From an uncultured Eubacteriales bacterium (GTDB lineage: Bacteria; Bacillota; Clostridia; Lachnospirales; Lachnospiraceae): a stretch of DNA of 64,000 bases. The notes below the pieces were generated by a model. That model did not search any database and was not told the DNA's origin. It saw nothing but the letters and a program-made list of their open reading frames with translations. The translations under genes were made by a program, and so were the position numbers. The stretch is taken from positions 66,074-130,073 of the forward strand of contig OMVU01000006.1 in assembly GCA_900314565.1 (NCBI GenBank). The letters are read 5' to 3'. Below, piece after piece: positions 1-64,000 of this stretch (position 1 is its first letter; the number at the start of each line of letters is the position of its first letter).

Positions 1-1185
1 GCGACGGACGTGAACGGAAGCGTTTTTGCCTCTCAGGCGGTAGACTTCATGAAAGAGACTCTCGGAATCCAGGGGGTCTCCCTCCTCCTTATGCGGACAC
101 AGGACCAGGCTGCAAAGACATCCGGTCAGGAGGCGGCCGGCGCGTCTGTCAAAGAAGCCGGAGCGGATACGGATTATGCGGAGGTAAAGGCAATCTCCGA
201 TGAGGCGAAGGAAAAGGACCGTCTGGAGAAGGAGCGTGAGGCCGAAGAGACCGGATCTCCGCCGTCTGCTACCGAGGCGGAGATCGCCGCGGACAATGCG
301 GAGAAGAAATATGTCAATCCTCTTCCGGACATAGCCGAACTCAGGAGGAGGACTATCCTCTCACTCGTCGTCTCAGACATGTCGTCCCTGTCGGACAGGA
401 GCGTCGATTCGGGGGAGCTCCTTTCCGGGCGGGAAAAGGAGAGCGGTGTCGGGGTGATCGATGTGCCTCCCGGCATCGGAGGTTTTTATGATCGTCTTCT
501 TTTCGACGAATATATCATGCAGCACTTCGGGAATTATACCGATCCGGAGAAGGCAGGGCCGCTTCTCTATTCCACGGAATATATCCTTCACGGAAAGAAG
601 GATGACAGGGCGAATCTGGAAGCGCAGGTCATCCGGCTGCTCGCGGTCAGGGAGGCTGTCAATCTGGTCGCGCTCTACACGGATCCCACATTGCGTTCCG
701 AGCTTTCTGCAGTTTCTGCCGGGATAGCGGCGATGCTTTTTATTCCGGAAGCGTCCGATGTTATACAGGCGGTCCTCGCTGTGGGCTGGGCCTTCTGTGA
801 GAGTATTGTGGATGTGACGGCACTGCTTCGGGGAATGGGAAATGCCATCTGCAAGGACAGCTCGACCTGGCAGGTCCCGGTGGAGAGCATTGCCGCTCTT
901 CTTGCCGGAGGCGCGCAGAGCCTGGTGAGAAATGTGCCCGGGGGAATCACGTATGAGGATTATCTGAGGGTCGACATGCTGTTAAAGGGCGGGGATGACC
1001 TGATCGTGCGTACCATGGATATGGCAGAGGGTGTGATCAGAGCCGGAGAAAGAAGCGCGTTCAGGCTGGACTGTTGTGTGGAGTCGCTTTCCGTGGAAAT
1101 GAAAGTGCGGTCTGAAGATCTGATCCTCCTTGTGGCGGAGAAGAAGGGGTCCTACCGGGAGTATACAAGAAAGCAGGAATCCTGA
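1..1185 (+). CDS. DUF5702-family protein of Tad/Flp pilus locus, 5'-truncated by window edge
   Basis: Frame open from position 1. C-terminal motifs EYILHGK..D..NL, GWAFCESIVDV and TYEDYLR..L..RTMD as recalled for DUF5702; sits upstream of TadE-like genes and a prepilin peptidase. Confidence 0.7.
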   Translation, partial: ATDVNGSVFASQAVDFMKETLGIQGVSLLLMRTQDQAAKTSGQEAAGASVKEAGADTDYAEVKAISDEAKEKDRLEKEREAEETGSPPSATEAEIAADNAEKKYVNPLPDIAELRRRTILSLVVSDMSSLSDRSVDSGELLSGREKESGVGVIDVPPGIGGFYDRLLFDEYIMQHFGNYTDPEKAGPLLYSTEYILHGKKDDRANLEAQVIRLLAVREAVNLVALYTDPTLRSELSAVSAGIAAMLFIPEASDVIQAVLAVGWAFCESIVDVTALLRGMGNAICKDSSTWQVPVESIAALLAGGAQSLVRNVPGGITYEDYLRVDMLLKGGDDLIVRTMDMAEGVIRAGERSAFRLDCCVESLSVEMKVRSEDLILLVAEKKGSYREYTRKQES

Positions 1186-1330
1186 AAGTCCGGGTGTTCC
1201 TGCTGCGGCGCGCACAGTGCAGAACATAAACGCTGCTGCGCGGCCGCGATCGCAGGCAATCCGGCGAAGGAACGGGACGCAGTACACTTACTTCATTTAC
1301 GCGGCTGCAATTCTACGGAGGTGCAGAAGA

Positions 1331-2167
1331 ATGTCTTTTTCGGGAAAAATAGTTAAGAAAGAAGGACCTTCCGGATCGCGGATCGAGGGACACTCGGAAA
1401 AGGCATCCTCCTGCATCTTGGTGAGAGGCAGGACGGTTTTGCGAAGTCGGGTCAGGCGGGGGCACAAAAAACGGGGGTTCATGTGCTCCCGCCGCCGGAA
1501 ATGGCATAAGGCATCAGGCTCGCTGACTGTGGAGTGCGCTTTTGCGCTTCCCCTCTATCTGTTCGCGGTCATCACGCTCGCCTGCTATATGATGACCATC
1601 GGGATCCAGGTCCGTGAGGACCTTTCCCTTTCCGGGAAGGCCCGGAAAATTGCCATGTACACCGGCGGAGTCGGAACAGGGTCATCCGACCTTTGGATCG
1701 ATCTGCCGAAAACGTACACTTTCCGGTATCCTGCCGCGGTATTCGGTCCTCAGAGTACGCGGATCGCCCTGAGGGCCCGTGTCCACAGCTGGACGGGCTA
1801 TGCCGGAGACGACGATGTCTCCGAAGAAGACGGGAGTTCTTCCGGGAAGACTGTCTATGTAACGGAAAACAGAGAAGTATATCATACACACGCCGACTGC
1901 ACGCATCTTACGCTCTCGGTCATGCGGACAGATATTTCCAACGTGAAAAATATGCGGAACGCATACGGAAAGCGTTATAAGAAATGCAGAGGATTTCCGG
2001 AAAATTACAACGGTCCGGTCTATCTGACCGAGAAGGGAGACTATTATTATCCCTCGTCCGATTACAACAGTCTGGTAAGGCACGTCAGTGTGACGGAGCA
2101 GTCAGAGTGCGGGGATCTCTGTCTGTGCGAGCGCTGCGCGGCGCGGGACAGGAAGGAGGCTGCCTGA
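1331..2167 (+). CDS. TadE-like minor pilin with C-terminal Cys/His-rich domain (start 1331 or 1481)
   Basis: GSLTVECAFALP plus hydrophobic helix is a TadE-type prepilin motif. GGAGG lies about 9 nt before ATG 1331; alternative ATG at 1481. Stop overlaps the next start (TGATG). Confidence 0.7.
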   Translation: MSFSGKIVKKEGPSGSRIEGHSEKASSCILVRGRTVLRSRVRRGHKKRGFMCSRRRKWHKASGSLTVECAFALPLYLFAVITLACYMMTIGIQVREDLSLSGKARKIAMYTGGVGTGSSDLWIDLPKTYTFRYPAAVFGPQSTRIALRARVHSWTGYAGDDDVSEEDGSSSGKTVYVTENREVYHTHADCTHLTLSVMRTDISNVKNMRNAYGKRYKKCRGFPENYNGPVYLTEKGDYYYPSSDYNSLVRHVSVTEQSECGDLCLCERCAARDRKEAA

Positions 2168-2616
2168 TGGAGGAGGGATTGAAGACAGCAGGGATCCTTC
2201 TTCCGCTTTTGATGCTGTCTGCCGGTACCTGGACAGATATCAGGGAGAAGCGTGTTGATGTCCGTCCGATCCTGCTTGCGGGACTTGCAGGGATCGCGAT
2301 CCGGATCATCGTGAGGGATGAGGGTATCCCGGTGCTCCTTGCAGCATTGACTCCGGGGATGCTCCTTCTTGCTGTGGCGCTCACGAGCCGCGGGGGAGTC
2401 GGGATGGGGGACGGACTCTGTGTGCTGGTCCTCGGACTGTATTTTCCGCCGGAGGAGGTCTGGATGATCCTGTTCCTGGCACTATGCTTCGGAGGTGTCA
2501 TGGGAGTATTCCTCCTTTTTCGCGGGAGAGGGCGGGGACATTCCTTCCCTTTTCTCCCATGCCTGCTCGTTGGATCCCTGTGCTGTGAGATCGCGCGGAT
2601 GATCCTCCTTGGATGA
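2167..2616 (+). CDS. Prepilin peptidase, A24 family (TadV/CpaA-like)
   Basis: Hydrophobic 149-aa protein with TDIREKRV and GGVGMGD aspartate motifs; ATG overlaps the upstream stop. Confidence 0.85.
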   Translation: MEEGLKTAGILLPLLMLSAGTWTDIREKRVDVRPILLAGLAGIAIRIIVRDEGIPVLLAALTPGMLLLAVALTSRGGVGMGDGLCVLVLGLYFPPEEVWMILFLALCFGGVMGVFLLFRGRGRGHSFPFLPCLLVGSLCCEIARMILLG

Positions 2617-2710
2617 CTTCACAGAATAGTTTTCTGCTGTGTATTGGGAAAAGCGCCCTGTGCGGTGCGGCAGGAGCGCCTTGGCGTTCGGAATTGAGGT
2701 GATGTGTGAA

Positions 2711-3085
2711 ATGTACAGGAAATATAAGCTCATGGGATCTCTGACAGTGGAAGCTGCCCTTCTTATGCCGGTCATTTTTCTTGTGGTCTTTATGTCCCTC
2801 TACCTGACGGTCCACATACACAATCGGGTGTGGATCGGTGCCTGCGCCGCCGAGCAGGCTGTGAGCGGACGTGTACAGCCCGATCCGGACCTTCTGTTCG
2901 CCGGAAAAATGACTTCGGAACGGTCGGAATCGGACAGCGCGCGATCAGTTCTTATCCGGGGGGAGACGGTGTATTTTACCGGGCAGGTCCTCTGGAGTAC
3001 GGACGCTTCCGCGCGCTATGAGATCTGCCGGCCGCTGCCGTACCTGTGGAGGATCAAGGCGGCGAAGGGGCTGACAGAACGATGA
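2711..3085 (+). CDS. TadE-like pilin-family protein
   Basis: GSLTVEAALLMP followed by a hydrophobic segment; GAGG upstream (start 2702 or 2711). Confidence 0.7.
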   Translation: MYRKYKLMGSLTVEAALLMPVIFLVVFMSLYLTVHIHNRVWIGACAAEQAVSGRVQPDPDLLFAGKMTSERSESDSARSVLIRGETVYFTGQVLWSTDASARYEICRPLPYLWRIKAAKGLTER

Positions 3086-3169
3086 CCAGGACTTCCCGGT
3101 CGCTGCTATATTCATTTACGCGGGAAGTTTTTGTGATGACAGATGTGTTTTTTGGGAAGGGGGCTCTGT

Positions 3170-4723
3170 GTGGAGGTAAAATTTCATCGGGATGTCAATC
3201 ATAACTACATGATGCTTCAGAGCGTGGAAACGCCGGATCCGGATGCCTATGAGAACCGGGTGATCCTTGCCAACCGGATCCGTGGTCTTCTGCCCTGCAG
3301 GCTCCTGTACCTGAACGGGGACACCTATTACAGCTTTGATATCACGTCCATGCAGAGCCTGGAGATCCTTCGCGGACGCCGGATCTTATCGGGAGACGGT
3401 TTTTCCTCTTTTTTCTATGAGCTGATCGATGTCCTCTGCGGGCTGGAGGAGTATCTGCTCGACTTTGACCATCTTATCCTGACTCCCGACAAGATTTATA
3501 TTGATCCGTCCGGGGGAAAAATCGGCCTGGTGTATTTTCCCTCTTTCAGGAAGGACATCAGGGAGAGCCTCAGAGAGCTCGTCGAATATCTTCTCACGGG
3601 AACAGATCCGGACGACCGGCGGACGACGCTCCTCGGATACAGAGTGTATCATGCTCTCCGGAAGGAGGAGCTTCTGCTGGGCGAGCTCCGGGGCCTCTTA
3701 ACTGAATCCGAACCTGACACAGAAACCCCGGAAAGACCGGGGAAGAACCGATTTTATGAGAAGGATGTGATTGGTCCTTCTCAGCAGAAATATGCGGAAA
3801 TACATTCCGGCGGGGACTCCGGTGTGACATATTCGGAGACATACCGCTCCGGTTCGGGACCGGTAACGGCGTCTTACAGTAAGGCGGAGAAGGTCCCGAA
3901 GCTGGCGGTCATCGTATTTTTGACGGTAGGTCTCCTGTCCACAGCCATCACCTATGCCTTCCTGCATCTCGGACTCGGCAGGATCCTTGCGGAACACAGT
4001 GACCTCCTCATACGGATCGGCGGTGCATGTGCGGTCATTCTGCTTTTTGCGGCTGCCTTTCATTTTGCGGGAAAAAGCAGGAAAATGAACACCCGGGATG
4101 TCGGTATGCCCGAAGAAGAATTCTCCGGATATGATCCGGAGTGCTTTTCGGACGCCGGTCTGCGTGAGGAATGGGAAGATCTGTCAGGAGAAGCAGGAAA
4201 ATTCCGTAAAGACCCGCCGGTAGAAGCGGGGAAATTCCGTAGAGACCCGCCGGTAGAAGCGGGGAAATTCCGTAAAGACCCGCTCGGTGAACCCGGGGAG
4301 TCCATCAAAAGTCCTTTTCGGGAAATTTCTCCCGGAACAGAACATGAGGAAGACTATACCTGCCTTCTCCGTATGGAGCGTAAGGGGGAGGATCCGGGAG
4401 CGTCCGCCCGGCTCGTGCCATTAAGAGACGATGAAGACAGTGATCTCACAGAGATCACGCTCTTTGAGGGAACAGTTATCATAGGAAAGAGCGGGGAGCT
4501 CTCGGACAGAGTGATTCCCAGGGCTACAGTGAGCCGTGTGCATGCCAGGATCAGATTTTCCGAAGGGGCCTGTTACATAATGGACGTGAACAGCAGGAAC
4601 GGGACATTCCGGAACGGGGAGATTCTTCCGGGAGGGGAAGAGGTGAGGATCTCCGACGGAGACGAAATCTCATTTGCAGACGCAGGTTATCGGTTCCATA
4701 TGGACGGAAATAAAGAGACATGA
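3170..4723 (+). CDS. DUF6382 + 2 TM + C-terminal FHA domain protein
   Basis: GTG start with GGAAGGGG upstream. N-terminus RDVNHNYMML..ENRVILANRIRGLLP as recalled for DUF6382; FHA motifs IGK..., VSRVHARI, DVNSRNGT. Confidence 0.8.
   Translation: MEVKFHRDVNHNYMMLQSVETPDPDAYENRVILANRIRGLLPCRLLYLNGDTYYSFDITSMQSLEILRGRRILSGDGFSSFFYELIDVLCGLEEYLLDFDHLILTPDKIYIDPSGGKIGLVYFPSFRKDIRESLRELVEYLLTGTDPDDRRTTLLGYRVYHALRKEELLLGELRGLLTESEPDTETPERPGKNRFYEKDVIGPSQQKYAEIHSGGDSGVTYSETYRSGSGPVTASYSKAEKVPKLAVIVFLTVGLLSTAITYAFLHLGLGRILAEHSDLLIRIGGACAVILLFAAAFHFAGKSRKMNTRDVGMPEEEFSGYDPECFSDAGLREEWEDLSGEAGKFRKDPPVEAGKFRRDPPVEAGKFRKDPLGEPGESIKSPFREISPGTEHEEDYTCLLRMERKGEDPGASARLVPLRDDEDSDLTEITLFEGTVIIGKSGELSDRVIPRATVSRVHARIRFSEGACYIMDVNSRNGTFRNGEILPGGEEVRISDGDEISFADAGYRFHMDGNKET
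4190..4288 (+). repeat. 33-bp coding tandem repeat x3 (EAGKFRKDPPV)
   Basis: Units start at 4190, 4223 and 4256: gaagc(a/g)gg(a/g)aaattccgta(a/g)agacccgc... Confidence 0.9.
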
Positions 4724-4772
4724 GATGCATAAGGACGGAGAGGGACAGGGCAGAAGGTGCTTTTACGAATTA

Positions 4773-4801
4773 TTGCGGGGCAGCGGCAAAAGTACTATAC
4801 T
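4773..4801 (+). promoter_or_regulatory. Putative sigma-A promoter for the HIT gene
   Basis: TTGCGG-17 nt-TATACT. Confidence 0.5.
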
Positions 4802-4855
4802 TAATTACAGGTGCGGATCCGGAAGGGATCCGAATAAATGATGAAGGAGGACGTC

Positions 4856-5266
4856 ATGTCTGATTGTATTTTCTGTAAACTTGCCGGAGGAGAGATCCCG
4901 ACTGCGACCTTATATGAAGATGATGATTTTCGTGTGATCCTTGATGCGGGTCCGGCTACAAAGGGGCACTGCCTGATCCTTCCGAAGGAGCACTATGCGG
5001 ATCTGTACGAGATCCCGGAGGATCTTCTCATGAAGGCGGCGGTGCTGGCGAAGAAAATCGCCATTAAGATGACCCGTGCGATGAACTGCGACGGCTTTAA
5101 TATTGTCCAGAATAATAAGCCGGCGGCAGGGCAGACTGTATTTCATTTCCACATTCACCTGATTCCGAGATATACAGATGACAGGCAGAAAATTCTCTGG
5201 AAGCCGGGCGAACTGACTCCCGAGGCGGCAAAAGAGATCCTTTCTCTCTTTGAGGCTGCAGAGTAA
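4856..5266 (+). CDS. hit: HIT family nucleotide hydrolase
   Basis: DCIFCKL..GEIP N-terminus and HFHIHLIPR histidine triad; AAGGAGG before ATG 4856. Confidence 0.92.
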   Translation: MSDCIFCKLAGGEIPTATLYEDDDFRVILDAGPATKGHCLILPKEHYADLYEIPEDLLMKAAVLAKKIAIKMTRAMNCDGFNIVQNNKPAAGQTVFHFHIHLIPRYTDDRQKILWKPGELTPEAAKEILSLFEAAE

Positions 5267-5303
5267 TGAAATAAAATATCGGCGGCGATCCGCCGGAGAA
5301 TTA

Positions 5304-5364
5304 AAAAACAAAGCCCGGCACAGCGGACGATCGATCGGATCATCCCTGTGCCGGGCTTTTGTTT
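5304..5364. terminator. Bidirectional intrinsic terminator between hit and murG
   Basis: AAAGCCCGGCACAG (5310-5323) pairs with CTGTGCCGGGCTTT (5346-5359); flanked by A and T runs. Confidence 0.75.
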
Positions 5365-5374
5365 CTACTTGCAA

Positions 5375-5502
5375 AAACTTCCCACACGCATTAACGTGAC
5401 TGCGACCGGGAATAAATAATTTCCAAAGTCGGGCGTCCGAGCACGGCCGGTACTTCTTTCTTTTAATGCCGAAGGCTGCAAAAGAAAATTCCGGGAGCCT
5501 CA
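5375..5502 (+). repeat. Repeat family B copy with internal deletion of the right arm
   Basis: Nearly identical to 52394-52502, then jumps directly to ATTCCGGGAGCCTCA, the far end of the full copy. Confidence 0.85.
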
Positions 5503-5539
5503 GGAAACTGGATGTGGAAGTTTTTGTTGCTTTTCTTCC

Positions 5540-6610
5540 TTACGCGCCTCTCCTGTTCTCTTCGATCAGCTTTACGATGACCGAGACCGCGTCGGACTGG
5601 TCGCTTTTTGACATCGCGTCGATGTAGGTCTGCCTCTTCTCGTAGAGGTCATCCACAGCCTGGAGGAGCGTCATCGTCGTGAGCGATTCTTCCTCTATGA
5701 CGACGGAAAATCCCTGATTCTCAAAACTCCGCGCGTTCAGGATCTGGTCTCCGCGGCTCGCCTTGGCCGAAAGCGGGATCAGCAGATTTGGCTTTCTCAG
5801 CGACGCGATCTCGCAGATCGCGTTCGCACCTGCGCGGGAGATGACAAGATCGGCCATCGCGAAGAGATCAGCCATCTCCTCCTTGATATACTCGTACTGG
5901 ACATAGCCGGGTCTTCCGACCAGACTTTCATCGAGCTTTCCCTTTCCGCAGAGATGAACGACATCGTAGCGGACAAGAAGCTCGGGGAGCGCTTCACGGA
6001 TAGCTGTGTTGACGGCCATGGCCCCGAGAGAGCCTCCGGTCACCATGATCACGGGCTTTTCTCCGGAAAATCCGGTAAATGCAAGGCCCTTTTCCCTGCT
6101 GCCGCGCATTAGCTCCGCCCGGATGGGCGTACCGGTCAGGACTGCTTTCCCTTCGGGGAGATTCTTCAGGGTCTCCGGAAAGTTGCAGCAGATCACTTTC
6201 GCCATCGGAAGACAGATCTTGTTGGCAAGGCCCGGAGTCATGTCGGATTCATGGGAAATGACCGGAATATGCAGATGATATGCTCCGCGGACGACCGGTA
6301 CTGCGACAAATCCTCCTTTAGAGAAGACGATATCCGGATCGATCTCCTTCAGGATTTTCCGGGCTTCCCCGATCCCCTTGATGACCCGGAACGGGTCGGT
6401 AAAGTTCTTCGGGTCAAAATATCTTCGGAACTTTCCGGTAGCGATTCCATAGTAGGGGATTTTGTAGTCCTCGATGAGCTTTCGCTCCATCCCGTCGTAG
6501 GATCCTATATAGCTGATCTCGTATCCTTTTTCAAGGAGAGCCGGGATCAGGGCGATATTCGGTGTCACGTGTCCGGCAGTACCGCCGCCGGTCAGTACGA
6601 TTTTTTTCAT
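5540..6610 (-). CDS. murG: UDP-GlcNAc:lipid I N-acetylglucosaminyl transferase MurG
   Basis: TGGGTAGHV, SKGGFV, HESD, GGSLGA, SRAGAN and GDQILNA motifs. Confidence 0.96.
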   Translation of the reverse strand: MKKIVLTGGGTAGHVTPNIALIPALLEKGYEISYIGSYDGMERKLIEDYKIPYYGIATGKFRRYFDPKNFTDPFRVIKGIGEARKILKEIDPDIVFSKGGFVAVPVVRGAYHLHIPVISHESDMTPGLANKICLPMAKVICCNFPETLKNLPEGKAVLTGTPIRAELMRGSREKGLAFTGFSGEKPVIMVTGGSLGAMAVNTAIREALPELLVRYDVVHLCGKGKLDESLVGRPGYVQYEYIKEEMADLFAMADLVISRAGANAICEIASLRKPNLLIPLSAKASRGDQILNARSFENQGFSVVIEEESLTTMTLLQAVDDLYEKRQTYIDAMSKSDQSDAVSVIVKLIEENRRGA

Positions 6611-6767
6611 TTGTGACCTTCTTTCAATGGGTTATGATATAATTGTATTATAAGTTCCGGAAGCCGGACTTCCGGGATGAACGGATCGAGGCCGGGCCCG
6701 ATATGGATTATTATAAACGAAAGCTTCTGTTTATTCCAGTACTTACTCATGACGGGAGGAGAGCGCT

Positions 6768-8381
6768 ATGAAACTGACCTTTATCGGAGCAGACCGCGAA
6801 GTGACGGGGAGCTGCCATTTTCTGCAGGCTGCCGACAAGAATATTCTCATAGATTACGGTATGGAGCAGGGAATCGATACATATGAAAATATCCCGCTTC
6901 CGATCAGTCCGTCAGAGATTGATTTTGTGCTGCTCACGCACGCGCACATTGACCACAGCGGGAATCTTCCGCTCCTGGCGATGGAGGGATTCACAGGACA
7001 GATCTACGCGACGCCTGCGACCTGCGATCTCTGCGATATCATGCTGCTCGACTCTGCTCACATTCAGGAGTTTGAAGCGGAGTGGAGGAACCGCAAAGGA
7101 AAGCGCCAGGGCAAAGAGCCCTACGTTCCTTACTATACTACAGAGGACGCCGAGCGGATCCTCAGGCAATTCGTCGAGATGGAGTATAATACAGTCTATG
7201 AGGTAAGCCCCGGGATCAAAGTCAGATTCAATGACGTCGGCCATCTTCTGGGATCCTCGGCGATCGAAGTCTGGGTCACAGAGGGAGAGGAGACGATCAA
7301 GATCGTCTTCTCCGGCGATGTCGGAAATGAGAATCAGCCGCTCATCAGGGATCCGGGGAAGATAACCGGGGCGGACTATGTCGTGATGGAATCGACCTAT
7401 GGAAACCGGAGCCATGGACCGAGGATCGATTTTGCGGCGGAGCTTGCGAAAGTCATTCAGCGCACGTTTGACCGGGGAGGAAATGTCGTCGTCCCCTCCT
7501 TCGCAGTCGGACGCACACAGGAAATGCTCTATTTTATCCGGCAGATCAAGGAAGCGCATATGATCGAAGGACATGACGGCTTCAAGGTCTATATGGACAG
7601 CCCTCTTGCCCTGAAAGCGACGGAGATTTTCAATGAGCATACGGCAGACTGCTTTGATGACGAGGCAAAGGAGCTTGTGATGAAAGGGATCAACCCGATT
7701 TCCTTCCCGGGACTCTGCCTTGCGACCACCGCAGATGAATCCAGGGCGATCAACTTCGATATGGAACCGAAGGTGATCATTTCCGCAAGCGGCATGTGCG
7801 ATGCAGGCCGGATCAAGCATCATCTGAAGCATAACCTGTGGAGGGAGGAATGCACGATCCTGTTCGTCGGCTACCAGGCCGAAGGGACTCTCGGGCGCAG
7901 GCTTCTTGACGGGGTGGAGGAAGTAAAGCTTTTCAACGAGCCGATCACTGTGGAGGCGGAGATCGTTTCCCTGCAGGGAATCTCGGGACACGCAGACCGG
8001 GAAGGCCTTGTGGACTGGGCGGCAGGTTTTGAATGCAAGCCCCGCAGGTGCTTTATCGTGCACGGAGATGACAGTGTCGTGGACGGATTCGCGGAGCTGC
8101 TCCACGAAGAGCTCGGATGGGATGCGACAGCGCCCTATTCGGGAACGGTCTATGATCTCACGACGAATACGTGCCTTCTGGAGACCCATGGTGTTCCTGC
8201 GGAAAGGAAGGCGGAGAAGGCAGGCTCTTCCGAGAGCGCGAAGGCCACGCCGTACGTGCGGCTTGAAAAGACCGGCGAGCGCCTTATGGCGATCATTCGG
8301 CAGAACCGGAAGCTGTCCAACAAGGACCTGGCGAAGTTCGCGGATCAGCTGAACGCGCTGTGTGATAAGTGGATGAGATGA
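6768..8381 (+). CDS. MBL-fold beta-CASP metallo-hydrolase (RNA-processing family)
   Basis: THAHIDHSG, GHLLGS, MESTYG, SGMCDAGRIKHHL and SGHAD motifs. Confidence 0.9.
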   Translation: MKLTFIGADREVTGSCHFLQAADKNILIDYGMEQGIDTYENIPLPISPSEIDFVLLTHAHIDHSGNLPLLAMEGFTGQIYATPATCDLCDIMLLDSAHIQEFEAEWRNRKGKRQGKEPYVPYYTTEDAERILRQFVEMEYNTVYEVSPGIKVRFNDVGHLLGSSAIEVWVTEGEETIKIVFSGDVGNENQPLIRDPGKITGADYVVMESTYGNRSHGPRIDFAAELAKVIQRTFDRGGNVVVPSFAVGRTQEMLYFIRQIKEAHMIEGHDGFKVYMDSPLALKATEIFNEHTADCFDDEAKELVMKGINPISFPGLCLATTADESRAINFDMEPKVIISASGMCDAGRIKHHLKHNLWREECTILFVGYQAEGTLGRRLLDGVEEVKLFNEPITVEAEIVSLQGISGHADREGLVDWAAGFECKPRRCFIVHGDDSVVDGFAELLHEELGWDATAPYSGTVYDLTTNTCLLETHGVPAERKAEKAGSSESAKATPYVRLEKTGERLMAIIRQNRKLSNKDLAKFADQLNALCDKWMR

Positions 8382-8506
8382 GTCCCTCGGAGCGAAGCCG
8401 CGCAGTTCGATCAGGAAGGGTGATCTGTGCCCTGCGCGGCGCGGCCTGAAAGCCGGGGCATTCCCTGAAAGAAAAAGGTGCAGGCACGAGGTGCTCTGCG
8501 CGTAAA

Positions 8507-8567
8507 AGAAGTAAAAAGCAGCCGGAGATCCGTGATGAGGAAATCCGACTGCTTCTTTATTTTTCAA
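8507..8567. terminator. Probable bidirectional terminator
   Basis: AAAAAGCAGCCGGA...TCCGACTGCTTCTTTATTTTT between convergent genes. Confidence 0.5.
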
Positions 8568-8632
8568 TTCTGTCTGTTGCTGCCCCTGAATCTCAGGACT
8601 TTTTCCCTGCGGCAGAGACCTTCCGCGTAATC

Positions 8633-9202
8633 TCAGAATTTGAATCCGGTCAGCGCGGAGAGCAGGGACATTCCGCTCGATGCGGAGTCAGAAGCAGATG
8701 CCTGCGGTTTTGCGGAGGCTGCGCCGAATATACCGATGAGATCTTTCATATCAAGGCCATCACTCAGATCTATGCCGGACTGCTGCTGTGAGACCGCAGT
8801 ATCCTTTGCTGCTGAGACGCCGGAAAGAAGGGCGGGAGCGATGTTTGCGAGCACAGAGCCGACCTGATCGCTGTTCATTCCGCTCTGGGCGGCGAGAGAA
8901 TTCATGACTGACTGGGAGTTTCCTCCGAGGATGTGGCCGATGATCTTCGCGCCGTCCTCTGCATCCGCTTCTTTGACCTGGGTGTCCAGCGAAGCCGTGC
9001 TCTTATGCTGCGTCAGCGCGGAGAGCAGGGAGCTTGCACCGTTCTGGGAAGATGCGTTGCTTGTCATTGCCTTGATGATCAGCGGAAGCGCGAGAATAAG
9101 AAGCTTCTTGATCTGCGCGTTGGAAGCACCGGTCTTTTCAGAGAGGGTGTTGACTGTTGGCTGAGATGTCATAGCGCCTGTGAACAGATTCAATAAATCC
9201 AT
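8633..9202 (-). CDS. DUF937 (YidB-like) family protein
   Basis: ATG at 9202 with GAAAGGAG RBS. Ala/Ser-rich helical protein with DG.KI.GHILG and LA..AP.LL motifs recalled for DUF937. Confidence 0.75.
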   Translation of the reverse strand: MDLLNLFTGAMTSQPTVNTLSEKTGASNAQIKKLLILALPLIIKAMTSNASSQNGASSLLSALTQHKSTASLDTQVKEADAEDGAKIIGHILGGNSQSVMNSLAAQSGMNSDQVGSVLANIAPALLSGVSAAKDTAVSQQQSGIDLSDGLDMKDLIGIFGAASAKPQASASDSASSGMSLLSALTGFKF

Positions 9203-9545
9203 AACCTTTGCTCCTTTCATAAAAGCACATATTTGGTAAAACGGACCAGATAAGACGAATCTTGCATATGGGGTTCCGTTCAGCATAATTATACAATTCC
9301 CGGACCGGACTGTGAAGGAAAAGTTACGGGGATTCTGCGCCGGAGAGTAAAAACGAAGAAACCGGAATGAATATTCATGGACTTTCAGAAGAGAATAGCG
9401 TAATATTAAAATTGTACAAGTTTGGCTGGGAGCCGGTTCTTTTCTTTGTGGATTATCTTGTAAATTCCTGAGAATTGGGGATTATGGGAATGGTATTCAA
9501 AGGGACCGGATCAGTAAAGAACTGCATAGATAGAGGAGGGAGTAT

Positions 9546-10868
9546 ATGAAAAAGTTTTTAAAATACCTGCTTGAAAGCCTGCTCATCGTCACAATGCTCG
9601 CGGCAGGGATTTCCGGCAGCACGAACAGAGTATACGCTGCCGGCGGAGAGAACATTGATGAGGCCTGCGAGGGCGTCGTCCGCGTGTTCTCCGTCTTTGG
9701 ACAGGATGCTGCCTCGGGGTCCGGCATTATCGTCGGAAAGACCGGAGAGGAGAGCGATATCATTGTGACGAACTGGCATGTGGTCGCTGAGGAGGATTAT
9801 TCCGGCGGGATCAGCCTGGCGGATGAAGTCTATATTCTTCTCGATAACGAAGCCTACACGTCCGCAGGCTTCGATGAGACGCACGCGGTCAAGTGCAAAG
9901 TGCTCTATACGACGACAGGGTATCCGGATTTCGCTATTCTTCAGGCGGAGAAGAAGATTCCCGGAAGAAAGGCGCTTCCTCTGATGAGCGCTTCCAACGC
10001 GAGCAGGTCCGAGAGAGTCTATGCGCTCGGATATCCGGGCAATGCGGACATGATCAATGACGGATATATTTCCGCCACGATCCAGGAAATCACAGCAACG
10101 GACGGAACGATCTCCCGCATGATCCAGGCGGATGCTTTCGGAGACACCTTTGTTATCCAGCATACTGCCCATATCAACCACGGAAACTCCGGCGGACCTC
10201 TGGTAAATGAGGACGGAACGGTCATCGGAATTAATACGTACGGATATGGTGACAATGCCTCGGAATATTTCCTCTCCGTCTATATCGACTACGCCATGAA
10301 TGCGCTGGACGAGCTGGGAATCAGCTATGACAAGGTAAAGCCTTCCGACGCTTCGATCACTTCCGATAATGCAGTGAAGTCAGGGGGCAGTACGGGGCTG
10401 ATCATCGGCATTATTGCGGCAGTAGTCGCTGCCGGTCTGATCGCGTTCTTCCTCCTCAGAAAGAAAAACGGGAAAGCGGGTGCTGCTGCCGGGGCGGCTT
10501 CTGCAGCCAACAGAATAAGTGCTGCTCAGCAGGCTGCAAAACAGCCGGTGAGCTCGTCAGGCTGGTATATAGAAGGTATCGGAGGAACGCACGAAGGGCA
10601 GAAATTTGCGGTCAATGACAGGCTTGTATTCGGCCGGGATCCTGCTGTGTGCGGCGTCGTCTTTCCGAAGGAGTCAGCGGCCAGCCGGGTACACTGTGAG
10701 ATCCGGATCGTTCAGGGGAAGCCGATCCTGCAGGATAACGGGTCGACGAACGGTACATTCGGCGGAACAACGAGGCTCGAGGCGGGAAAAACGTATCCGC
10801 TTCCCAACGGAGCAGTCTTCTCGATCGCGGGGAGTACGAACCGGTACAGGCTGGTCCAGCGGAACTGA
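9546..10868 (+). CDS. Membrane-anchored trypsin-like (S1) serine protease with cytoplasmic FHA domain
   Basis: Signal peptide; catalytic triad TNWHVV / DFAIL / GNSGGP; TM LIIGIIAAVVAAGLIAFFLL; FHA FGRD..SRVHCEI..STNGT. Confidence 0.88.
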   Translation: MKKFLKYLLESLLIVTMLAAGISGSTNRVYAAGGENIDEACEGVVRVFSVFGQDAASGSGIIVGKTGEESDIIVTNWHVVAEEDYSGGISLADEVYILLDNEAYTSAGFDETHAVKCKVLYTTTGYPDFAILQAEKKIPGRKALPLMSASNASRSERVYALGYPGNADMINDGYISATIQEITATDGTISRMIQADAFGDTFVIQHTAHINHGNSGGPLVNEDGTVIGINTYGYGDNASEYFLSVYIDYAMNALDELGISYDKVKPSDASITSDNAVKSGGSTGLIIGIIAAVVAAGLIAFFLLRKKNGKAGAAAGAASAANRISAAQQAAKQPVSSSGWYIEGIGGTHEGQKFAVNDRLVFGRDPAVCGVVFPKESAASRVHCEIRIVQGKPILQDNGSTNGTFGGTTRLEAGKTYPLPNGAVFSIAGSTNRYRLVQRN

Positions 10869-10968
10869 CTGCCCGGAAGTTCCTGATTTGGTGATATATA
10901 TGTCTGCATCGGACTGGTGCGGAAGCGGGGAGACTTCAGGGTTTCCTGATCAAGAAACGGAGAGAACT

Positions 10969-12429
10969 ATGAACAGAGTATATAAGAAGAGTATTATGTA
11001 TGCGGTCTGCGCAGCGCTTCTGTTTGCCTTTTTGCTGGCATTTGCCAATGTGAAGCCGGTGCACGCTGCAGGAAACAATGCAAAGAACTATCTCGGGAAA
11101 GCGATTTATACGGAGGATGCTGACAGTGATCAGGCGACCTGGTTCTCCGGTGCTGTGGGCCTGAATTATACGGACGGGACGTCCTCTGTCCTCACCCGCC
11201 CGATCGACGAGTCTGAGATCACCGACTCGGGATATCTGTTCGGCTTTATTGACGCCGGCGGAAATGTATATGATATGGAATTCGCCTATACGGATTCTGA
11301 ACTCGGCTATACGGAGTGGGTGCTGGACGGGAGAGGAAACGATTCATACTTCCTGTCTACGCTCACAAGTGCCCATAAAGGAGAAGAATACTCCTTTGCT
11401 TATTTTAATTCGGGAGATCAGAAAATCACCACGACAGGGGTGACCTTCAATGACTGTACGGATCATGGATTCCTTACGGCGGACAGTGTGCCGAATGATA
11501 TTCTGACACATCCCGGCGTTGTCGTTACGGAGAACAACGACCTCATTGCGATCTTCACGGAGAATCAGATCTTCATGTCCTGGGGAACAGATCCCGCGTC
11601 CTTCACCGGCGGAGACAGCGGCTCAGGCGGGAGCAGTTCGGGTGGCAGCAGTTCGGGAGGCAGCAGCTCGGGCGGGACTTCCGGCGGCTCTTCCGATAAT
11701 TCCCCTGAGATCCATGAAGTCCCGACGGATCTTGACTTTACGGATGATGAGAAGAATCAGGTCGGAAACGGCACAGAGGCGACAGGCGTTGAGGACGGAG
11801 GGGTCAACGGCAAAGAGACAGCTTCCCTTTCCGGTGCCAGGAAATTCCCCGTCATACCGGTCGTGATCGGTGTGCTCGTTGTTGCAGCCGGAGCGGCTGC
11901 GGCAGTCATCTTCACCAAAAAGAAGAAGCCCGTCCAGGCAACAGACAATGCGAATGCGGGCACGTCTCCGCAGGGCGGCTACGGCACAGGCTCCGGGAAC
12001 GGTCAGGCCTACGGCGAGGATATGCTCGACAAGACAATTAATCTGAAAGCACAGCAGGGACCGGTACAGCGGCCGCCTGTACAGCAGAATGTACAGGCTC
12101 CCAATGCGCGCCAGGTCGGTGTGGTCGCTCTCGGCGGCGGACTCCGCGGCAGAGGATTCGGGATCTCAGGTCAGGGTGTTACGATCGGAAGAGATCCTTC
12201 CTGCGAAGCGGCATTCCCGCAGGGATCGGAAGGATCGAACAAGGTCAGCCGCAGACACTGCAAACTGTATTTTGAGAATGGCAGACTGCTGCTCGTGGAC
12301 CTGGGTTCCACGAACGGAACTTTCATGGCGGACGGCAGACGGCTCACACCGATGCAGCCGGTGCCTGTGAGACCCGGAGACCGGTTCTATCTGGATAATC
12401 CGGATAATATGTTCGAGATCAGAATGTAA
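10969..12429 (+). CDS. Membrane protein: extracellular domain, Gly/Ser linker, TM, cytoplasmic FHA
   Basis: ATG 10969 after GGAGA; signal peptide; TM VIPVVIGVLVVAAGAAAAVIF; FHA IGRD..VSRRHC..STNGT. Confidence 0.82.
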   Translation: MNRVYKKSIMYAVCAALLFAFLLAFANVKPVHAAGNNAKNYLGKAIYTEDADSDQATWFSGAVGLNYTDGTSSVLTRPIDESEITDSGYLFGFIDAGGNVYDMEFAYTDSELGYTEWVLDGRGNDSYFLSTLTSAHKGEEYSFAYFNSGDQKITTTGVTFNDCTDHGFLTADSVPNDILTHPGVVVTENNDLIAIFTENQIFMSWGTDPASFTGGDSGSGGSSSGGSSSGGSSSGGTSGGSSDNSPEIHEVPTDLDFTDDEKNQVGNGTEATGVEDGGVNGKETASLSGARKFPVIPVVIGVLVVAAGAAAAVIFTKKKKPVQATDNANAGTSPQGGYGTGSGNGQAYGEDMLDKTINLKAQQGPVQRPPVQQNVQAPNARQVGVVALGGGLRGRGFGISGQGVTIGRDPSCEAAFPQGSEGSNKVSRRHCKLYFENGRLLLVDLGSTNGTFMADGRRLTPMQPVPVRPGDRFYLDNPDNMFEIRM

Positions 12430-12555
12430 TAAATGCTGAACAGATATGAGAGCCCGGTACTGTCCCCCGACCTTCATGCGCGTGCGGAAGACAGTACCGG
12501 CATCCGTGAGTTCAGTCAGATACAGACATGCTTTTATAGAGGAGGAAACTGAAAC

Positions 12556-15549
12556 ATGGATATTTCCCAGGTCAGATACGAGCCGTGGAGGGTGGTCAGG
12601 CAGTTGGGCAAAGGTTCTTACGGATCTGTCTTTGAAATTCAGAGAGAGGAATTCGGAGAACTTTATACAGCAGCGCTGAAAGTCATTTCCATTCCGCAGA
12701 GCGATGAGGATATCATTGCGAACCGCGCGGACGGAATGACAGACAAATCGATGGCGAGTTATTATCACAGTGTTGTCAAGGAGCTCACACATGAGCTGGC
12801 GCTTCTCTCAAAGCTGAAAGGCAACACAAATATCGTAGGCTATGAAGATCACAAGATCGTTCAGCACCCGGACGGGATCGGATGGGATATCTATATCCGT
12901 ATGGAGCTTCTCACTTCCCTGACTGCGGTCTCGGCGGTGTATGATTTCAGCAGGAATCAGGTCGTGCAGATCGGTATTGACATCTGCAATGCGCTGGAGC
13001 TCTGCGAGAAGAACAATATCCTGCACAGGGACATCAAGCCCGATAATATTTTCATTTCCGGACACGGTGATTATAAACTGGGAGATTTCGGAATCGCCCG
13101 CACTGCGTCACAGACGGCAGCCAACATGTCGACGAAAGGAACGCCGAATTATATGGCGCCCGAAGTCTACAAAGGGTTGAATTATGATGCGACGGTGGAC
13201 ATCTATTCGCTCGGTATCGTCCTCTATCAGATGATGAACGGAAAGCGTCTGCCCTTTATCCCGGTCGATGTCACGCTGGCGGACCGGGAAGCCGCTCTCG
13301 GAAAGAGAATGAGCGGGGAGCCGTTCCCGGAGCCGGAGATGGCGGACGAGGCGTTCGCAGAGGTCATTCTGAAGGCATGCGCTTTCGATCCGAAGGCGAG
13401 ATACGCGAATGCACGTCAGATGAAGAAGGCTCTGGAGAAGCTGATCGAAGGTGTCTATGTCGCACCGATCGATGTGAAGTCGATTCTCGGACCCGGTGCG
13501 TATGTCGGAGCGCAGGGCGGCTACACGCAGCCCGGCAGTAACTCCGGCGGTTACGCACAGCCCGGCAATAATTCGGGGGGCTATGCACAGCCCGGCAATA
13601 ACTCCGGCGGCTATGCGCAGCCCGGCAATAACTCCGGCGGCTATGCGCAGCCCGGCAATAACTCCGGCGGCTATGCGCAGCCCGGCAATAATTCCGGGGC
13701 GTATGCACCGGGCGGATACAGTCAGCAGGGCGTAAACAAGGGCCAGGACAGCTTTGTGCAGCCGGCCAGCTATATCCAGCAGGGCGGTTATCCGCAGGGA
13801 CAGACTGCAGGAGGATATGCCCAGGGACAGACCGCAGGAGGATATGCCCAGGGACAGACTGCGGGCGGTTATTCCGGACAGTATGGCGGAAATTACGGAC
13901 AGAGTCCCTATGGGCAGAATGCCGGACAGGGAATGAATAAAGGCGGATTTGACGCGACTGCGGGATATACGCAGCAGGGCGGAAATATGGATCCGAACAG
14001 CCGTAGCTATGTTCCGGCCGGAAATGTCCCGTCAGCCCCGCAGAATCAGCCGGGATCGTCCCAGTTCGATCTGGCGGCAAAAGAAGGTCCGAATAATACA
14101 CAGTACGGCGGCAGCGGCGGTCAGTACAGCGGGAACGGCGGCCAGTTCGGCGGAAACGGCGGTCAGTACGGCGGCGGTGGCGGCCGGTTCGGCGGTGGAA
14201 ACGGAAACCAGTATGGCGGCGGGAACATCGGCATGAACGGCGGAGCTCCTTCCGGCGGCAAAAAACCGAATTTCAAGCTGATCGGCGGAATCGCTGCAGT
14301 GGCTGTGATCGCTCTCATTGCGATTTTTGCCACCAGAAGACCGAAGCCCGGGACTGTGACAACAAAACCGACACCGACACCGGAATCCACGACAGCGAGC
14401 ACAGAATCAAAGACGGAATCCAAACCTGCGACTTCTTCGACGGCGGGCACGAACAGCGGTATTTCAAATGTCGGCACTGTGGAAGGATTATCCGATTCTC
14501 TGGATGATTATACCTTCGAGCTGGACGGCGTAGTGATGAAGCTGCCTGTCAGCTATGAGGAGTTCGCCTCCCACGGCTGGAGCCTCTACTCGTATGACAA
14601 TTCCGATACAGAGGAAGATCTGATCACAGCGCAGGACTATGACTATTTCCAGATGACCAACGGGGACGGACGGATCAGAGTCTACATTTACAATCCGTCG
14701 GGCGATACGAAACCGCTCAGGGAGTGTAAGATCGGCTGTGTTGAAGTTACAAAGGACGAAGGAATCAGCTTCAAGATCGCCGGCGGTCTTGAACTTGGCG
14801 CCAGTGCGGACGATGTTCTCGCAAAATACGGGACTCCCGCAAGCAATAACACAAGTACGGACTATCAGACAATCAAATATAAGACCGGCGAGTACAGCCG
14901 CGACGGGGAGACGGAGTTCTACTTCCGGACAGGACACAGCGCGGACAATTCCATCTCGCTCAAGTATATGCCTGTAACGGAAGAGGATGTAGGAGAAGTC
15001 TCCACGGAAAGACCTGCCTATCTCGACACGTATACTGCGCCGACAGAGCTCTCAGCAGATCCGACGCAGACAGTATTCCAGCTGGGCGGAGATCTGTATC
15101 AGCTTCCCTGCACGATCGATGCGTTCCTGAACAACGGATGGACGGTCAGCTCAAAGAGCGTCAATGCGATCGCATCCATGAACAAGGAGAGTTATGCGAT
15201 GGAACTGTCCAAGGACGGCTATTCGATCGACCTCACACTCGGCAACTATGAGATGAAGGCGGCGTTGGCTGAGAACTGCGCAGTTCTCGGTGTATCGATC
15301 GAGACGAACTTCAGGGATGGCGAGATGCCGGGCGATTATGCTGTTTTCTCCGGCGGAATCAAGCTTGGAAGTACTATTGATGAGTTTACTGCGGCACTTG
15401 GCTCCTTTGAGACCAACTCGACGGATATGTCGACCTCATTCTCCTACAATTCGCAGGACTACTCTACGAAGCTTCGCTATTATCTGTATTCATCAGGTGA
15501 TTATAAGAGCAACGAGGCGACGCTCTACAATGAGAACTGGAATTACTAA
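12556..15549 (+). CDS. Hanks-type Ser/Thr protein kinase with low-complexity linker, TM and duplicated extracellular domain (no PASTA)
   Basis: LGKGSYG, ALK, HRDIKPDN, DFG and GTPNYMAPE; TM LIGGIAAVAVIALIAIFA; two related ectodomains (TFELDGVVMKLP..F..HGW and VFQLGGDLYQLP..FL.NGW). Confidence 0.92.
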   Translation: MDISQVRYEPWRVVRQLGKGSYGSVFEIQREEFGELYTAALKVISIPQSDEDIIANRADGMTDKSMASYYHSVVKELTHELALLSKLKGNTNIVGYEDHKIVQHPDGIGWDIYIRMELLTSLTAVSAVYDFSRNQVVQIGIDICNALELCEKNNILHRDIKPDNIFISGHGDYKLGDFGIARTASQTAANMSTKGTPNYMAPEVYKGLNYDATVDIYSLGIVLYQMMNGKRLPFIPVDVTLADREAALGKRMSGEPFPEPEMADEAFAEVILKACAFDPKARYANARQMKKALEKLIEGVYVAPIDVKSILGPGAYVGAQGGYTQPGSNSGGYAQPGNNSGGYAQPGNNSGGYAQPGNNSGGYAQPGNNSGGYAQPGNNSGAYAPGGYSQQGVNKGQDSFVQPASYIQQGGYPQGQTAGGYAQGQTAGGYAQGQTAGGYSGQYGGNYGQSPYGQNAGQGMNKGGFDATAGYTQQGGNMDPNSRSYVPAGNVPSAPQNQPGSSQFDLAAKEGPNNTQYGGSGGQYSGNGGQFGGNGGQYGGGGGRFGGGNGNQYGGGNIGMNGGAPSGGKKPNFKLIGGIAAVAVIALIAIFATRRPKPGTVTTKPTPTPESTTASTESKTESKPATSSTAGTNSGISNVGTVEGLSDSLDDYTFELDGVVMKLPVSYEEFASHGWSLYSYDNSDTEEDLITAQDYDYFQMTNGDGRIRVYIYNPSGDTKPLRECKIGCVEVTKDEGISFKIAGGLELGASADDVLAKYGTPASNNTSTDYQTIKYKTGEYSRDGETEFYFRTGHSADNSISLKYMPVTEEDVGEVSTERPAYLDTYTAPTELSADPTQTVFQLGGDLYQLPCTIDAFLNNGWTVSSKSVNAIASMNKESYAMELSKDGYSIDLTLGNYEMKAALAENCAVLGVSIETNFRDGEMPGDYAVFSGGIKLGSTIDEFTAALGSFETNSTDMSTSFSYNSQDYSTKLRYYLYSSGDYKSNEATLYNENWNY
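13516..13695 (+). repeat. 30-bp coding tandem repeat x6 (GGYAQPGNNS)
   Basis: ggcggctatgcgcagcccggcaataactcc units in frame within the kinase; further QGQTAGGYA x3 downstream. Confidence 0.95.
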
Positions 15550-15552
15550 GCT

Positions 15553-16308
15553 ATGAAAGATGAGATCAAGATCAGTTATTCTGTGTGCTCGGAAGCAGGT
15601 AGAATTGCCGGGGGAAATGAAGACAATTTCTACGTCAACGGCAGGATCCTCAAGACCGGCGTACCGTGCTGCCGTCTGACCGAGAATACGGAGAGCGGGG
15701 ATGCGCTCTTTGCGGTGTTCGACGGTCTGGGAGGTGAGGAGCACGGGGAGCTCGCATCGGCGATGGCCGCGGAGAACCTGGGGCGCTATCACGGGACATT
15801 CGGAAGCTTCTATGACCAGTATCTGAATGAGACGAATCAAATGATCACCGAAAAGCTCCAGAAAGGAAAAGCCAATACCGGCACGACGGTCGCGGCGGTG
15901 GCGATCCGCGGACGGGAGGCTGTGGTCGTTAACCTGGGAGATTCCAGAGTCTATCTGATCCAGGGAAATACGATCAAGCAGCTCTCGACGGATCACAGCG
16001 AGTTCGCCACGATGCTCCGGTATGGGGTGGTTCGGAAGGAAGAGTATTACAGCAGCCCGCTCAGGAGCCATCTTACCCGCTATCTCGGGATGCAGTCGGA
16101 CGGACTTCTGGAACCGGGGGTCGTTCGTACCTTTTTCAATCCCGGGTCCATGTTCCTCCTCTGCTCTGACGGAGTGTGCGGGTCGCTGACGGACGAGGAG
16201 ATGCTCGCCTCGATCAGGGAGGAGCGCACGGCGGAGCATCTTGTCAGGAAGGCACTCACGGCGGGCAGCCGTGACAACGTAACTGCGATTCTCGTCTGGA
16301 CAGACTGA
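15553..16308 (+). CDS. PP2C-family Ser/Thr phosphatase
   Basis: NEDN, VFDGLGG, GTT, NLGDSRVY, LCSDG and DNVT motifs; 3 bp after the kinase stop. Confidence 0.92.
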   Translation: MKDEIKISYSVCSEAGRIAGGNEDNFYVNGRILKTGVPCCRLTENTESGDALFAVFDGLGGEEHGELASAMAAENLGRYHGTFGSFYDQYLNETNQMITEKLQKGKANTGTTVAAVAIRGREAVVVNLGDSRVYLIQGNTIKQLSTDHSEFATMLRYGVVRKEEYYSSPLRSHLTRYLGMQSDGLLEPGVVRTFFNPGSMFLLCSDGVCGSLTDEEMLASIREERTAEHLVRKALTAGSRDNVTAILVWTD

Positions 16309-16331
16309 GAGCGGGAGCAGGAAAATCTGTG

Positions 16332-16434
16332 AGGCTGCCGCACTAAGCTTTTGCAGCTATATAGTAAGACATCCGAAGCCGGTGTCTGCCATATATGACT
16401 GTAGGGATGCGTTAGTGCGGCAGCCTTTTGTTTT
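16332..16434 (+). terminator. Long (~95 nt) imperfect hairpin followed by a T tract
   Basis: AGGCTGCCGCACTAA (16332-16346) pairs with TTAGTGCGGCAGCCT (16412-16426), then TTTGTTTT. Confidence 0.6.
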
Positions 16435-16508
16435 GACAGCGAGAATGCGGTACTGCAGCCGGCAGTACGGCGATTCAGAACGAATATCCAATTTACGGGA
16501 GGAAACCT

Positions 16509-17411
16509 ATGAATTATCTTGCAATCGATATCGGCGGCACCTTTATCAAGTATGCAGTCATCACGGAGAGCGCTGAGATCATAAGCAAAGGGAAAAAGCC
16601 TACAGACACAGAGAACCTTGACGTGTTCCTCGATACGCTGGAAGAGATCTATCGGGAAAATGAAGAAAGCAATCCAGCGGGCGTGGCGATCAGCATGGCC
16701 GGAGTGCTCGATGTGGACAGCGGCTATGCCTACAACGGCGGCGGGGTCAGATGTATCCAGAATCTTGAAATCGTAAATATTCTGGAAGAACGTCTGAAAG
16801 TGCCTGTGACGATTGAAAATGACGCAAAGGCGGCTGCTCTTGCGGAAGTCTGGAAGGGAAATCTTTCGGATGTGCGGGATGGGATCGTCATCGTGATCGG
16901 AACAGCTATCGGAGGGGCGGTCATCATCGACCGCAAAGTCCTGCGCGGGAAAAATCTGATGGCGGGCGAGTTCAGCTATATTTCGATCGGTGAGCCCGGA
17001 AAGCCTGCCTGGACTGATATCTGGGGCAATACGGGAGGTGCGCGAGGCCTCATTCAGATGACCGCGGCAAAAAAAGGTCTGGATCCGGAATTGCTTGACG
17101 GCGTGGCCGTCTTTGAAATGGTGAACGGAGGGGACGCGGAGGCGCGTGCCGCCCTCCGCGAGTATACGGACCTCCTCGCACAGCAGATCATGAATCTTCA
17201 GGTAATCATTAACCCGGAGAGATTCGTGGTCGGCGGGGGGATCAGCTGTCAGCCGGTCCTCTTTGAGGAGCTTTCAAAGTCCGTGCAGGTGATCTCAGAC
17301 ACATTCTTCGGAAATGTACCCGTGCCGGATATTATGCCGTGCAGATTTTTCAATGATTCGAATCTGATCGGAGCGCTCTATGCGCACCTGACAAGGCGGG
17401 GGATCAGTTGA
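16509..17411 (+). CDS. ROK family sugar kinase
   Basis: AIDIGGTFIK, IENDAKAAALAE, IGTAIGG and G..AGEF motifs; no N-terminal HTH. Confidence 0.9.
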   Translation: MNYLAIDIGGTFIKYAVITESAEIISKGKKPTDTENLDVFLDTLEEIYRENEESNPAGVAISMAGVLDVDSGYAYNGGGVRCIQNLEIVNILEERLKVPVTIENDAKAAALAEVWKGNLSDVRDGIVIVIGTAIGGAVIIDRKVLRGKNLMAGEFSYISIGEPGKPAWTDIWGNTGGARGLIQMTAAKKGLDPELLDGVAVFEMVNGGDAEARAALREYTDLLAQQIMNLQVIINPERFVVGGGISCQPVLFEELSKSVQVISDTFFGNVPVPDIMPCRFFNDSNLIGALYAHLTRRGIS

Positions 17412-17658
17412 TCCCCTGCTGCATCATGGCTTCCGCCATGGAGATCCGCTCGTTGACATAGTTGAGGACTTCCTCTACGGGAAGACCGTGTACCATGGCA
17501 GCCTCTTCAAGGGTCTCGCTCTGGGCTGCCGGGCATGAGATGCAGCCCATGCCGCACTCCATCAGTGCGCGCACGGCGATCGGATATTCGCGGATAATAT
17601 CTCCGATCAGCTGATCTGACTGTACATATTCTTTCATTTCTATATTTTCGAAATCCAT
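17404..17658 (-). CDS. DUF1858 domain protein
   Basis: IGDII..YP...L...GMGC..CP....ETLEEAA.VHG signature; AGGAGG RBS. Confidence 0.85.
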   Translation of the reverse strand: MDFENIEMKEYVQSDQLIGDIIREYPIAVRALMECGMGCISCPAAQSETLEEAAMVHGLPVEEVLNYVNERISMAEAMMQQGIN

Positions 17659-17791
17659 AATGGTCCTCCTTTGACCTGATATATTTTACAAAATCTTTTT
17701 GCCAACTATCATTAAACAACGAATCGCACGCTTATGCAATAGTAAAGTCACATTTGTTACAGTGCTGAAATGCGCATGCCGCCGGGCGGTC

Positions 17792-17820
17792 TTGCAAGTT
17801 TTCGGCACAGCCGTTAAAAT
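17792..17820 (+). promoter_or_regulatory. Putative sigma-A promoter for lacZ
   Basis: TTGCAA-17 nt-TAAAAT. Confidence 0.6.
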
Positions 17821-17885
17821 ATTACCAAAACGAAAATATCACTGTAAAACAAAACTCGCGGAGCGAGCTTATATTCGGAGGAAAT

Positions 17886-20800
17886 ATGACACAAGAGTTT
17901 GACTATTCCATCGTTAAAAATCCGCAGATCTTCCGGATCAACCGTCTGGATGCCCATTCCGATCATGAATATATCATGCCTTCTGAGAAAACCGGGGAGG
18001 GAAGCGCAGATTTCAGGTTCAGCCTGAACGGCGTCTGGCGTTTTTCCTGGGCGAAGAACTATGCTTCCGCGGTGCGCGGCTTCGAGTCTTCAGACTATGA
18101 CACCCGTGCCTGGGATACGATCCGCGTCCCCGCCCATATCCAGATGGAGGGGTACGGCCATCCGCAGTATGTCAATACCCAGTTCCCTTGGGACGGGTCG
18201 GAGGAAATTGAGCCGGGTGAGATCCCGGAGGAATTCAACCCTGTCGCGAGTTATGTCAGATATTTTTACGTGCCCGATTTCATGAGAGGCCGTCCTGTGC
18301 GCATCTCTTTCCAGGGCGCGGAGAGCGGTCTGGCGGTCTGGCTCAACGGGCATTTTGTCGGATATTCCGAGGACTCCTTCACGCCCTCCGAGTTCGACCT
18401 GACAGATTTTATAGATTATGAGCAGGAGAACAAGCTCGCAGTACAGGTCTTCCGGTTCACTTCCGGGAGCTGGCTCGAGGATCAGGATTTCTTCCGTATG
18501 AGCGGCCTCTTCCGCGACGTGTATCTCTTTACTTTTCCGGACGTACATATCGAGGATCTTCGGATCCGCACCCTTCTTGACGACGAGTATAAGGACGCGG
18601 ATCTTGAGATCGTGCTGAAAAGCCGTGTGCCCGGCAAAGTGATGATCTCGCTCATGGACGGAAAGAGAGAGCTCCTGCGGGAACAGGCAAAGCTTAACGG
18701 CGGGGAGGATGGGGAAGCCGCTGTGACGGAACTTCATTTTGCGGTGAAGGATCCGCACAAATGGTCCGCGGAAGATCCGTATCTCTACGACCTTGTGATC
18801 GACGTCCGGAATGAGGCCGGGGCCCTCACGGAAGTCATCCCGCAGAAAGTCGGGTTCCGGCGCTTCGAGATCAAAGATCACGTGATGTGTCTGAACGGGA
18901 AGCGGATCGTCTTCCGCGGTGTGAACCGCCACGAATTCTCCGCGCTTTCCGGGCGCACGATCAGGGATGAGGAGACCGTCAAGGATATTCTCACCATGAA
19001 GCGCAACAACATCAATGCGGTCCGCCTGAGCCATTATCCGAACAGCTCGCTGATCTACCGGCTCTGCGACCTGTATGGCCTTTATCTCATCGATGAGACC
19101 AATCTGGAGACGCACGGTATCTGGGATCATATCATCGACGGGACCCATCCGGTGGAGTACGCGCTCCCCGGTGACCGGCCCGAGTACACGGAAAATGTTC
19201 TGGACCGCGCCCGTTCCATGTACGAGCGGGACAAGAACCACCCGTCCATCCTTATCTGGTCCCTCGGAAATGAATCTTTCGGCGGGTCGAATCTCATGAC
19301 CATGCACGATGCATTTCATGAGTGGGATCCGACCCGGATCGTACACTATGAGGGTATCACGTGGGATGAGCGGTACCCGGACACCTCGGACGTAAAGAGC
19401 TCCATGTACTTTACGGTCGCTCAGATCAAAGAGTATCTGCAGGAAAATCGGACGAAGCCCTATATCAGCTGCGAATATACCCATGCGATGGGCAATTCCT
19501 GCGGGGCAATGCACAAATACACTGACCTCGCGGAGGAAGAGCCGCTTTATCAGGGCGGCTTCATCTGGGATTATATCGATCAGGTGATCCTTAAGAAGGA
19601 TCGCTATGGCAGGGAAGTGGCCGGCTACGGCGGAGATTTCGGCGACCGTCCGAACGACGGCAGTTTTTCCGGGAACGGGATCGTCTACGGCCGGAACCGG
19701 GAGCCGTCCCCGAAGATGCAGGAAGTCCGCTATAATTATCAGAGCATAGGAATTTCATTTTCGGAAAATGAAGTGCAGATCGCAAACCGCAATCTCTTCA
19801 CGAACACGGACGCCTATATCTGCCGTGTGACCCTTGAGCGCGAGGGCGAACTCTGTGAGGAGTACACGGGGCGCGTGTCGGTCGAACCGGGTGAGATGAA
19901 GACGATGAAGCTGCCGGTGACACCGCAGGAGGACGGAGAGTACGTCGTGACCGTGTCCTTCGAGCTTGCGGAGGATGCTCTCTGGGCACCGCGCGGGCAT
20001 GAGGTCGCCTGGGGGCAGAAGGTGTTCGGAAAGCGGCCTGAGCCGGTCCACGCGAAGTCGTATATGAAGATCGTGCGCGGGAAGGACAACATCGGGGTCC
20101 GCGGGGACGACTACGAATACCTCTTCTCGATCAAGCAGGGAGGACTTGTCTCCTTCCGGTACGCTGGTCAGGAGATGCTTCTCCGGCGGGTGCTGCCGAA
20201 TTTCTGGCGGCCGATGACGGAAAATGATCTCGCGAACCTCTACCCGTTCCGTGCCGGTGGCTTTAAGCTTGCAAGTATGTATATCACGCATAAGGCAGCC
20301 GGAGGAATGGGAGGACAGCTCCCCGTACTGAATGCGGGCGAGGAGTTCGCAGAGATCACCTATACATACTTCCTTCCGACCACGCCGCACAAGGAATGCA
20401 CGCTCACATATCTCGTTCACAGCGACGGAGTCTGCGACGTGACCCTTAAGATGGGGCCGTCGGCGGATGCGGGCGAGCTTCCCGAATTCAGCGTCCTCTT
20501 CTCACTGGATGCGGATCATGGCCGGATCAGGTGGTACGGTCTTGGTCCGGAGGAGACCTATTCGGACAAAAATCATGCGAAGCTCGGCGTCTATGAGGGA
20601 ACGGCGAAGGGAAACCTCGCGGATTACCTTGTTCCGCAGGAGAGCGGGAATAAGACAGGCGTGCGGTTCATGGAGGTCCTCGACGCGCGGGGAAGAGGAA
20701 TGCGCTTTGAGGGAGAGGATCTCTCCGTCTCGGTCCTTCCCTGGACACCGCACGAAATTGACAATGCGCAGCACGATGTGGAGCTTCCGCCGATCCATTT

Positions 20801-20933
20801 CACGCATGTACGTGTAGGACTTGCGCAGAACGGCGTCGGAGGAGACGATACCTGGGGTGCGCAGACGCATCCTGAGTACCGGATCGATAACTCGAAGGAG
20901 CTTGTTCTTCATTTTTCGTTCAGGGGACTGTAA
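17886..20933 (+). CDS. lacZ: Beta-galactosidase, GH2 (LacZ type)
   Basis: GVNRHEF, NAVRLSHYP, WSLGNES (acid/base), CEYTHAMGNS (nucleophile), QGGFIWD, and a C-terminal small-chain domain with GVGGDDTWG. Confidence 0.93.
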   Translation: MTQEFDYSIVKNPQIFRINRLDAHSDHEYIMPSEKTGEGSADFRFSLNGVWRFSWAKNYASAVRGFESSDYDTRAWDTIRVPAHIQMEGYGHPQYVNTQFPWDGSEEIEPGEIPEEFNPVASYVRYFYVPDFMRGRPVRISFQGAESGLAVWLNGHFVGYSEDSFTPSEFDLTDFIDYEQENKLAVQVFRFTSGSWLEDQDFFRMSGLFRDVYLFTFPDVHIEDLRIRTLLDDEYKDADLEIVLKSRVPGKVMISLMDGKRELLREQAKLNGGEDGEAAVTELHFAVKDPHKWSAEDPYLYDLVIDVRNEAGALTEVIPQKVGFRRFEIKDHVMCLNGKRIVFRGVNRHEFSALSGRTIRDEETVKDILTMKRNNINAVRLSHYPNSSLIYRLCDLYGLYLIDETNLETHGIWDHIIDGTHPVEYALPGDRPEYTENVLDRARSMYERDKNHPSILIWSLGNESFGGSNLMTMHDAFHEWDPTRIVHYEGITWDERYPDTSDVKSSMYFTVAQIKEYLQENRTKPYISCEYTHAMGNSCGAMHKYTDLAEEEPLYQGGFIWDYIDQVILKKDRYGREVAGYGGDFGDRPNDGSFSGNGIVYGRNREPSPKMQEVRYNYQSIGISFSENEVQIANRNLFTNTDAYICRVTLEREGELCEEYTGRVSVEPGEMKTMKLPVTPQEDGEYVVTVSFELAEDALWAPRGHEVAWGQKVFGKRPEPVHAKSYMKIVRGKDNIGVRGDDYEYLFSIKQGGLVSFRYAGQEMLLRRVLPNFWRPMTENDLANLYPFRAGGFKLASMYITHKAAGGMGGQLPVLNAGEEFAEITYTYFLPTTPHKECTLTYLVHSDGVCDVTLKMGPSADAGELPEFSVLFSLDADHGRIRWYGLGPEETYSDKNHAKLGVYEGTAKGNLADYLVPQESGNKTGVRFMEVLDARGRGMRFEGEDLSVSVLPWTPHEIDNAQHDVELPPIHFTHVRVGLAQNGVGGDDTWGAQTHPEYRIDNSKELVLHFSFRGL

Positions 20934-20994
20934 AGCAGGGCAGAGGATGCCCGGCCATCGCGAAATGCCGGGGAGCGAAGGAGAAGTTCTAAGG

Positions 20995-21051
20995 CTTGTG
21001 CAGATTGTTTGAATTGTTCACACAAATTCATTTCGAACAGAGTTTCGCAAG
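20995..21051. repeat. Repeat family C, degenerate copy
   Basis: TCACACAAATTCATTTCGAACAGAGTTTCGCAAG matches the right half of 40439-40488 and 58658-58707. Confidence 0.65.
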
Positions 21052-21086
21052 AGCCTGTCTGATGAACACGGATCAAAGGAGGAACC

Positions 21087-22052
21087 ATGAAAGCAGTTGT
21101 AATCGATAAAGTCACACCCGCCGAAGATATTCGCCTTGTGGACGTGCCGATCCCGGAAGTCATTCCGGGCTGGGTCCTTGTGAAAATAAAGGCCTTTGGC
21201 CTCAACTATTCCGAAAAGCTCCTGCGGATCTCGAGGATCACGCACAAATCCATCAAAAAGCCGTTGATTCCCGGGACGGAATGCGCCGGGCTGATCATCG
21301 ACCCGTCTGACAGCTCATTTAAGAAGGGGGATAAAGTCATCGCCTTCATGGGCGGGATGGGACGCCAGTACGACGGGAGCTATGCGGAGTACGCGCTCCT
21401 GCCGGCGGACCATGTCTTCCATGTGGATTCGGACCTTGAATGGCCGGAGATCGCTGCGGTCCCCAAGACCTACTTTACGGCGATGGGCGCGCTGTTCGGC
21501 TCTCTGAAGATTCAGCCTGAGGACACGCTCCTGATCCGCGGAGCGACCTGCGCGATGGGCTATGTCGCGCTGCAGATCGCGAAGACGGTCGGCTGCAAGG
21601 TCATCGCCGCAACGCAGCGGGAAGAAAAATTCGGCTTTCTCGAAGATGCGGACGTGGTCATCCCGGATGACGGCAGGATCACGGGAAAGGTCTTCGGAGC
21701 CAATAAGGCCATCGATCTCATCGGTCCGAAGAGCCTCATGGATACGCTCACCGCTGTCGAGCCCGGAGGGATCGTGTGCTGTACGGCCCTCATCGGAGGC
21801 GTCTACTCGATCGAGGATTTCAATCCGCTCAAGGATATCCCGAACGGCGTCTACCTGACGGGCTTCGACAGTGACAATCCGACGCAGAAGGATGTGGACA
21901 ACATCTTTGTTTTCCTGGATCAGAATAATCTGTCTCCGTCCGTCGGCGCGGTCTATGACTTTACAAATATTCGGGAAGCGCTCATGGATCTGGACTCTGT
22001 CAAGACCAACGGGAAGATCGTGGTCATGATGGAAGATTTTGACTGGGGCTGA
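21087..22052 (+). CDS. MDR superfamily quinone-oxidoreductase-like protein
   Basis: VLVKIKAFGLN, PGTECAG, GSYAEY, LIRGATCAMG and GKIVV; no Zn ligands evident. Confidence 0.85.
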   Translation: MKAVVIDKVTPAEDIRLVDVPIPEVIPGWVLVKIKAFGLNYSEKLLRISRITHKSIKKPLIPGTECAGLIIDPSDSSFKKGDKVIAFMGGMGRQYDGSYAEYALLPADHVFHVDSDLEWPEIAAVPKTYFTAMGALFGSLKIQPEDTLLIRGATCAMGYVALQIAKTVGCKVIAATQREEKFGFLEDADVVIPDDGRITGKVFGANKAIDLIGPKSLMDTLTAVEPGGIVCCTALIGGVYSIEDFNPLKDIPNGVYLTGFDSDNPTQKDVDNIFVFLDQNNLSPSVGAVYDFTNIREALMDLDSVKTNGKIVVMMEDFDWG

Positions 22053-22065
22053 AGACCGTAACTGA

Positions 22066-22121
22066 AAAAGAAGACATATAGCGAAGCGGGTCCGGACCCT
22101 GCTCCGCTATATGTCTTCTTT
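22066..22121. terminator. Bidirectional terminator overlapping the helicase 3' end
   Basis: AAAGAAGACATATAGCG...CGCTATATGTCTTCTTT. Confidence 0.7.
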
Positions 22122-24155
22122 GTCTTCTTCGATGAACCGCATGTAACCCGCCTCGATCGCACCCGGGTAGAGGAAGGCGCGCTCCTTATCCTCAAAGCGG
22201 ACCGTGATCTTTCCGTCTCCGCAGGATAGGACGGTCCCCCGCCCGAAGCTCCTGTGCATGACGGCCTGACCGGGCATGGCAGGCTCCTTTGCGCTTTCTT
22301 TCCGGTCCTGAGCAGCCAGCTGCTCCATGAACTCGGATTCGCGGCCGCAGGAGTAGATGTGCAGCTCATTTTTCGCGCGGGTCATCGCCACGTAGAGAAG
22401 TCGTCTCTCCTCCTCGATGCCCGCGATCGAGTTCTTGCTGTTCCTGTGCGGAACAATATTGAAATTCACGTCAATTACGAAGACGGTATCCCACTCGAGA
22501 CCCTTTGCCCTGTGCATGGTCGAAAGAACGATGCCGTCTTTATCTTTTATACGGCTCTGGTTCCGCACCGCAAGAGACGACTCCTTCGCATAGGAGAGCC
22601 AGTCGCCGACGGTCGCGAACCGGGAAGCGTCATTCTGAAGCTCTTCGAATTCGGATATAAGTTCCGTGAGTTCGATGTTTCGGAACTCAGCGTAGGAGCG
22701 CAGATACTCCTCGTAATGGATTCCCCGCGACCCGGTAAGGGCGGAAAAGACTTTCTGAGGAGAATCGGAGAAGGAGATTTTTCCCGGCCCGAAGGCCCGC
22801 ATCCATTCGCGGATGGATTTCTCCGCAGCCTCGTACTTCCAGCTGTCCCCGTACTTCAGGTAGCGGGCGGACAGGAGAAGGCCGCTGAGAGAGTACTCAG
22901 CACCGCGGAAATGCTCCTCGGAGAGGAAGCGCTGCGGTCGGTTCAGGATATACAGAAAGTCCGTCTGCGTACCCGTTCCCGTCGACAGTGCGATGTAGGA
23001 GCGGATCCCTGCAAAGATCCAGCCATCGTAGATCGATGTGACGCGCTCGGCCGGGCAGCAGGGAATCTCAGCTTTCAGCAGCAGGTCGACCGGGAGCGCA
23101 GCCTGGCGGTTCGTTCTGAAGAGAACTGCCATGTCGCGGTAGGCGACCCCCTGTCCGTGCCTGGCTTCAATATCACGGGCGAGGCAGGACATCTCCTGTT
23201 GGCGGTCGGCGGTGGGTGTGTAGAGCGCTTTGCCGATCTCTCCGCTCTTTCCCCTCTCGGAAATGAAATCCTTCGCGAACCTCGTTTTGTTGAAGGAGAT
23301 GAGGCGTGAAGCCACATTTACGACAGCCTGACAGGAGCGATAGTTCGTATCCATGTGGATCACCGTGCAGTTCGGAAAATCCTTCGGGAAATCCAGCATG
23401 ATCTCCGGATGAGCACCTCTGAAGCGGTAGACCGACTGGTCGTCATCCCCGACGACGCAGAGATTCCCGCTCTTTTCCGTGAGCAGGTAGAGGATATCTC
23501 TCTGAATGCTGTTCGTATCCTGATATTCATCACACTGAATATAGCGGAATCGGTCCTGCCAGCGGGCCAGGACGTCCGCATCGCTTTTGAGGAGGCGCAG
23601 GCAGAGGAGGAGCATGTCGTCAAAATCAAGCTTTTTGAGGGCCTGCTTTCTTTTTTCGTATGCCTTACAGACCGTGAGAAATGTCTTTTTCTCACAGCTT
23701 TCCGGTTTCAGTGTCTGAAGATCTGTGTAGTTGTTCTTGATGGATGTGATTTCCGTAGAGATGGAAAGGGAAAGCTCCCAGGCGTCGTTGACGCCCGGGA
23801 GGCCTTTAAGTGTGCGGAACAGAAAATCTCTCTTGTCATGCTCCGAAAGAAGGTCTGTGGTCTCGTAGAGGCCTTCCATGCGGAGAATATTGAAGCAGAG
23901 AGAGTGCAGCGTCAGGAAAACGACTCCTGACTCGCGGCCGTAGAGCGCGGCGTAGCGGTCTCTCATTTCCCCGGCTGCCGCGTTCGTGAAGGTCACCATG
24001 AGGATCTCCGACGGGCGGGCTCCCCGCCGGATCATATTTCGGATCCTGCGGAGAAGGGTCGTCGTCTTGCCGGAGCCCGGACAGCTGATGATCAGCATGG
24101 GGCCGTCGATTGTCTGGATAGCCTGTTCCTGGGCTGTATTTTTAGAAAACTGCGT
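22107..24155 (-). CDS. UvrD/PcrA-family SF1A DNA helicase (start apparently ACG at 24155; first ATG at 24098)
   Basis: PGSGKTT, TFTNAAA, DEYQD, VGDDDQSVYRFRGA, NYRS, STMHRAKGLEW, EERRLLYVAMTRAK and a C-terminal Tudor-like HRSFGRG segment. The Q-motif (NTAQEQAI..IDGP) lies upstream of the first ATG. Confidence 0.9.
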   Translation of the reverse strand, partial: TQFSKNTAQEQAIQTIDGPMLIISCPGSGKTTTLLRRIRNMIRRGARPSEILMVTFTNAAAGEMRDRYAALYGRESGVVFLTLHSLCFNILRMEGLYETTDLLSEHDKRDFLFRTLKGLPGVNDAWELSLSISTEITSIKNNYTDLQTLKPESCEKKTFLTVCKAYEKRKQALKKLDFDDMLLLCLRLLKSDADVLARWQDRFRYIQCDEYQDTNSIQRDILYLLTEKSGNLCVVGDDDQSVYRFRGAHPEIMLDFPKDFPNCTVIHMDTNYRSCQAVVNVASRLISFNKTRFAKDFISERGKSGEIGKALYTPTADRQQEMSCLARDIEARHGQGVAYRDMAVLFRTNRQAALPVDLLLKAEIPCCPAERVTSIYDGWIFAGIRSYIALSTGTGTQTDFLYILNRPQRFLSEEHFRGAEYSLSGLLLSARYLKYGDSWKYEAAEKSIREWMRAFGPGKISFSDSPQKVFSALTGSRGIHYEEYLRSYAEFRNIELTELISEFEELQNDASRFATVGDWLSYAKESSLAVRNQSRIKDKDGIVLSTMHRAKGLEWDTVFVIDVNFNIVPHRNSKNSIAGIEEERRLLYVAMTRAKNELHIYSCGRESEFMEQLAAQDRKESAKEPAMPGQAVMHRSFGRGTVLSCGDGKITVRFEDKERAFLYPGAIEAGYMRFIEEDKEDI

Positions 24156-24174
24156 GGTAGGATCCTCCGGTCTT

Positions 24175-25581
24175 TTACTTTCTGGACCACTTTACGCCCT
24201 GCTTCGTGTCCATGAGTTCGATGCCCATGGCCTTCAGCTGGTCGCGGATCTCATCCGCGCGGGCGAAGTTCCTTGCCTTGCGGGCGGCCTGACGCTCCTC
24301 GATGAGAGCTTCGATTCCTGCGTCGGGAATCTCCTTCTCCGGAAGCGCGATGATGCCGAGAATATCGCAGAGCATGGTGAGTACATCAAGTGTGCCCTGA
24401 GCCAGTGCCTTTGAGGCGGTCTCCGTGACGTTGGTGTTCGCGTAGCGCACAAGGTCGAAGATGACAGAGAGGGCGTCCGCCGTGTTGGCGTCGTCGTCCA
24501 TTTTCTCGTCAAAGCGGTCGACGTGGGCTTTGACTTCCGCGAGAATTTCATTTTCAGCAGGCTGAAGGTCCGTGACCGCCGCGGAAGCGGCGAGATCCGA
24601 GAGCCTGTCAGCGGCGCGGCGGATGCGCTCGAGTGAATTTCCGGCGGCTTCCATGAGATCGGCCGAGAAATTCAGCGGGCTTCTGTAGTGGGCGGACAGC
24701 ATGAAAATACGGAGGACCTGAAGGTCGTACTTCTCCGAAATGTCGCGCACGGTAAAGAAGTTGCCGAGAGACTTGGACATCTTCCTGTTGTCGATGTTCA
24801 GGAAGGCATTGTGCATCCAGTAGTTCGCGAAAATGTGGCCGGAGCAGCTTTCGGACTGGGCGATCTCATTTTCGTGATGCGGGAAGACCAGATCCTCGCC
24901 GCCGGCGTGGATATCGATCGACTCGCCCAGATACTTTTTGGACATGACGGAGCACTCAATGTGCCAGCCGGGCCTGCCGTCGCTCCACGGGGACGGCCAG
25001 GAGGGCTCGCCCTCCTTCTTCGGCTTCCAGAGTACGAAATCGAGCGGATCTTCCTTCTCATCCTCGCCGGAGACCTTGAGGTCGCGGAAGCCGGAGCGAA
25101 GGTCGTCCAGATTCTTGCCGGAGAGCTTGCCGTAGCCCGGGAAGCTTCTCGTGCGGAAGTAGACCGTGCCGTTCTTCTCATAGGCGTGGCCCTTTTCAAT
25201 CAGATCGGAGATCATGTCGATCATGCCGCCAATTTCCTGCGTTGCGAGCGGATGGGTGGTCGCCGGGCGGACGTTCATGCCTTCCATGTCCTTCTTGCAT
25301 TCTGCGATGTATCTCTGAGAAATGACATCCGCAGACACGCCCTCCTCGATGGCCGCCTTGATGATCTTGTCGTCGACGTCCGTGAAATTGGAAACATAGT
25401 TGACCTCATAGCCTTTATGTTCAAGATACCGGCGGACGGTGTCGAAGACGATCATGGGTCTCGCGTTTCCGATATGGATGAGGTTGTAAACGGTCGGGCC
25501 GCAGACGTACATACGTACCTTGCCGGGCTCGATCGGGACAAATTCTTCTTTGTGCATGGTGAGTGTATTGAAGATTTTCAT
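24175..25581 (-). CDS. cysS: Cysteinyl-tRNA synthetase
   Basis: [26 protein letters not shown] and KMSKS. Confidence 0.97.
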
Positions 25582-25772
25582 GGTATTCTATCCTTCCTGT
25601 GGGACGTTCTTTTTATTTGGAAAATGAAAGGCCTGCCGATTCGTCTGCCTGCACAATACCGGGCTGACAGGAGGCAAAGTCTTTTTGATCTGTGCCCTGA
25701 GACAGGACTCTGAGCGTTATCAATCTGCCGGCAGACCCGCTCTGTGCCGTAGGTGCTTAACGGGGATCCGGG

Positions 25773-26573
25773 TCAGATATAATCTGCAAATACGCAGTCT
25801 CCGACTTCCTCGTAATCCCGCTCTTCGGGTTTGAGCTCATAGTGCGTCTTCTCCCGCAGATAGGAGGATTCGCACAGGCGGTCGTTCTGCTTATCCTGCT
25901 TCCCGTCTTTTTCCTGTCTCATCCGGGAGAGCTCCGACTCGACGGAGATCATGCGGTTGATCAGCTCGTTGTTGGCTCTCTGAAGAAGCTTCAGATCCTG
26001 CAGGATCGGATCGGGCAGGTTCGTCTGATCGATCGTATCGCGCGGGATGACCTGGTTCTTCATGCGGACGACACGTCCGGGAACGCCGACGACGGTACAG
26101 TTGGGCGGAACCGGTTTCAGGACAACGGAGCCCGCACCGATCTTGGAATTCGCGCCGATCCGGATGGATCCCAGAACTTTTGCCCCGGCGGAGACCATCA
26201 CGCCGTCTTCAAGCGTCGGGTGGCGCTTTCCCTGTTCTTTTCCCGTACCTCCGAGCGTTACGCCCTGGTACAGGGTGACATTGTCACCGATTTCACAGGT
26301 CTCGCCGATGACGACACCGGTGCCGTGGTCAATGAAGAATCCCTTCCCGATGGTCGCACCGGGATGGATCTCGATGCCCGTCCTGCGGACGGCGATCTGA
26401 GAGAGCAGGCGTGCGCGGAAATGCTTTCCTTCCATCCAGAGCCTGTGGGCCTTTCTGTGATAGCGCATGGCTGTGTAACAGGGGTAAAGAAGGACATCCC
26501 AGTATGTGCGAATCGCGGGATCGCGTTCTTTATAGACTTGATAGGTCTCCTTCAGCTCTTTGTACCAGCCCAT
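25773..26573 (-). CDS. cysE: Serine O-acetyltransferase
   Basis: ATG 26573 with GGAGG; GIEIHPGA, FIDHGTGVVIGET, RHPT and VVGVPGR hexapeptide repeats. Confidence 0.93.
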   Translation of the reverse strand: MGWYKELKETYQVYKERDPAIRTYWDVLLYPCYTAMRYHRKAHRLWMEGKHFRARLLSQIAVRRTGIEIHPGATIGKGFFIDHGTGVVIGETCEIGDNVTLYQGVTLGGTGKEQGKRHPTLEDGVMVSAGAKVLGSIRIGANSKIGAGSVVLKPVPPNCTVVGVPGRVVRMKNQVIPRDTIDQTNLPDPILQDLKLLQRANNELINRMISVESELSRMRQEKDGKQDKQNDRLCESSYLREKTHYELKPEERDYEEVGDCVFADYI

Positions 26574-26620
26574 ATCAGCTCCTCCATGGTATTCGTCCGG
26601 ATTCGGAATCCGTTTTTTTA

Positions 26621-26648
26621 AGTCTATCAAAACTCGTCGGTTTGTCAA
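26621..26648 (-). promoter_or_regulatory. Putative sigma-A promoter for cysE(-cysS)
   Basis: Minus strand TTGACA-16 nt-TAGACT with an extended TG. Confidence 0.65.
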
Positions 26649-26766
26649 GTTTCACGGATGCAAACATGCAGGCAGTATTCAGTGGCATGCATCGCTCCGC
26701 CGGCAATCCCGGTACTGCGGCAGGAACGCCCCGCTGCCGTTCCGGAAGCGAGGCGCCCTGGTATGA

Positions 26767-26797
26767 GTATTCAGGAAAGCCGAAGCCTTTCTGAATA
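26767..26797. terminator. Hairpin downstream of the thioesterase gene
   Basis: TATTCAGGAAAGC-CGAA-GCCTTTCTGAATA imperfect stem; no strong U tract. Confidence 0.4.
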
Positions 26798-26872
26798 GTC
26801 ATATATAGGTTTTCCTGTCAGTCATACAGAGGATTACCGTTCAGATATTTATCAAATATGAGACGGGGACTG

Positions 26873-27613
26873 TCACATCCCCGTCAGCTTGATACGGAAT
26901 TTCGGCCTGTCGCTCCTCCCCTCAAAGAGCCAGGTCCCGTTCTCCGTCAGCCATGTGATCTCGAAATTCTCTCCTGCGCGGATCTCGCTCAGGTATTCCG
27001 CATCGACCGAGACAGGGTGCGATCGCTCATGGACGGAGAAGGGGATCAGGTCGTCCGTCAGATCGAAATAGCCGCAGTTATTGATGTGACCGTTAATGTC
27101 GAGCATGCTGAAAGAGGCGGTGCGCGGGACGGTACGGACCCGCGGATCTCCTGCCTCCGGAAGCCGTTCCCTGATGGTGGCGGGGAGCGGAAGAGCGTGT
27201 CCGGTGTTCATTTCCCCGATTTCGATTCCGTGCTCATCCGGGAAAATGAACCCCCTGCTCTCTGCGTCGATCAGCATCCAGAGCGCGCTGCCTGTGATGA
27301 TGACATCGCCGCCGCTGACGACTTCATAGAAACGCGGGAAGAGGACGTGCATCATCTCTCCCGGCCAGGAACGGATCGTGATCTCCTCATCGTACTCAGG
27401 CATACGCCGGATGTCGACGTGCTGCTTTGTGATGATCCAGAGAAGCCCCCGGTCGAGCGTTTTCTCCCGTCCCATGCCGAGAGCCTCCGTGTGTGCGATG
27501 GAAGCCTCCTGAAAGAATTCGAGCAGAACTGAGAGGCGGAGCCTGCGGCAGCACGTGACATGCTGGCTTCGGATCCGCAGCGTCCGCTCATAGGGCCCGA
27601 TGCTGCCTTCCAT
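26873..27613 (-). CDS. Acyl-ACP thioesterase (FatA/FatB-like double hot-dog)
   Basis: FFQEASIAH, W.I....VDI.RMP and DINGHINNCGY catalytic motif; GGAGG RBS. Confidence 0.88.
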   Translation of the reverse strand: MEGSIGPYERTLRIRSQHVTCCRRLRLSVLLEFFQEASIAHTEALGMGREKTLDRGLLWIITKQHVDIRRMPEYDEEITIRSWPGEMMHVLFPRFYEVVSGGDVIITGSALWMLIDAESRGFIFPDEHGIEIGEMNTGHALPLPATIRERLPEAGDPRVRTVPRTASFSMLDINGHINNCGYFDLTDDLIPFSVHERSHPVSVDAEYLSEIRAGENFEITWLTENGTWLFEGRSDRPKFRIKLTGM

Positions 27614-27625
27614 GTGATCCCTCCG

Positions 27626-27883
27626 TCAGTTTTTCTGATACTTCTCGATCGCGTCGACGACCTGACCGAGTGTCTTCAGCTTGTTCCACTGTCTGTTGGG
27701 GATCTTAACGTTGAACTCGGCTTCGAGCTTGCAGATGACCATGATAAAGCTCATGGAATCCATGGACATATCGGTGTTGACGACGGAAGCCTCCGTCAGC
27801 TCGACGCCCTGAAGCTCAGGGACGCAGTTGTGGATGATCTCTATCGTCTTCGCAGTGATCTCTGCTCTTGATAATTTTGCCAT
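27626..27883 (-). CDS. Acyl carrier protein
   Basis: 85 aa; MDSM phosphopantetheine serine and LEAEFNVKIP..TLGQVVD; GAGGAGA RBS before ATG 27883. Confidence 0.88.
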   Translation of the reverse strand: MAKLSRAEITAKTIEIIHNCVPELQGVELTEASVVNTDMSMDSMSFIMVICKLEAEFNVKIPNRQWNKLKTLGQVVDAIEKYQKN

Positions 27884-28059
27884 TACAGTATCTCTCCTCA
27901 TTATCTTTTTGTTTATCTGAGCGGTGCTGTTCGCATTCCGCGTGCGCTCCATGCGCATGCCGTGCTGCAGACCCCTTGCCCGGCATAAGGCTCATTTCCT
28001 GCCTGCCCGGTCTGCACGGGAAGTTCATTTCCTGCGGGCCGTACGTACCTCGTTGATGA

Positions 28060-29511
28060 TCAGACTGACTCGAACTCCCACCGTCTGATCTTTCCCGTCG
28101 CGGTCCTCGGAAGAGGTGTCTCCGCGTACAGAATGTAGTGAATATGCTGCCCGCGCGCAAGCGACTCGTTGAACTTGTCGAGGACCATGCGGTCGTGCTC
28201 CCTGATCTCTCCGGAATCTTCCTTACGATCCTTCGTCCCGACGACAAGGACCGGGAAGCCGTTCCGCAGGATGAGGGCAAGATCGTCCGTGCCGAGATCC
28301 TGCGCAAGTTTTCCCTCACATTCCGGCCGGTAGATCTTCGTCCCGTCCGAGAGGACGAGCATATCCTTCTTTCGGCCGGTCAGATGCAGATATCCGCGCT
28401 CGTCGAGAAAACCGAGGTCTCCCGTATAGAGCCGGCCGTCGATCGCAGGGTTCGAGACCTTTGCCTGAACGCCCGGTCTCGCCGTGGAAAAATCAATATA
28501 TCCCTTCATGAGACAGGGCGTTTTGACGCTCACTTCCCCGTCTTCCTCGATCCGTATATCCGCATCCGGGCAGGGAGCAAGCGCATAGGGATCCTCGAGG
28601 TCCTGCGTGATCGCGACGCCGCTTGAAGTCTCGGTCAGTCCGTAGCCCAGATAGACTTTAAGACCGGCCGCTTTGAGAGCACCTGTCACCTCCTGAGAGA
28701 GGGGAGCCGCGCCGATGAGGACCACTCTGAGCTCTTTGTTCAGGACCTGCTTGCGGTACAGGATCTCCATGAGCGAGGGGACGGCGGGAAGGATCGTCGG
28801 ATTGAAATATTTACAGTCGTCGAACATGTGGCGGACGCCCCGTCCAAGCGCGATCGCTGCCCCGTAGGCCAGTCCCCAGAGCATCGAGCACACAAAGCCG
28901 AAGACGTGGGAGAGAGGCAGCAGTGAGAGGATCACATCCCCCTCTCCGCAGGGGAGCATGGACTGTCCGGACCATGCGCTGAGACAGAGATTCCGGGTCG
29001 AAAGCACGACTGCCTTGGACTGGCTTGTCGTCCCTGACGTAAAGAAGATCAGGCGGCCTTCCCGTCCTTTCTTCGCGAACGGATCCGGGACTGCACCCGG
29101 GACAGGCTCCGCGTCCGGGTTCGGCGGAGCGGCCGGTATTCCGAGATGACTGCGGACAGCCTGCTCGAGGTCGCTGTCGCTTGCGTAGACGGAATCAGCA
29201 CCGCAGACGGATGCGAGATAAAAAAGCATCTCTTCCGAGAGAGCCTCATCCGTGAGGACCACATCACAGCCGGCACGCGCGCAGGCGAACAGGCGGATGA
29301 CCGTCTCCGGCCTGTGGTCGGTGATCATGAATTCACGCCGGATACCGGCGTCTTTTATTTTCCGGGAGAGCTCGAGGATCTGTTCGTTCAGATAGCTGTA
29401 CGACATTCTGACCGGTTCGTGACCATCGTCACCGCCGCTGTAGATCAGGGCGGGGTGAAAATTGTCTTTCCACGGTTCCATCAGTTCCCGGAAAGTTAAA
29501 TATTTATGCAT
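28060..29511 (-). CDS. AMP-binding (ANL) acyl-CoA/acyl-ACP synthetase
   Basis: FTSGTTSQSKAV, GYGLTET, YTGDLG, GRKKD and TGKIRR motifs. Confidence 0.88.
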   Translation of the reverse strand: MHKYLTFRELMEPWKDNFHPALIYSGGDDGHEPVRMSYSYLNEQILELSRKIKDAGIRREFMITDHRPETVIRLFACARAGCDVVLTDEALSEEMLFYLASVCGADSVYASDSDLEQAVRSHLGIPAAPPNPDAEPVPGAVPDPFAKKGREGRLIFFTSGTTSQSKAVVLSTRNLCLSAWSGQSMLPCGEGDVILSLLPLSHVFGFVCSMLWGLAYGAAIALGRGVRHMFDDCKYFNPTILPAVPSLMEILYRKQVLNKELRVVLIGAAPLSQEVTGALKAAGLKVYLGYGLTETSSGVAITQDLEDPYALAPCPDADIRIEEDGEVSVKTPCLMKGYIDFSTARPGVQAKVSNPAIDGRLYTGDLGFLDERGYLHLTGRKKDMLVLSDGTKIYRPECEGKLAQDLGTDDLALILRNGFPVLVVGTKDRKEDSGEIREHDRMVLDKFNESLARGQHIHYILYAETPLPRTATGKIRRWEFESV

Positions 29512-29527
29512 AAAAAACCTCCGAATA

Positions 29528-29556
29528 TTGCAGAAATCTTGTCACAATTATATAAT
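29528..29556 (+). promoter_or_regulatory. Putative sigma-A promoter for the PAI-like gene
   Basis: TTGCAG-17 nt-TATAAT. Confidence 0.65.
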
Positions 29557-29604
29557 GGAGAGGAAGAGTTTCCAATACTCATATTTATTAAAAATGTGAG
29601 AATG

Positions 29605-29790
29605 ATATATCTCAGTGTGAGATGACCCCCGCCTTTATAGGCGGGGGCAACAAACCATTCTCAGTGGCGGGTGTCAATCCCCCACTGAGATATACGCTCC
29701 GCGAGGATGCGCAGGGATTCGTTTTGGTATTATGTCAGCTGACGCTGACACGAATCCCGCGCCAAGTCTCGCGAGCGAGACTTGAAAAAA
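29605..29790 (+). repeat. Repeat family A (multi-hairpin, ~185 bp) copy 1
   Basis: Near-identical to 51377-51560; five hairpins, ending CAAGTCTCGC-GA-GCGAGACTTG-AAAAAA. Confidence 0.9.
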
Positions 29791-29801
29791 AGGAGCAGAA
29801 A

Positions 29802-31160
29802 ATGGCTAATCTGAACGAAAAAATCTGTATCATCGGCGGTGGTCCGGCAGGCCTTTCCGCGGCCATGTATCTTGAGCAGAAGGGCTATACCAACTACGCG
29901 ATCCTTGAAAAAGAAGATCATGTAGGCGGAAAATGCCACTCCCCGCATTACAACGGAAGAAGATATGAGATGGGCGCGATCATGGGTGTTCCTTCGTACT
30001 ATGCAGTGCATGATGTCGAGGAATTCTGCGGAATTACGCACGACGGACCGAAGCTGAACCGGAACTACAAGAACGGCAAGGGTCAGGTCATTGATCCGTT
30101 CAATCCGAAGAAGAACCCGCTCAAGATCCCGGAGCTCATGAAGATGAAAAAGCAGCTGAAGAAGCTGGGCGAACTCCTTGAGACGAAGTATAAGGGATAC
30201 GACGTCAACGGACACCGCGGCGTAGCGGAAGGACGCTATGACGGCTATGCGGTCACACCGGGCCGTGAGAAAATTTCCGGCGTGAACCCGAACCTGAAGG
30301 ATCTGGCGATGCCGTTCAAGGACTTCTGCGAAATGAACGGCGTTGAGCTCATCCAGAATATCTGGATCGGCCCGTTCACCTCATTCGGTTACGGATATTT
30401 TGATGAGATCCCGGCAGCGTATGTTCTGAAGTATCTTGACTTCCAGACGACCATGAACTTCGTCAAGGTCAATCTGTGGACCTGGAAGGAAGGAACACAG
30501 TACATCTGGGAACAGCTCAACGAGCACCTTGCACATCAGGCGAGACTCAACAGCGACATTACTTCTGTCGAGCGGAAGGACGGAAAGGTCTATGTGACCG
30601 TCAACGGCGAAGTCGAGGAATTCGACAAGGTCATCATCACAGCGCCGCTGCAGTTCATGCCGAAGTATTTCGATGCAACGGAAGAGGAGAAGGAACTCTT
30701 CTCGAAGATCGACTATGAGAGATATGACGTCCTCGCAGTCGAGACAGAGCCCCAGAATCATCCGGAGATCTCCTACTACATTTTCGACAATATGACCCCG
30801 GATCGGTACGGCCACCTGATGGTCTATTATCGCCGCTGGAAAGACGATATCAACCAGGTCATCACGACCTATGCACTGCGCAATCACCGCGGTGACCGCA
30901 GGATCTCAGTGAACGGCTGCCGCCGCAACGTGCTGAAGGACCTTGAGAAGATGGGCAACCCGGCATCTGAGGTCGTCAATGAGAAATCCTGGTACTACTT
31001 CCCGCACGTATTCTCCGAGGATTACGCGGCCGGCTGGTATGACAAGGTCGAGGCTATGCAGGGAACGAACGGAACGTACTATGCAGGCGAGATCATGTCG
31101 TTCGGTGATATGGATGAGACGGCCGAGTATTCCAGAGAACTTGTAGACAGATTCTTCTGA
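29802..31160 (+). CDS. Polyunsaturated fatty acid (linoleate) isomerase homologue, PAI family FAD enzyme
   Basis: AGGAG RBS before ATG 29802; 452 aa. Long near-identical stretches to the recalled C. acnes PAI sequence: HVGGKCHSP.Y.GRRYEMGAIMGVPSY, FGYG.FD..PAAYVLKYLDF, GH.MVYY.RW, WYYFPHV.SEDY.AGWY.KVE.MQG and YAGEIMSFG. Confidence 0.88.
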   Translation: MANLNEKICIIGGGPAGLSAAMYLEQKGYTNYAILEKEDHVGGKCHSPHYNGRRYEMGAIMGVPSYYAVHDVEEFCGITHDGPKLNRNYKNGKGQVIDPFNPKKNPLKIPELMKMKKQLKKLGELLETKYKGYDVNGHRGVAEGRYDGYAVTPGREKISGVNPNLKDLAMPFKDFCEMNGVELIQNIWIGPFTSFGYGYFDEIPAAYVLKYLDFQTTMNFVKVNLWTWKEGTQYIWEQLNEHLAHQARLNSDITSVERKDGKVYVTVNGEVEEFDKVIITAPLQFMPKYFDATEEEKELFSKIDYERYDVLAVETEPQNHPEISYYIFDNMTPDRYGHLMVYYRRWKDDINQVITTYALRNHRGDRRISVNGCRRNVLKDLEKMGNPASEVVNEKSWYYFPHVFSEDYAAGWYDKVEAMQGTNGTYYAGEIMSFGDMDETAEYSRELVDRFF

Positions 31161-31189
31161 TCGGAATAAGACGGCAGATCGTGCCGAAT

Positions 31190-31242
31190 ATGCGGCGGCG
31201 GCCTTCGGGTGCGCCGCCGCTTGTATACGTGAACCTTTTTGT
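31190..31242 (+). terminator. GC-rich hairpin after the PAI-like gene
   Basis: GCGGCGGCG...CGCCGCCGC stem; the T run is displaced by about 14 nt, so termination is uncertain. Confidence 0.4.
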
Positions 31243-31275
31243 GTGTATTATTTACGTGAGATTTTTTAGTAACTA

Positions 31276-31328
31276 AAACTTCACACATGTATTAACATGA
31301 CTGCGACCGGGAATAAATAATTTCCAAA
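31276..31328 (+). repeat. Repeat family B, left-arm fragment
   Basis: ATTAAC(A)TGACTGCGACCGGGAATAAATAATTTCCAAA shared with 5375 and 52394. Confidence 0.85.
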
Positions 31329-31350
31329 CTCACTAAACCTTATTTGCGAG

Positions 31351-32940
31351 GTGAAAAACATGAACTTTTACAAAGACCACTATGATGTCATCATCATGGG
31401 CGCGGGTCTTGCGGGACTCTCCTGTGCGCTGCAGCTGCAGTCGAGAGGAATCAAGGATATCCTGATCCTCGAAAAGCACAACCTGCCCGGCGGCCTCGCC
31501 ACGAGCTATGTCCGGAACGGGATCGAGATCGAGGCTACACTGCATGAGATGATGAGTATCGGAACGAAGGAGGACCGCCTGAAGGTCGGCGCGTTCTTCG
31601 ACGATATGGGTGTCGACATTGACTGGCTGCCCGTACCGGAGGCCTACCGTTTCCTGCAGACGACGGACGGCATCGACATCACCCTGCACGCGGGCTACCG
31701 CAGGATGGCGGATGAGATCGACGCGCAGTTCCCGGGCTGGGGAGACAAAGTCTACGAATTTATGCTGCTCATGAGAAGGGTCTACGACTCCATGAACATC
31801 CTCTCCGTGACGCCGATGAGCAAGCCGGAGATGCTCCTGAAGCACCCGGATTTCGTGAAAACGGTCGGGTACTCCGCGGAACAGGTCATGTCGACCTTTG
31901 AATTCCCGGACGAGATCGAGCAGATCCTCACACCCTACTGGATCTATGTCGGGAATCCGATGAATACCCTTCCCTTTACGATCTACGCATTCCTGATGGC
32001 GGACTACTTCTGCGGAAGCTATGTCGCGCACGGCCTTTCCCACGAGATGAGCATGAAGCTCGAGAAGAAGGCCGAGGAGAACGGAGCGCAGATCGAATTC
32101 CGCCAGGAAGTCGAAAAGATCCTTGTCCATAACGGCAGGGTGACGGGCGTCCGCACGAAGCGCGGCGATGAGATCGCCTGCGACTATGTCGTGAGCGCTG
32201 CCTACCCGAACAAGGTCTACACGCAGATGATCGAACCCCTCTCCGAGGTCCCGGAAGGCGCGATCAAAGCCGTCAATGCGAGAAATCTCAGCGTGTGTCC
32301 GGTCTCCGTCATGATGGTCCTCGACGGATCGCCCGAGGAGCTCGGGATCAGCGATTACAACATTTTCTCCGGCGATACCATGGACACCACGGAGATCTGG
32401 GATAATTATCATACGGCCGGACCGTACACCTATCTCACGTCCATCTGCCTGAACCTTGCAAATCCTGACTGCACGCCGGAGGGCATGTGCCAGTTCTCAA
32501 TCACCGCGCTGCCGCTCGTCGACTCCTTCCTCGACGTGAAGGAGGAGGATTATCCGGCACTCAAGCGAAAACTCGCGGCGGAAATGATCGCAAATTACGA
32601 GAAGAATACCGGCATCAATATCCACGACCACATCGTCGAGATCGAGGTCGAGACGCCGATCACGGTCGCGCATTACGTCGGCGCGTGGAAGGGCAGCATT
32701 TACGGATATGCCCACTGCATGGATGACCACGCGGTCGCCCGCCTCCAGATGAAGGCGGAGGATCATTTTATCAAGGGCCTTGAATTTGCGGGCGCGCACG
32801 GCATGTCCGGAAACGGCATGGGCCCGGCGGTCACCAACGGCCGCGCAGCAGCGAAGGGAATTCTGGAAGCCGAGGCGGCAAAAAACAAAAAGACGCCGGC
32901 TTCCGTCATCAAAAATCTGATCGGAGGTGCCGGAAAATGA
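31351..32940 (+). CDS. CrtI/phytoene desaturase-retinol saturase superfamily FAD oxidoreductase (COG1233)
   Basis: GAGLAGL, EKHNLPGG.ATS, TP.T..HY....KGSIYG and GLEFAGA..MSG.G; GTG 31351 or ATG 31360. Confidence 0.85.
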   Translation: MKNMNFYKDHYDVIIMGAGLAGLSCALQLQSRGIKDILILEKHNLPGGLATSYVRNGIEIEATLHEMMSIGTKEDRLKVGAFFDDMGVDIDWLPVPEAYRFLQTTDGIDITLHAGYRRMADEIDAQFPGWGDKVYEFMLLMRRVYDSMNILSVTPMSKPEMLLKHPDFVKTVGYSAEQVMSTFEFPDEIEQILTPYWIYVGNPMNTLPFTIYAFLMADYFCGSYVAHGLSHEMSMKLEKKAEENGAQIEFRQEVEKILVHNGRVTGVRTKRGDEIACDYVVSAAYPNKVYTQMIEPLSEVPEGAIKAVNARNLSVCPVSVMMVLDGSPEELGISDYNIFSGDTMDTTEIWDNYHTAGPYTYLTSICLNLANPDCTPEGMCQFSITALPLVDSFLDVKEEDYPALKRKLAAEMIANYEKNTGINIHDHIVEIEVETPITVAHYVGAWKGSIYGYAHCMDDHAVARLQMKAEDHFIKGLEFAGAHGMSGNGMGPAVTNGRAAAKGILEAEAAKNKKTPASVIKNLIGGAGK

Positions 32941-34118
32941 AAATAGACAGCTTCCTGAAAGACGTCGGCGGAGCCTCCAGAGTCACGAAGGCGCGCCGCA
33001 TGAGCTATAAGAACGCGAGTGCCATACCGCAGCCGAAGGATCCGATCCGTGAACTCGCTGACCTTCTGCATCCGGATAAGATGCGCTTTGTCGTCACGGA
33101 GGTGAGAGATGCCTCCCCGACCTCGAAGACCTTCCGTCTCGAGTCGGTCGACGGCCATATCCCGGTCTTCCAGTGCGGTCAGTACGTCAATTTCAATCTG
33201 AAGATCGGCGAAAGCGTCCTGAACAGGCCGTATTCCATCTCCTCGGCACCTTTTGAGGCGAGAGGGGAGAAACCCTTCATCGAGGTCACGATCCGGCGGA
33301 ACCGCCCGTATTTCGTGCCGGACTATTTCTTTGAAAATGTAACGGAAGGGACTCTGCTCGACGGCTCGATGCCTTTCGGGACATTTTACTATGAGCCGCT
33401 CAGGGATTCCAAAAATGTCGTCGCCCTCGCAGGCGGCAGCGGCATCACACCGTTCGTCTCGATGGCGAAGGAGATCGCCGCAGGATATCTTGATACGGAC
33501 CTCACGATCCTCTACGGATCCGTTCATCACAGCGATATCGTCTGCGGAGACGAACTTGCCAGGGCTGCAGCGGCCTGCCCGCGCGTCCGCGTCGTCAACG
33601 TAATGTCGGACGATCCGGAGTGGGAAGGCGAGAAGGGCTTTGTCACGAAGGAAATCATTGAGAAGTATTCCGGGGAGGATCCGACCTATATGTTCTGCGG
33701 TCCGCTCCCGATGTACAATTTTGTATCAAAAGTTCTCGGAGAGCTGGGCGTTCCGGTCCGCCGCTTCCGTAAGGATGTCCTCGGACAGCCGGCTGACATC
33801 AGCGCACTGCCCGGATATCCGGCGGAAAGCGTCGGAAAGACGTATCAGATCACGGTCGTCCGCGGTGTGCGCGAGGATGTTATTCCGGCAAGTGCGTCCG
33901 AGCCTGTAGCCGTCGCGCTGGAGAGAGCCGGGATCCCGGTCGACGCCCACTGCAGGGGCGGAGAATGCGGCTTCTGCAGGAGTCAGCTCCTCTCCGGCGA
34001 GATCTTCGTGAATCCGGTCGGGGACGGACGGCGTGCGATGGACAGGGAGATGGGCTGGTTCCATGCCTGCTCCTCCTATCCGCTGACGGACCTGAAAATC
34101 AAGATCCCGATCCTGTGA
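32937..34118 (+). CDS. FNR-type NAD(P)H:flavin reductase with C-terminal [2Fe-2S] ferredoxin
   Basis: RPYSISS (FAD), AGGSGITP (NAD), FCGP and CRGGECGFC..C cluster ligands; ATGA overlap with the upstream gene. Confidence 0.88.
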   Translation: MKIDSFLKDVGGASRVTKARRMSYKNASAIPQPKDPIRELADLLHPDKMRFVVTEVRDASPTSKTFRLESVDGHIPVFQCGQYVNFNLKIGESVLNRPYSISSAPFEARGEKPFIEVTIRRNRPYFVPDYFFENVTEGTLLDGSMPFGTFYYEPLRDSKNVVALAGGSGITPFVSMAKEIAAGYLDTDLTILYGSVHHSDIVCGDELARAAAACPRVRVVNVMSDDPEWEGEKGFVTKEIIEKYSGEDPTYMFCGPLPMYNFVSKVLGELGVPVRRFRKDVLGQPADISALPGYPAESVGKTYQITVVRGVREDVIPASASEPVAVALERAGIPVDAHCRGGECGFCRSQLLSGEIFVNPVGDGRRAMDREMGWFHACSSYPLTDLKIKIPIL

Positions 34119-34338
34119 AGACGGACCCGAGGATCAGAATTCTGATCCTGCGCTGACGGACCTGAGGATCAGACTTTCGATTCTTTAACGTGCTGCGGCA
34201 GCCCCGAGGCTGCCGCAGAGCGCGCAGGACGGAGGATCCTTTCATTTACGGTTCAGAAAAAGACGCCTGCAAAACTCTGTGCGATAGAAGAACAGTGTTT
34301 CGCAGGCGCTCTGTGGCTCAGAAAGGTATGCTTAAGAT

Positions 34339-37164
34339 ATGGTAAAAGATGTAAATCCCATGATTCACGTCAACGAACGTGATTTCCCGGTCACGGATTA
34401 TCACTGTAACGATCCGGAAAAGAAAAAGCTTGTCATGAAGCTCGCGCTCATGATCACGGACAACATTCCGCGGAAGCTCCCGGGAGGAATGAAAGAGAAT
34501 CACATGGACTTCTGGATCCTCGACAGGCTCCTTACCAAAGAGGAAGTCCGCTTTATGCTCAGCTTTAAGAAGAGAAGAGTCGGGCTGACGACACGCGAGC
34601 TCGCGGTCCGCAACAAGATGAGCATGCAGAGAACGCAGAAAATGATCGATCACCTTCTGTGGATCGGCATTCTGGAACAGAACCGTGACAACGCGGATCA
34701 CCATATCCAGTATCTTATCCCGAAATGGGTCGTCGGATCGGGCGAATACATGGTCGAGCACCCGACACTCCCGGACGAGCATCCGGAGGTCGCGACGATG
34801 TTCAACCTCGCGCCGCAGGAGCCGCTGGAGCTTGCGGCCAAGCTCATCCCGCCGGGAGGAGCAGGCATCGGCATGCATGTCATTCCTGTGGAGAAGGCGA
34901 TCCCGGTCGACACGAAGAGCGTTTCCGTGGAGCACCTGTCCCACTGGATTCAGAAATACGACACCTTCTGCAAGATGGTCTGCGCGTGCAGAAAGGCGCA
35001 GAGGATCCGCGGGGAGGGTGTCGGAGACATCGAAGGCTACATGTGTATCGGCTGCGGCGACATCGCGGAGTATCTCGTAACGTCCGGCAAGGACGCGGTG
35101 TACATCACGAAGGAGGAGGTCCTTGAGATCCTCGAGAGGGCAGAGCGCAAGGGCTACGTCCATCAGATCACGAATCTGGACGGACCGAACCGCATCGTCG
35201 GCATCTGCAACTGCTCTCCGGGAAGCTGCTACGGCCTCCGCACATCGCAGCTCTTCAACACGCCGAATATGTCCCGCTCTGCTTACCGCGCCCACGTCGA
35301 TCACACGAAATGCGTGGCCTGCGGCAAGTGCGTCGAGGTATGTCCGGCCGGTGCCGCAAAGCTCGGCCAGAAGCTGTGCCGGGCGGACGGCTCGAAGGTC
35401 GTTTATCCGATGCATGACCTCCCGGATGACAATCCGTGGGGCGAAGATCGCTGGGACAGAGATTATCGTGATCACAATAAGATCAACTGCTACGACGAGG
35501 GAACATCCCCGTGCAAGACGGCTTGTCCTGCCCATCTTGCGGTCCAAGGCTATGTCCGGATGGCTGCCGAAGGCCGCTATCAGGATGCGCTCCGTCTGAT
35601 CCGTCAGGACAATCCGTTCCCGGCAGTATGCGGCGCAGTCTGCAACCGGCGCTGCGAGGACCGCTGCACGAGAGGCCTCGTCGACAAGCCGGTGGCCATC
35701 GACGAGATCAAGAAATTTCTTGCTTACCGTGAGCTGGATGCGGGCGAGCGCTACATCCCGATCTGCGAGAACGGTGACGGAAATCAGTGGGATGACTACA
35801 GGATCGCTGTGATCGGCGCGGGTCCGGCAGGACTCACGGCTGCCTACTATCTGCGGACCGAGGGATACCCTGTCACGGTCTTTGAGCGTGAGGCGCGTCC
35901 GGGCGGCATGCTGATGAACGGCATTCCGAACTTCCGTCTCGACAAGAAGGTCCTTCAGGCTGAGATCGATATCATTGAGAAGATGGGCGTCGAGATCCGC
36001 TGCGGCGTTGAGGTCGGTAAGGACGTGACGATCGGGGAGCTGAGAGAGCAGGGGTACAAGGCATTTTACGTTGCGATCGGTCTGCAGGGCGGCCGCCTGG
36101 CAGGCGTTCCCGGCGAGGACGCAGCGGGCGTGGAGTCCGGCGTGAGCTTCCTGCGCAGAGTCAATCAGGATCATACGATCCGCCTTGACGGTGACGTCGT
36201 GGTCGTCGGCGGCGGAAATGTCGCAGCCGACGTCGCCCGCGCGGCAAAGCGCACGACAGACGGTAAGGTCACAATGCTCTGCCTCGAACAGCGCGATGAG
36301 ATGCCCGCCGCAAAGGATGAGATTGCGGAAGTCCTGGAAGAGAATATTGTGATCATGAACGGCTGGGGCCCGAAGGAAGTCATCGCAGAGGACGGGAAGG
36401 TCACGGCGATCGTCTTTAAGAAATGTGTCTCCGTCTTTGACAGTGAGCATCGCTTCAGCCCGGTCTATGATGAAAATGAAACCATCACAGTTCCCTGCGC
36501 CAATGTGCTCATGGCGATCGGCCAGTCCGCGGAGTGGGGAAATCTGCTCGACGGCACGAAAGTGGAAGTCCGCAGAAACGGTACGGCTGTCGCGGACAGC
36601 GTGACACTGCAGACAGCGGAGCCGGATATCTTCGTCGGCGGAGATATTTATCACGGGGCAAGATTTGCGATCGACGCGATCGCGGAAGGCAAGGAGGGAA
36701 TGGTCTCCATCAACCGCTTTGTCCATCCGGGTCAGTCGCTCACGATCGGAAGGGATCTTCGCCAGTTCATTGAACTTGACCGCGACGATATCCTCATCGA
36801 GTCCTATGACAATGCGGATCGTCAGGCTCCGGGCATGCGTCCGGGCGATCCGGATAAGACATTTGAGGACCTCAGACTTCCGCTCACCGAGGAGCAGGTC
36901 AAAGTCGAGGCAAACAGGTGCTTGAAATGCGGTGCCACCACCGTCGACCTCAATCAGTGCGTCGGCTGCGGCCTGTGCACGACCAGGTGTGAATTCGACG
37001 CGATCCATCTCTCGAGAGATATTCCGGAGGCGAGCGAGATGCATACCGCGGAGGAGATGATGAAGGTCGTCGGTCCGTATGCGGCAAAGCGCGCAGTGAA
37101 GATCATGAAGAAGAAGCTTACGGAGAAGAAGGACGCGAAGAAGGCCGGCACTGAGAAGTCATAA
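34339..37164 (+). CDS. Large Fe-S flavoprotein: 4Fe-4S dicluster + GltD-like pyridine nucleotide-disulfide oxidoreductase + C-terminal ferredoxin
   Basis: CVACGKCVEVCP, PCKTACP..NPFP..CGAVCNRRCE, GAGPAGL, GGGNVAAD, FVGGD, RCLKC and CVGCGLCTTRC. Confidence 0.88.
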   Translation: MVKDVNPMIHVNERDFPVTDYHCNDPEKKKLVMKLALMITDNIPRKLPGGMKENHMDFWILDRLLTKEEVRFMLSFKKRRVGLTTRELAVRNKMSMQRTQKMIDHLLWIGILEQNRDNADHHIQYLIPKWVVGSGEYMVEHPTLPDEHPEVATMFNLAPQEPLELAAKLIPPGGAGIGMHVIPVEKAIPVDTKSVSVEHLSHWIQKYDTFCKMVCACRKAQRIRGEGVGDIEGYMCIGCGDIAEYLVTSGKDAVYITKEEVLEILERAERKGYVHQITNLDGPNRIVGICNCSPGSCYGLRTSQLFNTPNMSRSAYRAHVDHTKCVACGKCVEVCPAGAAKLGQKLCRADGSKVVYPMHDLPDDNPWGEDRWDRDYRDHNKINCYDEGTSPCKTACPAHLAVQGYVRMAAEGRYQDALRLIRQDNPFPAVCGAVCNRRCEDRCTRGLVDKPVAIDEIKKFLAYRELDAGERYIPICENGDGNQWDDYRIAVIGAGPAGLTAAYYLRTEGYPVTVFEREARPGGMLMNGIPNFRLDKKVLQAEIDIIEKMGVEIRCGVEVGKDVTIGELREQGYKAFYVAIGLQGGRLAGVPGEDAAGVESGVSFLRRVNQDHTIRLDGDVVVVGGGNVAADVARAAKRTTDGKVTMLCLEQRDEMPAAKDEIAEVLEENIVIMNGWGPKEVIAEDGKVTAIVFKKCVSVFDSEHRFSPVYDENETITVPCANVLMAIGQSAEWGNLLDGTKVEVRRNGTAVADSVTLQTAEPDIFVGGDIYHGARFAIDAIAEGKEGMVSINRFVHPGQSLTIGRDLRQFIELDRDDILIESYDNADRQAPGMRPGDPDKTFEDLRLPLTEEQVKVEANRCLKCGATTVDLNQCVGCGLCTTRCEFDAIHLSRDIPEASEMHTAEEMMKVVGPYAAKRAVKIMKKKLTEKKDAKKAGTEKS

Positions 37165-37185
37165 TACACAGAGCTTTTCTGATTC

Positions 37186-37265
37186 AAGAACGCCTCAGCG
37201 TTCTTGCCGCGCCGCGCATGGTGCGAAGCACCTTCCACTTTGCGCGGCTGCGATCCGCCGGAGGC
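37186..37265 (+). repeat. Repeat family D (80 bp REP-like) copy
   Basis: AAGAACGCCTCAGCGTTCTTGCCGCGCCGCGCA.GGTGCGAAGCACCTTC...TTTGCGCGGCTGCGATCCGCCGGAGGC; nearly identical to 50263-50342. Confidence 0.9.
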
Positions 37266-37266
37266 G

Positions 37267-37325
37267 TTTATCTCAGTGGCCTTCCCCCGCTTATAGAAGC
37301 GGGGATCTTCCCCACTGAGATAAAT
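37267..37325. repeat. Family-A-related nested hairpin
   Basis: TATCTCAGTGG...CCCCGCTTATAGAAGCGGGG...CCACTGAGATA shares arms with family A. Confidence 0.65.
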
Positions 37326-37386
37326 AACAGCCTCGATCTATCGGATTTTCAGATTGCAGATGTAGTGGGATTTGCATACTGTTATT

Positions 37387-37428
37387 AAAAATAAGACCCG
37401 GGCTTTTCGAAGCCCGGGTCTTTGTTTC
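37387..37428. terminator. Bidirectional intrinsic terminator
   Basis: AAGACCCGGGCTT-TTCG-AAGCCCGGGTCTT-TGTTT. Confidence 0.8.
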
Positions 37429-37477
37429 ATGTGCTGAAATGAACAGTCTGTTCTTCTGCACTCTGTGCAGCTGGTTC

Positions 37478-38836
37478 TCACTTACTGAACACGTGCCAGA
37501 CGCCGTCTTTCAGCGCGTAGATACAATCATAGGCGCTCTCGATCTTCTCCCATTTATGCTCCAGGATCTGTTTCCCGTCGAAGAGCTCATATGCGCCGTA
37601 CAGTTTAGTGTTTTCATCCCGGGCATAAATCATTCCGGTGCCGAGGCTGCCGATGCTTTTCTTGTCGGTCAGATCCAGTGTCTTACCGGTGTTCAGGATC
37701 AGGTATTTGCCCTTCTCAATATCCTCACACAGCCCGGAGTTCGGAGATCCTTCGATCTTGTCGCTGATTATGTGCCCGTCCGGTGCGATCAGCAGAGTGG
37801 TCTTGCTTCCGGATTGTTCTTTTGCATACAGATATCCTTCACTCAATTCGGAAATCGAGTAATACTTCGGTTCAAAAATCACTTTGCCGGATTTATCTGT
37901 AAGGCCGTAGAGATAGTTTCCGGCCTCATCTTTCAGAGTTGTCTTAAGGAGGCCGTTTCCGATGAGATCAGGTGTATTTTGGTAAGCCGGCTCCACAAGA
38001 ATCTTCCCGTCATATGTCATGACACCGTACAGACCGTTGTCTCCTTTGAAACCAAGAAGGCCGTCCCCGATGATCATCCCTTCCTTTTCGCTCTCCGCGA
38101 CCTGCTTCATAGTATCGTCATAGTAGAAGGTCTTTCCGTCCTTATACGAGTAATAAAAGCCTCTTTTTACCATACCCAGTCTGGATGCATCGTCCGCGAG
38201 CACCTTGCCGGATGCGTCGAGGACACGGGGGGTGTTCTCCCGGTCATTTGCGACATAACTCACACCGCAGACTGCAAACGATTGTTTGGGATCTGTGAAG
38301 ACATAGTCCGTGAGCAGCTTTTCGCCATCCACATCGAACAGCTGCTTTCTGCCTTTAAAAAGAACATCTTTGTCATCAGGAAAGCCGACCGTGAACATAT
38401 CCGCAGAGACGTACATCATGGCCTCGTCCTTGTTATCCGTCTGCTCCTCCCCGAAGATCACCTGGAGGTAGTGCTCGTTTTCCACGTCAATCACACAGAG
38501 GGACCAGGGGATCAGCATCGTTCCGTCAGTATTCACGACACAGCTCTCCGGAACCTCCGCACCCTGGCGGTCAAGCTCCCAGAGATCGCCTGTGAGGTGT
38601 TTGCATCGGGAGAAAAGCAGATCCGGGAATTCCTTTCCGTCCGGATCGCAGAACATCTTCTGTTCGCCTTTATCCTTATATATAAGAGGGGCATTGATGC
38701 CCTCGAATCTCAGATCTCCTCCTGCGTCCTTGATCTGTTTCTCTTCCTTCAGAACGGGCTTCCCGGCAGCGAATACGCTGCTGCTTCCGATGAGCATGGA
38801 GATAATGAGGCCGGCAGCTAGTAATGTTCGTTTCAC
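37478..38836 (-). CDS. Secreted WG-repeat-like (beta-propeller-type) protein
   Basis: GTG 38836 with AAGGAGG; signal peptide; repeats such as NGLYGVMTYDGKILVEPAY and YLYGLTDKSGKVIFEPKY. Confidence 0.7.
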   Translation of the reverse strand: MKRTLLAAGLIISMLIGSSSVFAAGKPVLKEEKQIKDAGGDLRFEGINAPLIYKDKGEQKMFCDPDGKEFPDLLFSRCKHLTGDLWELDRQGAEVPESCVVNTDGTMLIPWSLCVIDVENEHYLQVIFGEEQTDNKDEAMMYVSADMFTVGFPDDKDVLFKGRKQLFDVDGEKLLTDYVFTDPKQSFAVCGVSYVANDRENTPRVLDASGKVLADDASRLGMVKRGFYYSYKDGKTFYYDDTMKQVAESEKEGMIIGDGLLGFKGDNGLYGVMTYDGKILVEPAYQNTPDLIGNGLLKTTLKDEAGNYLYGLTDKSGKVIFEPKYYSISELSEGYLYAKEQSGSKTTLLIAPDGHIISDKIEGSPNSGLCEDIEKGKYLILNTGKTLDLTDKKSIGSLGTGMIYARDENTKLYGAYELFDGKQILEHKWEKIESAYDCIYALKDGVWHVFSK

Positions 38837-38956
38837 AATTTCCCTCCTTATTGAACTTGCAGCTCCTTTGAAGTGACCAAAGCAGTTGAAACAATGAGTT
38901 GAACTATATGGCATTTTCTGCTTATTGAGTGTACGTGAGTATTGTGCGATGAAGAT

Positions 38957-39140
38957 TCAGGAACGCCTCAGCGTTCCTGCCGCACCGCGCTTATGTGCGA
39001 AGCACCTTCCTCGCGCCAGATATCGGACTTCTGCTAGTTCCTGCCGCACTGCGCAGGAGCGAAGCACCTTCCTCGCGCCAGATATCGGCCTTCCGCTTGT
39101 TCCTGCCGCACCGCGCAGGGCTCAAAGCATCTTCCTCGCG
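38957..39140 (+). repeat. Tandem x3 (~62-64 bp) degenerate family D units
   Basis: GTTCCTGCCGCAC...GAAGCACCTTCCTCGCGCCAGATATCGG units start at 38973, 39037 and 39099. Confidence 0.85.
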
Positions 39141-39167
39141 AGATCGTATGCACGATGAAGAATAAGA

Positions 39168-40316
39168 TCAGACATCTCTGATGTCCATCGTCATGATCGT
39201 CGTCAGATCGTTATCGGACGGGTCTTCCATCTCCGAGACGCGGGTCGCGTGATTGGTGATGATCGTCTCGAACATGTTGCGGATGTCGCGGGCATTTGCG
39301 AAGTTCTCACCTTTTGAAGCCTCGCGCTTTTTGATGATATCCTCGATCATCTCCTTCGCTTCAAGGCTGAAGGTGTAGTTGTATTTTCTGCAGTTCATTT
39401 CCCAGATCTGGATGAGCTCATCCGCCGTATAGTCCGGGAATTCCATGTACTTGTTGAATCTGGACTTGAGGCCGGGATTGCTCTCGACGAACTTTTTCAT
39501 GAGGTCCGTGTAGCCGGCGACGATGACGACAAGATCCTTGCGGTTGTCCTCCATCGCCTTCAGGATCGTATCGATCGCCTCCTGACCGAAGTCGCCCTGC
39601 CCGCCTTCCTTGTTCAGCGTGTAGGCCTCGTCGATGAAGAGGATACCGCCCATGGCTTCCTTGATCTTGTCCTGTGTCTTAATTGCGGTCTGCCCGACAA
39701 AGCCGGCCACGAGACCGGAGCGGTCGACCTCGACGAGCTGTCCTTTCGAGAGAACACCGATCTCCTTGTAGAGTCTTGCCAGAATGCGGGCGACCGTCGT
39801 CTTGCCTGTTCCGGGGTTGCCGGAGAAGACGAGGTGGAGGGAGACCGGGACGGTCTTCATGCCCTTGGCTTCGCGCATTTTCTGCATTTTCACAAGAGAG
39901 ATCAGCTCCTTCACGTCCTCCTTGATCGTGCCGAGGCCGATGAGCTCGTCCAGCTCCTCCATGGCGCTCTTTTCGGGCTCCTTCTTCTCGCCTTTGTCGG
40001 GCGTGGAGCCAGCTGCCGCCTGCGGGGCATCCGTCGGCGGGACTGATTCCTCCGCCTTTTCCTTTTCTTTATCCTTATCGTCCGCCTTTTTATCGTCCGC
40101 TTTCTTATCGTCTGCTTTCTTATCCCCGGCGTTCTTTTCTGCCTGCGGCGTATCGGCCTTTCCGGTCTTTATGGACGTGAGTTTTTCGTCAAGCAGAGCG
40201 TTCATCTTTTCTTTATCGCTCTTTTTCGTCATCTTGGTGAGGACGTCATCTCCGAAAAAGTCGCTGTAGACGCTGTCTATAATTTCATCGATTCTGAGGT
40301 TTGACTTATCTTTCAT
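39168..40316 (-). CDS. SpoVK/CbbX/EccA-clade AAA+ ATPase
   Basis: HLVFSGNPGTGKT, LVAGFVGQTA.KT, LFIDEAY, IVAGY, NPGLKSRF and FANAR; charged N-terminus with KKADD x3. Confidence 0.88.
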   Translation of the reverse strand: MKDKSNLRIDEIIDSVYSDFFGDDVLTKMTKKSDKEKMNALLDEKLTSIKTGKADTPQAEKNAGDKKADDKKADDKKADDKDKEKEKAEESVPPTDAPQAAAGSTPDKGEKKEPEKSAMEELDELIGLGTIKEDVKELISLVKMQKMREAKGMKTVPVSLHLVFSGNPGTGKTTVARILARLYKEIGVLSKGQLVEVDRSGLVAGFVGQTAIKTQDKIKEAMGGILFIDEAYTLNKEGGQGDFGQEAIDTILKAMEDNRKDLVVIVAGYTDLMKKFVESNPGLKSRFNKYMEFPDYTADELIQIWEMNCRKYNYTFSLEAKEMIEDIIKKREASKGENFANARDIRNMFETIITNHATRVSEMEDPSDNDLTTIMTMDIRDV

Positions 40317-40438
40317 GATATCCTGGTGAGACCCGGATCTTGCGGCGGATCCCGTATCCTTTCTCCCGGAAAAGTCCGGGTATGGTTCGGTGAGCTGGCC
40401 CGCCAAGAGCCTTTTCTTTCTTACTCTATGACAGGAAA

Positions 40439-40488
40439 TTGCGAAAATCTGTGCTTCACACAATTCCATTTCGCACAGGGTTTCGCAA
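40439..40488. repeat. Repeat family C (50 bp palindromic)
   Basis: TTGCGAAA.TCTGTGC...GCACAG.GTTTCGCAA; matches 58658-58707. Confidence 0.85.
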
Positions 40489-40693
40489 GCACCTTTTACT
40501 CTATGATAATGATTTTAACGGTCAGATGCAAGTGCGTAAACACCGTCTCAGGGCATGTGAGGAGGGGCGTGATCTGCTTTTAGCAGGTACCTTCTGTTCC
40601 GATACTGCTGCCAGGCAAAGGGGCAGGATAATTTGACAGGTCAGCCGGTTCCTTCGGCGAGGATGTCTCGCGTTAAGCAAACAGGCCGGGTAC

Positions 40694-41980
40694 TCAGCCG
40701 TTTTTATAGGCGAACGCCAGAGCGGGCAGAAGTTCTGCATTGGCGCTCCAGATAGACGGATACTCACCGATTCCGATCGGGCATTCGCTGTAGCCGTTCT
40801 CGATCGTCACGGACGGAACACCCCTTACGAGCACGAAATAGTCGCTGCAGCCCGCCGCGTCCTGAGAACTCTGCACTGAGGACGAGCCGGCATATCCGGT
40901 CATGACGGAGACCAGGCTCATCAGGGCATAATCCTTATCGTAGACTTCTCCGGAGCTGCCGTAGTCCCAGTAAATGACCCCGCCCATCGAGTGATAGGAG
41001 ATCGTGATCATCGCATTGCACGAATCAGCTGCATTGAGGATCGCCTGTGTTTCAGGCTCCGATGCCGGGGAAGTGCCTTTGTAATGGTCAGAAGAAGGAT
41101 AGGGGACGCCTTCGTACATATCCCATCCGGCGTCAAAGTTTCTGTTCAGATCGACGCCCCGGGCATTGGCTTTCCAGCGTGTCCAGTACGAATCGCCGCC
41201 TGATGTGCGTCCGCCGTTCAGGTCATTCTGAAGGATGTCGGAGAGACCGGCGCGGAGGTCTTCATTTTCGATCGCGTCCGGGCCGAACTGACTGATCGAA
41301 ACACCGTCCGGATTCGACATCGGTAAAATGTGAAAACAGACGGAGGAGAGCAGCTGGTCATAGGATGCATCCGCATACATTCCATCTGCGTGATGGTGGA
41401 GAAAATACTCAATCTGCTCCATCGCGACCAGCGTGTTGATGTACTCCCGCGCGTGGATCGAGGCCTGGATCAGGATGTGGTGGGCGCTCTCGGGATTGCC
41501 AAGGATGGCTTCCGGGATCTCTCTCCCGTCCAGAGACGTCCCGCAGCTTCTGACTGTGAGCAGATCCGGGTAGGCAGCGGCCATCTCAGAGAGGTCTGTC
41601 ATCATCTGCTCATATGTATAGAGGGAGGTCTCCGTGCTCACAAAGTCGATGCCGGCCGGATCCTCGGACGGCGCAGCCGGTGATTCCGGTGCGGGGGTCG
41701 GATCGGCGGCGGGGGCAGCGGACGAATCAGGGGATTCATTCTTTGAAGAGCCGGTGCTTCCCGCTGCGGATGCGGTGGATTCCGTGCCGGAAGTATCGGA
41801 TCCTGAGGAGGGATTGACAGCAGCGGAATCCAGGGCTGTCAGGGTGCCCGCGGAGGAGGACGTGGTATTCATGGATCCCGATCCGGAATTCGTGGCAGCG
41901 GTTTTTCCGCAGCCGGCAAGAAGTGCGAGGGCGGAGCAGAGGGCCAGAACTGTTCTTCCGGCGTGTTTTATTTTCTTCAT
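40694..41980 (-). CDS. Lipoprotein M14 zinc peptidase (gamma-D-Glu-meso-DAP peptidase-like)
   Basis: Lipobox LLAGC, Ser/Thr/Ala linker, HARE, NARGVDLNRNF, SYHS and TIENG. Confidence 0.85.
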   Translation of the reverse strand: MKKIKHAGRTVLALCSALALLAGCGKTAATNSGSGSMNTTSSSAGTLTALDSAAVNPSSGSDTSGTESTASAAGSTGSSKNESPDSSAAPAADPTPAPESPAAPSEDPAGIDFVSTETSLYTYEQMMTDLSEMAAAYPDLLTVRSCGTSLDGREIPEAILGNPESAHHILIQASIHAREYINTLVAMEQIEYFLHHHADGMYADASYDQLLSSVCFHILPMSNPDGVSISQFGPDAIENEDLRAGLSDILQNDLNGGRTSGGDSYWTRWKANARGVDLNRNFDAGWDMYEGVPYPSSDHYKGTSPASEPETQAILNAADSCNAMITISYHSMGGVIYWDYGSSGEVYDKDYALMSLVSVMTGYAGSSSVQSSQDAAGCSDYFVLVRGVPSVTIENGYSECPIGIGEYPSIWSANAELLPALAFAYKNG

Positions 41981-42265
41981 GAGAGTCTCCTTTATGTCTG
42001 TGACAGAGTCAGTATCCTTTTTTCATCGCGCAATGCTCGTGTCTTCAGACATGAGATACGTGTGCAAAGTGAAACTCGCTTTCATCGTGAGTATAATCTC
42101 GCGATGAAGAATAGATTTTATCGGAAGTTCCGCAAGCAACTGACGATAAAAGGGCGATGAAATCGCCCGTATTATGATTATGAGGTTCGCGAAGCGGTTC
42201 TCAAAATAAAAGCCTCAGCTACACAATGCTCCACTGGAGCATTGTTACGCATGCTTAGGCACGGT

Positions 42266-42336
42266 GGATCGCAGCCGCGCAAAGAAGAAGGTGCTTCGCA
42301 CCCTGCGCGGCGCGGCAAGAACGCTGAGGCGTTCTT
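42266..42336 (-). repeat. Repeat family D, reverse copy
   Basis: Reverse complement of the 37186 and 50263 elements. Confidence 0.85.
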
Positions 42337-42570
42337 AATATAGAAATTCCATAAATGTATCATAATCCATGAAAAGACGGAGGGTCAAGTGACTGTCCCT
42401 CCGGAGCGTGAATTGCATCAGAATGCATCAGAATGCGGCTGCTTTTACGGCTGGACTGTACTGTATTTCCTGCTTCATTGCTATGTATTTAGATAACAAT
42501 GGACGATATTTTTTCTTCCGGACAGGATGTCATTCATCTGGATACTTAGGCTGATAGAGTGATTGGAAAA

Positions 42571-42643
42571 CGTAGCAAAGAGCTTCCCTTTGGTTTATCA
42601 CTAGAATTAAGCGTAGCAAAGAGCTTCCCTTTGGTTTATCACT
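42571..42643 (+). repeat. Perfect 32-bp direct repeat x2, 9-bp spacer
   Basis: CGTAGCAAAGAGCTTCCCTTTGGTTTATCACT at 42571-42602 and 42612-42643. Confidence 0.9.
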
Positions 42644-43090
42644 TGCTTTATTCAGGCGGTTAGGTACAGTGGTTGATTTTCTGGAATTTGTTCTCCAGGG
42701 TTTTTACTGATTTACGGTTAATTAGGCACAGCGATGGAATATTTGACATTTGTCCCCCGTGCGAATAAGGCGTCTTCCTGCTGATTAGGCACAGCAGTGG
42801 ATTTTCTGGTATTTGTTCCCCATATATTGCTTTGACATATGGAGAACAAATGCAGGAGAGCAGCTTCCTGTACCTAAACGGCCCGGATAAAGAGAAATCC
42901 ATGGGGTACAGATGCTGGAAATCGGTTTCCTGTGCCTAAACAGCCCGGACAGAGAGAAATCCATGGAGTACAGATGCAGGAAAACAGCTTCCTGTGCCTG
43001 AACGCCCGGATAAAGAGAAATCCATGGAGTACAGATGCAGGAAAACAGCTTCCTGTGCCTGAACGCCTGAATAAAGCGAAATCCATGGGG
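42643..43090. repeat. Inverted arrays of a 61-62 bp unit (3 reverse + 4 forward)
   Basis: Forward units start at 42839, 42901, 42963 and 43024; degenerate reverse-complement units lie at about 42643-42823. Confidence 0.8.
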
Positions 43091-43293
43091 AAAAATGAGA
43101 GGAAAACAGATTTTTGTTTCTGAATATCCTGCTGAAACAGAATTTCCTGAGGAACAAAAGAAGAATACCAAATGTAAGCGGGACTTTGTTATAATTATAT
43201 AAGAATTATTTCGGATCTTGCTTATGAAAGAGCTGTCCGGATCCTGTCGGTCTCTGCGTTAAGACACTGTCTTCGCAAAGAACCCGCCTTCAT

Positions 43294-43473
43294 GTCCGGA
43301 GACCTGTCCGGAAAATTGTCCGGAGACCTGATCGGAGACTTGATCAGAGACCTGTCCGGAAAATTGTCTGGAGACCTATCCGGAAAATTGTCCGGAGACC
43401 TGATCGGAGACTTGATCAGAGACCTGTCCGGAAAATTGCCCGGCGACCTGTATGGAAAACTGTCTGGAGAGAC
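43294..43473 (+). repeat. 12-bp tandem repeat x15 with a 72-bp higher-order period
   Basis: GTCCGGAGACCT / GTCCGGAAAATT / GATCGGAGACTT units. Confidence 0.9.
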
Positions 43474-43477
43474 GCCT

Positions 43478-46036
43478 ATGGATGCAATCAGTCAAATGAA
43501 AACCTTCTGGCCGGACTGGACCGTCGAAAAGGAAATCGGCGCCGGTGCGTACGGTCATGTTTATAAAGTCAGCCGAAGAGTCGGAGCGAAAACATTCTAT
43601 TCCGCTGTCAAGGTGATCAGGATCCCGCAGAGCGACAGCGAGGTCAAGGCGATCATGGCGGAGGACGGAAGCCACTCGGCGACGAAGGCTCACTTCAGGG
43701 AGCTTGTCGAAGACTGCAAGCGTGAGATCACGATGATGATGGATCTTCGTGGAACAGCCAACGTCGTGGAGGTCGAAGATTTCAAGGTCATCGAGCAGAA
43801 AGACGAGATCCGCTGGGACATCTTCATCCGCATGGAATATCTGACCTGCCTGACGGATGTGATCACGGAGCGCAGGCTCACTGAGAAGGAGGCTGCGAAG
43901 GTCGGCATTGACATCTGCAGCGCGTTGGAACTCTGTGAGGACAATCACATCATTCACAGAGATATCAAGCCGGGTAACATCTTTGTCTCACGATTCGGAA
44001 CATATAAGCTCGGAGATTTCGGAATCGCAAAGCAGCTTGAACGTGGAGCCGGCACGCTCTCCTCACGGGGAACCTACGATTACATGGCGCCGGAAATGTT
44101 CCGCGGCCAGCGCTATGACGCCTCCGTTGACATTTATGCGCTCGGAATCGTGCTCTACAAGCTTCTGAACCGCAACCGCGCGCCGTTCCTGGATCCGAAA
44201 GCGGAGCGCATTTCCTCAAAGGACCGGGAAGATGCACTCGGGAAGAGAATTAACGGCGAAAGTCTGCCTGCCCCCTGTGACGCGTCGGTTTCCATGTCGA
44301 GGGTCATTCTGAAAGCCTGCCGCGCAAAAGCGGCGGATCGCTTCCGCTCGCCCGGGGAAATGAAAGCCCAGCTCGAGAATGTCTTAAATGAAAAGCCGGT
44401 CGTCATAGCACCGGACAGTGTGTATGCCGGAGAAGATGCCGGCCGCACGGATGCCGCGGCAGGACTGTACGTCAGTCAGACAGACGGATATGGCACAAGC
44501 CGGTATGGCCAGGGCACAGGCCAATCCATTCAGGGAACGAGCCGGTACGGCCAGGGCATGGGTCAGTATACACAGGGAACAAGTCAGTCCAGTCAGGGAA
44601 GTGGCCGGTACGGTCAGAGTACGGGTCGGCATACGAAAGGCACAAGCCAGTATGGCCAGGGCACAGGCCAGTATGGCCAGGGCGCAAGTCAATATGATCA
44701 GGGCACAGGCCCGTATACCGAGCAGCTGGCTGATGGCACGATGGGCACGGTCAAAGATCAGGGAAGATATTCCGACGGCAGCGGTCCGGATATATCCTAT
44801 TACGGACGCGGGTCGATTCCGGTCCCGCCTCCGGAAGATACTGTCCCGAACAGATCTGACACTGAAAGGCAGGGAAGCGGATCAGGAGGATCAGGAGGAT
44901 CGGGAGAATCAGGAAAATCGGGAGGATCGGGAGGATCCCGCCGCGGCTTCCCGGTCGCTGCGCTTCTGGCAGGCGTGTTTTTTACGATAGCACTGGCACT
45001 CTTTATCGTATTTGTTGTTCCGATCATGAAAGGAGAGGATGATTCGAAGGCAGAGACTGCCAAAGTGGAGAGCACTGCCGAGGGCACGACCGGGGCGGGA
45101 AAAAGCGTGTCGACTGTGACGGCAGAACCGACCCCGACGGCGTCGACGGCAACGCCGACGAGCACGCCGACCCCGACAGCAGCTACGACAACGCCGACGA
45201 GCACGCCGACTCCGACAGCCGCTCCGACATCGACTCCCACGCCCGTCCCGACGTCAGCGCCGGTGGAGGATGCCCGCGTCATCGACCAGTCTGCGGCCGC
45301 GCCGAGCGGATCGCAGCATTCTGTTGACAATGTTGTCTACATCGCCGACGTCTATGAATATCTGACGCTCCGCGAGGCACCGTCTACGATGGCAAAGGCG
45401 ATCTGCCTTCTGCCGCCGTATACGGAGATGTACATTACAGAATTTACCAATGACACGATGGTCCGCGTCATTACTCTGGGAGATCAGTACGCCGGGTATG
45501 TGAACAGGAACTATATCGTTCCGAAGGGATCTTCGACACAGAGAGCAGGGCGTTCACAGTCTTCACAGCCATCGTCCGGCGCCACGATTTATTATGCCGA
45601 TGTCTATGATTATCTTACGCTCCGAAACGATGCGAGCACGAGCGCCGGAGAGATCGACCGGCTGCTTCCTTTCACGGCTATGTATGTACACGACTGGGCG
45701 AACGGAATGGCCTACGTCACTGTCGTCGACACAGGGCAGCAGGGCTGGGTCAACGCAAGTTACATCACGGACGACCCGAACAACACCGTGAGGGCCGGAA
45801 AATCGCAGTCTTCCTCCGCGACAGGGCACGGCTTCTCCGTCGGGAACTACTGCTTTGCGGATGTCAACGAATACCTCACGCTCCGCGATGCTCCGTCGAC
45901 TTCGGCCGGGGAGATCGCTCGCCTGCCGGATGACACGATGATGGTCATTCTGGAGCTTACAAATGACACGATGATGAAGGTGCAGGTCGTCTCGACCGGC
46001 CAGATAGGCTATGTGAACCGGAATTATGTGAAGTGA
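43478..46036 (+). CDS. Ser/Thr kinase with low-complexity linker, TM, Thr/Pro stalk and three SH3b-like domains
   Basis: IGAGAYG, AVK, HRDIKPGN, DFG and GTYDYMAPE; three ADV.(E/D)YLTLR..(P/A)ST repeats. Start 43478 after GGAGAG; the ORF is open from 43292. Confidence 0.9.
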   Translation: MDAISQMKTFWPDWTVEKEIGAGAYGHVYKVSRRVGAKTFYSAVKVIRIPQSDSEVKAIMAEDGSHSATKAHFRELVEDCKREITMMMDLRGTANVVEVEDFKVIEQKDEIRWDIFIRMEYLTCLTDVITERRLTEKEAAKVGIDICSALELCEDNHIIHRDIKPGNIFVSRFGTYKLGDFGIAKQLERGAGTLSSRGTYDYMAPEMFRGQRYDASVDIYALGIVLYKLLNRNRAPFLDPKAERISSKDREDALGKRINGESLPAPCDASVSMSRVILKACRAKAADRFRSPGEMKAQLENVLNEKPVVIAPDSVYAGEDAGRTDAAAGLYVSQTDGYGTSRYGQGTGQSIQGTSRYGQGMGQYTQGTSQSSQGSGRYGQSTGRHTKGTSQYGQGTGQYGQGASQYDQGTGPYTEQLADGTMGTVKDQGRYSDGSGPDISYYGRGSIPVPPPEDTVPNRSDTERQGSGSGGSGGSGESGKSGGSGGSRRGFPVAALLAGVFFTIALALFIVFVVPIMKGEDDSKAETAKVESTAEGTTGAGKSVSTVTAEPTPTASTATPTSTPTPTAATTTPTSTPTPTAAPTSTPTPVPTSAPVEDARVIDQSAAAPSGSQHSVDNVVYIADVYEYLTLREAPSTMAKAICLLPPYTEMYITEFTNDTMVRVITLGDQYAGYVNRNYIVPKGSSTQRAGRSQSSQPSSGATIYYADVYDYLTLRNDASTSAGEIDRLLPFTAMYVHDWANGMAYVTVVDTGQQGWVNASYITDDPNNTVRAGKSQSSSATGHGFSVGNYCFADVNEYLTLRDAPSTSAGEIARLPDDTMMVILELTNDTMMKVQVVSTGQIGYVNRNYVK

Positions 46037-46167
46037 GAGAAGCCGGAGGACTATCGGCACAAAAGAGAACTGCTATTTTGGAATTCAAGAACGCCGAGGC
46101 GTTCTTGAATGTTTACGATCATACCGGTAATTACAGTGCCTGAAGAATTTCGTTAATAAAGTATTCG

Positions 46168-46203
46168 AAAAAAGACCATCCGGATCAGTCCGAATGGTCT
46201 TTC
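46168..46203. terminator. Bidirectional terminator between the kinase gene and galT
   Basis: AAAAAAGACCAT.CGGA...TCCGAATGGTCTTT. Confidence 0.65.
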
Positions 46204-46265
46204 AATCATAAAAAAGGTACTTCGTATTTACGCACAGCGCGGTGAGAATGCCGAGGCTTTCGGAT

Positions 46266-47810
46266 TTACTGTGCGTTCACCGTCACTATGAACTTATCAA
46301 AGCCGGCTTTTCCTTCTTCCGTCTCCTTATAGACACCGCAGTGCTCAAGGACCTTTGCGAACACAAAGCCGATCTCGTCTTCGATGATCTTCTCGAGTGC
46401 TTTATCAGCCTCGGGCGTGTTCTTTACATTTTCCGGAGCGAATTCCGGATACTTTTCGAGGATCTCCGAGACCCATGCTGCGTGGGAGGCAAGAGACTCG
46501 ATCTCTGCGATCTCTTTCCCTTCCAGTACAGCTTTCCGGAGTGCTTCCATTTCCTGGAGCAGACGGGCCGGCAGGACCGCAAGGCCCATGACCTCGATGA
46601 GGCCGATATTTTCTTTCTTGATGTGATGCAGCTCCGCATGCGGGTGAAAAACGCCCAGCGGGTGCTCTTCGGTGGTCAGATTGTTGCGGAGGACCAGGTC
46701 GAGCTCGAAGTCGCTGCCGTTCATTCGCGCAATCGGAGTGATTGTGTTGTGCGGAGTGCCTTCCGTCTCGGCAAAGATTCCGCAGCTGCTGTCACTGTAG
46801 CCTCTCCAGACGTCAAGGATCTTTCCGGCGAGGGCTGCGATGCGTTCCGGATCCTTTCCGTCGAGGCGGATGACCGACATCGGCCAGTCCACAATACCTG
46901 CTTTGATGTCTTCGAACCCGTCAAATGCAATGCTTTCCCGGATCTTTGCCTTCGCCATCGCGAATGTGTAATTTCCGCCCTGGAAATGCTCATGCGTCAG
47001 GATCGAACCGCCGACGATCGGAAGATCCGCATTGGAGCCGACCGTATAATGCGGGAAGAGGGTGACGAACTCGAGAAGCCTCTTAAATGTATGAATGTCG
47101 ATCTTCATCGGGATGTGCTCTCCCGAGAGGACGATGCAGTGCTCATTGTAGTAGACGTACGGGGAGTACTGCATGAACCAGTCTTCTCCGTCGAGAGTGA
47201 GCGGGATCAGGCGGATCGTCTGGCGTGCGGGGTGGTCGAGACGGCCGGCGTAGCCGACATTTTCCGGGCAGAGCAGGCAGCGCGGATATGCATTCTGCTT
47301 CTTCGTGAGCGCAGCTGCGATCGCCCGCGGATCCTTCTCGGGCTTCGAGAGGTTGATCGTGATGTCGAGTTCACCGTAGCGCGTCTTTGTGACCCATTTT
47401 CTGTCTTTCTTTATGCGGTATGTGCGGATATAGTCGGAATCGCGGCTTACTTTATAGAAATAATCGGTCGCCTGCTTCGGGCTTTCCTGATAGAGCGCCT
47501 TGAAAGTGCGTACAACTTCGGAGGGACGGGGTGTCAGGCAGCCCATGAGCTTCGTATCGAAGAGGTCGCGGCTTGCGATGCCGTCCTCGATGTGTCCGCG
47601 AGCGACTGCGTCGTCGAGGAGTGCGGCGAGAATATCCTCAAGAGGAAGGTCCTTACCACCGAACGGTGTAAATTCTGAATCCGGCTCGATGCCGAGAACG
47701 TCGAAGAGCATGTTCGCCGTGAAAACGGCATCATCCTTTTCGATGAGTTCTGTGCGAAGGCCGTAAGCGACCAGAGAGCGGACGGCTTGGATCGGGGTGA
47801 GAGCTGACAT
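46266..47810 (-). CDS. galT: Galactose-1-phosphate uridylyltransferase (Firmicute type II)
   Basis: LSKPEKDP, YP.CLLC.EN.GY.G, QYSPY.YYNEH, ADLPIVGGSIL.H.HFQGG and IKKENIGLIEVMGLA.LP.RL. Confidence 0.95.
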   Translation of the reverse strand: MSALTPIQAVRSLVAYGLRTELIEKDDAVFTANMLFDVLGIEPDSEFTPFGGKDLPLEDILAALLDDAVARGHIEDGIASRDLFDTKLMGCLTPRPSEVVRTFKALYQESPKQATDYFYKVSRDSDYIRTYRIKKDRKWVTKTRYGELDITINLSKPEKDPRAIAAALTKKQNAYPRCLLCPENVGYAGRLDHPARQTIRLIPLTLDGEDWFMQYSPYVYYNEHCIVLSGEHIPMKIDIHTFKRLLEFVTLFPHYTVGSNADLPIVGGSILTHEHFQGGNYTFAMAKAKIRESIAFDGFEDIKAGIVDWPMSVIRLDGKDPERIAALAGKILDVWRGYSDSSCGIFAETEGTPHNTITPIARMNGSDFELDLVLRNNLTTEEHPLGVFHPHAELHHIKKENIGLIEVMGLAVLPARLLQEMEALRKAVLEGKEIAEIESLASHAAWVSEILEKYPEFAPENVKNTPEADKALEKIIEDEIGFVFAKVLEHCGVYKETEEGKAGFDKFIVTVNAQ

Positions 47811-48378
47811 AATGAAGACCTCCTTCTGGTTTGATAACACTGTTTGCTTTAATGATCAGGATTCTGGTTTGATAACACTGTTTGCCTTAATGATCCGGAG
47901 ACTGAAACAGTCCTCAGGGCCGGCGCGGATATCCGGCATGCGGTGCTTTGAGTCCTTGCGTTTCCTGTGCTTTTATCATGACAAAAAGAGGTATTTCTTT
48001 CAATGGATTTCCGTGCCCTCTATATGTAAAAATGTTGCTGTTAACGATTGGGGAGGATCGGAAGCCGAAAGGAACAGAGGATTGATCGGCATCCCGGGGA
48101 GCTCTCATTTTACAGTTTCCGGCATGTGGCCGCTCTGTTATAATGAATCATAGCGTGAGCCGGAAAAACAGTAATTTGCGCGCCAGCAATGAGCCATGCA
48201 CGGACAGATCGGCGGATGCCCGTCGGGAGCTTGCTCACGGAAGGGCATATGACGATCTGTACGTATACGGCGAATGCCGCGACAGTGAGCAGCTGAAAGC
48301 TGCGAACCTGTCGGCAGGGCTCATAGCGAACAGCCCCGCTCAGATAAACTGTAATTTAACTCGGAGGCTGCAGCATTT

Positions 48379-50238
48379 ATGAAAAAGCGTTCTGCCGTAA
48401 TCGCAATCCCGGCAATCATATCTGCCGTGATCCTTGCTGTGATTTTGATCTTCATTTCCTATGCACGGGGTCCGGGGCGTGAGGCCGCCGGGAAAGCTTC
48501 GTCCGATACGCAGTCTCAGGCACATGCTGCAGAAGAATCTGTGGAAGAACAGGAGACCAGGACCGTGCGAATCATCGCGACCAGCGACCTGCACGGAAAG
48601 TTCTGTCCCTGGGACTACGCGCTGAATGCGGAAAGCACCTCCGGCAGTATGGCGCAGCTGGCCACGGCGATTGCAAAATATCGAACAGAAGATACCATTT
48701 TGGTTGACGCAGGAGACACGATCCAGGCGAATTCAGCGGAAATATTTCTCGGCAGTGAGGACGTTCACCCGATGATCCTGGCCATGAACGCACTGAAGTA
48801 TGATGTATGGGTAACAGGCAACCATGAATATAACTTCGGGATCGATACGATCAAAAAGACCATTGCCGATCTGAACTGCAAAGCCCTGACCGGAAATGTG
48901 TATGACAGAGACGGGAATCCCATTGCGGACGGGTATACCATTCTGGAGCAGAACGGTGTGCGCATAGCCGTGATCGGCATGGTGACTCCGAATATTGCCC
49001 GCTGGGATGCCTCGAACCTTCAGGGCTGCAGTGTGACCGATCCGCTTGAGGAAACGCGCAAAATTATCGAAAGTATCAGAGGAAAATACGACGTCCTGGT
49101 GGGTGTTTTCCATATGGGCATTGAAAATGAATATGGTCTGGCGAACTCCGGAGTACGAGATGTTCTGACCAAATGCCCGGAATTTGATGTGATGGTATCC
49201 TCCCATGAGCATACCCTGATTCCCTCCATGGATATCAACGGTGTGCTGGTGGTGCAGAACAAATTTCAGGCCCAGACCATGTCCGTGATTGACCTGACTC
49301 TGGAAAAAGACAGCAGAAATGTGAAGTCGGCTGATACGGACAGGAGCAGTGAAGGCTGGAAATTGACTTCAAAGTCCGCAGAAAGTGTCACGGTTGCTGA
49401 CTATGAAGCGGATCCTGCAATGATGGAGCTTCTGGCTAAGTATGACGCACGGGCCAGAGAAGATGCAGAAGAAGTGATCGGACGTCTGGAAGGCGGTTCT
49501 CTGGTTCCGGAAGGTACGGAGAGTGAGGATGCTGAGCGTGGAAGTTCTGACAGTAATAATCCTGAAAATGGGAGCGAGCCGATTCCCGCTGCCCTGACGC
49601 AGGATACCGCACTGATCGATCTGATCAATATTGTGCAGATGCACTATACCGGTGCGGCAGTTTCCGCGTCTGCGCTTTCCGGGGAGGGCACGAACCTGAA
49701 ACCGGGCGACATCCGGAAATGCGATACGGCTCAGATCTACAAATTCTCCAACACGTTGTATAAGCTGCATATGAACGGTGCACAGCTCAAAAAGTATATG
49801 GAGTGGTCGACCGGATACTTCAAGACGGCTGAGCCCGGAGATACAGCTGTTTCGATCAATGAGGACTTTCCGACCTATAATTACTACATGTTTGCCGGAG
49901 TCAATTACGATGTGAACCTTTCCCGCGAACAGGGCAGCCGGATTGAAAATCTGACCTGGCCGGACGGGACCCCGGTCAGAGATGAGGATGAATTTGACAT
50001 TGCAGTGAATAATTACTGCGCGAATTCCCAGCTGCTTGTGCCGGGTGTCATTTATGAAGACGGCGAGCAGCTTCCTGTCCTTATGGAGATGGATGTTCAT
50101 GGAGAAATCGGCGGCATACGAGAGCTGATCCTGGACTATATCCGGAATGTGAAGGGCGGCGTGATTCATCCTGAATGCGATCAGAACTGGAAAATTGTGC
50201 ATACCTCCGAGCGGGATGCAAATGACAACGCTCGGTAA
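48379..50238 (+). CDS. Secreted bifunctional 5'-nucleotidase / 2',3'-cyclic-nucleotide phosphodiesterase (CpdB/UshA family)
   Basis: TSDLHG, DAGD, GNHE, HMG and SHEH metallophosphoesterase motifs plus a C-terminal 5'-NT domain; N-terminal anchor. Confidence 0.9.
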   Translation: MKKRSAVIAIPAIISAVILAVILIFISYARGPGREAAGKASSDTQSQAHAAEESVEEQETRTVRIIATSDLHGKFCPWDYALNAESTSGSMAQLATAIAKYRTEDTILVDAGDTIQANSAEIFLGSEDVHPMILAMNALKYDVWVTGNHEYNFGIDTIKKTIADLNCKALTGNVYDRDGNPIADGYTILEQNGVRIAVIGMVTPNIARWDASNLQGCSVTDPLEETRKIIESIRGKYDVLVGVFHMGIENEYGLANSGVRDVLTKCPEFDVMVSSHEHTLIPSMDINGVLVVQNKFQAQTMSVIDLTLEKDSRNVKSADTDRSSEGWKLTSKSAESVTVADYEADPAMMELLAKYDARAREDAEEVIGRLEGGSLVPEGTESEDAERGSSDSNNPENGSEPIPAALTQDTALIDLINIVQMHYTGAAVSASALSGEGTNLKPGDIRKCDTAQIYKFSNTLYKLHMNGAQLKKYMEWSTGYFKTAEPGDTAVSINEDFPTYNYYMFAGVNYDVNLSREQGSRIENLTWPDGTPVRDEDEFDIAVNNYCANSQLLVPGVIYEDGEQLPVLMEMDVHGEIGGIRELILDYIRNVKGGVIHPECDQNWKIVHTSERDANDNAR

Positions 50239-50262
50239 TCAGACATTTATCCTCTGAGATTA

Positions 50263-50342
50263 AAGAACGCCTCAGCGTTCTTGCCGCGCCGCGCAGGGTG
50301 CGAAGCACCTTCTTTTTTGCGCGGCTGCGATCCGCCGGAGGC
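50263..50342 (+). repeat. Repeat family D copy
   Basis: Nearly identical to 37186-37265. Confidence 0.9.
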
Positions 50343-50352
50343 TGATTTTCCA

Positions 50353-51099
50353 TCAGATGTTTCCCTTCAGGAAATCCTTTGTGAGGCCAAAAAACTCCCT
50401 GAGCATGTTGTTGGGATAATACAGGGGATTCGAAGGAGCGGCGACGGCCCAGACATTGGTCAGCCCCTGCTTACGTGCCAGCGCAAGCCCGCGCGTGACA
50501 TGGAAATCATTGGTGACGATCGCCGCGGAAGCGTCCGGAGAGGACATGAGGGCTTTGCTGTATCGGATATTTTCGACAGTATTGGAGGCCTGATCCTCAA
50601 CAACAATACGATCGGCGGGAATCCCGGCTTTGACAAGATAATCCTTCATTCCCTGTCCTTCCGGGAAGGGCTCGTTGGGTCCCTGTCCGCCGGTCACGAT
50701 GCAGACTGTGGAATTGTTTTCCTTCAAGTACTGTGCGGCAGCGTCAAGGCGGTATTTGAGAACGACACTGGGGCCGTCCTCGCGGACCTGAGCGCCCAGG
50801 ACAATCAGGTAGTCAAGGTTTGCCGGAGCGCGGCTGCCGAAACCCCGCAGGACAAAGCCTTCGCAGACGGCGATCATAAGGGCACCTGCGCAGATCACTA
50901 TGAGAAGGATAGTGCGCAGCATTTTCGGGATTTTTTCAATAGAATGGCTGTGAATCAGGAATGCGAGGATCAGGAAGAAGGCGGCAAGGGCAAACCATAC
51001 GGCATAAAAGGCCGTGCCGCTGTGGATCAGGAGAATCATTATTCCGTAAAGCGTACACAGAACGCCGATGATCATGAACAGGATGACGGAAATTGACAT
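50353..51099 (-). CDS. YdcF/SanA (DUF218) membrane protein
   Basis: IVLGAQV, RLDAA, TGGQG..E..E, NT.ENI and VTNDFHV.R motifs; N-terminal TMs. Confidence 0.88.
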   Translation of the reverse strand: MSISVILFMIIGVLCTLYGIMILLIHSGTAFYAVWFALAAFFLILAFLIHSHSIEKIPKMLRTILLIVICAGALMIAVCEGFVLRGFGSRAPANLDYLIVLGAQVREDGPSVVLKYRLDAAAQYLKENNSTVCIVTGGQGPNEPFPEGQGMKDYLVKAGIPADRIVVEDQASNTVENIRYSKALMSSPDASAAIVTNDFHVTRGLALARKQGLTNVWAVAAPSNPLYYPNNMLREFFGLTKDFLKGNI

Positions 51100-51376
51100 T
51101 GGATTTTCCTCCGGAAAGAAATCTCATCTCCGGCGCAGATTTCCCGTGATTTTACCGGTGAGATAAATGCGCACAGTGATATCAAAGAGTATGCACCAAA
51201 CGGGCGGTATTTTTCAAGTGCCCAGTCAGGAATGTCCGGGCGTTCCTGCCACTTCATGGGAGTGTATGGGAACGTAGAGGTCTCCATGACCTGTGGCGCG
51301 GCTCTTCCTGCGTCATGCGGAGTGCACAGCGCGTCATGAACATGGAGTATAAGCGGAATGCGAACAGCACCGCTCA

Positions 51377-51560
51377 ATATATCTCAGTGTGAGATGCCCC
51401 CGCCTCTATAGACGGGGCAACAAACCAGTCTCAGTGGCGGGTGTCAATCCCCCACTGAGATATACGCTACGCGAGGATGCGCAGGGATTCGTTTCGGTAT
51501 TAAGTCAGCTGACGCTGACACGAATCCCGCGCCAAGTCTCGCGAGCGAGACTTGAAAAAA
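51377..51560 (+). repeat. Repeat family A copy 2
   Basis: Near-identical to 29605-29790. Confidence 0.9.
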
Positions 51561-51578
51561 ATTATGGAGGTATTTGAC

Positions 51579-51773
51579 ATGGTAAAGAAAGAAAACAGAT
51601 TCGAAGTAGTTTATAAAGACGGAGCTCAGCTGAAAGATGACGGTGTGCGTCAGATCATTGTTGATACAGAGACCGGAGTGAACTACCTTGTATGGAAGGC
51701 AGGATACGCGGGTGGGATTACTCCCCTGCTTGATTCAGAAGGGAAAGTAATAGTCACAGAACGTAAGCGATAA
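51579..51773 (+). CDS. DUF6440-like small protein
   Basis: GGAGG RBS; IIVDTETGVNYL......GGITPLLD..GK signature recalled for DUF6440. Confidence 0.75.
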   Translation: MVKKENRFEVVYKDGAQLKDDGVRQIIVDTETGVNYLVWKAGYAGGITPLLDSEGKVIVTERKR

Positions 51774-51873
51774 CTTTTCGTTGAGAAAAATCGTTTTGTC
51801 ACAGTCCGGGCAGGAGAAATTACCGGAAATGTAATGACTCTCAAAAACTGTCCGATGAGGAGGAATGATCATT

Positions 51874-52386
51874 ATGAAAAAGAGAAAGATCAGCATTACC
51901 GAATGCGCAGATACAATTACAGAGTCTCTGAAAAAAGGCGTGTTCCTCACGACAAAAGCCGGTGACAAGGTAAATTCCATGGTCATAGGATGGGGGCACA
52001 TCGGCAGGATCTGGGAGCGGCCTGTCTTTATAACATATGTCCGGGACTGCCGCTATACATATGAAATGCTCGAAAAAAATCCGGAATTTACGGTCAATGT
52101 TCCGATCAGCAAACCGGACAGGAACGCCTTCATGATATGCGGTACGAAGAGCGGTAGGGAAATGGATAAGATTGCGGAGGCCGGACTGACTTTGGAAGAT
52201 CCGGAAGTGATCACGGTACCGGGCATCCGCGAGTTCCCGCGCACACTCGAATGCCGGGTGATTTACACGGAAATGCAGGATGCGTCCAAACTGCCGGAAG
52301 ATATCCGTAAGCAGTTCTACTCGATCGAAACATCAGAGCATACGGCTTTTTACGGTGAGATCGTGGCAGCCTATGTCATAGAATAA
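51874..52386 (+). CDS. Flavin reductase-like (split-barrel) protein
   Basis: NSMVIGWG.IG..W..P, YVR..RYT, FTVN and CGT.SGR..DK motifs; GAGGAGG RBS. Confidence 0.85.
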   Translation: MKKRKISITECADTITESLKKGVFLTTKAGDKVNSMVIGWGHIGRIWERPVFITYVRDCRYTYEMLEKNPEFTVNVPISKPDRNAFMICGTKSGREMDKIAEAGLTLEDPEVITVPGIREFPRTLECRVIYTEMQDASKLPEDIRKQFYSIETSEHTAFYGEIVAAYVIE

Positions 52387-52393
52387 TTAACTG

Positions 52394-52571
52394 AAACTTA
52401 CCACGCGCATTAACGTGACTGCGACCGGGAATAAATAATTTCCAAAGTCGGGCGTCCGAGCACGGCCGGTACTTCTTTTAATGCCGAAGGCTGCAAAAGA
52501 AAGTTAGTACCGCTGCCAGTGCGAGCGAGCGGGAGCGTCCCGACGTGGAAATATTTATTCCGGGAGCCTCA
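52394..52571 (+). repeat. Repeat family B, full-length long-hairpin copy
   Basis: GGGAATAAATAATTTCCA pairs with TGGAAATATTTATTCC; nested GTCGGG/CCCGAC, CGGTAC/GTACCG and TTCTTT/AAAGAA. Confidence 0.85.
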
Positions 52572-52633
52572 TCATCTGTACCGTCAGAGTGAATCGAAGG
52601 AAAGACACTTAACGTTATAAGGAGGAAATGAAC

Positions 52634-53134
52634 ATGAAGAAGCATGTATGGCTGACAGTCATGACAGCATTGATTCTTATGTTTGGATGTATCGGGGTCG
52701 TTCACGCGGAAGTAAAACAGCCATTAGGACCGGGACAGCAGATCGGTTATCCGGCCGTGGTACTTTGTGAATCACTCACATTGCGGGAGAAGCCGGACTC
52801 GTCTTCCAAAGCGGTGCAGACCCTGAAATACGGAGAGCAGGTCATTGTAGTGAACGCAGATACGAAACAGGGGGCAAAAAAAGAGAACGGATTTGTCTAC
52901 TGCTGTCTGAATGATTCGGAAGATTCGCCCGTCGGCTGGGTACTCGCAGACTACATCGTCGTTAACCCGGCCTGGTATGTGACTGAAAAGAAAACGACGG
53001 TATACGCCTGGAACGATACCGCTGCGCTCAAGGTCGCTCTGCTTGACAAAGGCACCAAACTTCCTATCCTGAAAGAAGAGGGTGACTGGTACCTCGTCAG
53101 CCTGCGCGGCGCGGCAGGATGGATTCATAAGTGA
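52634..53134 (+). CDS. Secreted protein with SH3b-like domains
   Basis: Signal peptide; LTLREKPD.SSK.V..L.YG, GWV and WY.V.....GWI. Confidence 0.75.
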   Translation: MKKHVWLTVMTALILMFGCIGVVHAEVKQPLGPGQQIGYPAVVLCESLTLREKPDSSSKAVQTLKYGEQVIVVNADTKQGAKKENGFVYCCLNDSEDSPVGWVLADYIVVNPAWYVTEKKTTVYAWNDTAALKVALLDKGTKLPILKEEGDWYLVSLRGAAGWIHK

Positions 53135-53332
53135 TGCCTGGAAAAGTGCCTGCCAAAGACCGTGCATAAGCAGGTATTAACGGGAATCATATGTATCTGC
53201 GATGTACAGTCAAAGTTCATGCGCTTATCGCTGCAATGGCGGTGGGCGCATTTTTTGTATGTGGTATAATGGAGTGAAAGTGTGAATCGTGATATGTGAG
53301 TACAGCTGTGAAAGAGAGGAGGAGCGGATCCG

Positions 53333-53614
53333 ATGTCTGACTGGTTAAAGAAATTTTTTGTTTGGAGAGATAAGTATCCGGAGAAATCGGAGCGGGGGAT
53401 GAGAACAATCACATGCAAGATGTGCGGAAGGACCTTCACTCTTCCGGAAAATGTCCAGCACTGGCCGGACATCTGCCAGGAGTGCAGGGCGAAGTATCGA
53501 CCGGTGGAGACCATCACTAGAAAGTGCCGAAAATGCGGGAAGACCTTCACATTCCGGTCAGACGCCCGGCAATGGCCGAAATACTGCCCGGAGTGTCAGA
53601 AAAAGAGGAGGTAG
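53333..53614 (+). CDS. Tandem zinc-ribbon protein (2 x CxxC-x16-CxxC)
   Basis: CKMCGRTFT..WPDICQEC and CRKCGKTFT..WPKYCPEC; GGAGGAG RBS. Confidence 0.75.
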   Translation: MSDWLKKFFVWRDKYPEKSERGMRTITCKMCGRTFTLPENVQHWPDICQECRAKYRPVETITRKCRKCGKTFTFRSDARQWPKYCPECQKKRR

Positions 53615-53672
53615 GCAGCATTCAGACCCTTAAATGAAAGAATCTCGACTATTCGGAATCGCGGAGGATAAC

Positions 53673-54311
53673 ATGGATCAGAAAGTTGATTGTGCTTCTT
53701 GGGAACGCAGGGAAATCTTTGATTTCTTCAGCGGATCGTCAAATCCTTTTTACATGGTGACATTCCGGCAAAATGTTACAAAGCTGGTTCAGTTCACAAA
53801 ACAGAACCGTATTTCATTTTATTATGCGCTGGTTTATCTGTGTACAAAAGCGATCAACAGTATACCGGCGTTTCATTATGTGATCAGACAGTCAGATGTT
53901 TACTGTTTACCTGAGAGATCTCCCAGTTTTACAGATCTGAAAAAGGGCAGTGGGCTTTTCCATATTGTGACAATGCCCTGCGCAGACTCGATGATCGATT
54001 TTTGTGAGCTGGCCGGAGAACGCAGCCGGAAGCAAAGTGTTTTTATCGATACGGATATGGAAAGCGATGCGCTGATATTTTTTTCTTGCATTCCATGGGT
54101 TGATATGACAGCCTTGACAAATGAGCGTGACTGGTCATCGCAGGAGGCCAAAGATGATTCCATCCCCCGGATCGCATGGGGAAAATATGTTAAAGCAGGT
54201 GATCAGTTGGAACTTGGGATGTCGATTGAAGTGAACCATCGCCTGATTGACGGGATTCACATCGGGCAGTTCGCGGAAGCGCTGACCCGTTCCATTGAGG
54301 AGCTGCCGTAA
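53673..54311 (+). CDS. Type A chloramphenicol acetyltransferase-like O-acetyltransferase
   Basis: W.RRE.F.FF, SCIPW and NHRLIDG.H (HxxxDG catalytic motif); GGAGG RBS before ATG 53673. Confidence 0.8.
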   Translation: MDQKVDCASWERREIFDFFSGSSNPFYMVTFRQNVTKLVQFTKQNRISFYYALVYLCTKAINSIPAFHYVIRQSDVYCLPERSPSFTDLKKGSGLFHIVTMPCADSMIDFCELAGERSRKQSVFIDTDMESDALIFFSCIPWVDMTALTNERDWSSQEAKDDSIPRIAWGKYVKAGDQLELGMSIEVNHRLIDGIHIGQFAEALTRSIEELP

Positions 54312-54424
54312 ATGAAGAAAGTGCATCCCGGTTTGCAGCAGGAACAGCAGAGACTGAAAGAACGGGCTTCGGAGTCGTCTGACCGGCAGGCATCGGAATA
54401 GTCAGATCGACAATTGAAGAACCC

Positions 54425-55237
54425 ATGGGAGTAAATTCGATGAAGAAGGATACTGCAGACGCAATAAACGTGCTCGGACAGTTTTTGGGCATGAGAGACG
54501 TGGACTGCCTGAACAGCGCGTCCCTGCATGAAAAATACGGCATCCGTCAGGCAGATGTATTTGTCCTGTTCGGCGGCAGTATTCTTGCGGGCGGGGATCT
54601 GCTGGCGCAGGCAATCAGGGATCAGATCGCAAAAGTCTATGTCATCGTCGGCGGAGCCGGGCATACAACAGAGACCTTGCGGCAGACCGTACACAGCGAA
54701 TATCCTGCAATTGAGACAGACGGGCTGCCGGAAGCGGAAATCTTCCAGCGATATCTGAAAGAAGTTTATTCCTGTGAGGCAGATTACCTTGAGACAAAAT
54801 CCACCAACTGCGGCAACAATATCACCCTTTTGCTGGAGCTGCTGGAGAAAAACAAGATCAAGTGCGCGAGCGTCATTCTGTGTCAGGATGCCACGATGCA
54901 GAGACGGATGGAAGCCGTTCTTCGGAAATATGCGCCGGACGGTCTGACCATTATCAATTATGCGTCTTATCGGGCGTCCGTTACAGCGAAAAATGAAGAA
55001 CCGGCTTATTCAGAGGACATCCACGGAATGTGGGACATGGAACGTTATTTGAATTTATTGATGGGTGAGATCCCGAGGCTCAGGGACGATGAAAACGGGT
55101 ATGGCCCGAAGGGAAAGAACTTCATTGCGCATGTGGATATTCCGGAGACGGTTCAGGAAGCGTGCGAGCGGCTGAAGGCGGTGTACGGAGAAATAACAAG
55201 ACCGGCATTCGGAAATGATTCATCGCAGCTGAAATGA
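54425..55237 (+). CDS. YdcF (DUF218/ElyC-like) cytoplasmic protein
   Basis: GGAGHTT, EAEIF, ETKSTNCGNN, CQD.TMQRR and L.GEIPRL.DDENGYGP.G..FI.HV, as recalled for E. coli YdcF. Confidence 0.8.
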   Translation: MGVNSMKKDTADAINVLGQFLGMRDVDCLNSASLHEKYGIRQADVFVLFGGSILAGGDLLAQAIRDQIAKVYVIVGGAGHTTETLRQTVHSEYPAIETDGLPEAEIFQRYLKEVYSCEADYLETKSTNCGNNITLLLELLEKNKIKCASVILCQDATMQRRMEAVLRKYAPDGLTIINYASYRASVTAKNEEPAYSEDIHGMWDMERYLNLLMGEIPRLRDDENGYGPKGKNFIAHVDIPETVQEACERLKAVYGEITRPAFGNDSSQLK

Positions 55238-55251
55238 GGAGCGGACTTTGA

Positions 55252-55452
55252 AAGGGATATTCCCGGTATCAGACGAAGTTTGGCGTCTACGGAGCATTTG
55301 AACTTCCTGAAGGGGCGGTGCTCAGGCATCACTCTGAAGAAGGGATAAAGGAATTGCTTCACGATTTTGAACAAAAAGAGTTTGAACACCTGATTTTTAC
55401 AACCATGAACGGCAATAAATCCAACGGATTCTTCTTTATCGGTAAGAAATAA
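55252..55452 (+). pseudogene. Start-less 3' gene fragment, probably a SAM-methyltransferase C-terminus
   Basis: Open frame after an in-frame TGA reading ...FGVYGAFELPEGAVLRHHSEEGIKELL...TTMNGNKSNGFFFIGKK*; no start codon or RBS. Family assignment from memory. Confidence 0.5.
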
Positions 55453-55495
55453 GGTGCCTTTATACAATAGTCGGAAACGGAGAAGTGACGGATAC

Positions 55496-55960
55496 ATGCG
55501 TGAGATAACATACAGATATGCCACAGCAGACGACATCGACGGACTCCTGCAGAGCAGATTGCATATGCTTCGGGTGGTCAACAATCTGGAGCAGGACTAT
55601 GACTTTGATCAGGAATTTATCAATTCCAGCAGAGAGTATTTTCTGAATGGCGATCAGATCACGGTTCTCGCTATGGATAACGGGAAGATCATCGGCTGCG
55701 CATCGATCTGCTTTATGCATGTTATGCCGACATTTTCTCATCCGACCGGAAAACGTGCGCATCTTATGAATGTATATACCGACGCTGCGTATCAGAGACA
55801 GGGGATTGCATACAAGATGACGAATATGCTGATAGAAGCTGCGTGGGAAAAAGGGGCAACGGAAATCAGTCTGGACGCTACAGAATCAGGCAGACCATTA
55901 TATGAAAAATGCGGATTCAAGGATTCTGATGAGTGCATGGTCCTGGTAAGAAATGAGTGA
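55496..55960 (+). CDS. GNAT family N-acetyltransferase
   Basis: AHLMNVYT..AYQRQGIA and L.AT..GRPLYEKCGF. Confidence 0.9.
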   Translation: MREITYRYATADDIDGLLQSRLHMLRVVNNLEQDYDFDQEFINSSREYFLNGDQITVLAMDNGKIIGCASICFMHVMPTFSHPTGKRAHLMNVYTDAAYQRQGIAYKMTNMLIEAAWEKGATEISLDATESGRPLYEKCGFKDSDECMVLVRNE

Positions 55961-55986
55961 TACGATCAAAAGCATTCGCCAACCGG

Positions 55987-56063
55987 TGCAGGATGCGTCA
56001 AAGCTTCCGGAAGATATCCGCAGGCACTTCTGCTTGCTCGAAACCTCTGAAAACACGGCTTTT
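55987..56063 (+). pseudogene. 77-bp relic of the flavin-reductase gene 3' end
   Basis: Co-linear with 52274-52350; translates QDASKLPEDIRRHF..LETSENTAF versus QDASKLPEDIRKQF..IETSEHTAF. Confidence 0.75.
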
Positions 56064-56117
56064 ATGTGAAAAACACGGCTTTTTTTGTGAAAATGAAAAA
56101 TTCCCTTACGTCAGGTA

Positions 56118-56148
56118 TTGCTCGTGACGCTGCGTCATGAGCTATTCT
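56118..56148 (+). promoter_or_regulatory. MerR-type promoter with a 19-bp spacer and operator dyad
   Basis: TTGCTC-19 nt-TATTCT; the spacer holds TGACGC-T-GCGTCA (56125-56137). Confidence 0.7.
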
Positions 56149-56171
56149 GGGCGTGAAAGGAGGCGAAAGCT

Positions 56172-56909
56172 ATGTCAAAGTACACAACAGGAGAGATTGC
56201 AAAGCTCTGCGGAGTGACCGTTCGGACCGTTCAGTATTACGATAAGCGCGGCATCCTGGTTCCGTCGGAACTTTCCGAAGGCGGCAGACGGCTGTATTCA
56301 GAGGACGATGTAAAGCGGATGAAGGTCATCTGCTTTCTGCGGGACCTCGGACTTTCCATCGACTCGATCCGGCAGCTGCTTGCCGAGGAGGATCCGGGAA
56401 GCGTCATTCAACTGCTGCTCGATCAGCAGGAGACGGAACTGAAGGAAGAGATCACCGAGAGAGAAGAGAGACTGAAGAAACTTCAGGAGTTGAAGGCGGG
56501 ACTGAAGAGCCTGACGCAGTTCTCCATAGAATCCATTGGCGACATAGCGTATATCATGGCAAACAAAAAAGAACTGAAGAAGATCCACACAGTAATGCTC
56601 CTGACAGGCCTGCCGCTTTGCATTTTACAGGTTTCATCCATTATCCTGTGGATCACGAAAGGCATATGGTGGCTGTTCCTTACATGGGCGGTCATTGCGG
56701 TCCCTTATGGTGTGATCTTCAGCCGCTGGTATTTCAGAAGAGTAGCTTATATTTGTCCGCAGTGCCACACAGTCTTTAAGCCGACTTTCAAGGAGGCATT
56801 TTGGGCATCGCATACTCCCGCGACACGAAAACTCACCTGTCCTTCCTGCGGACATCACGGTTTCTGCGTGGAAGTGGCGGCCGGATTGGAGGTGGCGGAA
56901 AATGCGTAA
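56172..56909 (+). CDS. MerR-family regulator with C-terminal TM pair and zinc ribbon
   Basis: YTTGEIAKLCGVTVRTVQYYD..G and GGRRLY; C-terminal CPQC...CPSC. Confidence 0.9.
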   Translation: MSKYTTGEIAKLCGVTVRTVQYYDKRGILVPSELSEGGRRLYSEDDVKRMKVICFLRDLGLSIDSIRQLLAEEDPGSVIQLLLDQQETELKEEITEREERLKKLQELKAGLKSLTQFSIESIGDIAYIMANKKELKKIHTVMLLTGLPLCILQVSSIILWITKGIWWLFLTWAVIAVPYGVIFSRWYFRRVAYICPQCHTVFKPTFKEAFWASHTPATRKLTCPSCGHHGFCVEVAAGLEVAENA

Positions 56910-57819
56910 TGTCAGGTTCAATAAGAAGGCAATGGTCATCTATCTGATCTTCACATTCGGACTTGCGTATATCATTCAGATATGCGCAGCGTCTCTTTAT
57001 GAAAAGAACCGGGTGATCGGGCAGTTGGTCACCGCGGCGATGATGTTCGTCCCGGCACTCGGTGCAGTTCTCTCCGGGGCAAAACTGAAAGAAATGGGCT
57101 GGAAGCCGCAGATCAGAAAAAATATCAAAATTATTCTGATTGCATGGTTTGGTTCGATGATCCTGACTGTCGTCGGAGCCGTTTTGTATTTCCTGATTTT
57201 TCCGAAGCACATTGACCTCAGCGGGGAATATTTTGTGGCAGCAGGTGGCGCGGAAGCCCTCGAACAGATGAAGGCACAGGGGATTTCTTATTCAGTATAT
57301 TTATTGATCACGTTAGTCAGCAGTATTTCCTATGCTCCGCTGCTGAACATGTTCGTCGCACTGGGCGAAGAAATCGGCTGGCGCGGATTCATGTATCCGC
57401 AGCTGAAGGCAAGATTCGGACGCAGGAAGGGATGGATCCTTGGCGGAGTGATCTGGGGAGCATGGCACTGGCCGCTTATCTGGCTGATCGGGTATGAGTA
57501 CGGCGCTGCTGCGGGAAATCCCATCGGGTATGCAGGTTTTCCGATCACAGGCATGCTGCTGTTTTGCGTCATTACGGTCGGTCTGGGCATCCTGCACGAT
57601 TGGTTATATGAAAAAAGTGAAAGTATCTGGGTCCCGGCGCTCTTTCACGGTGCGTTCAATGCAGCCGCTACACTTCCTCTGGCTGTGTGTCAGACGAATA
57701 CCGGTTCTGTGAGACTTCTTGGTCCGGCCCCGAACGGGATTCTATCGGGACTGCCGATTTTGGCCGTCGCGGCGATTCTTCTGATCAATGCGGACAAAAG
57801 CAGGGGAAAGCTGCAGTAA
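56902..57819 (+). CDS. CPBP/CAAX (Abi-family) intramembrane metalloprotease
   Basis: EEIGWRGF, WGAWHWP and FHGAFN; multiple TMs; overlaps the merR stop. Confidence 0.9.
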   Translation: MRNVRFNKKAMVIYLIFTFGLAYIIQICAASLYEKNRVIGQLVTAAMMFVPALGAVLSGAKLKEMGWKPQIRKNIKIILIAWFGSMILTVVGAVLYFLIFPKHIDLSGEYFVAAGGAEALEQMKAQGISYSVYLLITLVSSISYAPLLNMFVALGEEIGWRGFMYPQLKARFGRRKGWILGGVIWGAWHWPLIWLIGYEYGAAAGNPIGYAGFPITGMLLFCVITVGLGILHDWLYEKSESIWVPALFHGAFNAAATLPLAVCQTNTGSVRLLGPAPNGILSGLPILAVAAILLINADKSRGKLQ

Positions 57820-58054
57820 TCAGGCAGTTCCTGATTTCAGAGTAAATCAATAGTCTTTCCGGCAAGATACAGCGGAAGATTGGTGATTTCCCCATTTTTC
57901 CTATATCCGCACTTTGAATAGCGGAGAGCGTATAGAAGGTGATGGCTTAACGGAAATTTACACATAAATCTTGGATTTTGAATCAAAAATTACACATTTT
58001 TTTAAAAAATATCCTTGGACTATTCACTTTTTTGATTGACTGAAGAAATGATTT

Positions 58055-58086
58055 TCCCCACCTTTTTGGTGGGGATTTTTATTTTC
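58055..58086 (+). terminator. Putative intrinsic terminator
   Basis: CCCCACC-TTTTT-GGTGGGG-ATTTTTATTTT. Confidence 0.55.
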
Positions 58087-58284
58087 AGAAGCTGGTATGA
58101 TACATGTATGTTTCGTAAGAGAATTACGCAGCGTAAGACAAAAGCTGACAGCTATCAACTGGCAGACCGCCCATAAAAGAGACATATTTTGCCCGCGAAT
58201 GCTTATTTGGCATGTGTGGCTGCAAAATAGTCATCCGAGGTCATTTGGTCAGACTTCAGAACTGTATTTGGGAGGAGGTTGACA

Positions 58285-58626
58285 ATGCAGGGGAGGAAAA
58301 GTCTGGGATATTTTATTACCGCAAGAAGAAAACGCATGGGATTAACGCAGGCAGAGCTGGCTCATATGATGGGGGTCTCAAAGTCCGCTATAGCAAAGTG
58401 GGAAACGAATGGGGGGCTTCCTGACAGGGATAATCTGAAAAGGCTTTCGGAGATCATGAATGTATCTGTAGATGAGTTGTACAGGGTCATACACAATGCC
58501 GATGCGAAAGGCCCGGACATCAAATTCGATATTACACCGGATGTGATAGCAGCCCTCGAATCGTATGGATACAGGGTGATCAGAACGGAAGGTGAGACAG
58601 GGGGCCGGGAGTCGGGAAAACGATGA
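58285..58626 (+). CDS. XRE-family HTH transcriptional regulator
   Basis: RKRMGLTQAELA..MGVSKSAIAKWE..G.LPD; GGAGGAGG RBS. Confidence 0.9.
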   Translation: MQGRKSLGYFITARRKRMGLTQAELAHMMGVSKSAIAKWETNGGLPDRDNLKRLSEIMNVSVDELYRVIHNADAKGPDIKFDITPDVIAALESYGYRVIRTEGETGGRESGKR

Positions 58627-58657
58627 GAAGCAATTACCTGACAGGGTTTCCAGGCAA

Positions 58658-58707
58658 TTGCGAAAGTCTATGCTTCATACAATTTCATTTCGCACAGAGT
58701 TTCGCAA
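58658..58707. repeat. Repeat family C copy
   Basis: Matches 40439-40488. Confidence 0.85.
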
Positions 58708-58743
58708 GCGCCTGGATTGGGTTTCAGAAGAAAGGAGAAGAGT

Positions 58744-59817
58744 ATGGCATTATGTAAGAATTGTGGGACTGAGATCCCTGAGGGAACAAAGTTCTGTCCC
58801 AATTGCGGAGCACCGACAGGGGACGGCCAAACGAACAGTGCTATGACAGACCGCGCAGGTGGTACAGGAGGTACCTATGAAACGGCGCAGCCGATTTCAG
58901 ATAACGGGCAGGCTTCGTATCAGCAGGGGCAGCCGATTTCAGATAACGGGCAGTCTTCGGTTCAGCAGGGGCAGCCGGTCTCAGATAACAGACAGCCTTC
59001 ATTTCAGAAAGGGCAGTATCAGCAGATTGGTCCCGGTTATGTAAAGGATGTGCCGGCTTCCGGAATCAATAAATACGGTAAATTCTTTGGTATAGCGCTT
59101 TTCATACTTTCGTTAGCGGTCTTTTTAACGGATCCGCCTTTTATCAGGATCATATTGTCTGCCGCTATTATTGCGGGAGCTGTATTTTGTATCTCCAGAA
59201 AATATAAACTGAAAGGATTCAGTATAGCGGCCATCGTATTCGCAGTCCTGTGCCTTTTCGGAGGAGTTTCACAGGCTAAAAACTACGGGATGTTCACGAC
59301 TCCCCGTGTCGACAGCACTGCCGCCGGTGCCGGTGAGGGGAAGAGTGCCGATCACAATGCTTCGGGGCAGCAGGAAAAAACTCCGGCACCGACCGCAGCC
59401 CAGAGCAGTCCCGAGACGGATGCCTCTGCGCAGGGAAGCGGGAAAGAAGGGGCAGCATCCAAGGATACTTCACAAGCTGCGGCAGCCTCTGACACACCTG
59501 CAGAATCAAAGGCAGCAGAGAACACGGAGGGCACAGAGCAGACTCCGGGGGTGGATCCCGAACTCAAGGCTTTTCTTGACAGTTATGAGAAATTCATCGA
59601 TGAGTATGTTGCATTTATGAAAACCTACAATTCTGATCCGGCAAATGCCCTGTCCATGCTGGCCGAATATTCCCGGATCATGGGCACTTATGCTGAATTT
59701 ACTGAAAAACTGGCACAGTATGATGAAAATGAAATGTCCGCGGCCGATGCTGCGTATTATCTTGAAGTGACCACTAGATGTACACAGAAGATGCTGGAAC
59801 TATTATCTGCTTCATAA
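58744..59817 (+). CDS. Zinc-ribbon membrane protein with C-terminal DUF6591-like domain
   Basis: CKNCG......KFCPNCG; Gln-rich 30-bp repeats; TMs; K.FLDSYE.F.DEYV.FM..Y C-terminus. Confidence 0.75.
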   Translation: MALCKNCGTEIPEGTKFCPNCGAPTGDGQTNSAMTDRAGGTGGTYETAQPISDNGQASYQQGQPISDNGQSSVQQGQPVSDNRQPSFQKGQYQQIGPGYVKDVPASGINKYGKFFGIALFILSLAVFLTDPPFIRIILSAAIIAGAVFCISRKYKLKGFSIAAIVFAVLCLFGGVSQAKNYGMFTTPRVDSTAAGAGEGKSADHNASGQQEKTPAPTAAQSSPETDASAQGSGKEGAASKDTSQAAAASDTPAESKAAENTEGTEQTPGVDPELKAFLDSYEKFIDEYVAFMKTYNSDPANALSMLAEYSRIMGTYAEFTEKLAQYDENEMSAADAAYYLEVTTRCTQKMLELLSAS

Positions 59818-59939
59818 AGGCGGGGTGGAGGACGACGTGAAGCGGAGTTACCATTCACGGATTGACCGAAACCCATTTTAAGCGCTCCGTTTGAGGGAGC
59901 GAAGCGGGGGAAGGTCATCTGCTTTCGGAGTACTGATAT

Positions 59940-60410
59940 GTGCCTGCGTCGAGCACGCTCACGATTTACGCCCAGAGCGACGGCGAACGTGCCGGCAAGA
60001 TTGTTTCTCATCCTTCCGGCGGTTCGGGCATCGGCGGCGGCAAAGATAATGAGAGCGGCGGCACTGTCACTATTAACGGCGGTGTCGTGAGCGCGAGCGG
60101 AAGTTATGGCATCGGCGCGGGCGATGGCGGCTCCGATGTCGCGGTCACGCTGGATTATACCGACGCCACAAAGAAAAGCATCAGCATCTTCGCCGATTCC
60201 TTCAAAGGAACGGTGACGCTTGACGATCTTGCTCCCTACGCACTCACTACAGCAGGAACGAAACCGGACGGAGTGACCGGCGCCAGCATCATGGTAGAGT
60301 TCGATACGGATAATACGCTGCGCATTACATTCAAGACAGACGGCAGCAAGCCGCTTGGCAGCTATACTTTCCTGCTGGATGGCGCGGAGAAGAAGCAGCC
60401 ACAGAAACGA
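59940..60410 (+). pseudogene. Relic of a large surface/adhesin-like protein
   Basis: TLTIYAQS..GIGG..GGTVTINGG.V.A..GIG unit; no RBS or signal peptide; the ORF runs into the GH78 3' end. Confidence 0.45.
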
Positions 60411-60489
60411 AGAAGGGCAGGAACGCAGAGGCGTTCCTGCCCTTTTACACATTTTTCTCAGATATCAGGTAGAAGAATACACATTTATC

Positions 60490-63045
60490 TCAAAAGTGAT
60501 ATGTGCCCGCCGTCAGCATCTTTGTCGATCCGTCAGGAAACCGTACCTTCGCTGAGCAGTTTGCCGGGATCTCTATGGTGTAACTGATCTCATCGCCTTT
60601 CTGCTCCCAGCGGGACAGGACACGCCCATAGGGGCTCAGCCAGTCTGCCTGTGCATCGGTAAATGTTCCTCCCGGGACCGGTGCGATCTCAAAGCTGTTT
60701 TCTCCGCATACACGAATCCCTGCGCAGGTGTCGAACAGCCACTGGCAGACCGCCCCGGGGGAGTAATGATTCTGGCTCAGCGTTCCCTCCCAGTTCTCCC
60801 AGACCGTAGTTGCCCCGTCCAGTACTTCGCCCAGCCAGCCGGGTTTTTCGGTATTCTCCAGCATCCTGTAGGCTGTTTCAGCCTCTCCGGCCTCGGTCAG
60901 TACCGGCAGCAGGAATGGTGTGGAAAGAAATCCCGTTCCGACCCGGAAGCGGTAGTTTTCTACCGCGCATTTCAGGCGTCTTATCGCTTTTTCTTTGGTT
61001 TCGCCGTCAAGCAGGCCCAGCGCCAAAGGCCGCACCAGTTTTGCCTGCCGGTCCGAATCGAGTTCTGCGAATCCGGCATAGGCTCGCTTTGCCCCTTCTG
61101 CGATTTTCTTATAAGGTGCGCTGCTTCTGCCGAGCACTTCTGCGATCTGACCTATGATGGTCATGCTGTAATAAAGATAAGCCGTGCATTCCTCCGGATG
61201 CCGTGCCTTTGCTCCGTATACCGGGTCACGAAACTCTTCAGGCTCCAGCCATTCTCCCAGATGGACGCCTTTTTCATAGATAAATGCATTATCCGGATTT
61301 TTATTTCCTTCTTTTTTATCTTTAAGGCCCAGGTTATGCTGAAGATAATCCGCATATTTTTCGATCATCGGCCAGGCTTCTTCCAGCTGCTGCCTGTCTC
61401 CAAAGCGCAGATAGTATCTCCAGGGCACCAGGTAGACTGCGTCAGCCCACCCTACGGAAACTCCGGTCGCTTTATACATCATATCTACGCCGCTGTAGGG
61501 AATGACCGCATTGATCAGACCGTTCGGATACACGTCGTCCGCCATATCCCGCAGCCACTTACGGAAGAACGGGGCGGTATTCATCAGGTACGCACCGGTG
61601 TCGAAAAAGATCTGTGCATCTCCCGTCCAGCCCAGACGTTCTCTGGTCGAGCAGTCCGTGGGGACATCAAGAAAGTTCCCTTTCATGCTCCAGCGGGTAT
61701 TTTGGACCAGCTTGTTCACGAGTTCATTGGAGCAGGTGAATTTGCCGGTCTGCTCCAGATCGGAATACACTGCGATCGCTGTAAAGTCTTCCGGCCGGAA
61801 ACGGACATTTCCCCTGATCTGCACATACCGGAAACCAAATACCGCAAAGCTTGTCCTGTAATGATCCGTTCTGCCGGAACAAAGGAACCGTATTTCCTGA
61901 CGCGGTGTGGGGTTATTCTCCCCGCTCACCTGATTTGTCATCAGTTTTTTGATCAGACTCAGCTGATTCCATCCTTTGGCCGGGCGGCTTTCCTGGATAC
62001 CGCTGAGATCGACGTTTCCGTTTTGATCCAGCACTTCTCCACATGTCAGAAAGAGCTTCTGTCCTTTTTTTCCGTGTACGGTGAATTCCAGATATCCGGC
62101 AATGTTCTGCCCGAAGTCCAGTACATTACCTGGCAGCAGCCTGGCCTCTAACCTTTCCTGCTCCCGCACCGGCACATTGTCGGAAGCCGTGATCATAGCT
62201 CCTTTCGGTCCGGACACGGTCATCGCCCGTCCATGATAAGAAGGCTCTTTGGATGCGTCGATCCATTCCCCGTCTTTCAGATCTGCAAAACGGATCGGTC
62301 CGTCATTGCTCCATTCCCAGTCCTCATCTGTGATGACGGTCTGCATGGTGCCGTCTGAAAAGAGCAGTTCCAGCTGCGCCATGACGCTGGTCTGCGTTCC
62401 GAATACATTTGTCACCCCGTACGCAGCTATACTGCCCCGGTACCAGCCGTCTGCAAGACGAAGTTCCACCGTGTTGTCCTTCTTCAGCAGATTCGTCACA
62501 TCATAAGTCTGATACTGGATGCGCCGACGGTAATCCGTCATGCCCGGAGCCAGAATAAATTCCCGAAGACGGTTCCCGTTGATCGTCACATCGTATACGC
62601 CTCTTGCGGTGGCATACAGCCTCGCGGAGACAATTTCTTTATCAGCCGTAAACTTCCTGCGGAAACAATCCACCGGATAGCGGCGCTTTTTGTTCGGTCT
62701 GTAATTTCCGCTGATCCACTTTGCCGTCCAGTCTTCAGGAAGCAGAAGGCCCAGTTCGAACCGTGAGGATTCTGCTTCTCCGGCCTGACCGTTCTCATCC
62801 CACAGCATGACCGTCCAGGTGATCCTGTCCCGGCTTCGGAGCGGAAGACCGGAATACGGAATGTGCGTCATGGAAGAAGATTCTGTTTTGCCGCTGTCCC
62901 AGACGACTTCATCGTCCCTTTTTGCGACGATCTGATAAGCCGTCTGCCGGATTCCGCCTTCGCAGTTCCATGAAAAGCGAGGCCTGGCAATGCCCAGACC
63001 CAACGGTTTCGTCAGGTACTCTGTCTGCAGACGTATTGCTTTCAT
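60490..63045 (-). CDS. Alpha-L-rhamnosidase, GH78
   Basis: L.TEYL..PLG....PRFSW, ATARGVY, DFGQN, DC.TRERLGWTGDAQ, TT.WE.W and S.NHY motifs. Confidence 0.9.
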   Translation of the reverse strand: MKAIRLQTEYLTKPLGLGIARPRFSWNCEGGIRQTAYQIVAKRDDEVVWDSGKTESSSMTHIPYSGLPLRSRDRITWTVMLWDENGQAGEAESSRFELGLLLPEDWTAKWISGNYRPNKKRRYPVDCFRRKFTADKEIVSARLYATARGVYDVTINGNRLREFILAPGMTDYRRRIQYQTYDVTNLLKKDNTVELRLADGWYRGSIAAYGVTNVFGTQTSVMAQLELLFSDGTMQTVITDEDWEWSNDGPIRFADLKDGEWIDASKEPSYHGRAMTVSGPKGAMITASDNVPVREQERLEARLLPGNVLDFGQNIAGYLEFTVHGKKGQKLFLTCGEVLDQNGNVDLSGIQESRPAKGWNQLSLIKKLMTNQVSGENNPTPRQEIRFLCSGRTDHYRTSFAVFGFRYVQIRGNVRFRPEDFTAIAVYSDLEQTGKFTCSNELVNKLVQNTRWSMKGNFLDVPTDCSTRERLGWTGDAQIFFDTGAYLMNTAPFFRKWLRDMADDVYPNGLINAVIPYSGVDMMYKATGVSVGWADAVYLVPWRYYLRFGDRQQLEEAWPMIEKYADYLQHNLGLKDKKEGNKNPDNAFIYEKGVHLGEWLEPEEFRDPVYGAKARHPEECTAYLYYSMTIIGQIAEVLGRSSAPYKKIAEGAKRAYAGFAELDSDRQAKLVRPLALGLLDGETKEKAIRRLKCAVENYRFRVGTGFLSTPFLLPVLTEAGEAETAYRMLENTEKPGWLGEVLDGATTVWENWEGTLSQNHYSPGAVCQWLFDTCAGIRVCGENSFEIAPVPGGTFTDAQADWLSPYGRVLSRWEQKGDEISYTIEIPANCSAKVRFPDGSTKMLTAGTYHF

Positions 63046-63120
63046 ATTGATTTCCTTCCTGCCGGGCTGTCCGGCATCGTCAGGCTGTTTTTTCAGTGTT
63101 CTTTCCCGGGCTGCCGGGCT

Positions 63121-64000
63121 TCAGTGATCCTTCACGGGGATCTCTGCCTTTGCTTCCTGTTTTCCGTCCGTTACCCGGACCGTAAGCGTTCCTTCTCCGA
63201 CGGCTCTCACGACAGCCAATGCACGGCCGTAATACGTGGTGAACGAGCCGCTGTCATACAGTTCCTCCGTTCGCGGATTCGCGCTCCCGAAAGCGAGCAG
63301 CTCGCCATTCTCCAGGGCGATATCCAGTCTGCGGTCTGCATTGGACTCCACTGAGTGTGCCGCATCCTCCAGAGTGACCGGAATAAATACAATTTCTCCG
63401 GCGGTAAGCGTTTGCTTCTCCGGGGCAAGAACGATAGAGAGAGCATCCTTTGCAGAACGCAGGCAGGCCTGTCCGTCTTTTTCTCCGGCTGTATTATAAT
63501 GAACGACCTGAAGTGTACCCGGCCGGTATTTCACTTTGAAGATTGCTTTTCCGTTTTTGATCTTTTTCTGCCCGAGTTTTCTTCCATTCAGACCCAGTGC
63601 CACGCTGCCCTCTGACGCGTAGATTTCCACGACAGCCTGATTTCCTTCGCAGCCCTGCCAGCTCCAGGACGGTATGGAATTGGTTCCCCGCCACACGGAT
63701 CTCGCAGGCTGAACGCCCGGATGATTGACCGGTCGTACGCTGATCACCGGATCCTTCAAAAGTCCCCAGGCAGCCTGTGCCAGAAAGATCTCGCCGGTCG
63801 GATTGCCGAGCAGGTCCAGTGCCCCTGCATCTGCCGAGATCCATGGGTAAGGTTTTTCGAAGCCCTTTCCATCCGGTGTATAGGCCCAGCCGCCGATTCC
63901 GACTTCTCCAAGATAATCCCATGCAGTCCACATGAAGTCTCCGACAAGATACGGATATTTTTTCACCATGCTCCAGTTTTTCCAGATGTCCTGGGGAAAT
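63121..64000 (-). CDS. GH2 glycoside hydrolase, C-terminal part (5' end outside window)
   Basis: G.F.WTAWDYLGE.G, G..D..G.P, DUF4982-like Ig domains and GSANP..G.ALAVV; frame open to the window end. Confidence 0.85.
   Translation of the reverse strand, partial: FPQDIWKNWSMVKKYPYLVGDFMWTAWDYLGEVGIGGWAYTPDGKGFEKPYPWISADAGALDLLGNPTGEIFLAQAAWGLLKDPVISVRPVNHPGVQPARSVWRGTNSIPSWSWQGCEGNQAVVEIYASEGSVALGLNGRKLGQKKIKNGKAIFKVKYRPGTLQVVHYNTAGEKDGQACLRSAKDALSIVLAPEKQTLTAGEIVFIPVTLEDAAHSVESNADRRLDIALENGELLAFGSANPRTEELYDSGSFTTYYGRALAVVRAVGEGTLTVRVTDGKQEAKAEIPVKDH

Follow-up and report, generated by a model that had tools for sequence, protein, structure and literature searches.

Rumen biohydrogenation sets the polyunsaturated, conjugated and trans fat that reaches milk and meat, and its trans-10 branch leads to milk-fat depression, which is costly for dairy farming. 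Which organisms and genes are responsible is still a matter of dispute. The classical linoleate isomerase of Butyrivibrio fibrisolvens is reportedly particulate, with cis-9,trans-11 as its product, and to our knowledge genes have never been assigned to the Butyrivibrio-type linoleate isomerase and CLA reductase. Cutibacterium acnes, the source of the characterized isomerase PAI, is considered improbable as the main in vivo agent (PMC9853040). According to a paper from 2024, in which C. acnes AP1 was isolated, no laboratory strain from the rumen that forms t10,c12-CLA was available at that time (PMC11770317). PAI-like genes were noted in rumen MAGs at the BLAST level in 2023, and a Lachnospiraceae MAG with such a gene was correlated with milk t10,c12-CLA (PMC10019597).

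A stretch of 64,000 nucleotides from an uncultured Eubacteriales bacterium (the window) encodes a PAI-like flavoprotein, here called PAIh. This raises the question of what such an enzyme does in this organism, and together with which partners. PAIh heads a conserved fatty-acid-processing cluster present in hundreds of rumen species. This makes PAIh a candidate, open to testing, for the pathway of rumen biohydrogenation, which still lacks genes. As the locus supplies the PAI-family enzyme of these species, candidate partner genes and at least one cultured carrier, ordinary cloning and assays suffice to study it. The cluster was defined in this analysis and does not correspond to a published family; a literature search found no published account of it, only the BLAST-level report mentioned above.

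PAIh belongs to the PAI family

PAIh is encoded on the plus strand at 29802..31160 (452 open codons, 452 aa), and the start codon is preceded at 7 nt by the ribosome binding site AAAGGAG. A longer reading frame from 29622 is unsupported, since homologues begin with MANLNEK or MDKN. The best phmmer match in the PDB, and the sole strong relative with a solved structure, is C. acnes PAI (2b9w, E 1.8e-143). It aligns in two blocks, residues 5-139 with PAI 6-134 and residues 166-452 with PAI 139-423, and the global identity is 52-53% over ~422 aligned positions. The first-pass annotation had called the protein a close homologue of PAI; the homology is confirmed by this match, while "close" is somewhat generous at such an identity. 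It had also placed the gene in a Clostridia genome, which agrees with a 99%-identical locus (L001) from "uncultured Clostridia bacterium SRR873600_bin.3".

The FAD motif GxGxxG, which PAI shares, is found at residues 12-17 (IIGGGPAGLSAAMYLE...ILEKEDHVGGK), with the full GxGxxG ... E ... GGK pattern present, and this part matches the Pfam family NAD_binding_8 at 7.9e-12. A predicted model (pLDDT 79.6, pTM 0.85) retrieves 2b9w first in a fold search (E 1.7e-46, TM 0.85/0.90, rmsd 3.0), and the second match reaches a TM of 0.68. As modelled, PAIh has the three-domain fold of PAI, with low confidence near the equivalents of Phe168 and Phe193, where residues 186-198 and 212-223 have a pLDDT below 50.

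Sequence, predicted fold and residue alignment support the assignment of PAIh to the PAI-family flavoenzymes and not to the MCRA/oleate hydratase type, in line with what had been proposed; activity and function remain inferred. The MCRA family of Pfam (PF06100) gives 16.2 bits, below its 23-bit cut-off, over a 52-residue Rossmann match at residues 6-57. A reading of PAIh as a plain flavin amine oxidase or protoporphyrinogen oxidase, which some source names imply, is hardly tenable. The protein does match Amino_oxidase (PF01593) at 4.4e-25, at the superfamily level only, and several homologues were named "protoporphyrinogen oxidase" by JGI. However, the next PDB matches after 2b9w, the amine oxidases, reach only E ~5e-8 and cover the N-terminal Rossmann motif in the first ~60 residues, models for protoporphyrinogen oxidase give 29-44 bits where 98-560 are required, the TM values stay at or below 0.68 against 0.85-0.90 for PAI, and the neighboring genes encode fatty-acid enzymes. 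Best matches among amine oxidases would have refuted the annotation; this was checked and is not the case, as 2b9w leads in both the sequence and the fold search.

Pocket and gate residues

In PAI, Arg88 is reported to bind the substrate carboxylate, Phe193 to gate the channel and Phe168 to be a pocket residue (Liavonchanka et al. 2006/2009). Alignment to PAI finds all three conserved exactly as had been claimed from the sequence by eye. Arg88 is kept and the preceding PAI Arg87 is replaced by Asn (GPKLRR in PAI, GPKLNR in PAIh), Phe168 is kept (TAFGYG, TSFGYG) and so is Phe193 (MMSFAK, TMNFVK). The corresponding residues of PAIh, R87 (PAI Arg88), F195 and F220, are invariant among 32 homologues, and the three equivalents are found in every aligned long-form relative and in nearly all short-form relatives shown, the two forms differing in the extra segment discussed below. 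Phe168 is weakly diagnostic, because most of the distant outgroups also retain its equivalent. Free acids are the only substrates accepted by PAI (PMC5442254), and its flavin is transiently reduced during the reaction (PMC13076199).

A conserved gene cluster around PAIh

PAIh comes first in a conserved cluster, with a CrtI-like protein and an FNR-type 2Fe-2S reductase encoded downstream and with genes for a ligase, an ACP and an acyl-ACP thioesterase running divergently from it. The window carries all five neighbors in the order and orientation of the defined cluster (ligase-ACP-thioesterase <> PAIh-CrtI-like-FNR). Counting only loci with at least 3.5 kb of flank, the ligase, ACP and thioesterase were observed in 63/68 loci with an upstream flank, the CrtI-like and FNR genes in 59/63 loci with a downstream flank, and all five neighbors in 50/57 loci with both. 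Gene calls on independent contigs show the cluster as well. Relative to the window, PAIh has a median identity of 78% and the five core neighbors have 41-60%.

The divergent genes lie on the minus strand and comprise an AMP-binding ligase of 483 aa, a putative fatty acyl-ACP synthetase (28060..29511), a dedicated ACP of 85 aa with a DSM phosphopantetheine-attachment motif (27626..27883) and an acyl-ACP thioesterase of 246 aa with FatA/B-type N- and C-terminal domains (26873..27613; PF01643 at 2.7e-19, PF20791 at 1.6e-8). The ACP matches PP-binding and ACP models below the NCBIfam cut-offs, and its homologues are ~82-86 aa long. A ligase, an ACP and a thioesterase would amount to a futile cycle if no step took place on the ACP.

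On the plus strand, the gene following PAIh encodes a CrtI-family FAD protein of 526 aa (31360..32940; PF01593), for which ATG 31360 with a GAGGTG ribosome binding site is a likelier start than GTG 31351. It aligns end-to-end with crtI_fam (TIGR02734) and with carotenoid isomerase models, of which TIGR02730 is the second-best model, and it matches PDB 4rep and 4dgk. It differs from CrtI and CRTISO proteins in that it scores far under the family cut-offs (124 bits for TIGR02734 against 238), has no carotenoid genes nearby, and is found in an anaerobe with an FNR-2Fe2S partner. No curated family cut-off was reached, and its putative role as a reductase (saturase) of the conjugated product is a guess. 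The FNR-type reductase (393 aa, 32937..34118) combines FAD_binding_6, NAD_binding_1 and a C-terminal 2Fe-2S ferredoxin domain; its start overlaps the stop codon of the CrtI-like gene (ATGA), and it resembles BenC and NADH-oxidoreductase models below their cut-offs. A frequent accessory of the cluster is an Fe-S flavoprotein of 941 aa (34339..37164, plus strand), which combines a GltD-like NAD(P)H module with 4Fe-4S domains; it lies within 8 kb in 26 other loci (median identity 79%) and also beside short-form clusters.

The upstream and downstream modules are separable. Two loci, L019 and that of Curtanaerobium respiraculi SWB101512 (L056), have the ligase, ACP and thioesterase without the CrtI-like and FNR genes nearby; three others (L023, L044 and L054) have the CrtI-like and FNR genes without the ligase, ACP and thioesterase; and in L028 and L031 neither module is near PAIh.

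Two electron-transfer proteins conserved beside two flavoproteins of the amine-oxidase fold suggest a further reading, in which PAIh would not be redox-neutral: electrons from the FNR- and GltD-type proteins would drive net reduction (or desaturation) of an acyl double bond, and the CrtI-like protein would do another job, such as a CRTISO-like cis/trans isomerization. PAI itself passes via a transiently reduced flavin (PMC13076199), and some isomerases of the CrtI family require FAD in its reduced form; TIGR02730 is the second-best model of the neighbor. Nevertheless, PAIh is 52% identical to a proven isomerase, shares the gate residues reported for it and occurs without the reductases in some genomes, which makes net redox chemistry improbable.

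An additional beta-hairpin in the long-form enzymes

Between the two aligned blocks, PAIh contains a segment that is a gap in C. acnes PAI (~residues 139-164, 30216..30293, plus strand). Residues R139-N164 (RGVAEGRYDGYAVTPGREKISGVNPN) stand against the 4-residue loop Y-NKVH of PAI, an extra ~24-26 aa. An insertion of about 22 aa had been noticed at this short loop; the segment is real, with a net gain of ~24 rather than ~22 residues. Twelve positions in the segment or its flanks are invariant in 32 homologues (H138, R139, G140, G144, R145, Y146, G148, P153, R155, G160, N162 and L165). In the predicted model, the segment forms a beta-hairpin (E145-150, E157-161) with a pLDDT of ~85, positioned after the long helix 106-127.

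Short-form relatives of 419-429 aa from Firmicutes MAGs (P0274, P0276 and P0281) have the same cluster order and orientation as PAIh and share 58-61% identity with it and 54-64% with PAI. They differ in having no hairpin and usually have a TetR regulator after the FNR gene, which is absent in the window; none is characterized. Conversely, the distant relatives P0124 and P0126 have the insertion with no ACP/reductase cluster on their short contigs. The hairpin is therefore unlikely to be an adaptor for the ACP or the reductase, and the suggestion made earlier that the insertion mediates such contacts is weakened.

These observations also bear on the possibility that PAIh isomerizes a chain tethered to the cluster ACP instead of the free acid, with the ligase loading linoleate first and the hairpin aiding docking. 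L019 and L056 keep PAIh together with the ligase, ACP and thioesterase in the absence of the CrtI-like and FNR genes nearby, with a GntR/FCD regulator also lying between them in L056, and the hairpin is strongly conserved, with three invariant Arg residues. Set against this are the hairpin-less enzymes in the same ACP cluster and the hairpin-bearing P0124 and P0126 without one on their short contigs, the net charge of the segment, which is just ~+1 by hand count from the sequence, and the restriction of PAI to free acids (PMC5442254). The Arg residue that is invariant is also the one reported to bind the free carboxylate in PAI. Isomerization on the ACP is considered unlikely.

Phylogeny of the family

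The long-form enzymes are a distinct lineage with 100% bootstrap support. PAI clusters with the short-form Firmicutes enzymes (74% bootstrap), and a clade of PAI with the long forms was recovered in 0/300 bootstrap replicates. A transfer from Actinobacteria into Clostridia had been raised, and this phylogeny gives no indication of one. Upstream of C. acnes PAI, the only side for which the flank was seen, are genes for a TetR regulator, a carboxylesterase, an acetyltransferase and two hypothetical proteins, and the upstream half of the cluster is absent. As PAI groups with short-form Firmicutes enzymes of the same cluster, it looks like an orphan derivative of a Firmicutes cluster enzyme, and the locus recasts the textbook PAI as a stripped-down branch of a Firmicutes pathway enzyme.

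The additional segment is best read from the sequences as a single gain at the base of the group formed by the long forms and P0124, P0126 and P0131, a node with 61% support. A first few-taxon NJ tree had placed PAI as sister to the long-form clade, suggesting loss of the segment by deletion in PAI; this was reversed after short-form relatives were added. A recent foreign origin of PAIh in its host was rejected, since its GC3 of 0.70 is inside the host range of 0.61-0.79. With regard to plasmid carriage, a tblastn search against PLSDB gave only one Photobacterium match, at 30%.

Proposed function

The explanation that we favor as a whole, with reasonable though far from firm confidence, is a PAI-type isomerase acting on C18 polyunsaturated fatty acids together with an ACP-based saturation module. 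PAIh would work in the cytoplasm as a PAI-family double-bond isomerase that depends on FAD and acts on dietary C18 polyunsaturated fatty acids (linoleic and probably also linolenic acid) freed by rumen lipolysis. By analogy to PAI, the conserved Arg (Arg87, PAI Arg88) would hold the free carboxylate at the mouth of the channel, and oxidized FAD would take a hydride from the bis-allylic C11 and give it back to a neighboring carbon, resulting in a conjugated diene, most probably trans-10,cis-12. PAIh would be the first cistron of a PAIh/CrtI-like/FNR-2Fe2S operon paired with the divergent ligase/ACP/thioesterase operon. After isomerization of the free acid, the ligase may load the conjugated acid onto the dedicated ACP, the CrtI-like flavoenzyme may saturate one double bond with electrons from NAD(P)H via the FNR-type 2Fe-2S protein (and the GltD-like Fe-S flavoprotein where present), and the thioesterase may free the product. 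Taken together, these genes would equip rumen Firmicutes and Coriobacteriia with a self-contained module for biohydrogenation and detoxification. The substrate, the regiochemistry of the product, the sequence of the steps and the reductase role of the CrtI-like protein are all inferred, and we know of no biochemistry for any family member except C. acnes PAI.

Regiochemistry cannot be read from a sequence at 52% identity. PAIh could have another regiochemistry or substrate, forming for example cis-9,trans-11 CLA or conjugated trienes from alpha-linolenic acid, in which case the cluster would be mainstream trans-11 machinery. That the Butyrivibrio-type genes are not known to have been identified leaves room for this. 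The family is very widespread and is found in RNA runs from ordinary rumen samples, and the long-form lineage is separated by its full bootstrap support, by the 24-aa insertion in the substrate-domain region and by the change of PAI Arg87 to Asn. The trans-11 route normally dominates the rumen, a subject that PMC9853040 touches on; were t10,c12-CLA made by hundreds of common rumen species, trans-10 should dominate, which counts against the favored explanation. Still, the reported pocket residues are unaltered, no Butyrivibrio occurs among the named matches, and the sole published correlation is with t10,c12-CLA (PMC10019597), so that a different regiochemistry or substrate is held to be unlikely.

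A broader proposal is that the cluster supplies the long-missing genes for ruminal biohydrogenation in uncultured Lachnospiraceae, Oscillospiraceae, Erysipelotrichaceae and Coriobacteriia, consisting of a soluble flavin isomerase and a CrtI-type "CLA reductase" that acts on an ACP-tethered fatty acid with FNR-2Fe2S electrons, and that the long-form enzyme sets the trans-10 versus trans-11 outcome and diet-induced milk-fat depression. This remains tentative, and we regard it as doubtful in its full extent; if true, the long-form enzyme would steer trans-10/trans-11 and hence milk-fat depression. With the isomerase and CLA reductase of B. fibrisolvens, the cluster shares the rumen habitat and the proposed isomerase-then-reductase logic. 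The overall task proposed for the cluster, by which a gut bacterium would turn linoleic acid via conjugated intermediates into products of higher saturation, is shared with the CLA-HY/CLA-DH/CLA-DC/CLA-ER system of Lactobacillus plantarum and with the MCRA/oleate-hydratase "linoleate isomerases" (PMC10019597, PMC13365329). However, those proteins are unrelated, and that pathway uses free acids and hydroxy/oxo intermediates, whereas the PAIh cluster involves an ACP and lacks a hydratase, short-chain dehydrogenase, decarboxylase-like isomerase and enone reductase.

Distribution in ruminants

The gene is more than a curiosity of a single Clostridia genome: it belongs to a widespread and highly conserved rumen family of 1260 proteins, with relatives in 414 species genomes. 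Nearly all of these come from MAGs of the ruminant gut, with carriers in the Lachnospiraceae, Erysipelotrichaceae, Oscillospiraceae and Coriobacteriia at 76-87% identity, and at least one of them, C. respiraculi, is cultured. The large majority of the best 80 loci carry ruminant gut MAG labels, and the DNA of the window is present in bovine and goat gut runs. No Butyrivibrio was found among the named homologues of PAIh or of the CrtI-like protein, and a homologue search with the latter returned only unnamed or generically named MAG proteins.

Transcripts and the leader region

PAIh was found in at least 14 bovine metatranscriptome runs, and contigs from RNA runs cover the whole cluster, bridging PAIh to the CrtI-like gene and the latter to the FNR gene. 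Beyond the PAIh stop codon, a GC-rich hairpin with a T-rich tract behind it (31192..31220, plus strand) is a possible partial terminator; RNA-run contigs spanning 30828-32084 and 31034-31480 point to read-through past it. Contigs are ~2-8x as deep over PAIh as over the downstream genes, although such depth reflects expression poorly and DNA may be present in RNA runs.

The PAIh leader contains a structured repeat element of 175 bp (29611..29785, plus strand), inserted between the shared promoter region and the ribosome binding site. For the stretch 29600-29801, which includes it, the folding energy is -96.7 kcal/mol (z = -9.1). A riboswitch or leader was considered for this structured region, and an Rfam search at E <= 1 over 25000-39000 gave nothing relevant; the structure belongs instead to the inserted repeat, which the conspecific MAG locus L001 lacks in an intergenic region that otherwise hardly differs. 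More copies of the element lie at ~37268-37325 and ~51370-51490, and in rumen RNA runs it reaches 85-900x k-mer depth, with many diverging contigs.

Identity of the PAI-like flavoprotein

The gene of the PAI-like flavoprotein (PAIh) is an intact open reading frame of 452 codons (29802..31160, + strand); a ribosome-binding site, AAAGGAG, lies 7 nt upstream of the ATG. An in-frame ATG at 29622 was ruled out as the start, as homologues start at the equivalent of 29802; the 60 additional codons cross an inserted repeat element. When all PDB sequences were searched, the t10,c12-CLA isomerase PAI of Cutibacterium acnes (2b9w) was the sole strong match (E 1.8e-143; global identity 52-53%). Two segments align, residues 5-139 of the query to PAI 6-134 and residues 166-452 to PAI 139-423; the remaining matches (E ≥ 5e-8) cover the Rossmann motif only. 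The PAI residues Arg88, Phe168 and Phe193, whose functional roles are assumed here, correspond to Arg87, Phe195 and Phe220 and are all conserved, exactly as described in the first-pass annotation. The AlphaFold2 model of PAIh, made from 32 homologues (mean pLDDT 79.6, pTM 0.85), has 2b9w as its top structural match (E 1.7e-46, TM 0.85/0.90), followed by CpaO (TM 0.68), with amine oxidases at 0.68 or lower. Sequence, predicted fold and residue alignment all support the proposed homology to PAI. The model is unreliable at residues 186-198 and 212-223, which surround the equivalents of Phe168 and Phe193.

The insertion relative to PAI, previously estimated at about 22 residues, is real and comprises approximately 24 net residues (R139-N164). 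In the model it forms a β-hairpin (strands 145-150 and 157-161, pLDDT ~85), and 12 positions inside or flanking it are invariant in the 32 homologues. Such strong conservation at the sequence level argues for some function, perhaps related to access of the substrate, to oligomerisation or to product specificity. Three more distant proteins (P0124, P0126 and P0131; 40-48% identity in phmmer) carry a homologous segment but lack the Phe168 equivalent. A second, lineage-specific insertion of ~10 aa, e.g., YVADGNMGNNNGMVDYF or HIPGTRADGQRGMDEYF, was observed in the Oscillospiraceae-type proteins P0076, P0086 and P0121 near residue 285 of PAIh, in which it is absent.

A conserved gene cluster around PAIh

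The earlier reading of PAIh was essentially right, and the finding is real and larger than first seen: we rate PAIh as a PAI-family enzyme with a conserved insertion, located inside a conserved ACP-linked redox cluster, with its function unproven. Downstream on the + strand lie a CrtI-family flavoprotein (31360..32940), an FNR-type FAD/NAD and 2Fe-2S reductase (32937..34118), the start of which overlaps the CrtI-like stop, and a GltD-like Fe-S flavoprotein of 941 aa (34339..37164) with 4Fe-4S domains and a C-terminal GltD-like NAD(P)H/FAD module. Divergently upstream, on the - strand, are an AMP-binding ligase (28060..29511), an 85-aa ACP with a DSM motif (27626..27883) and a FatA/B-type acyl-ACP thioesterase (26873..27613).

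Neighbours were counted by tblastn of the window proteins against the 80 best loci; those with less than 3.5 kb of flank were left out of the counts. Ligase, ACP and thioesterase were present in 63 of 68 loci, the CrtI-like and FNR pair in 59 of 63, and all five in 50 of 57. No additional widely conserved neighbour was found by all-against-all ORF clustering, and independent gene calls on other contigs gave an identical architecture. The median identity of PAIh to its counterparts in other loci is 78%, compared with 60% for the CrtI-like protein, 54% for FNR, 53% for ACP, 44% for the thioesterase and 41% for the ligase; on these identities, PAIh evolves far slower than its five core partners. 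The GltD-like protein, found near the cluster in 26 other loci (median identity 79%), is as conserved as PAIh and also flanks clusters of relatives without the hairpin; no Pfam match was found for its N-terminal ~310 residues.

Some loci differ in their surroundings. In L056, one of the best 80 loci, from Curtanaerobium respiraculi SWB101512 (Coriobacteriia), a cultured isolate that is ready for experiments, positions 3500-9360 hold ligase-ACP-thioesterase, a GntR/FCD-domain regulator and a 76%-identical PAIh. No CrtI-like/FNR pair was found within 8 kb, and nitrogenase-like (NifH/NifD-type) genes lie downstream. In one Lachnospiraceae-type lineage (L088/L089, 1-5240), the cluster directly adjoins RnfC, D, G and E of the Rnf complex, together with ApbE and a gene of the heptaprenyl diphosphate synthase component I family (PF07456). 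This adjacency may be coincidence or a hint at electron supply.

Short forms and the origin of C. acnes PAI

A search with PAI as query yielded relatives of 419-429 aa without the segment (short forms), 51-64% identical to PAI. Three of these (P0274, P0276 and P0281) lie in the same cluster as PAIh, usually accompanied by a TetR regulator and frequently by the large GltD-like Fe-S flavoprotein. The first-pass annotation had suggested that the insertion contacts the ACP or the reductase. This is not favoured, and the hairpin is unlikely to be such an adaptor, since hairpin-less short forms share the cluster and no cluster was seen around the hairpin-bearing P0124 and P0126, although their contigs are short.

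In neighbour-joining trees (300 bootstraps), the long-form rumen clade, which carries the segment, was supported at 100%, long forms with P0124/P0126/P0131 at 61%, and PAI with P0274 and P0275 at 74%, whereas PAI as sister to the long forms received 0%. The phylogeny points in the opposite direction to the actinobacterial transfer for which a test had been proposed. The upstream flank of C. acnes PAI contains TetR, carboxylesterase, acetyltransferase and two hypothetical genes, and ligase, ACP and thioesterase are absent from it. The most economical reading is that the cluster-borne enzyme is ancestral in Firmicutes, that C. acnes PAI is a stand-alone derivative and that the long-form lineage acquired the hairpin in a single event.

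In the short-form clusters L081, L083, L084 and L087, a TetR-family regulator lies immediately 3' of FNR; the window's cluster has none. On a C. acnes contig (L085, 574-1770), a carboxylesterase/lipase-type gene and a TetR regulator lie ~1.7 kb upstream of PAI, and the former would fit free fatty acid release for PAI on skin.

Proposed pathway

PAI uses free fatty acids only (PMC5442254), through an ionic, FAD-stabilised mechanism summarised in PMC13076199. By homology, PAIh would turn free dietary linoleate or linolenate into a conjugated acid, although its specificity could instead be for trans-11 products or trienes. The ligase would next attach the conjugated acid to the dedicated ACP. An ACP-bound step is proposed because ligase, ACP and thioesterase together would be futile unless one step takes place on ACP; this could also be the isomerisation itself. 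In the proposed order, the CrtI-like flavoenzyme, reduced via the FNR-2Fe2S protein (and the GltD-like protein), would saturate one double bond, after which the thioesterase would free the product. With these redox partners alongside, a net redox role of PAIh itself is a further alternative. The step order, the regiochemistry and the CrtI-like role are inferences. Acyl-ACP desaturation in plant plastids relies on a ferredoxin-dependent enzyme together with a FatA/B thioesterase; the cluster layout is similar, but the proposed direction is reductive.

Distribution and expression in the rumen

Relatives of PAIh number 1260 at E ≤ 1e-10 in a set of 5.8 billion proteins, and 414 GTDB species genomes encode relatives. 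When 1.84 billion cluster representatives were scanned in full, PAI and the rumen clade formed a single tight family; around it lay 291 representatives with E ≤ 1e-30, most of them 30-48% identical. The best 80 loci (76-99% identical to PAIh) are assigned to Lachnospiraceae, Solobacterium/Erysipelotrichaceae, Oscillospiraceae/Ruminococcaceae and Coriobacteriia, and the great majority are labelled as ruminant gut MAGs, from cattle, sheep, goat, buffalo, deer and reindeer. The window matches 'uncultured Clostridia bacterium SRR873600_bin.3' (L001) at 99%, and its DNA is present in bovine and goat gut metagenomes. PAIh has a host-like GC3 of 0.70, and no plasmid copies were found.

PAI has previously been BLASTed against cow rumen metagenomes, giving seven MAGs 'with PAI', of which two were Lachnospiraceae, one was Oscillospiraceae and four were unclassified; one of the seven correlated with milk t10,c12-CLA. 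That 2023 study was without biochemistry, insertion, phylogeny or gene cluster (PMC10019597). No published account of these four aspects was found for rumen PAI-like genes. The bare homology is already in print, and function remains unproven. Reviews still place PAI on its own, as a 'group I' enzyme (PMC13365329), and the organisms causing the trans-10 shift are still unresolved (PMC9853040; PMC11770317). With the PAIh locus, this long-standing question of rumen lipid metabolism can be tested directly.

At least 14 bovine rumen metatranscriptome runs contain 69-92% of the sampled 31-letter words of PAIh, and in four runs contigs of ≥95% identity tile the entire cluster. Contigs from RNA runs join PAIh to the CrtI-like gene (30828-32084 and 31034-31480) and the latter to FNR (31466-33868). 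Contig depth over PAIh is ~2-8x that of the downstream genes; this measure is crude, DNA may have been carried over, and part of the depth may come from conserved PAIh stretches of other species. A GC-rich hairpin with a T-rich tail, 3' of the PAIh stop (31192-31220), could be a partial terminator.

Repeat element and other observations

A GC-rich, structured repeat element, ~120-175 bp long and containing nested palindromes (...TCTCAGTGG...CCCCGCCTTTATAGGCGGGG...CCCCACTGAGATA) is present in the PAIh leader (29611-29785), at ~37268-37325 and at 51370-51490. The leader copy is missing from the conspecific MAG locus L001, and the stretch containing it (29600-29801) folds at z = -9.1. The 13-mer CCCCACTGAGATA occurs three times in the window versus 0.09 expected. 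No Rfam family matches the element. At the repeat positions, rumen RNA-run contigs have a depth of 85-900x, and many of them diverge, as would be expected of a multi-copy MITE/REP-like element or of an abundant small RNA.

Elsewhere, a 914-aa ORF (43292-46036) opens with the short-period repeat SGDLSGKLSGDLIGDLIRDL, present twice, followed, by eye, by a region resembling a protein kinase, by stretches of low complexity rich in Gly/Gln/Ser/Thr/Pro and, at the C-terminus, by three repeats that are alike (…YLTLR…A…YVN..Y…).

Follow-up and report, generated by a model that had tools for sequence, protein, structure and literature searches.

What does a flavoprotein of the carotenoid desaturase (CrtI) superfamily do in an uncultured rumen Clostridium, where every neighbour in its gene cluster is a fatty-acid gene? 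Rumen biohydrogenation sets the polyunsaturated, conjugated and trans fat that reaches milk and meat, and milk-fat depression is caused by a shift to trans-10 intermediates. Reviews up to 2026 still describe the biohydrogenation reductases as poorly characterized: the isomerases are known, whereas the reductase genes are not. Our analysis of a 64,000-nucleotide stretch of DNA (the window) suggests, at roughly even odds (a probability of about 0.5), that the CrtI-like gene, situated in a conserved PUFA-biohydrogenation cluster of uncultured rumen Clostridia, encodes the flavin-containing catalytic half of a two-component C=C reductase driven by NAD(P)H. The searchable literature yielded no account of the cluster or of a CrtI-like CLA reductase. 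We regard the gene as a real, conserved and testable candidate whose function we infer, and the flavoenzyme as a strong but unproven candidate for one of several long-sought enzymes hydrogenating dietary polyunsaturated fat in cattle.

The open reading frame at 31351..32940 (+), noticed in an earlier sequence-only reading of this DNA, was confirmed. It has more than 1000 homologues at E<=1e-10 and occurs in bovine rumen metatranscriptome assemblies, and on these two grounds we consider the gene real. Translation likely starts at the ATG at 31360 rather than at the GTG at 31351, since a GAGGTG lies 6-11 nt upstream and homologues begin there with MKFYKDHYDV. The gene so defined (31360..32940, +) encodes a CrtI-superfamily FAD flavoprotein of 526 aa and 58.3 kDa, for which sequence, fold and synteny together lead us to propose the catalytic role. 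The FAD motif GAGLAG occupies residues 14-19, the acidic residue closing beta-2 is present (LILEKH, in which E38 does not vary across 36 homologues), and the Pfam families Amino_oxidase and DAO match the protein. Despite an end-to-end alignment with TIGR02734 (crtI_fam; residues 10-513 on positions 1-500 of 504, E 6.5e-36), the score of 124.1 bits falls below the cutoff of 238.1, which places the sequence in the superfamily and outside the curated family. The second-best NCBIfam match, the carotenoid isomerase TIGR02730, reaches 98.5 bits where its cutoff demands 586.9 (E 4e-28). Because the protein reaches none of the curated NCBIfam and equivalog cutoffs, no function can be transferred to it from these families. 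The Foldseek comparison proposed earlier, performed with an AlphaFold model (pLDDT 78.9), recovered the CrtI-type three-domain fold, with the gamma-carotene desaturase 4rep as the best hit (E 1.4e-26, TM 0.73/0.78), followed by 3ka7 and CrtI itself (4dgk).

The genomic setting is not that of carotenoid biosynthesis. Neither SQS_PSY nor polyprenyl-synthase domains were detected by Pfam in the approximately 55 window ORFs scanned, and the same ORFs contain no isoprenoid genes, so the claim that crtB, crtE and other carotenoid genes are missing from the surroundings stands. Upstream lies a PAI homologue (29802..31160, +; 452 aa), an FAD-dependent polyunsaturated fatty-acid double-bond isomerase that matches PDB 2b9w with an E-value of 1.8e-143. 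It aligns over its full length with the Cutibacterium acnes enzyme represented by that structure, from which it differs by an identity of about 50% (BLASTP) and one 26-aa insertion. The residues corresponding to Arg88 and Phe193 are retained; we take these to be the carboxylate-binding positions of the PAI structure paper, in which Arg88 presumably binds the free carboxylate. The predicted reaction is the conversion of linoleate to t10,c12-CLA, the product that accumulates in C. acnes (PMC7339423).

The association between the two genes was evaluated in 30 related genome loci, all from metagenome-assembled genomes of ruminant-gut or gut assemblies, nearly all labeled as rumen or ruminant gut and one belonging to a human-gut series. 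A PAI gene lies directly upstream of the CrtI-like gene, at a distance of 18-333 nt, in 22 of the 25 loci informative for its position, although these synteny counts are skewed to one clade since the locus search returns close relatives only. Look-ups anchored on PAI recover the same cluster, even with homologues that share no more than 54-63% identity with C. acnes PAI, and the arrangement is kept across Lachnospiraceae, Oscillospiraceae and Erysipelotrichaceae. Orthologues thus occur mostly with PAI, the reverse of the pattern that the sequence-only reading had named as fatal to its proposal. Three close relatives (L003, L025 and L026, the last holding a 49% relative) lack an adjacent PAI, and distant pairs of the CrtI-like gene and its downstream partner, such as L039, occur in unrelated contexts, which indicates that nothing intrinsic to this two-gene module makes it a CLA enzyme.

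These exceptions (L025, L026 and L039/L040, where the CrtI-like gene and its partner occur without fatty-acid genes) lend some weight to the idea that the substrate is an isoprenoid of the rumen, or a polyene other than a fatty acid, for instance phytol, a carotenoid or retinoid, or a squalene-like lipid, as with enzymes of the RetSat and CrtI types, and that the proximity to PAI reflects co-regulation instead of successive reactions. Apart from UfaD (PMC7380195), the characterized members of the CrtI family are all known for isoprenoid substrates. The window, however, carries no isoprenoid genes; the six other cluster genes are related to fatty acids or acyl carriers or are linked to PAI, in an arrangement that spans three families, and we consider an isoprenoid substrate quite improbable.

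The statement that the CrtI-like gene directly follows PAI requires a correction: the upstream gene is a true PAI homologue, but 199 nt separate the two, so that PAI is not strictly adjacent. Within this spacer, folding and promoter matching delineate a region (31172..31321, +) with two hairpins, one at 31172-31186 and the other a GC-rich stem at approximately 31191-31224, and a sigma-70-like promoter at 31292-31321 that matches at 10 of 12 positions. The spacer folds with -33.6 kcal/mol (z -3.1), contains no canonical T-run, and its post-PAI hairpin is not called by the terminator scan. The presence of a hairpin and a promoter-like site between the genes counts against our proposal. Nevertheless, we do not regard the two genes as strictly separate units, given that the hairpin is no called terminator and that RNA-derived contigs cross the spacer; such contigs bridge PAI to the CrtI-like gene and also the CrtI-like gene to its partner. 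Rfam returned zero families across the entire window, and the strongly covered intergenic repeats accordingly correspond to no known RNA.

An indication of the direction of catalysis comes from the downstream gene (32937..34118, +), which overlaps the CrtI-like gene by an ATGA at 32937-32940, as had been claimed, and encodes a 393-aa protein of the FAD/NAD(P)H ferredoxin-reductase type that carries a plant-type [2Fe-2S] domain at its C-terminus. All cofactor motifs are present (RPYS at 97-100, GGSGITP at 166-172, and CX4CX2CX29C at 339-378, with Cys 339/344/347/378), and the domain order FAD-NAD-Fe/S (PF00970, PF00175, PF00111) confirms its membership in this architecture. NF007964 aligns residues 50-388 with positions 11-332 of 333 (E 1.4e-31, under its cutoff), and BenC matches as well. 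In every locus containing both genes, down to 38-40% identity, the partner starts between -4 and +14 nt from the stop of the CrtI-like gene. Natural fusions of the two occur in other anaerobes in both domain orders, exemplified by a Syntrophales protein of 918 aa (P0134), and the fused relatives carry the JGI annotation “prolycopene isomerase.” The coupling is therefore much stronger than the window alone revealed.

Characterized FNR/[2Fe-2S] reductases with the architecture of the partner, namely Hcr, BenC and phthalate dioxygenase reductase (PDR), donate electrons. The partner resembles them in its FAD-binding, NAD-binding and plant-type [2Fe-2S] domains and in all motifs, whereas their acceptors are oxygenases or a hybrid-cluster protein; to our knowledge, no CrtI-type flavoprotein has been described as the acceptor of such a reductase. 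The partner is accordingly proposed as a dedicated electron donor, and its coupling in every two-gene locus, together with fusions in both orders, favours a net reductive role for the CrtI-like protein.

Two other directions have to be weighed against the same evidence. In one, the protein would be a redox-neutral isomerase similar to plant CRTISO that, for example, shifts the double bonds of CLA along the chain or alters their geometry, while the partner only keeps the flavin reduced. CRTISO does require reduced FAD, the rumen holds many positional isomers of CLA and 18:1, TIGR02730 is the second-best NCBIfam match, and the JGI label of the fused relatives agrees. We nonetheless judge it improbable: the TIGR02730 score is far from its cutoff (98.5 versus 586.9 bits), the cluster already has an isomerase in PAI, and a 43-kDa reductase with three cofactors, translationally coupled at every locus and fused in both orders, would presumably exceed what flavin priming needs.

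In the other, the protein would be an oxidative desaturase like CrtI or UfaD, converting CLA to conjugated trienes, with the partner passing electrons to NAD(P)+. For a strict anaerobe, thermodynamics disfavours the oxidation of an acyl chain with NAD+ as the electron acceptor, which argues for reduction over oxidation; the oxidizing power of NAD+ does not suffice to desaturate acyl chains, and characterized FNR/[2Fe-2S] proteins with this architecture are donors. Most of the family desaturates its substrates, and UfaD makes a 10,12-diene (PMC7380195), yet the acceptors of CrtI and UfaD are O2 or quinones (UfaD needs O2; PMC7380195) and the hosts of our cluster are strict rumen anaerobes. An oxidative role consequently seems very improbable to us.

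In the reductive mechanism that we prefer, the PAI homologue would convert linoleic (or linolenic) acid to a trans-10,cis-12 conjugated diene. The FAD of the partner would accept a hydride from NAD(P)H and pass single electrons through its [2Fe-2S] center to the FAD of the CrtI-like protein, where reduced flavin and a proton would saturate one conjugated double bond, in the simplest case cis-12, yielding trans-10-18:1. This step would be the formal reverse of the reaction of UfaD, a CrtI-like fatty-acyl desaturase. A ligase, an acyl carrier protein and a thioesterase encoded nearby probably attach the fatty acid to a dedicated carrier and later set the product free, and an IsrA-like protein probably performs the other reductive step. 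The analysis shows the identity of the genes, their cofactor motifs and synteny, the coupling and fusions of the pair, and the occurrence in RNA-derived assemblies, whereas we infer the substrate, direction, regiochemistry and order of steps of this pathway.

The IsrA-like gene (34339..37164, +) follows the partner and had been treated as mere background. Domain matches (PF14691, PF07992 and PF00037) and the cysteine map identify its 941-aa product as an IsrA-like Fe-S flavoprotein and a second candidate C=C reductase. A cysteine cluster spans residues 211-297, CX2CX2CX3C motifs lie at 325-335 and 874-884, and PF14691 and PF07992 cover 384-464 and 487-784, respectively. The IsrA architecture has been described as about 900 aa with an unannotated cysteine-rich N-terminus of about 300 aa and 4Fe-4S motifs near residue 300 and close to the C-terminus (PMC10134865). 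Judged against that published description, the 941-aa protein has the architecture of the IsrA clade, sharing its length class, cysteine-rich N-terminus, two 4Fe-4S motifs, Fer4_20 and Pyr_redox_2 (GltD/NfnB-like), all in the same order. The likeness is one of description, and the neighbourhood differs, since HypA/HypB or IsrA-type ferredoxin genes do not accompany it. Among neighbours of IsrA homologues, oleate hydratase and TetR were noted, with HypA/HypB as the commonest (PMC10134865); no HypA/HypB genes were found in the window ORFs scanned, and four related loci (L035-L038) have a CobW/HypB-family gene at a distance of 5 kb.

IsrA of Acetobacterium wieringae is an isoprene-induced, putative isoprene (conjugated-diene) reductase and the sole candidate reported so far for reducing an unfunctionalized conjugated diene; strains carrying it also reduce 1,3-butadiene, and its authors predicted homologues that hydrogenate other unfunctionalized conjugated C=C bonds (PMC10134865). 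Its architecture thus makes the 941-aa protein a rival, within the cluster itself, for the CLA-reducing step. The CrtI-like protein and its partner would then perform a different step, for instance the reduction of the trans-10 monoene to stearate or of cis-15 in linolenate-derived intermediates. Copies 79-98% identical to the IsrA-like gene lie downstream of the cluster in 10 of the 30 loci, and in other loci further copies or paralogues are found nearby, sometimes upstream or in tandem. However, the invariant neighbour of PAI is the CrtI-like gene, at 18-333 nt, while just about half of the loci have an IsrA-like gene within reach. An isolated disubstituted alkene would presumably also be harder to reduce with flavin alone than a conjugated diene, and the window lacks the HypA/HypB genes. 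Assigning CLA reduction to the IsrA-like protein is, in our opinion, possible but rather unlikely. The proposed reductive role on CLA is upheld in part: net reduction as such has good support, donor coupling included, whereas the IsrA-like rival and the carrier-protein genes described below qualify the claim about CLA.

Three genes on the opposite strand, divergent from PAI, form a ligase/ACP/thioesterase trio that the sequence-only reading overlooked. The first (28060..29511, -) encodes an AMP-dependent ligase of 483 aa (PF00501, E 8e-47), a probable fatty-acid adenylating or ACP-loading enzyme whose NCBIfam matches, long-chain fatty-acid-CoA ligases and MenE, all score under their cutoffs and whose synteny is conserved among related loci. 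The second (27629..27883, -) encodes a dedicated acyl carrier protein of 85 aa with the phosphopantetheine Ser43 in an invariant DSM motif. A single-sequence Pfam scan at E<=1e-5 gave no match for it; the assignment comes from a profile search, in which 15 orthologues match ACP structures with an E-value of 2.8e-12, and from a relaxed scan, in which PF00550 scores 25.4 bits, above its cutoff of 20.8. Precomputed PP-binding matches identify the ACP in PAI-anchored contigs as well. The last member (26873..27613, -) encodes a 246-aa protein of the acyl-ACP thioesterase family (PF01643, E 2.7e-19; PF20791), a gene that keeps its place in 20 of the 30 related loci as well as in PAI-anchored contigs. 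An ORF on the plus strand (26858..27532), considered as a conserved unknown gene, was rejected as the shadow of this antisense thioesterase on the basis of Pfam.

The trio resembles the “CTA” cassette of gut Clostridia (OaaA/OaaACP/OaaC), which makes fatty-acid amides and has been associated, in Lachnospiraceae, with alleviating the toxicity of fatty acids (PMC13310621; bioRxiv 10.64898/2026.03.13.709143). Both combine a free-standing fatty-acid adenylating enzyme with an ACP whose gene is the middle one of a three-gene unit. They differ in the third gene, which in our cluster encodes an acyl-ACP thioesterase (hotdog fold) and in CTA an NRPS condensation domain; this replacement of the condensation protein by a PF01643/PF20791 thioesterase led us to reject the CTA identity.

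The trio suggests that the chemistry may take place on a carrier-protein thioester instead of free CLA. It is left unexplained by a free-acid pathway, yet PAI retains Arg88, and this counts against our main proposal. Either of the two redox enzymes may reduce CLA, and the substrate may be the free acid or ACP-bound. A more elaborate and doubtful possibility, which we put forward tentatively, is that the window represents the genetic basis of an ACP-linked “trans-10” biohydrogenation route of the rumen in uncultured Clostridia: PAI would form t10,c12-CLA, the ligase would tether it to the ACP, the CrtI-like/[2Fe-2S] pair and the IsrA-like protein would successively saturate the diene and the monoene, and the thioesterase would release the product. 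If true, both long-missing reductases would be named, as would the organisms responsible for milk-fat depression brought on by diet.

With two candidate C=C reductases alongside a PAI homologue, the cluster offers genes to clone and markers for milk fatty-acid phenotypes. If our main proposal is correct, a CrtI-type flavoprotein with an FNR/[2Fe-2S] partner would constitute a new two-component type of ene-reductase acting on non-activated alkenes.

Compared with known enzymes, the CrtI-like protein shares with the desaturases CrtI and CrtN (4dgk, 4rep) its full-length sequence and fold, the N-terminal FAD motif and a TPx12GxxYG-type motif. It departs from them in its identity of 15-18% in structural alignments and its score under the family cutoff, as well as in its setting, with no carotenoid genes nearby, an anaerobic host and a dedicated NAD(P)H/[2Fe-2S] partner; we know of no characterized CrtI with such a partner. 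RetSat, a member of the CrtI superfamily whose reaction is the saturation of a single double bond in a conjugated polyene, provides a functional analogy, differing in being a vertebrate enzyme with an isoprenoid substrate; none of our searches returned a RetSat sequence, model or structure. The CLA reductase of Butyrivibrio fibrisolvens, which Hughes (1982) and Fukuda (2007) are said to have described, reportedly converts a conjugated diene to a trans-monoene and has a mass of about 53-60 kDa. This is the activity proposed here, and the mass compares with the 58 kDa of our protein, a likeness limited to activity and size. Finally, UfaD of Rhodobacter is a phytoene-dehydrogenase-like flavoprotein that works on a C18 acyl chain between the monoene and the 10,12-conjugated diene; its reaction is oxidative and requires O2, its substrates are methylated chains bound in phospholipids, and it is described without a reductase partner (PMC7380195). 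Likened by description, it differs from our candidate in the proposed reductive direction and in the presence of a partner, and it sets a precedent for chemistry of the CrtI-like kind on fatty acyl chains with a 10,12-diene (PMC7380195).

The open reading frame reported at 31351..32940 (+) by the sequence-only reading is present in the window, and its likely start is ATG 31360 rather than the first-listed 31351, with a GAGGTG Shine-Dalgarno sequence immediately 5′ and an equivalent methionine serving as the start in 35 homologues. The CrtI-like product (526 aa, 58.3 kDa; GAGLAG at residues 14-19) matches Pfam Amino_oxidase/DAO and aligns end to end with NCBIfam TIGR02734, "phytoene desaturase family" (E 6.5e-36), scoring 124 bits, under the cutoff of 238 bits. 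It falls far short of every NCBIfam equivalog cutoff, that of CrtD included. The nearest solved structures by sequence are gamma-carotene desaturase (4rep) and CrtI (4dgk), and the AlphaFold2 model (pLDDT 78.9) best matches 4rep (E 1.4e-26, TM 0.73/0.78), followed by 3ka7 and 4dgk. On this evidence the protein is a divergent CrtI-superfamily flavoprotein, and the proposed structural comparison with CrtI places 4rep first and 4dgk further down. A long antisense ORF (31333-32412, -, 359 aa) was rejected as a shadow of the real gene. Pfam scans of about 55 window ORFs found neither phytoene synthase nor prenyl-diphosphate synthase, in agreement with the reported absence of crtB and crtE, and we regard an isoprenoid substrate as quite improbable.

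The reported coupling to the gene of a putative electron donor is borne out. The ATGA overlap with the NAD(P)H/[2Fe-2S] reductase gene (32937..34118, +) is seen in the window, and this partner contains FAD-binding, NAD-binding and plant-type [2Fe-2S] domains with the motifs RPYS, GGSGITP and CX4CX2CX29C. Its start lies -4 nt (ATGA) or at most 14 nt from the CrtI-like stop in all loci with enough downstream sequence except one (L026), and the same tight spacing occurs in L039, a 40%-identical pair without fatty-acid neighbours. An exhaustive representative search with the CrtI-like protein gave 229 clusters at E<1e-30, including fusions of CrtI-like and FAD/NAD/[2Fe-2S] modules in either domain order, such as a 918-aa Syntrophales protein. 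Characterised members of the partner's class take hydride from NAD(P)H and pass single electrons via [2Fe-2S] to a separate catalytic protein; here the obligatory translational coupling and the repeated fusions point to the CrtI-like flavoprotein as this acceptor. To our knowledge, a dedicated FNR/[2Fe-2S] donor is unprecedented for a CrtI-superfamily enzyme. A CRTISO-like isomerase needing reduced FAD would also fit such a donor; the score against the carotenoid isomerase equivalog is 98.5 vs a cutoff of 586.9, and we consider this function unlikely.

A genome-collection scan with the CrtI-like protein recovered 30 loci (49-99% identity), all in metagenome-assembled genomes and nearly all from rumen or ruminant gut, belonging to Lachnospiraceae, Oscillospiraceae, Ruminococcaceae, Erysipelotrichaceae/Solobacterium and unclassified Clostridia. 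Of the 25 loci whose upstream sequence is long enough, 22 have a homologue of PAI, the FAD-dependent linoleate isomerase of Cutibacterium acnes, as the next gene upstream (gap 18-333 nt), whereas L003, L025 and L026 do not; the orthologues therefore do not mostly sit without PAI. A PAI-anchored search recovers the same cluster on contigs of up to 1.9 Mb; PAI homologues sharing only 54-63% identity with the C. acnes enzyme likewise lead to it, there accompanied by genes for TetR and an IsrA-like protein. The search is biased towards close relatives, so the association with PAI is established within this clade rather than family-wide. Pairs lacking PAI occur behind a divergent LysR regulator in a MAG of the human-gut Ruminococcaceae UMGS477 (L025, 71% identical) and after two large unannotated proteins of 427 and 1439 aa (L039/L040, 40% identical), so the two-component module evidently serves further substrates too. 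In one lineage (L031-L038, JGI/ENA contigs), the cluster immediately adjoins an Rnf complex operon that has ApbE, and a CobW/HypB-family gene follows about 5 kb downstream; this adjacency would tie ferredoxin/NADH balance to the putative fatty-acid reductases.

In the window, the upstream gene (29802..31160, +) is a genuine PAI homologue (PDB 2b9w: E 1.8e-143, about 50% identity), whereas strict adjacency does not hold, 199 nt lying between the genes. It carries a single 26-aa insertion relative to C. acnes PAI and keeps the residues aligned with Phe193 and Arg88, the latter being the free-carboxylate-binding arginine of PAI. A 60-codon 5′ extension of its ORF (29622-29801, +) was not taken as real coding sequence. 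The spacer carries a hairpin rich in GC (z -3.1) as well as a sigma-70-like promoter.

The 4.3-kb PAI-to-partner stretch is represented by 54-78% of sampled words in 14 bovine/gut metatranscriptome assemblies from six studies, in which DNA carry-over is possible. Among four rumen runs compared, RNA-derived contigs bridge the spacer (30828-32084 in X2; 31034-31514 in X3), and a 2.4-kb contig (31466-33868 in X1) spans the junction of the CrtI-like and partner genes. PAI has a greater word depth than the genes downstream of it, which is compatible with partial termination at the spacer hairpin, contig depth being a poor measure. Two contig joints skip genes: 29785->31303 (X3, depth 23) runs from just before the PAI start straight into the spacer, omitting all of PAI and resembling the ligase/CrtI-like arrangement of L003, and 34172->36872 (X1, depth 3.5) omits almost the entire IsrA-like gene. 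These joints, whose short sides are only 20-30 nt, suggest co-existing strain variants without one or the other gene.

A dispersed structured repeat (29596-29705, 37255-37335 and 51368-51475) forms nested hairpins, TCTCAGTGG..CCCCCGC-loop-GCGGGG..CCCACTGAGA; of its copies, two are long and almost the same over about 100 nt, and one is short. Its RNA folds have z of -6.3 and -7.8, and no Rfam family matches it. In the stretch compared, the two bins holding copies (29.6k, 37.3k) show many loose contig ends and word depths of 129-1208 in four rumen metatranscriptome assemblies vs about 5-100 for flanking genes. The repeat appears mobile, since a 97%-identical relative (L001) has a copy at a different site, the FNR/IsrA-like spacer (10959-10990). 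A 460-aa ORF at 37439-38821 (+), without Pfam match, is a shadow of a real gene. Unrelated to the CrtI-like finding, the stretches 3143-4723, 10606-16308 and 43292-46036 encode two FHA-domain proteins, two Ser/Thr protein kinases (~900-1000 aa), a PP2C phosphatase, and DUF5702 and DUF6382 proteins, making the neighbourhood rich in signalling genes.

With a probability of about 0.5, we propose that the CrtI-like protein and its partner form a two-component C=C reductase whose substrate is the product of PAI. Electrons would pass from NAD(P)H through FAD and [2Fe-2S] to the FAD of the CrtI-like protein and on to the C=C bond. With PAI upstream, the most economical substrate would be its trans-10,cis-12 conjugated diene or a linolenate-derived triene, and we infer that a conjugated diene is the type of alkene reducible by flavin via an allylic intermediate. 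The family and structural matches would also suit a desaturase; acyl-chain oxidation with NAD+ is thermodynamically implausible in strict anaerobes, so the net direction should be reductive and a desaturase is highly improbable.

Downstream of the partner, a 941-aa protein (34339..37164, +) shares the architecture of IsrA, to whose published description it was matched (PMC10134865), with an unannotated cysteine-rich N-terminal third, CX2CX2CX3C at 325-335 and 874-884, a Fer4_20 domain and a GltD/NfnB-type NAD(P)H/FAD domain. IsrA, a 901-aa oxidoreductase, is isoprene-induced in Acetobacterium wieringae and is proposed to hydrogenate isoprene, a diene that is conjugated and unfunctionalised. 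The same paper predicts hydrogenation of further conjugated C=C bonds by IsrA homologues, and it reports oleate-hydratase and TetR genes among their neighbours (PMC10134865). The IsrA-like protein may be the diene reductase, leaving another reduction to the CrtI-like pair, a reading we rate as less likely. The IsrA-like gene is directly downstream in 10 loci and elsewhere lies upstream or as tandem paralogues. Across different bacterial families the protein keeps 79-98% identity, exceeding the conservation of its neighbours, and its tandem paralogues are frequent (51-65% identity). An antisense ORF (34318-37044, -, 908 aa) is a shadow of the real gene.

Three genes missed by the sequence-only reading diverge from PAI (26873-29511, -) and recur in 20/30 related loci: an AMP-dependent ligase (28060..29511), an 85-aa acyl carrier protein (27629..27883; PP-binding 25.4 bits vs cutoff 20.8; E 2.8e-12 by profile against ACP structures; invariant DSM serine) and an acyl-ACP thioesterase (26873..27613). 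A 224-aa ORF at 26858-27532 (+), without Pfam match, is an opposite-strand shadow; owing to conservation of the real gene, even this ORF had tblastn matches of 30-36% in other loci. A free-acid route leaves this trio unaccounted for; taken at face value, the trio would be a futile cycle of loading and release, unless the acyl chain were altered while on ACP. Most simply, one reduction or both would take place on acyl-ACP and the thioesterase would free the product, although the arginine kept in the PAI homologue is a counterpoint.

Reviews of 2025-2026 and a 2026 rumen metatranscriptome study describe biohydrogenation reductases as still uncharacterised at gene level, and the literature describes the organisms forming trans-10 intermediates as unidentified. 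We found no description of this cluster in the openly searchable literature; a handful of clones would make this long-standing question directly testable. Its ligase and ACP make the trio similar to the "CTA" cassette for fatty-acid amides in gut Lachnospiraceae (OaaA/OaaACP/OaaC), where a condensation protein stands in the place of the thioesterase. UfaD, a phytoene-dehydrogenase-like enzyme, converts a C18 monoene to a 10,12-conjugated diene (PMC7380195), setting a precedent for such chemistry at the same positions of a fatty acyl chain; the reaction proposed here would be the reverse. What appears new is a CrtI-superfamily enzyme that is encoded among fatty-acid genes and has an FNR/[2Fe-2S] donor of its own.
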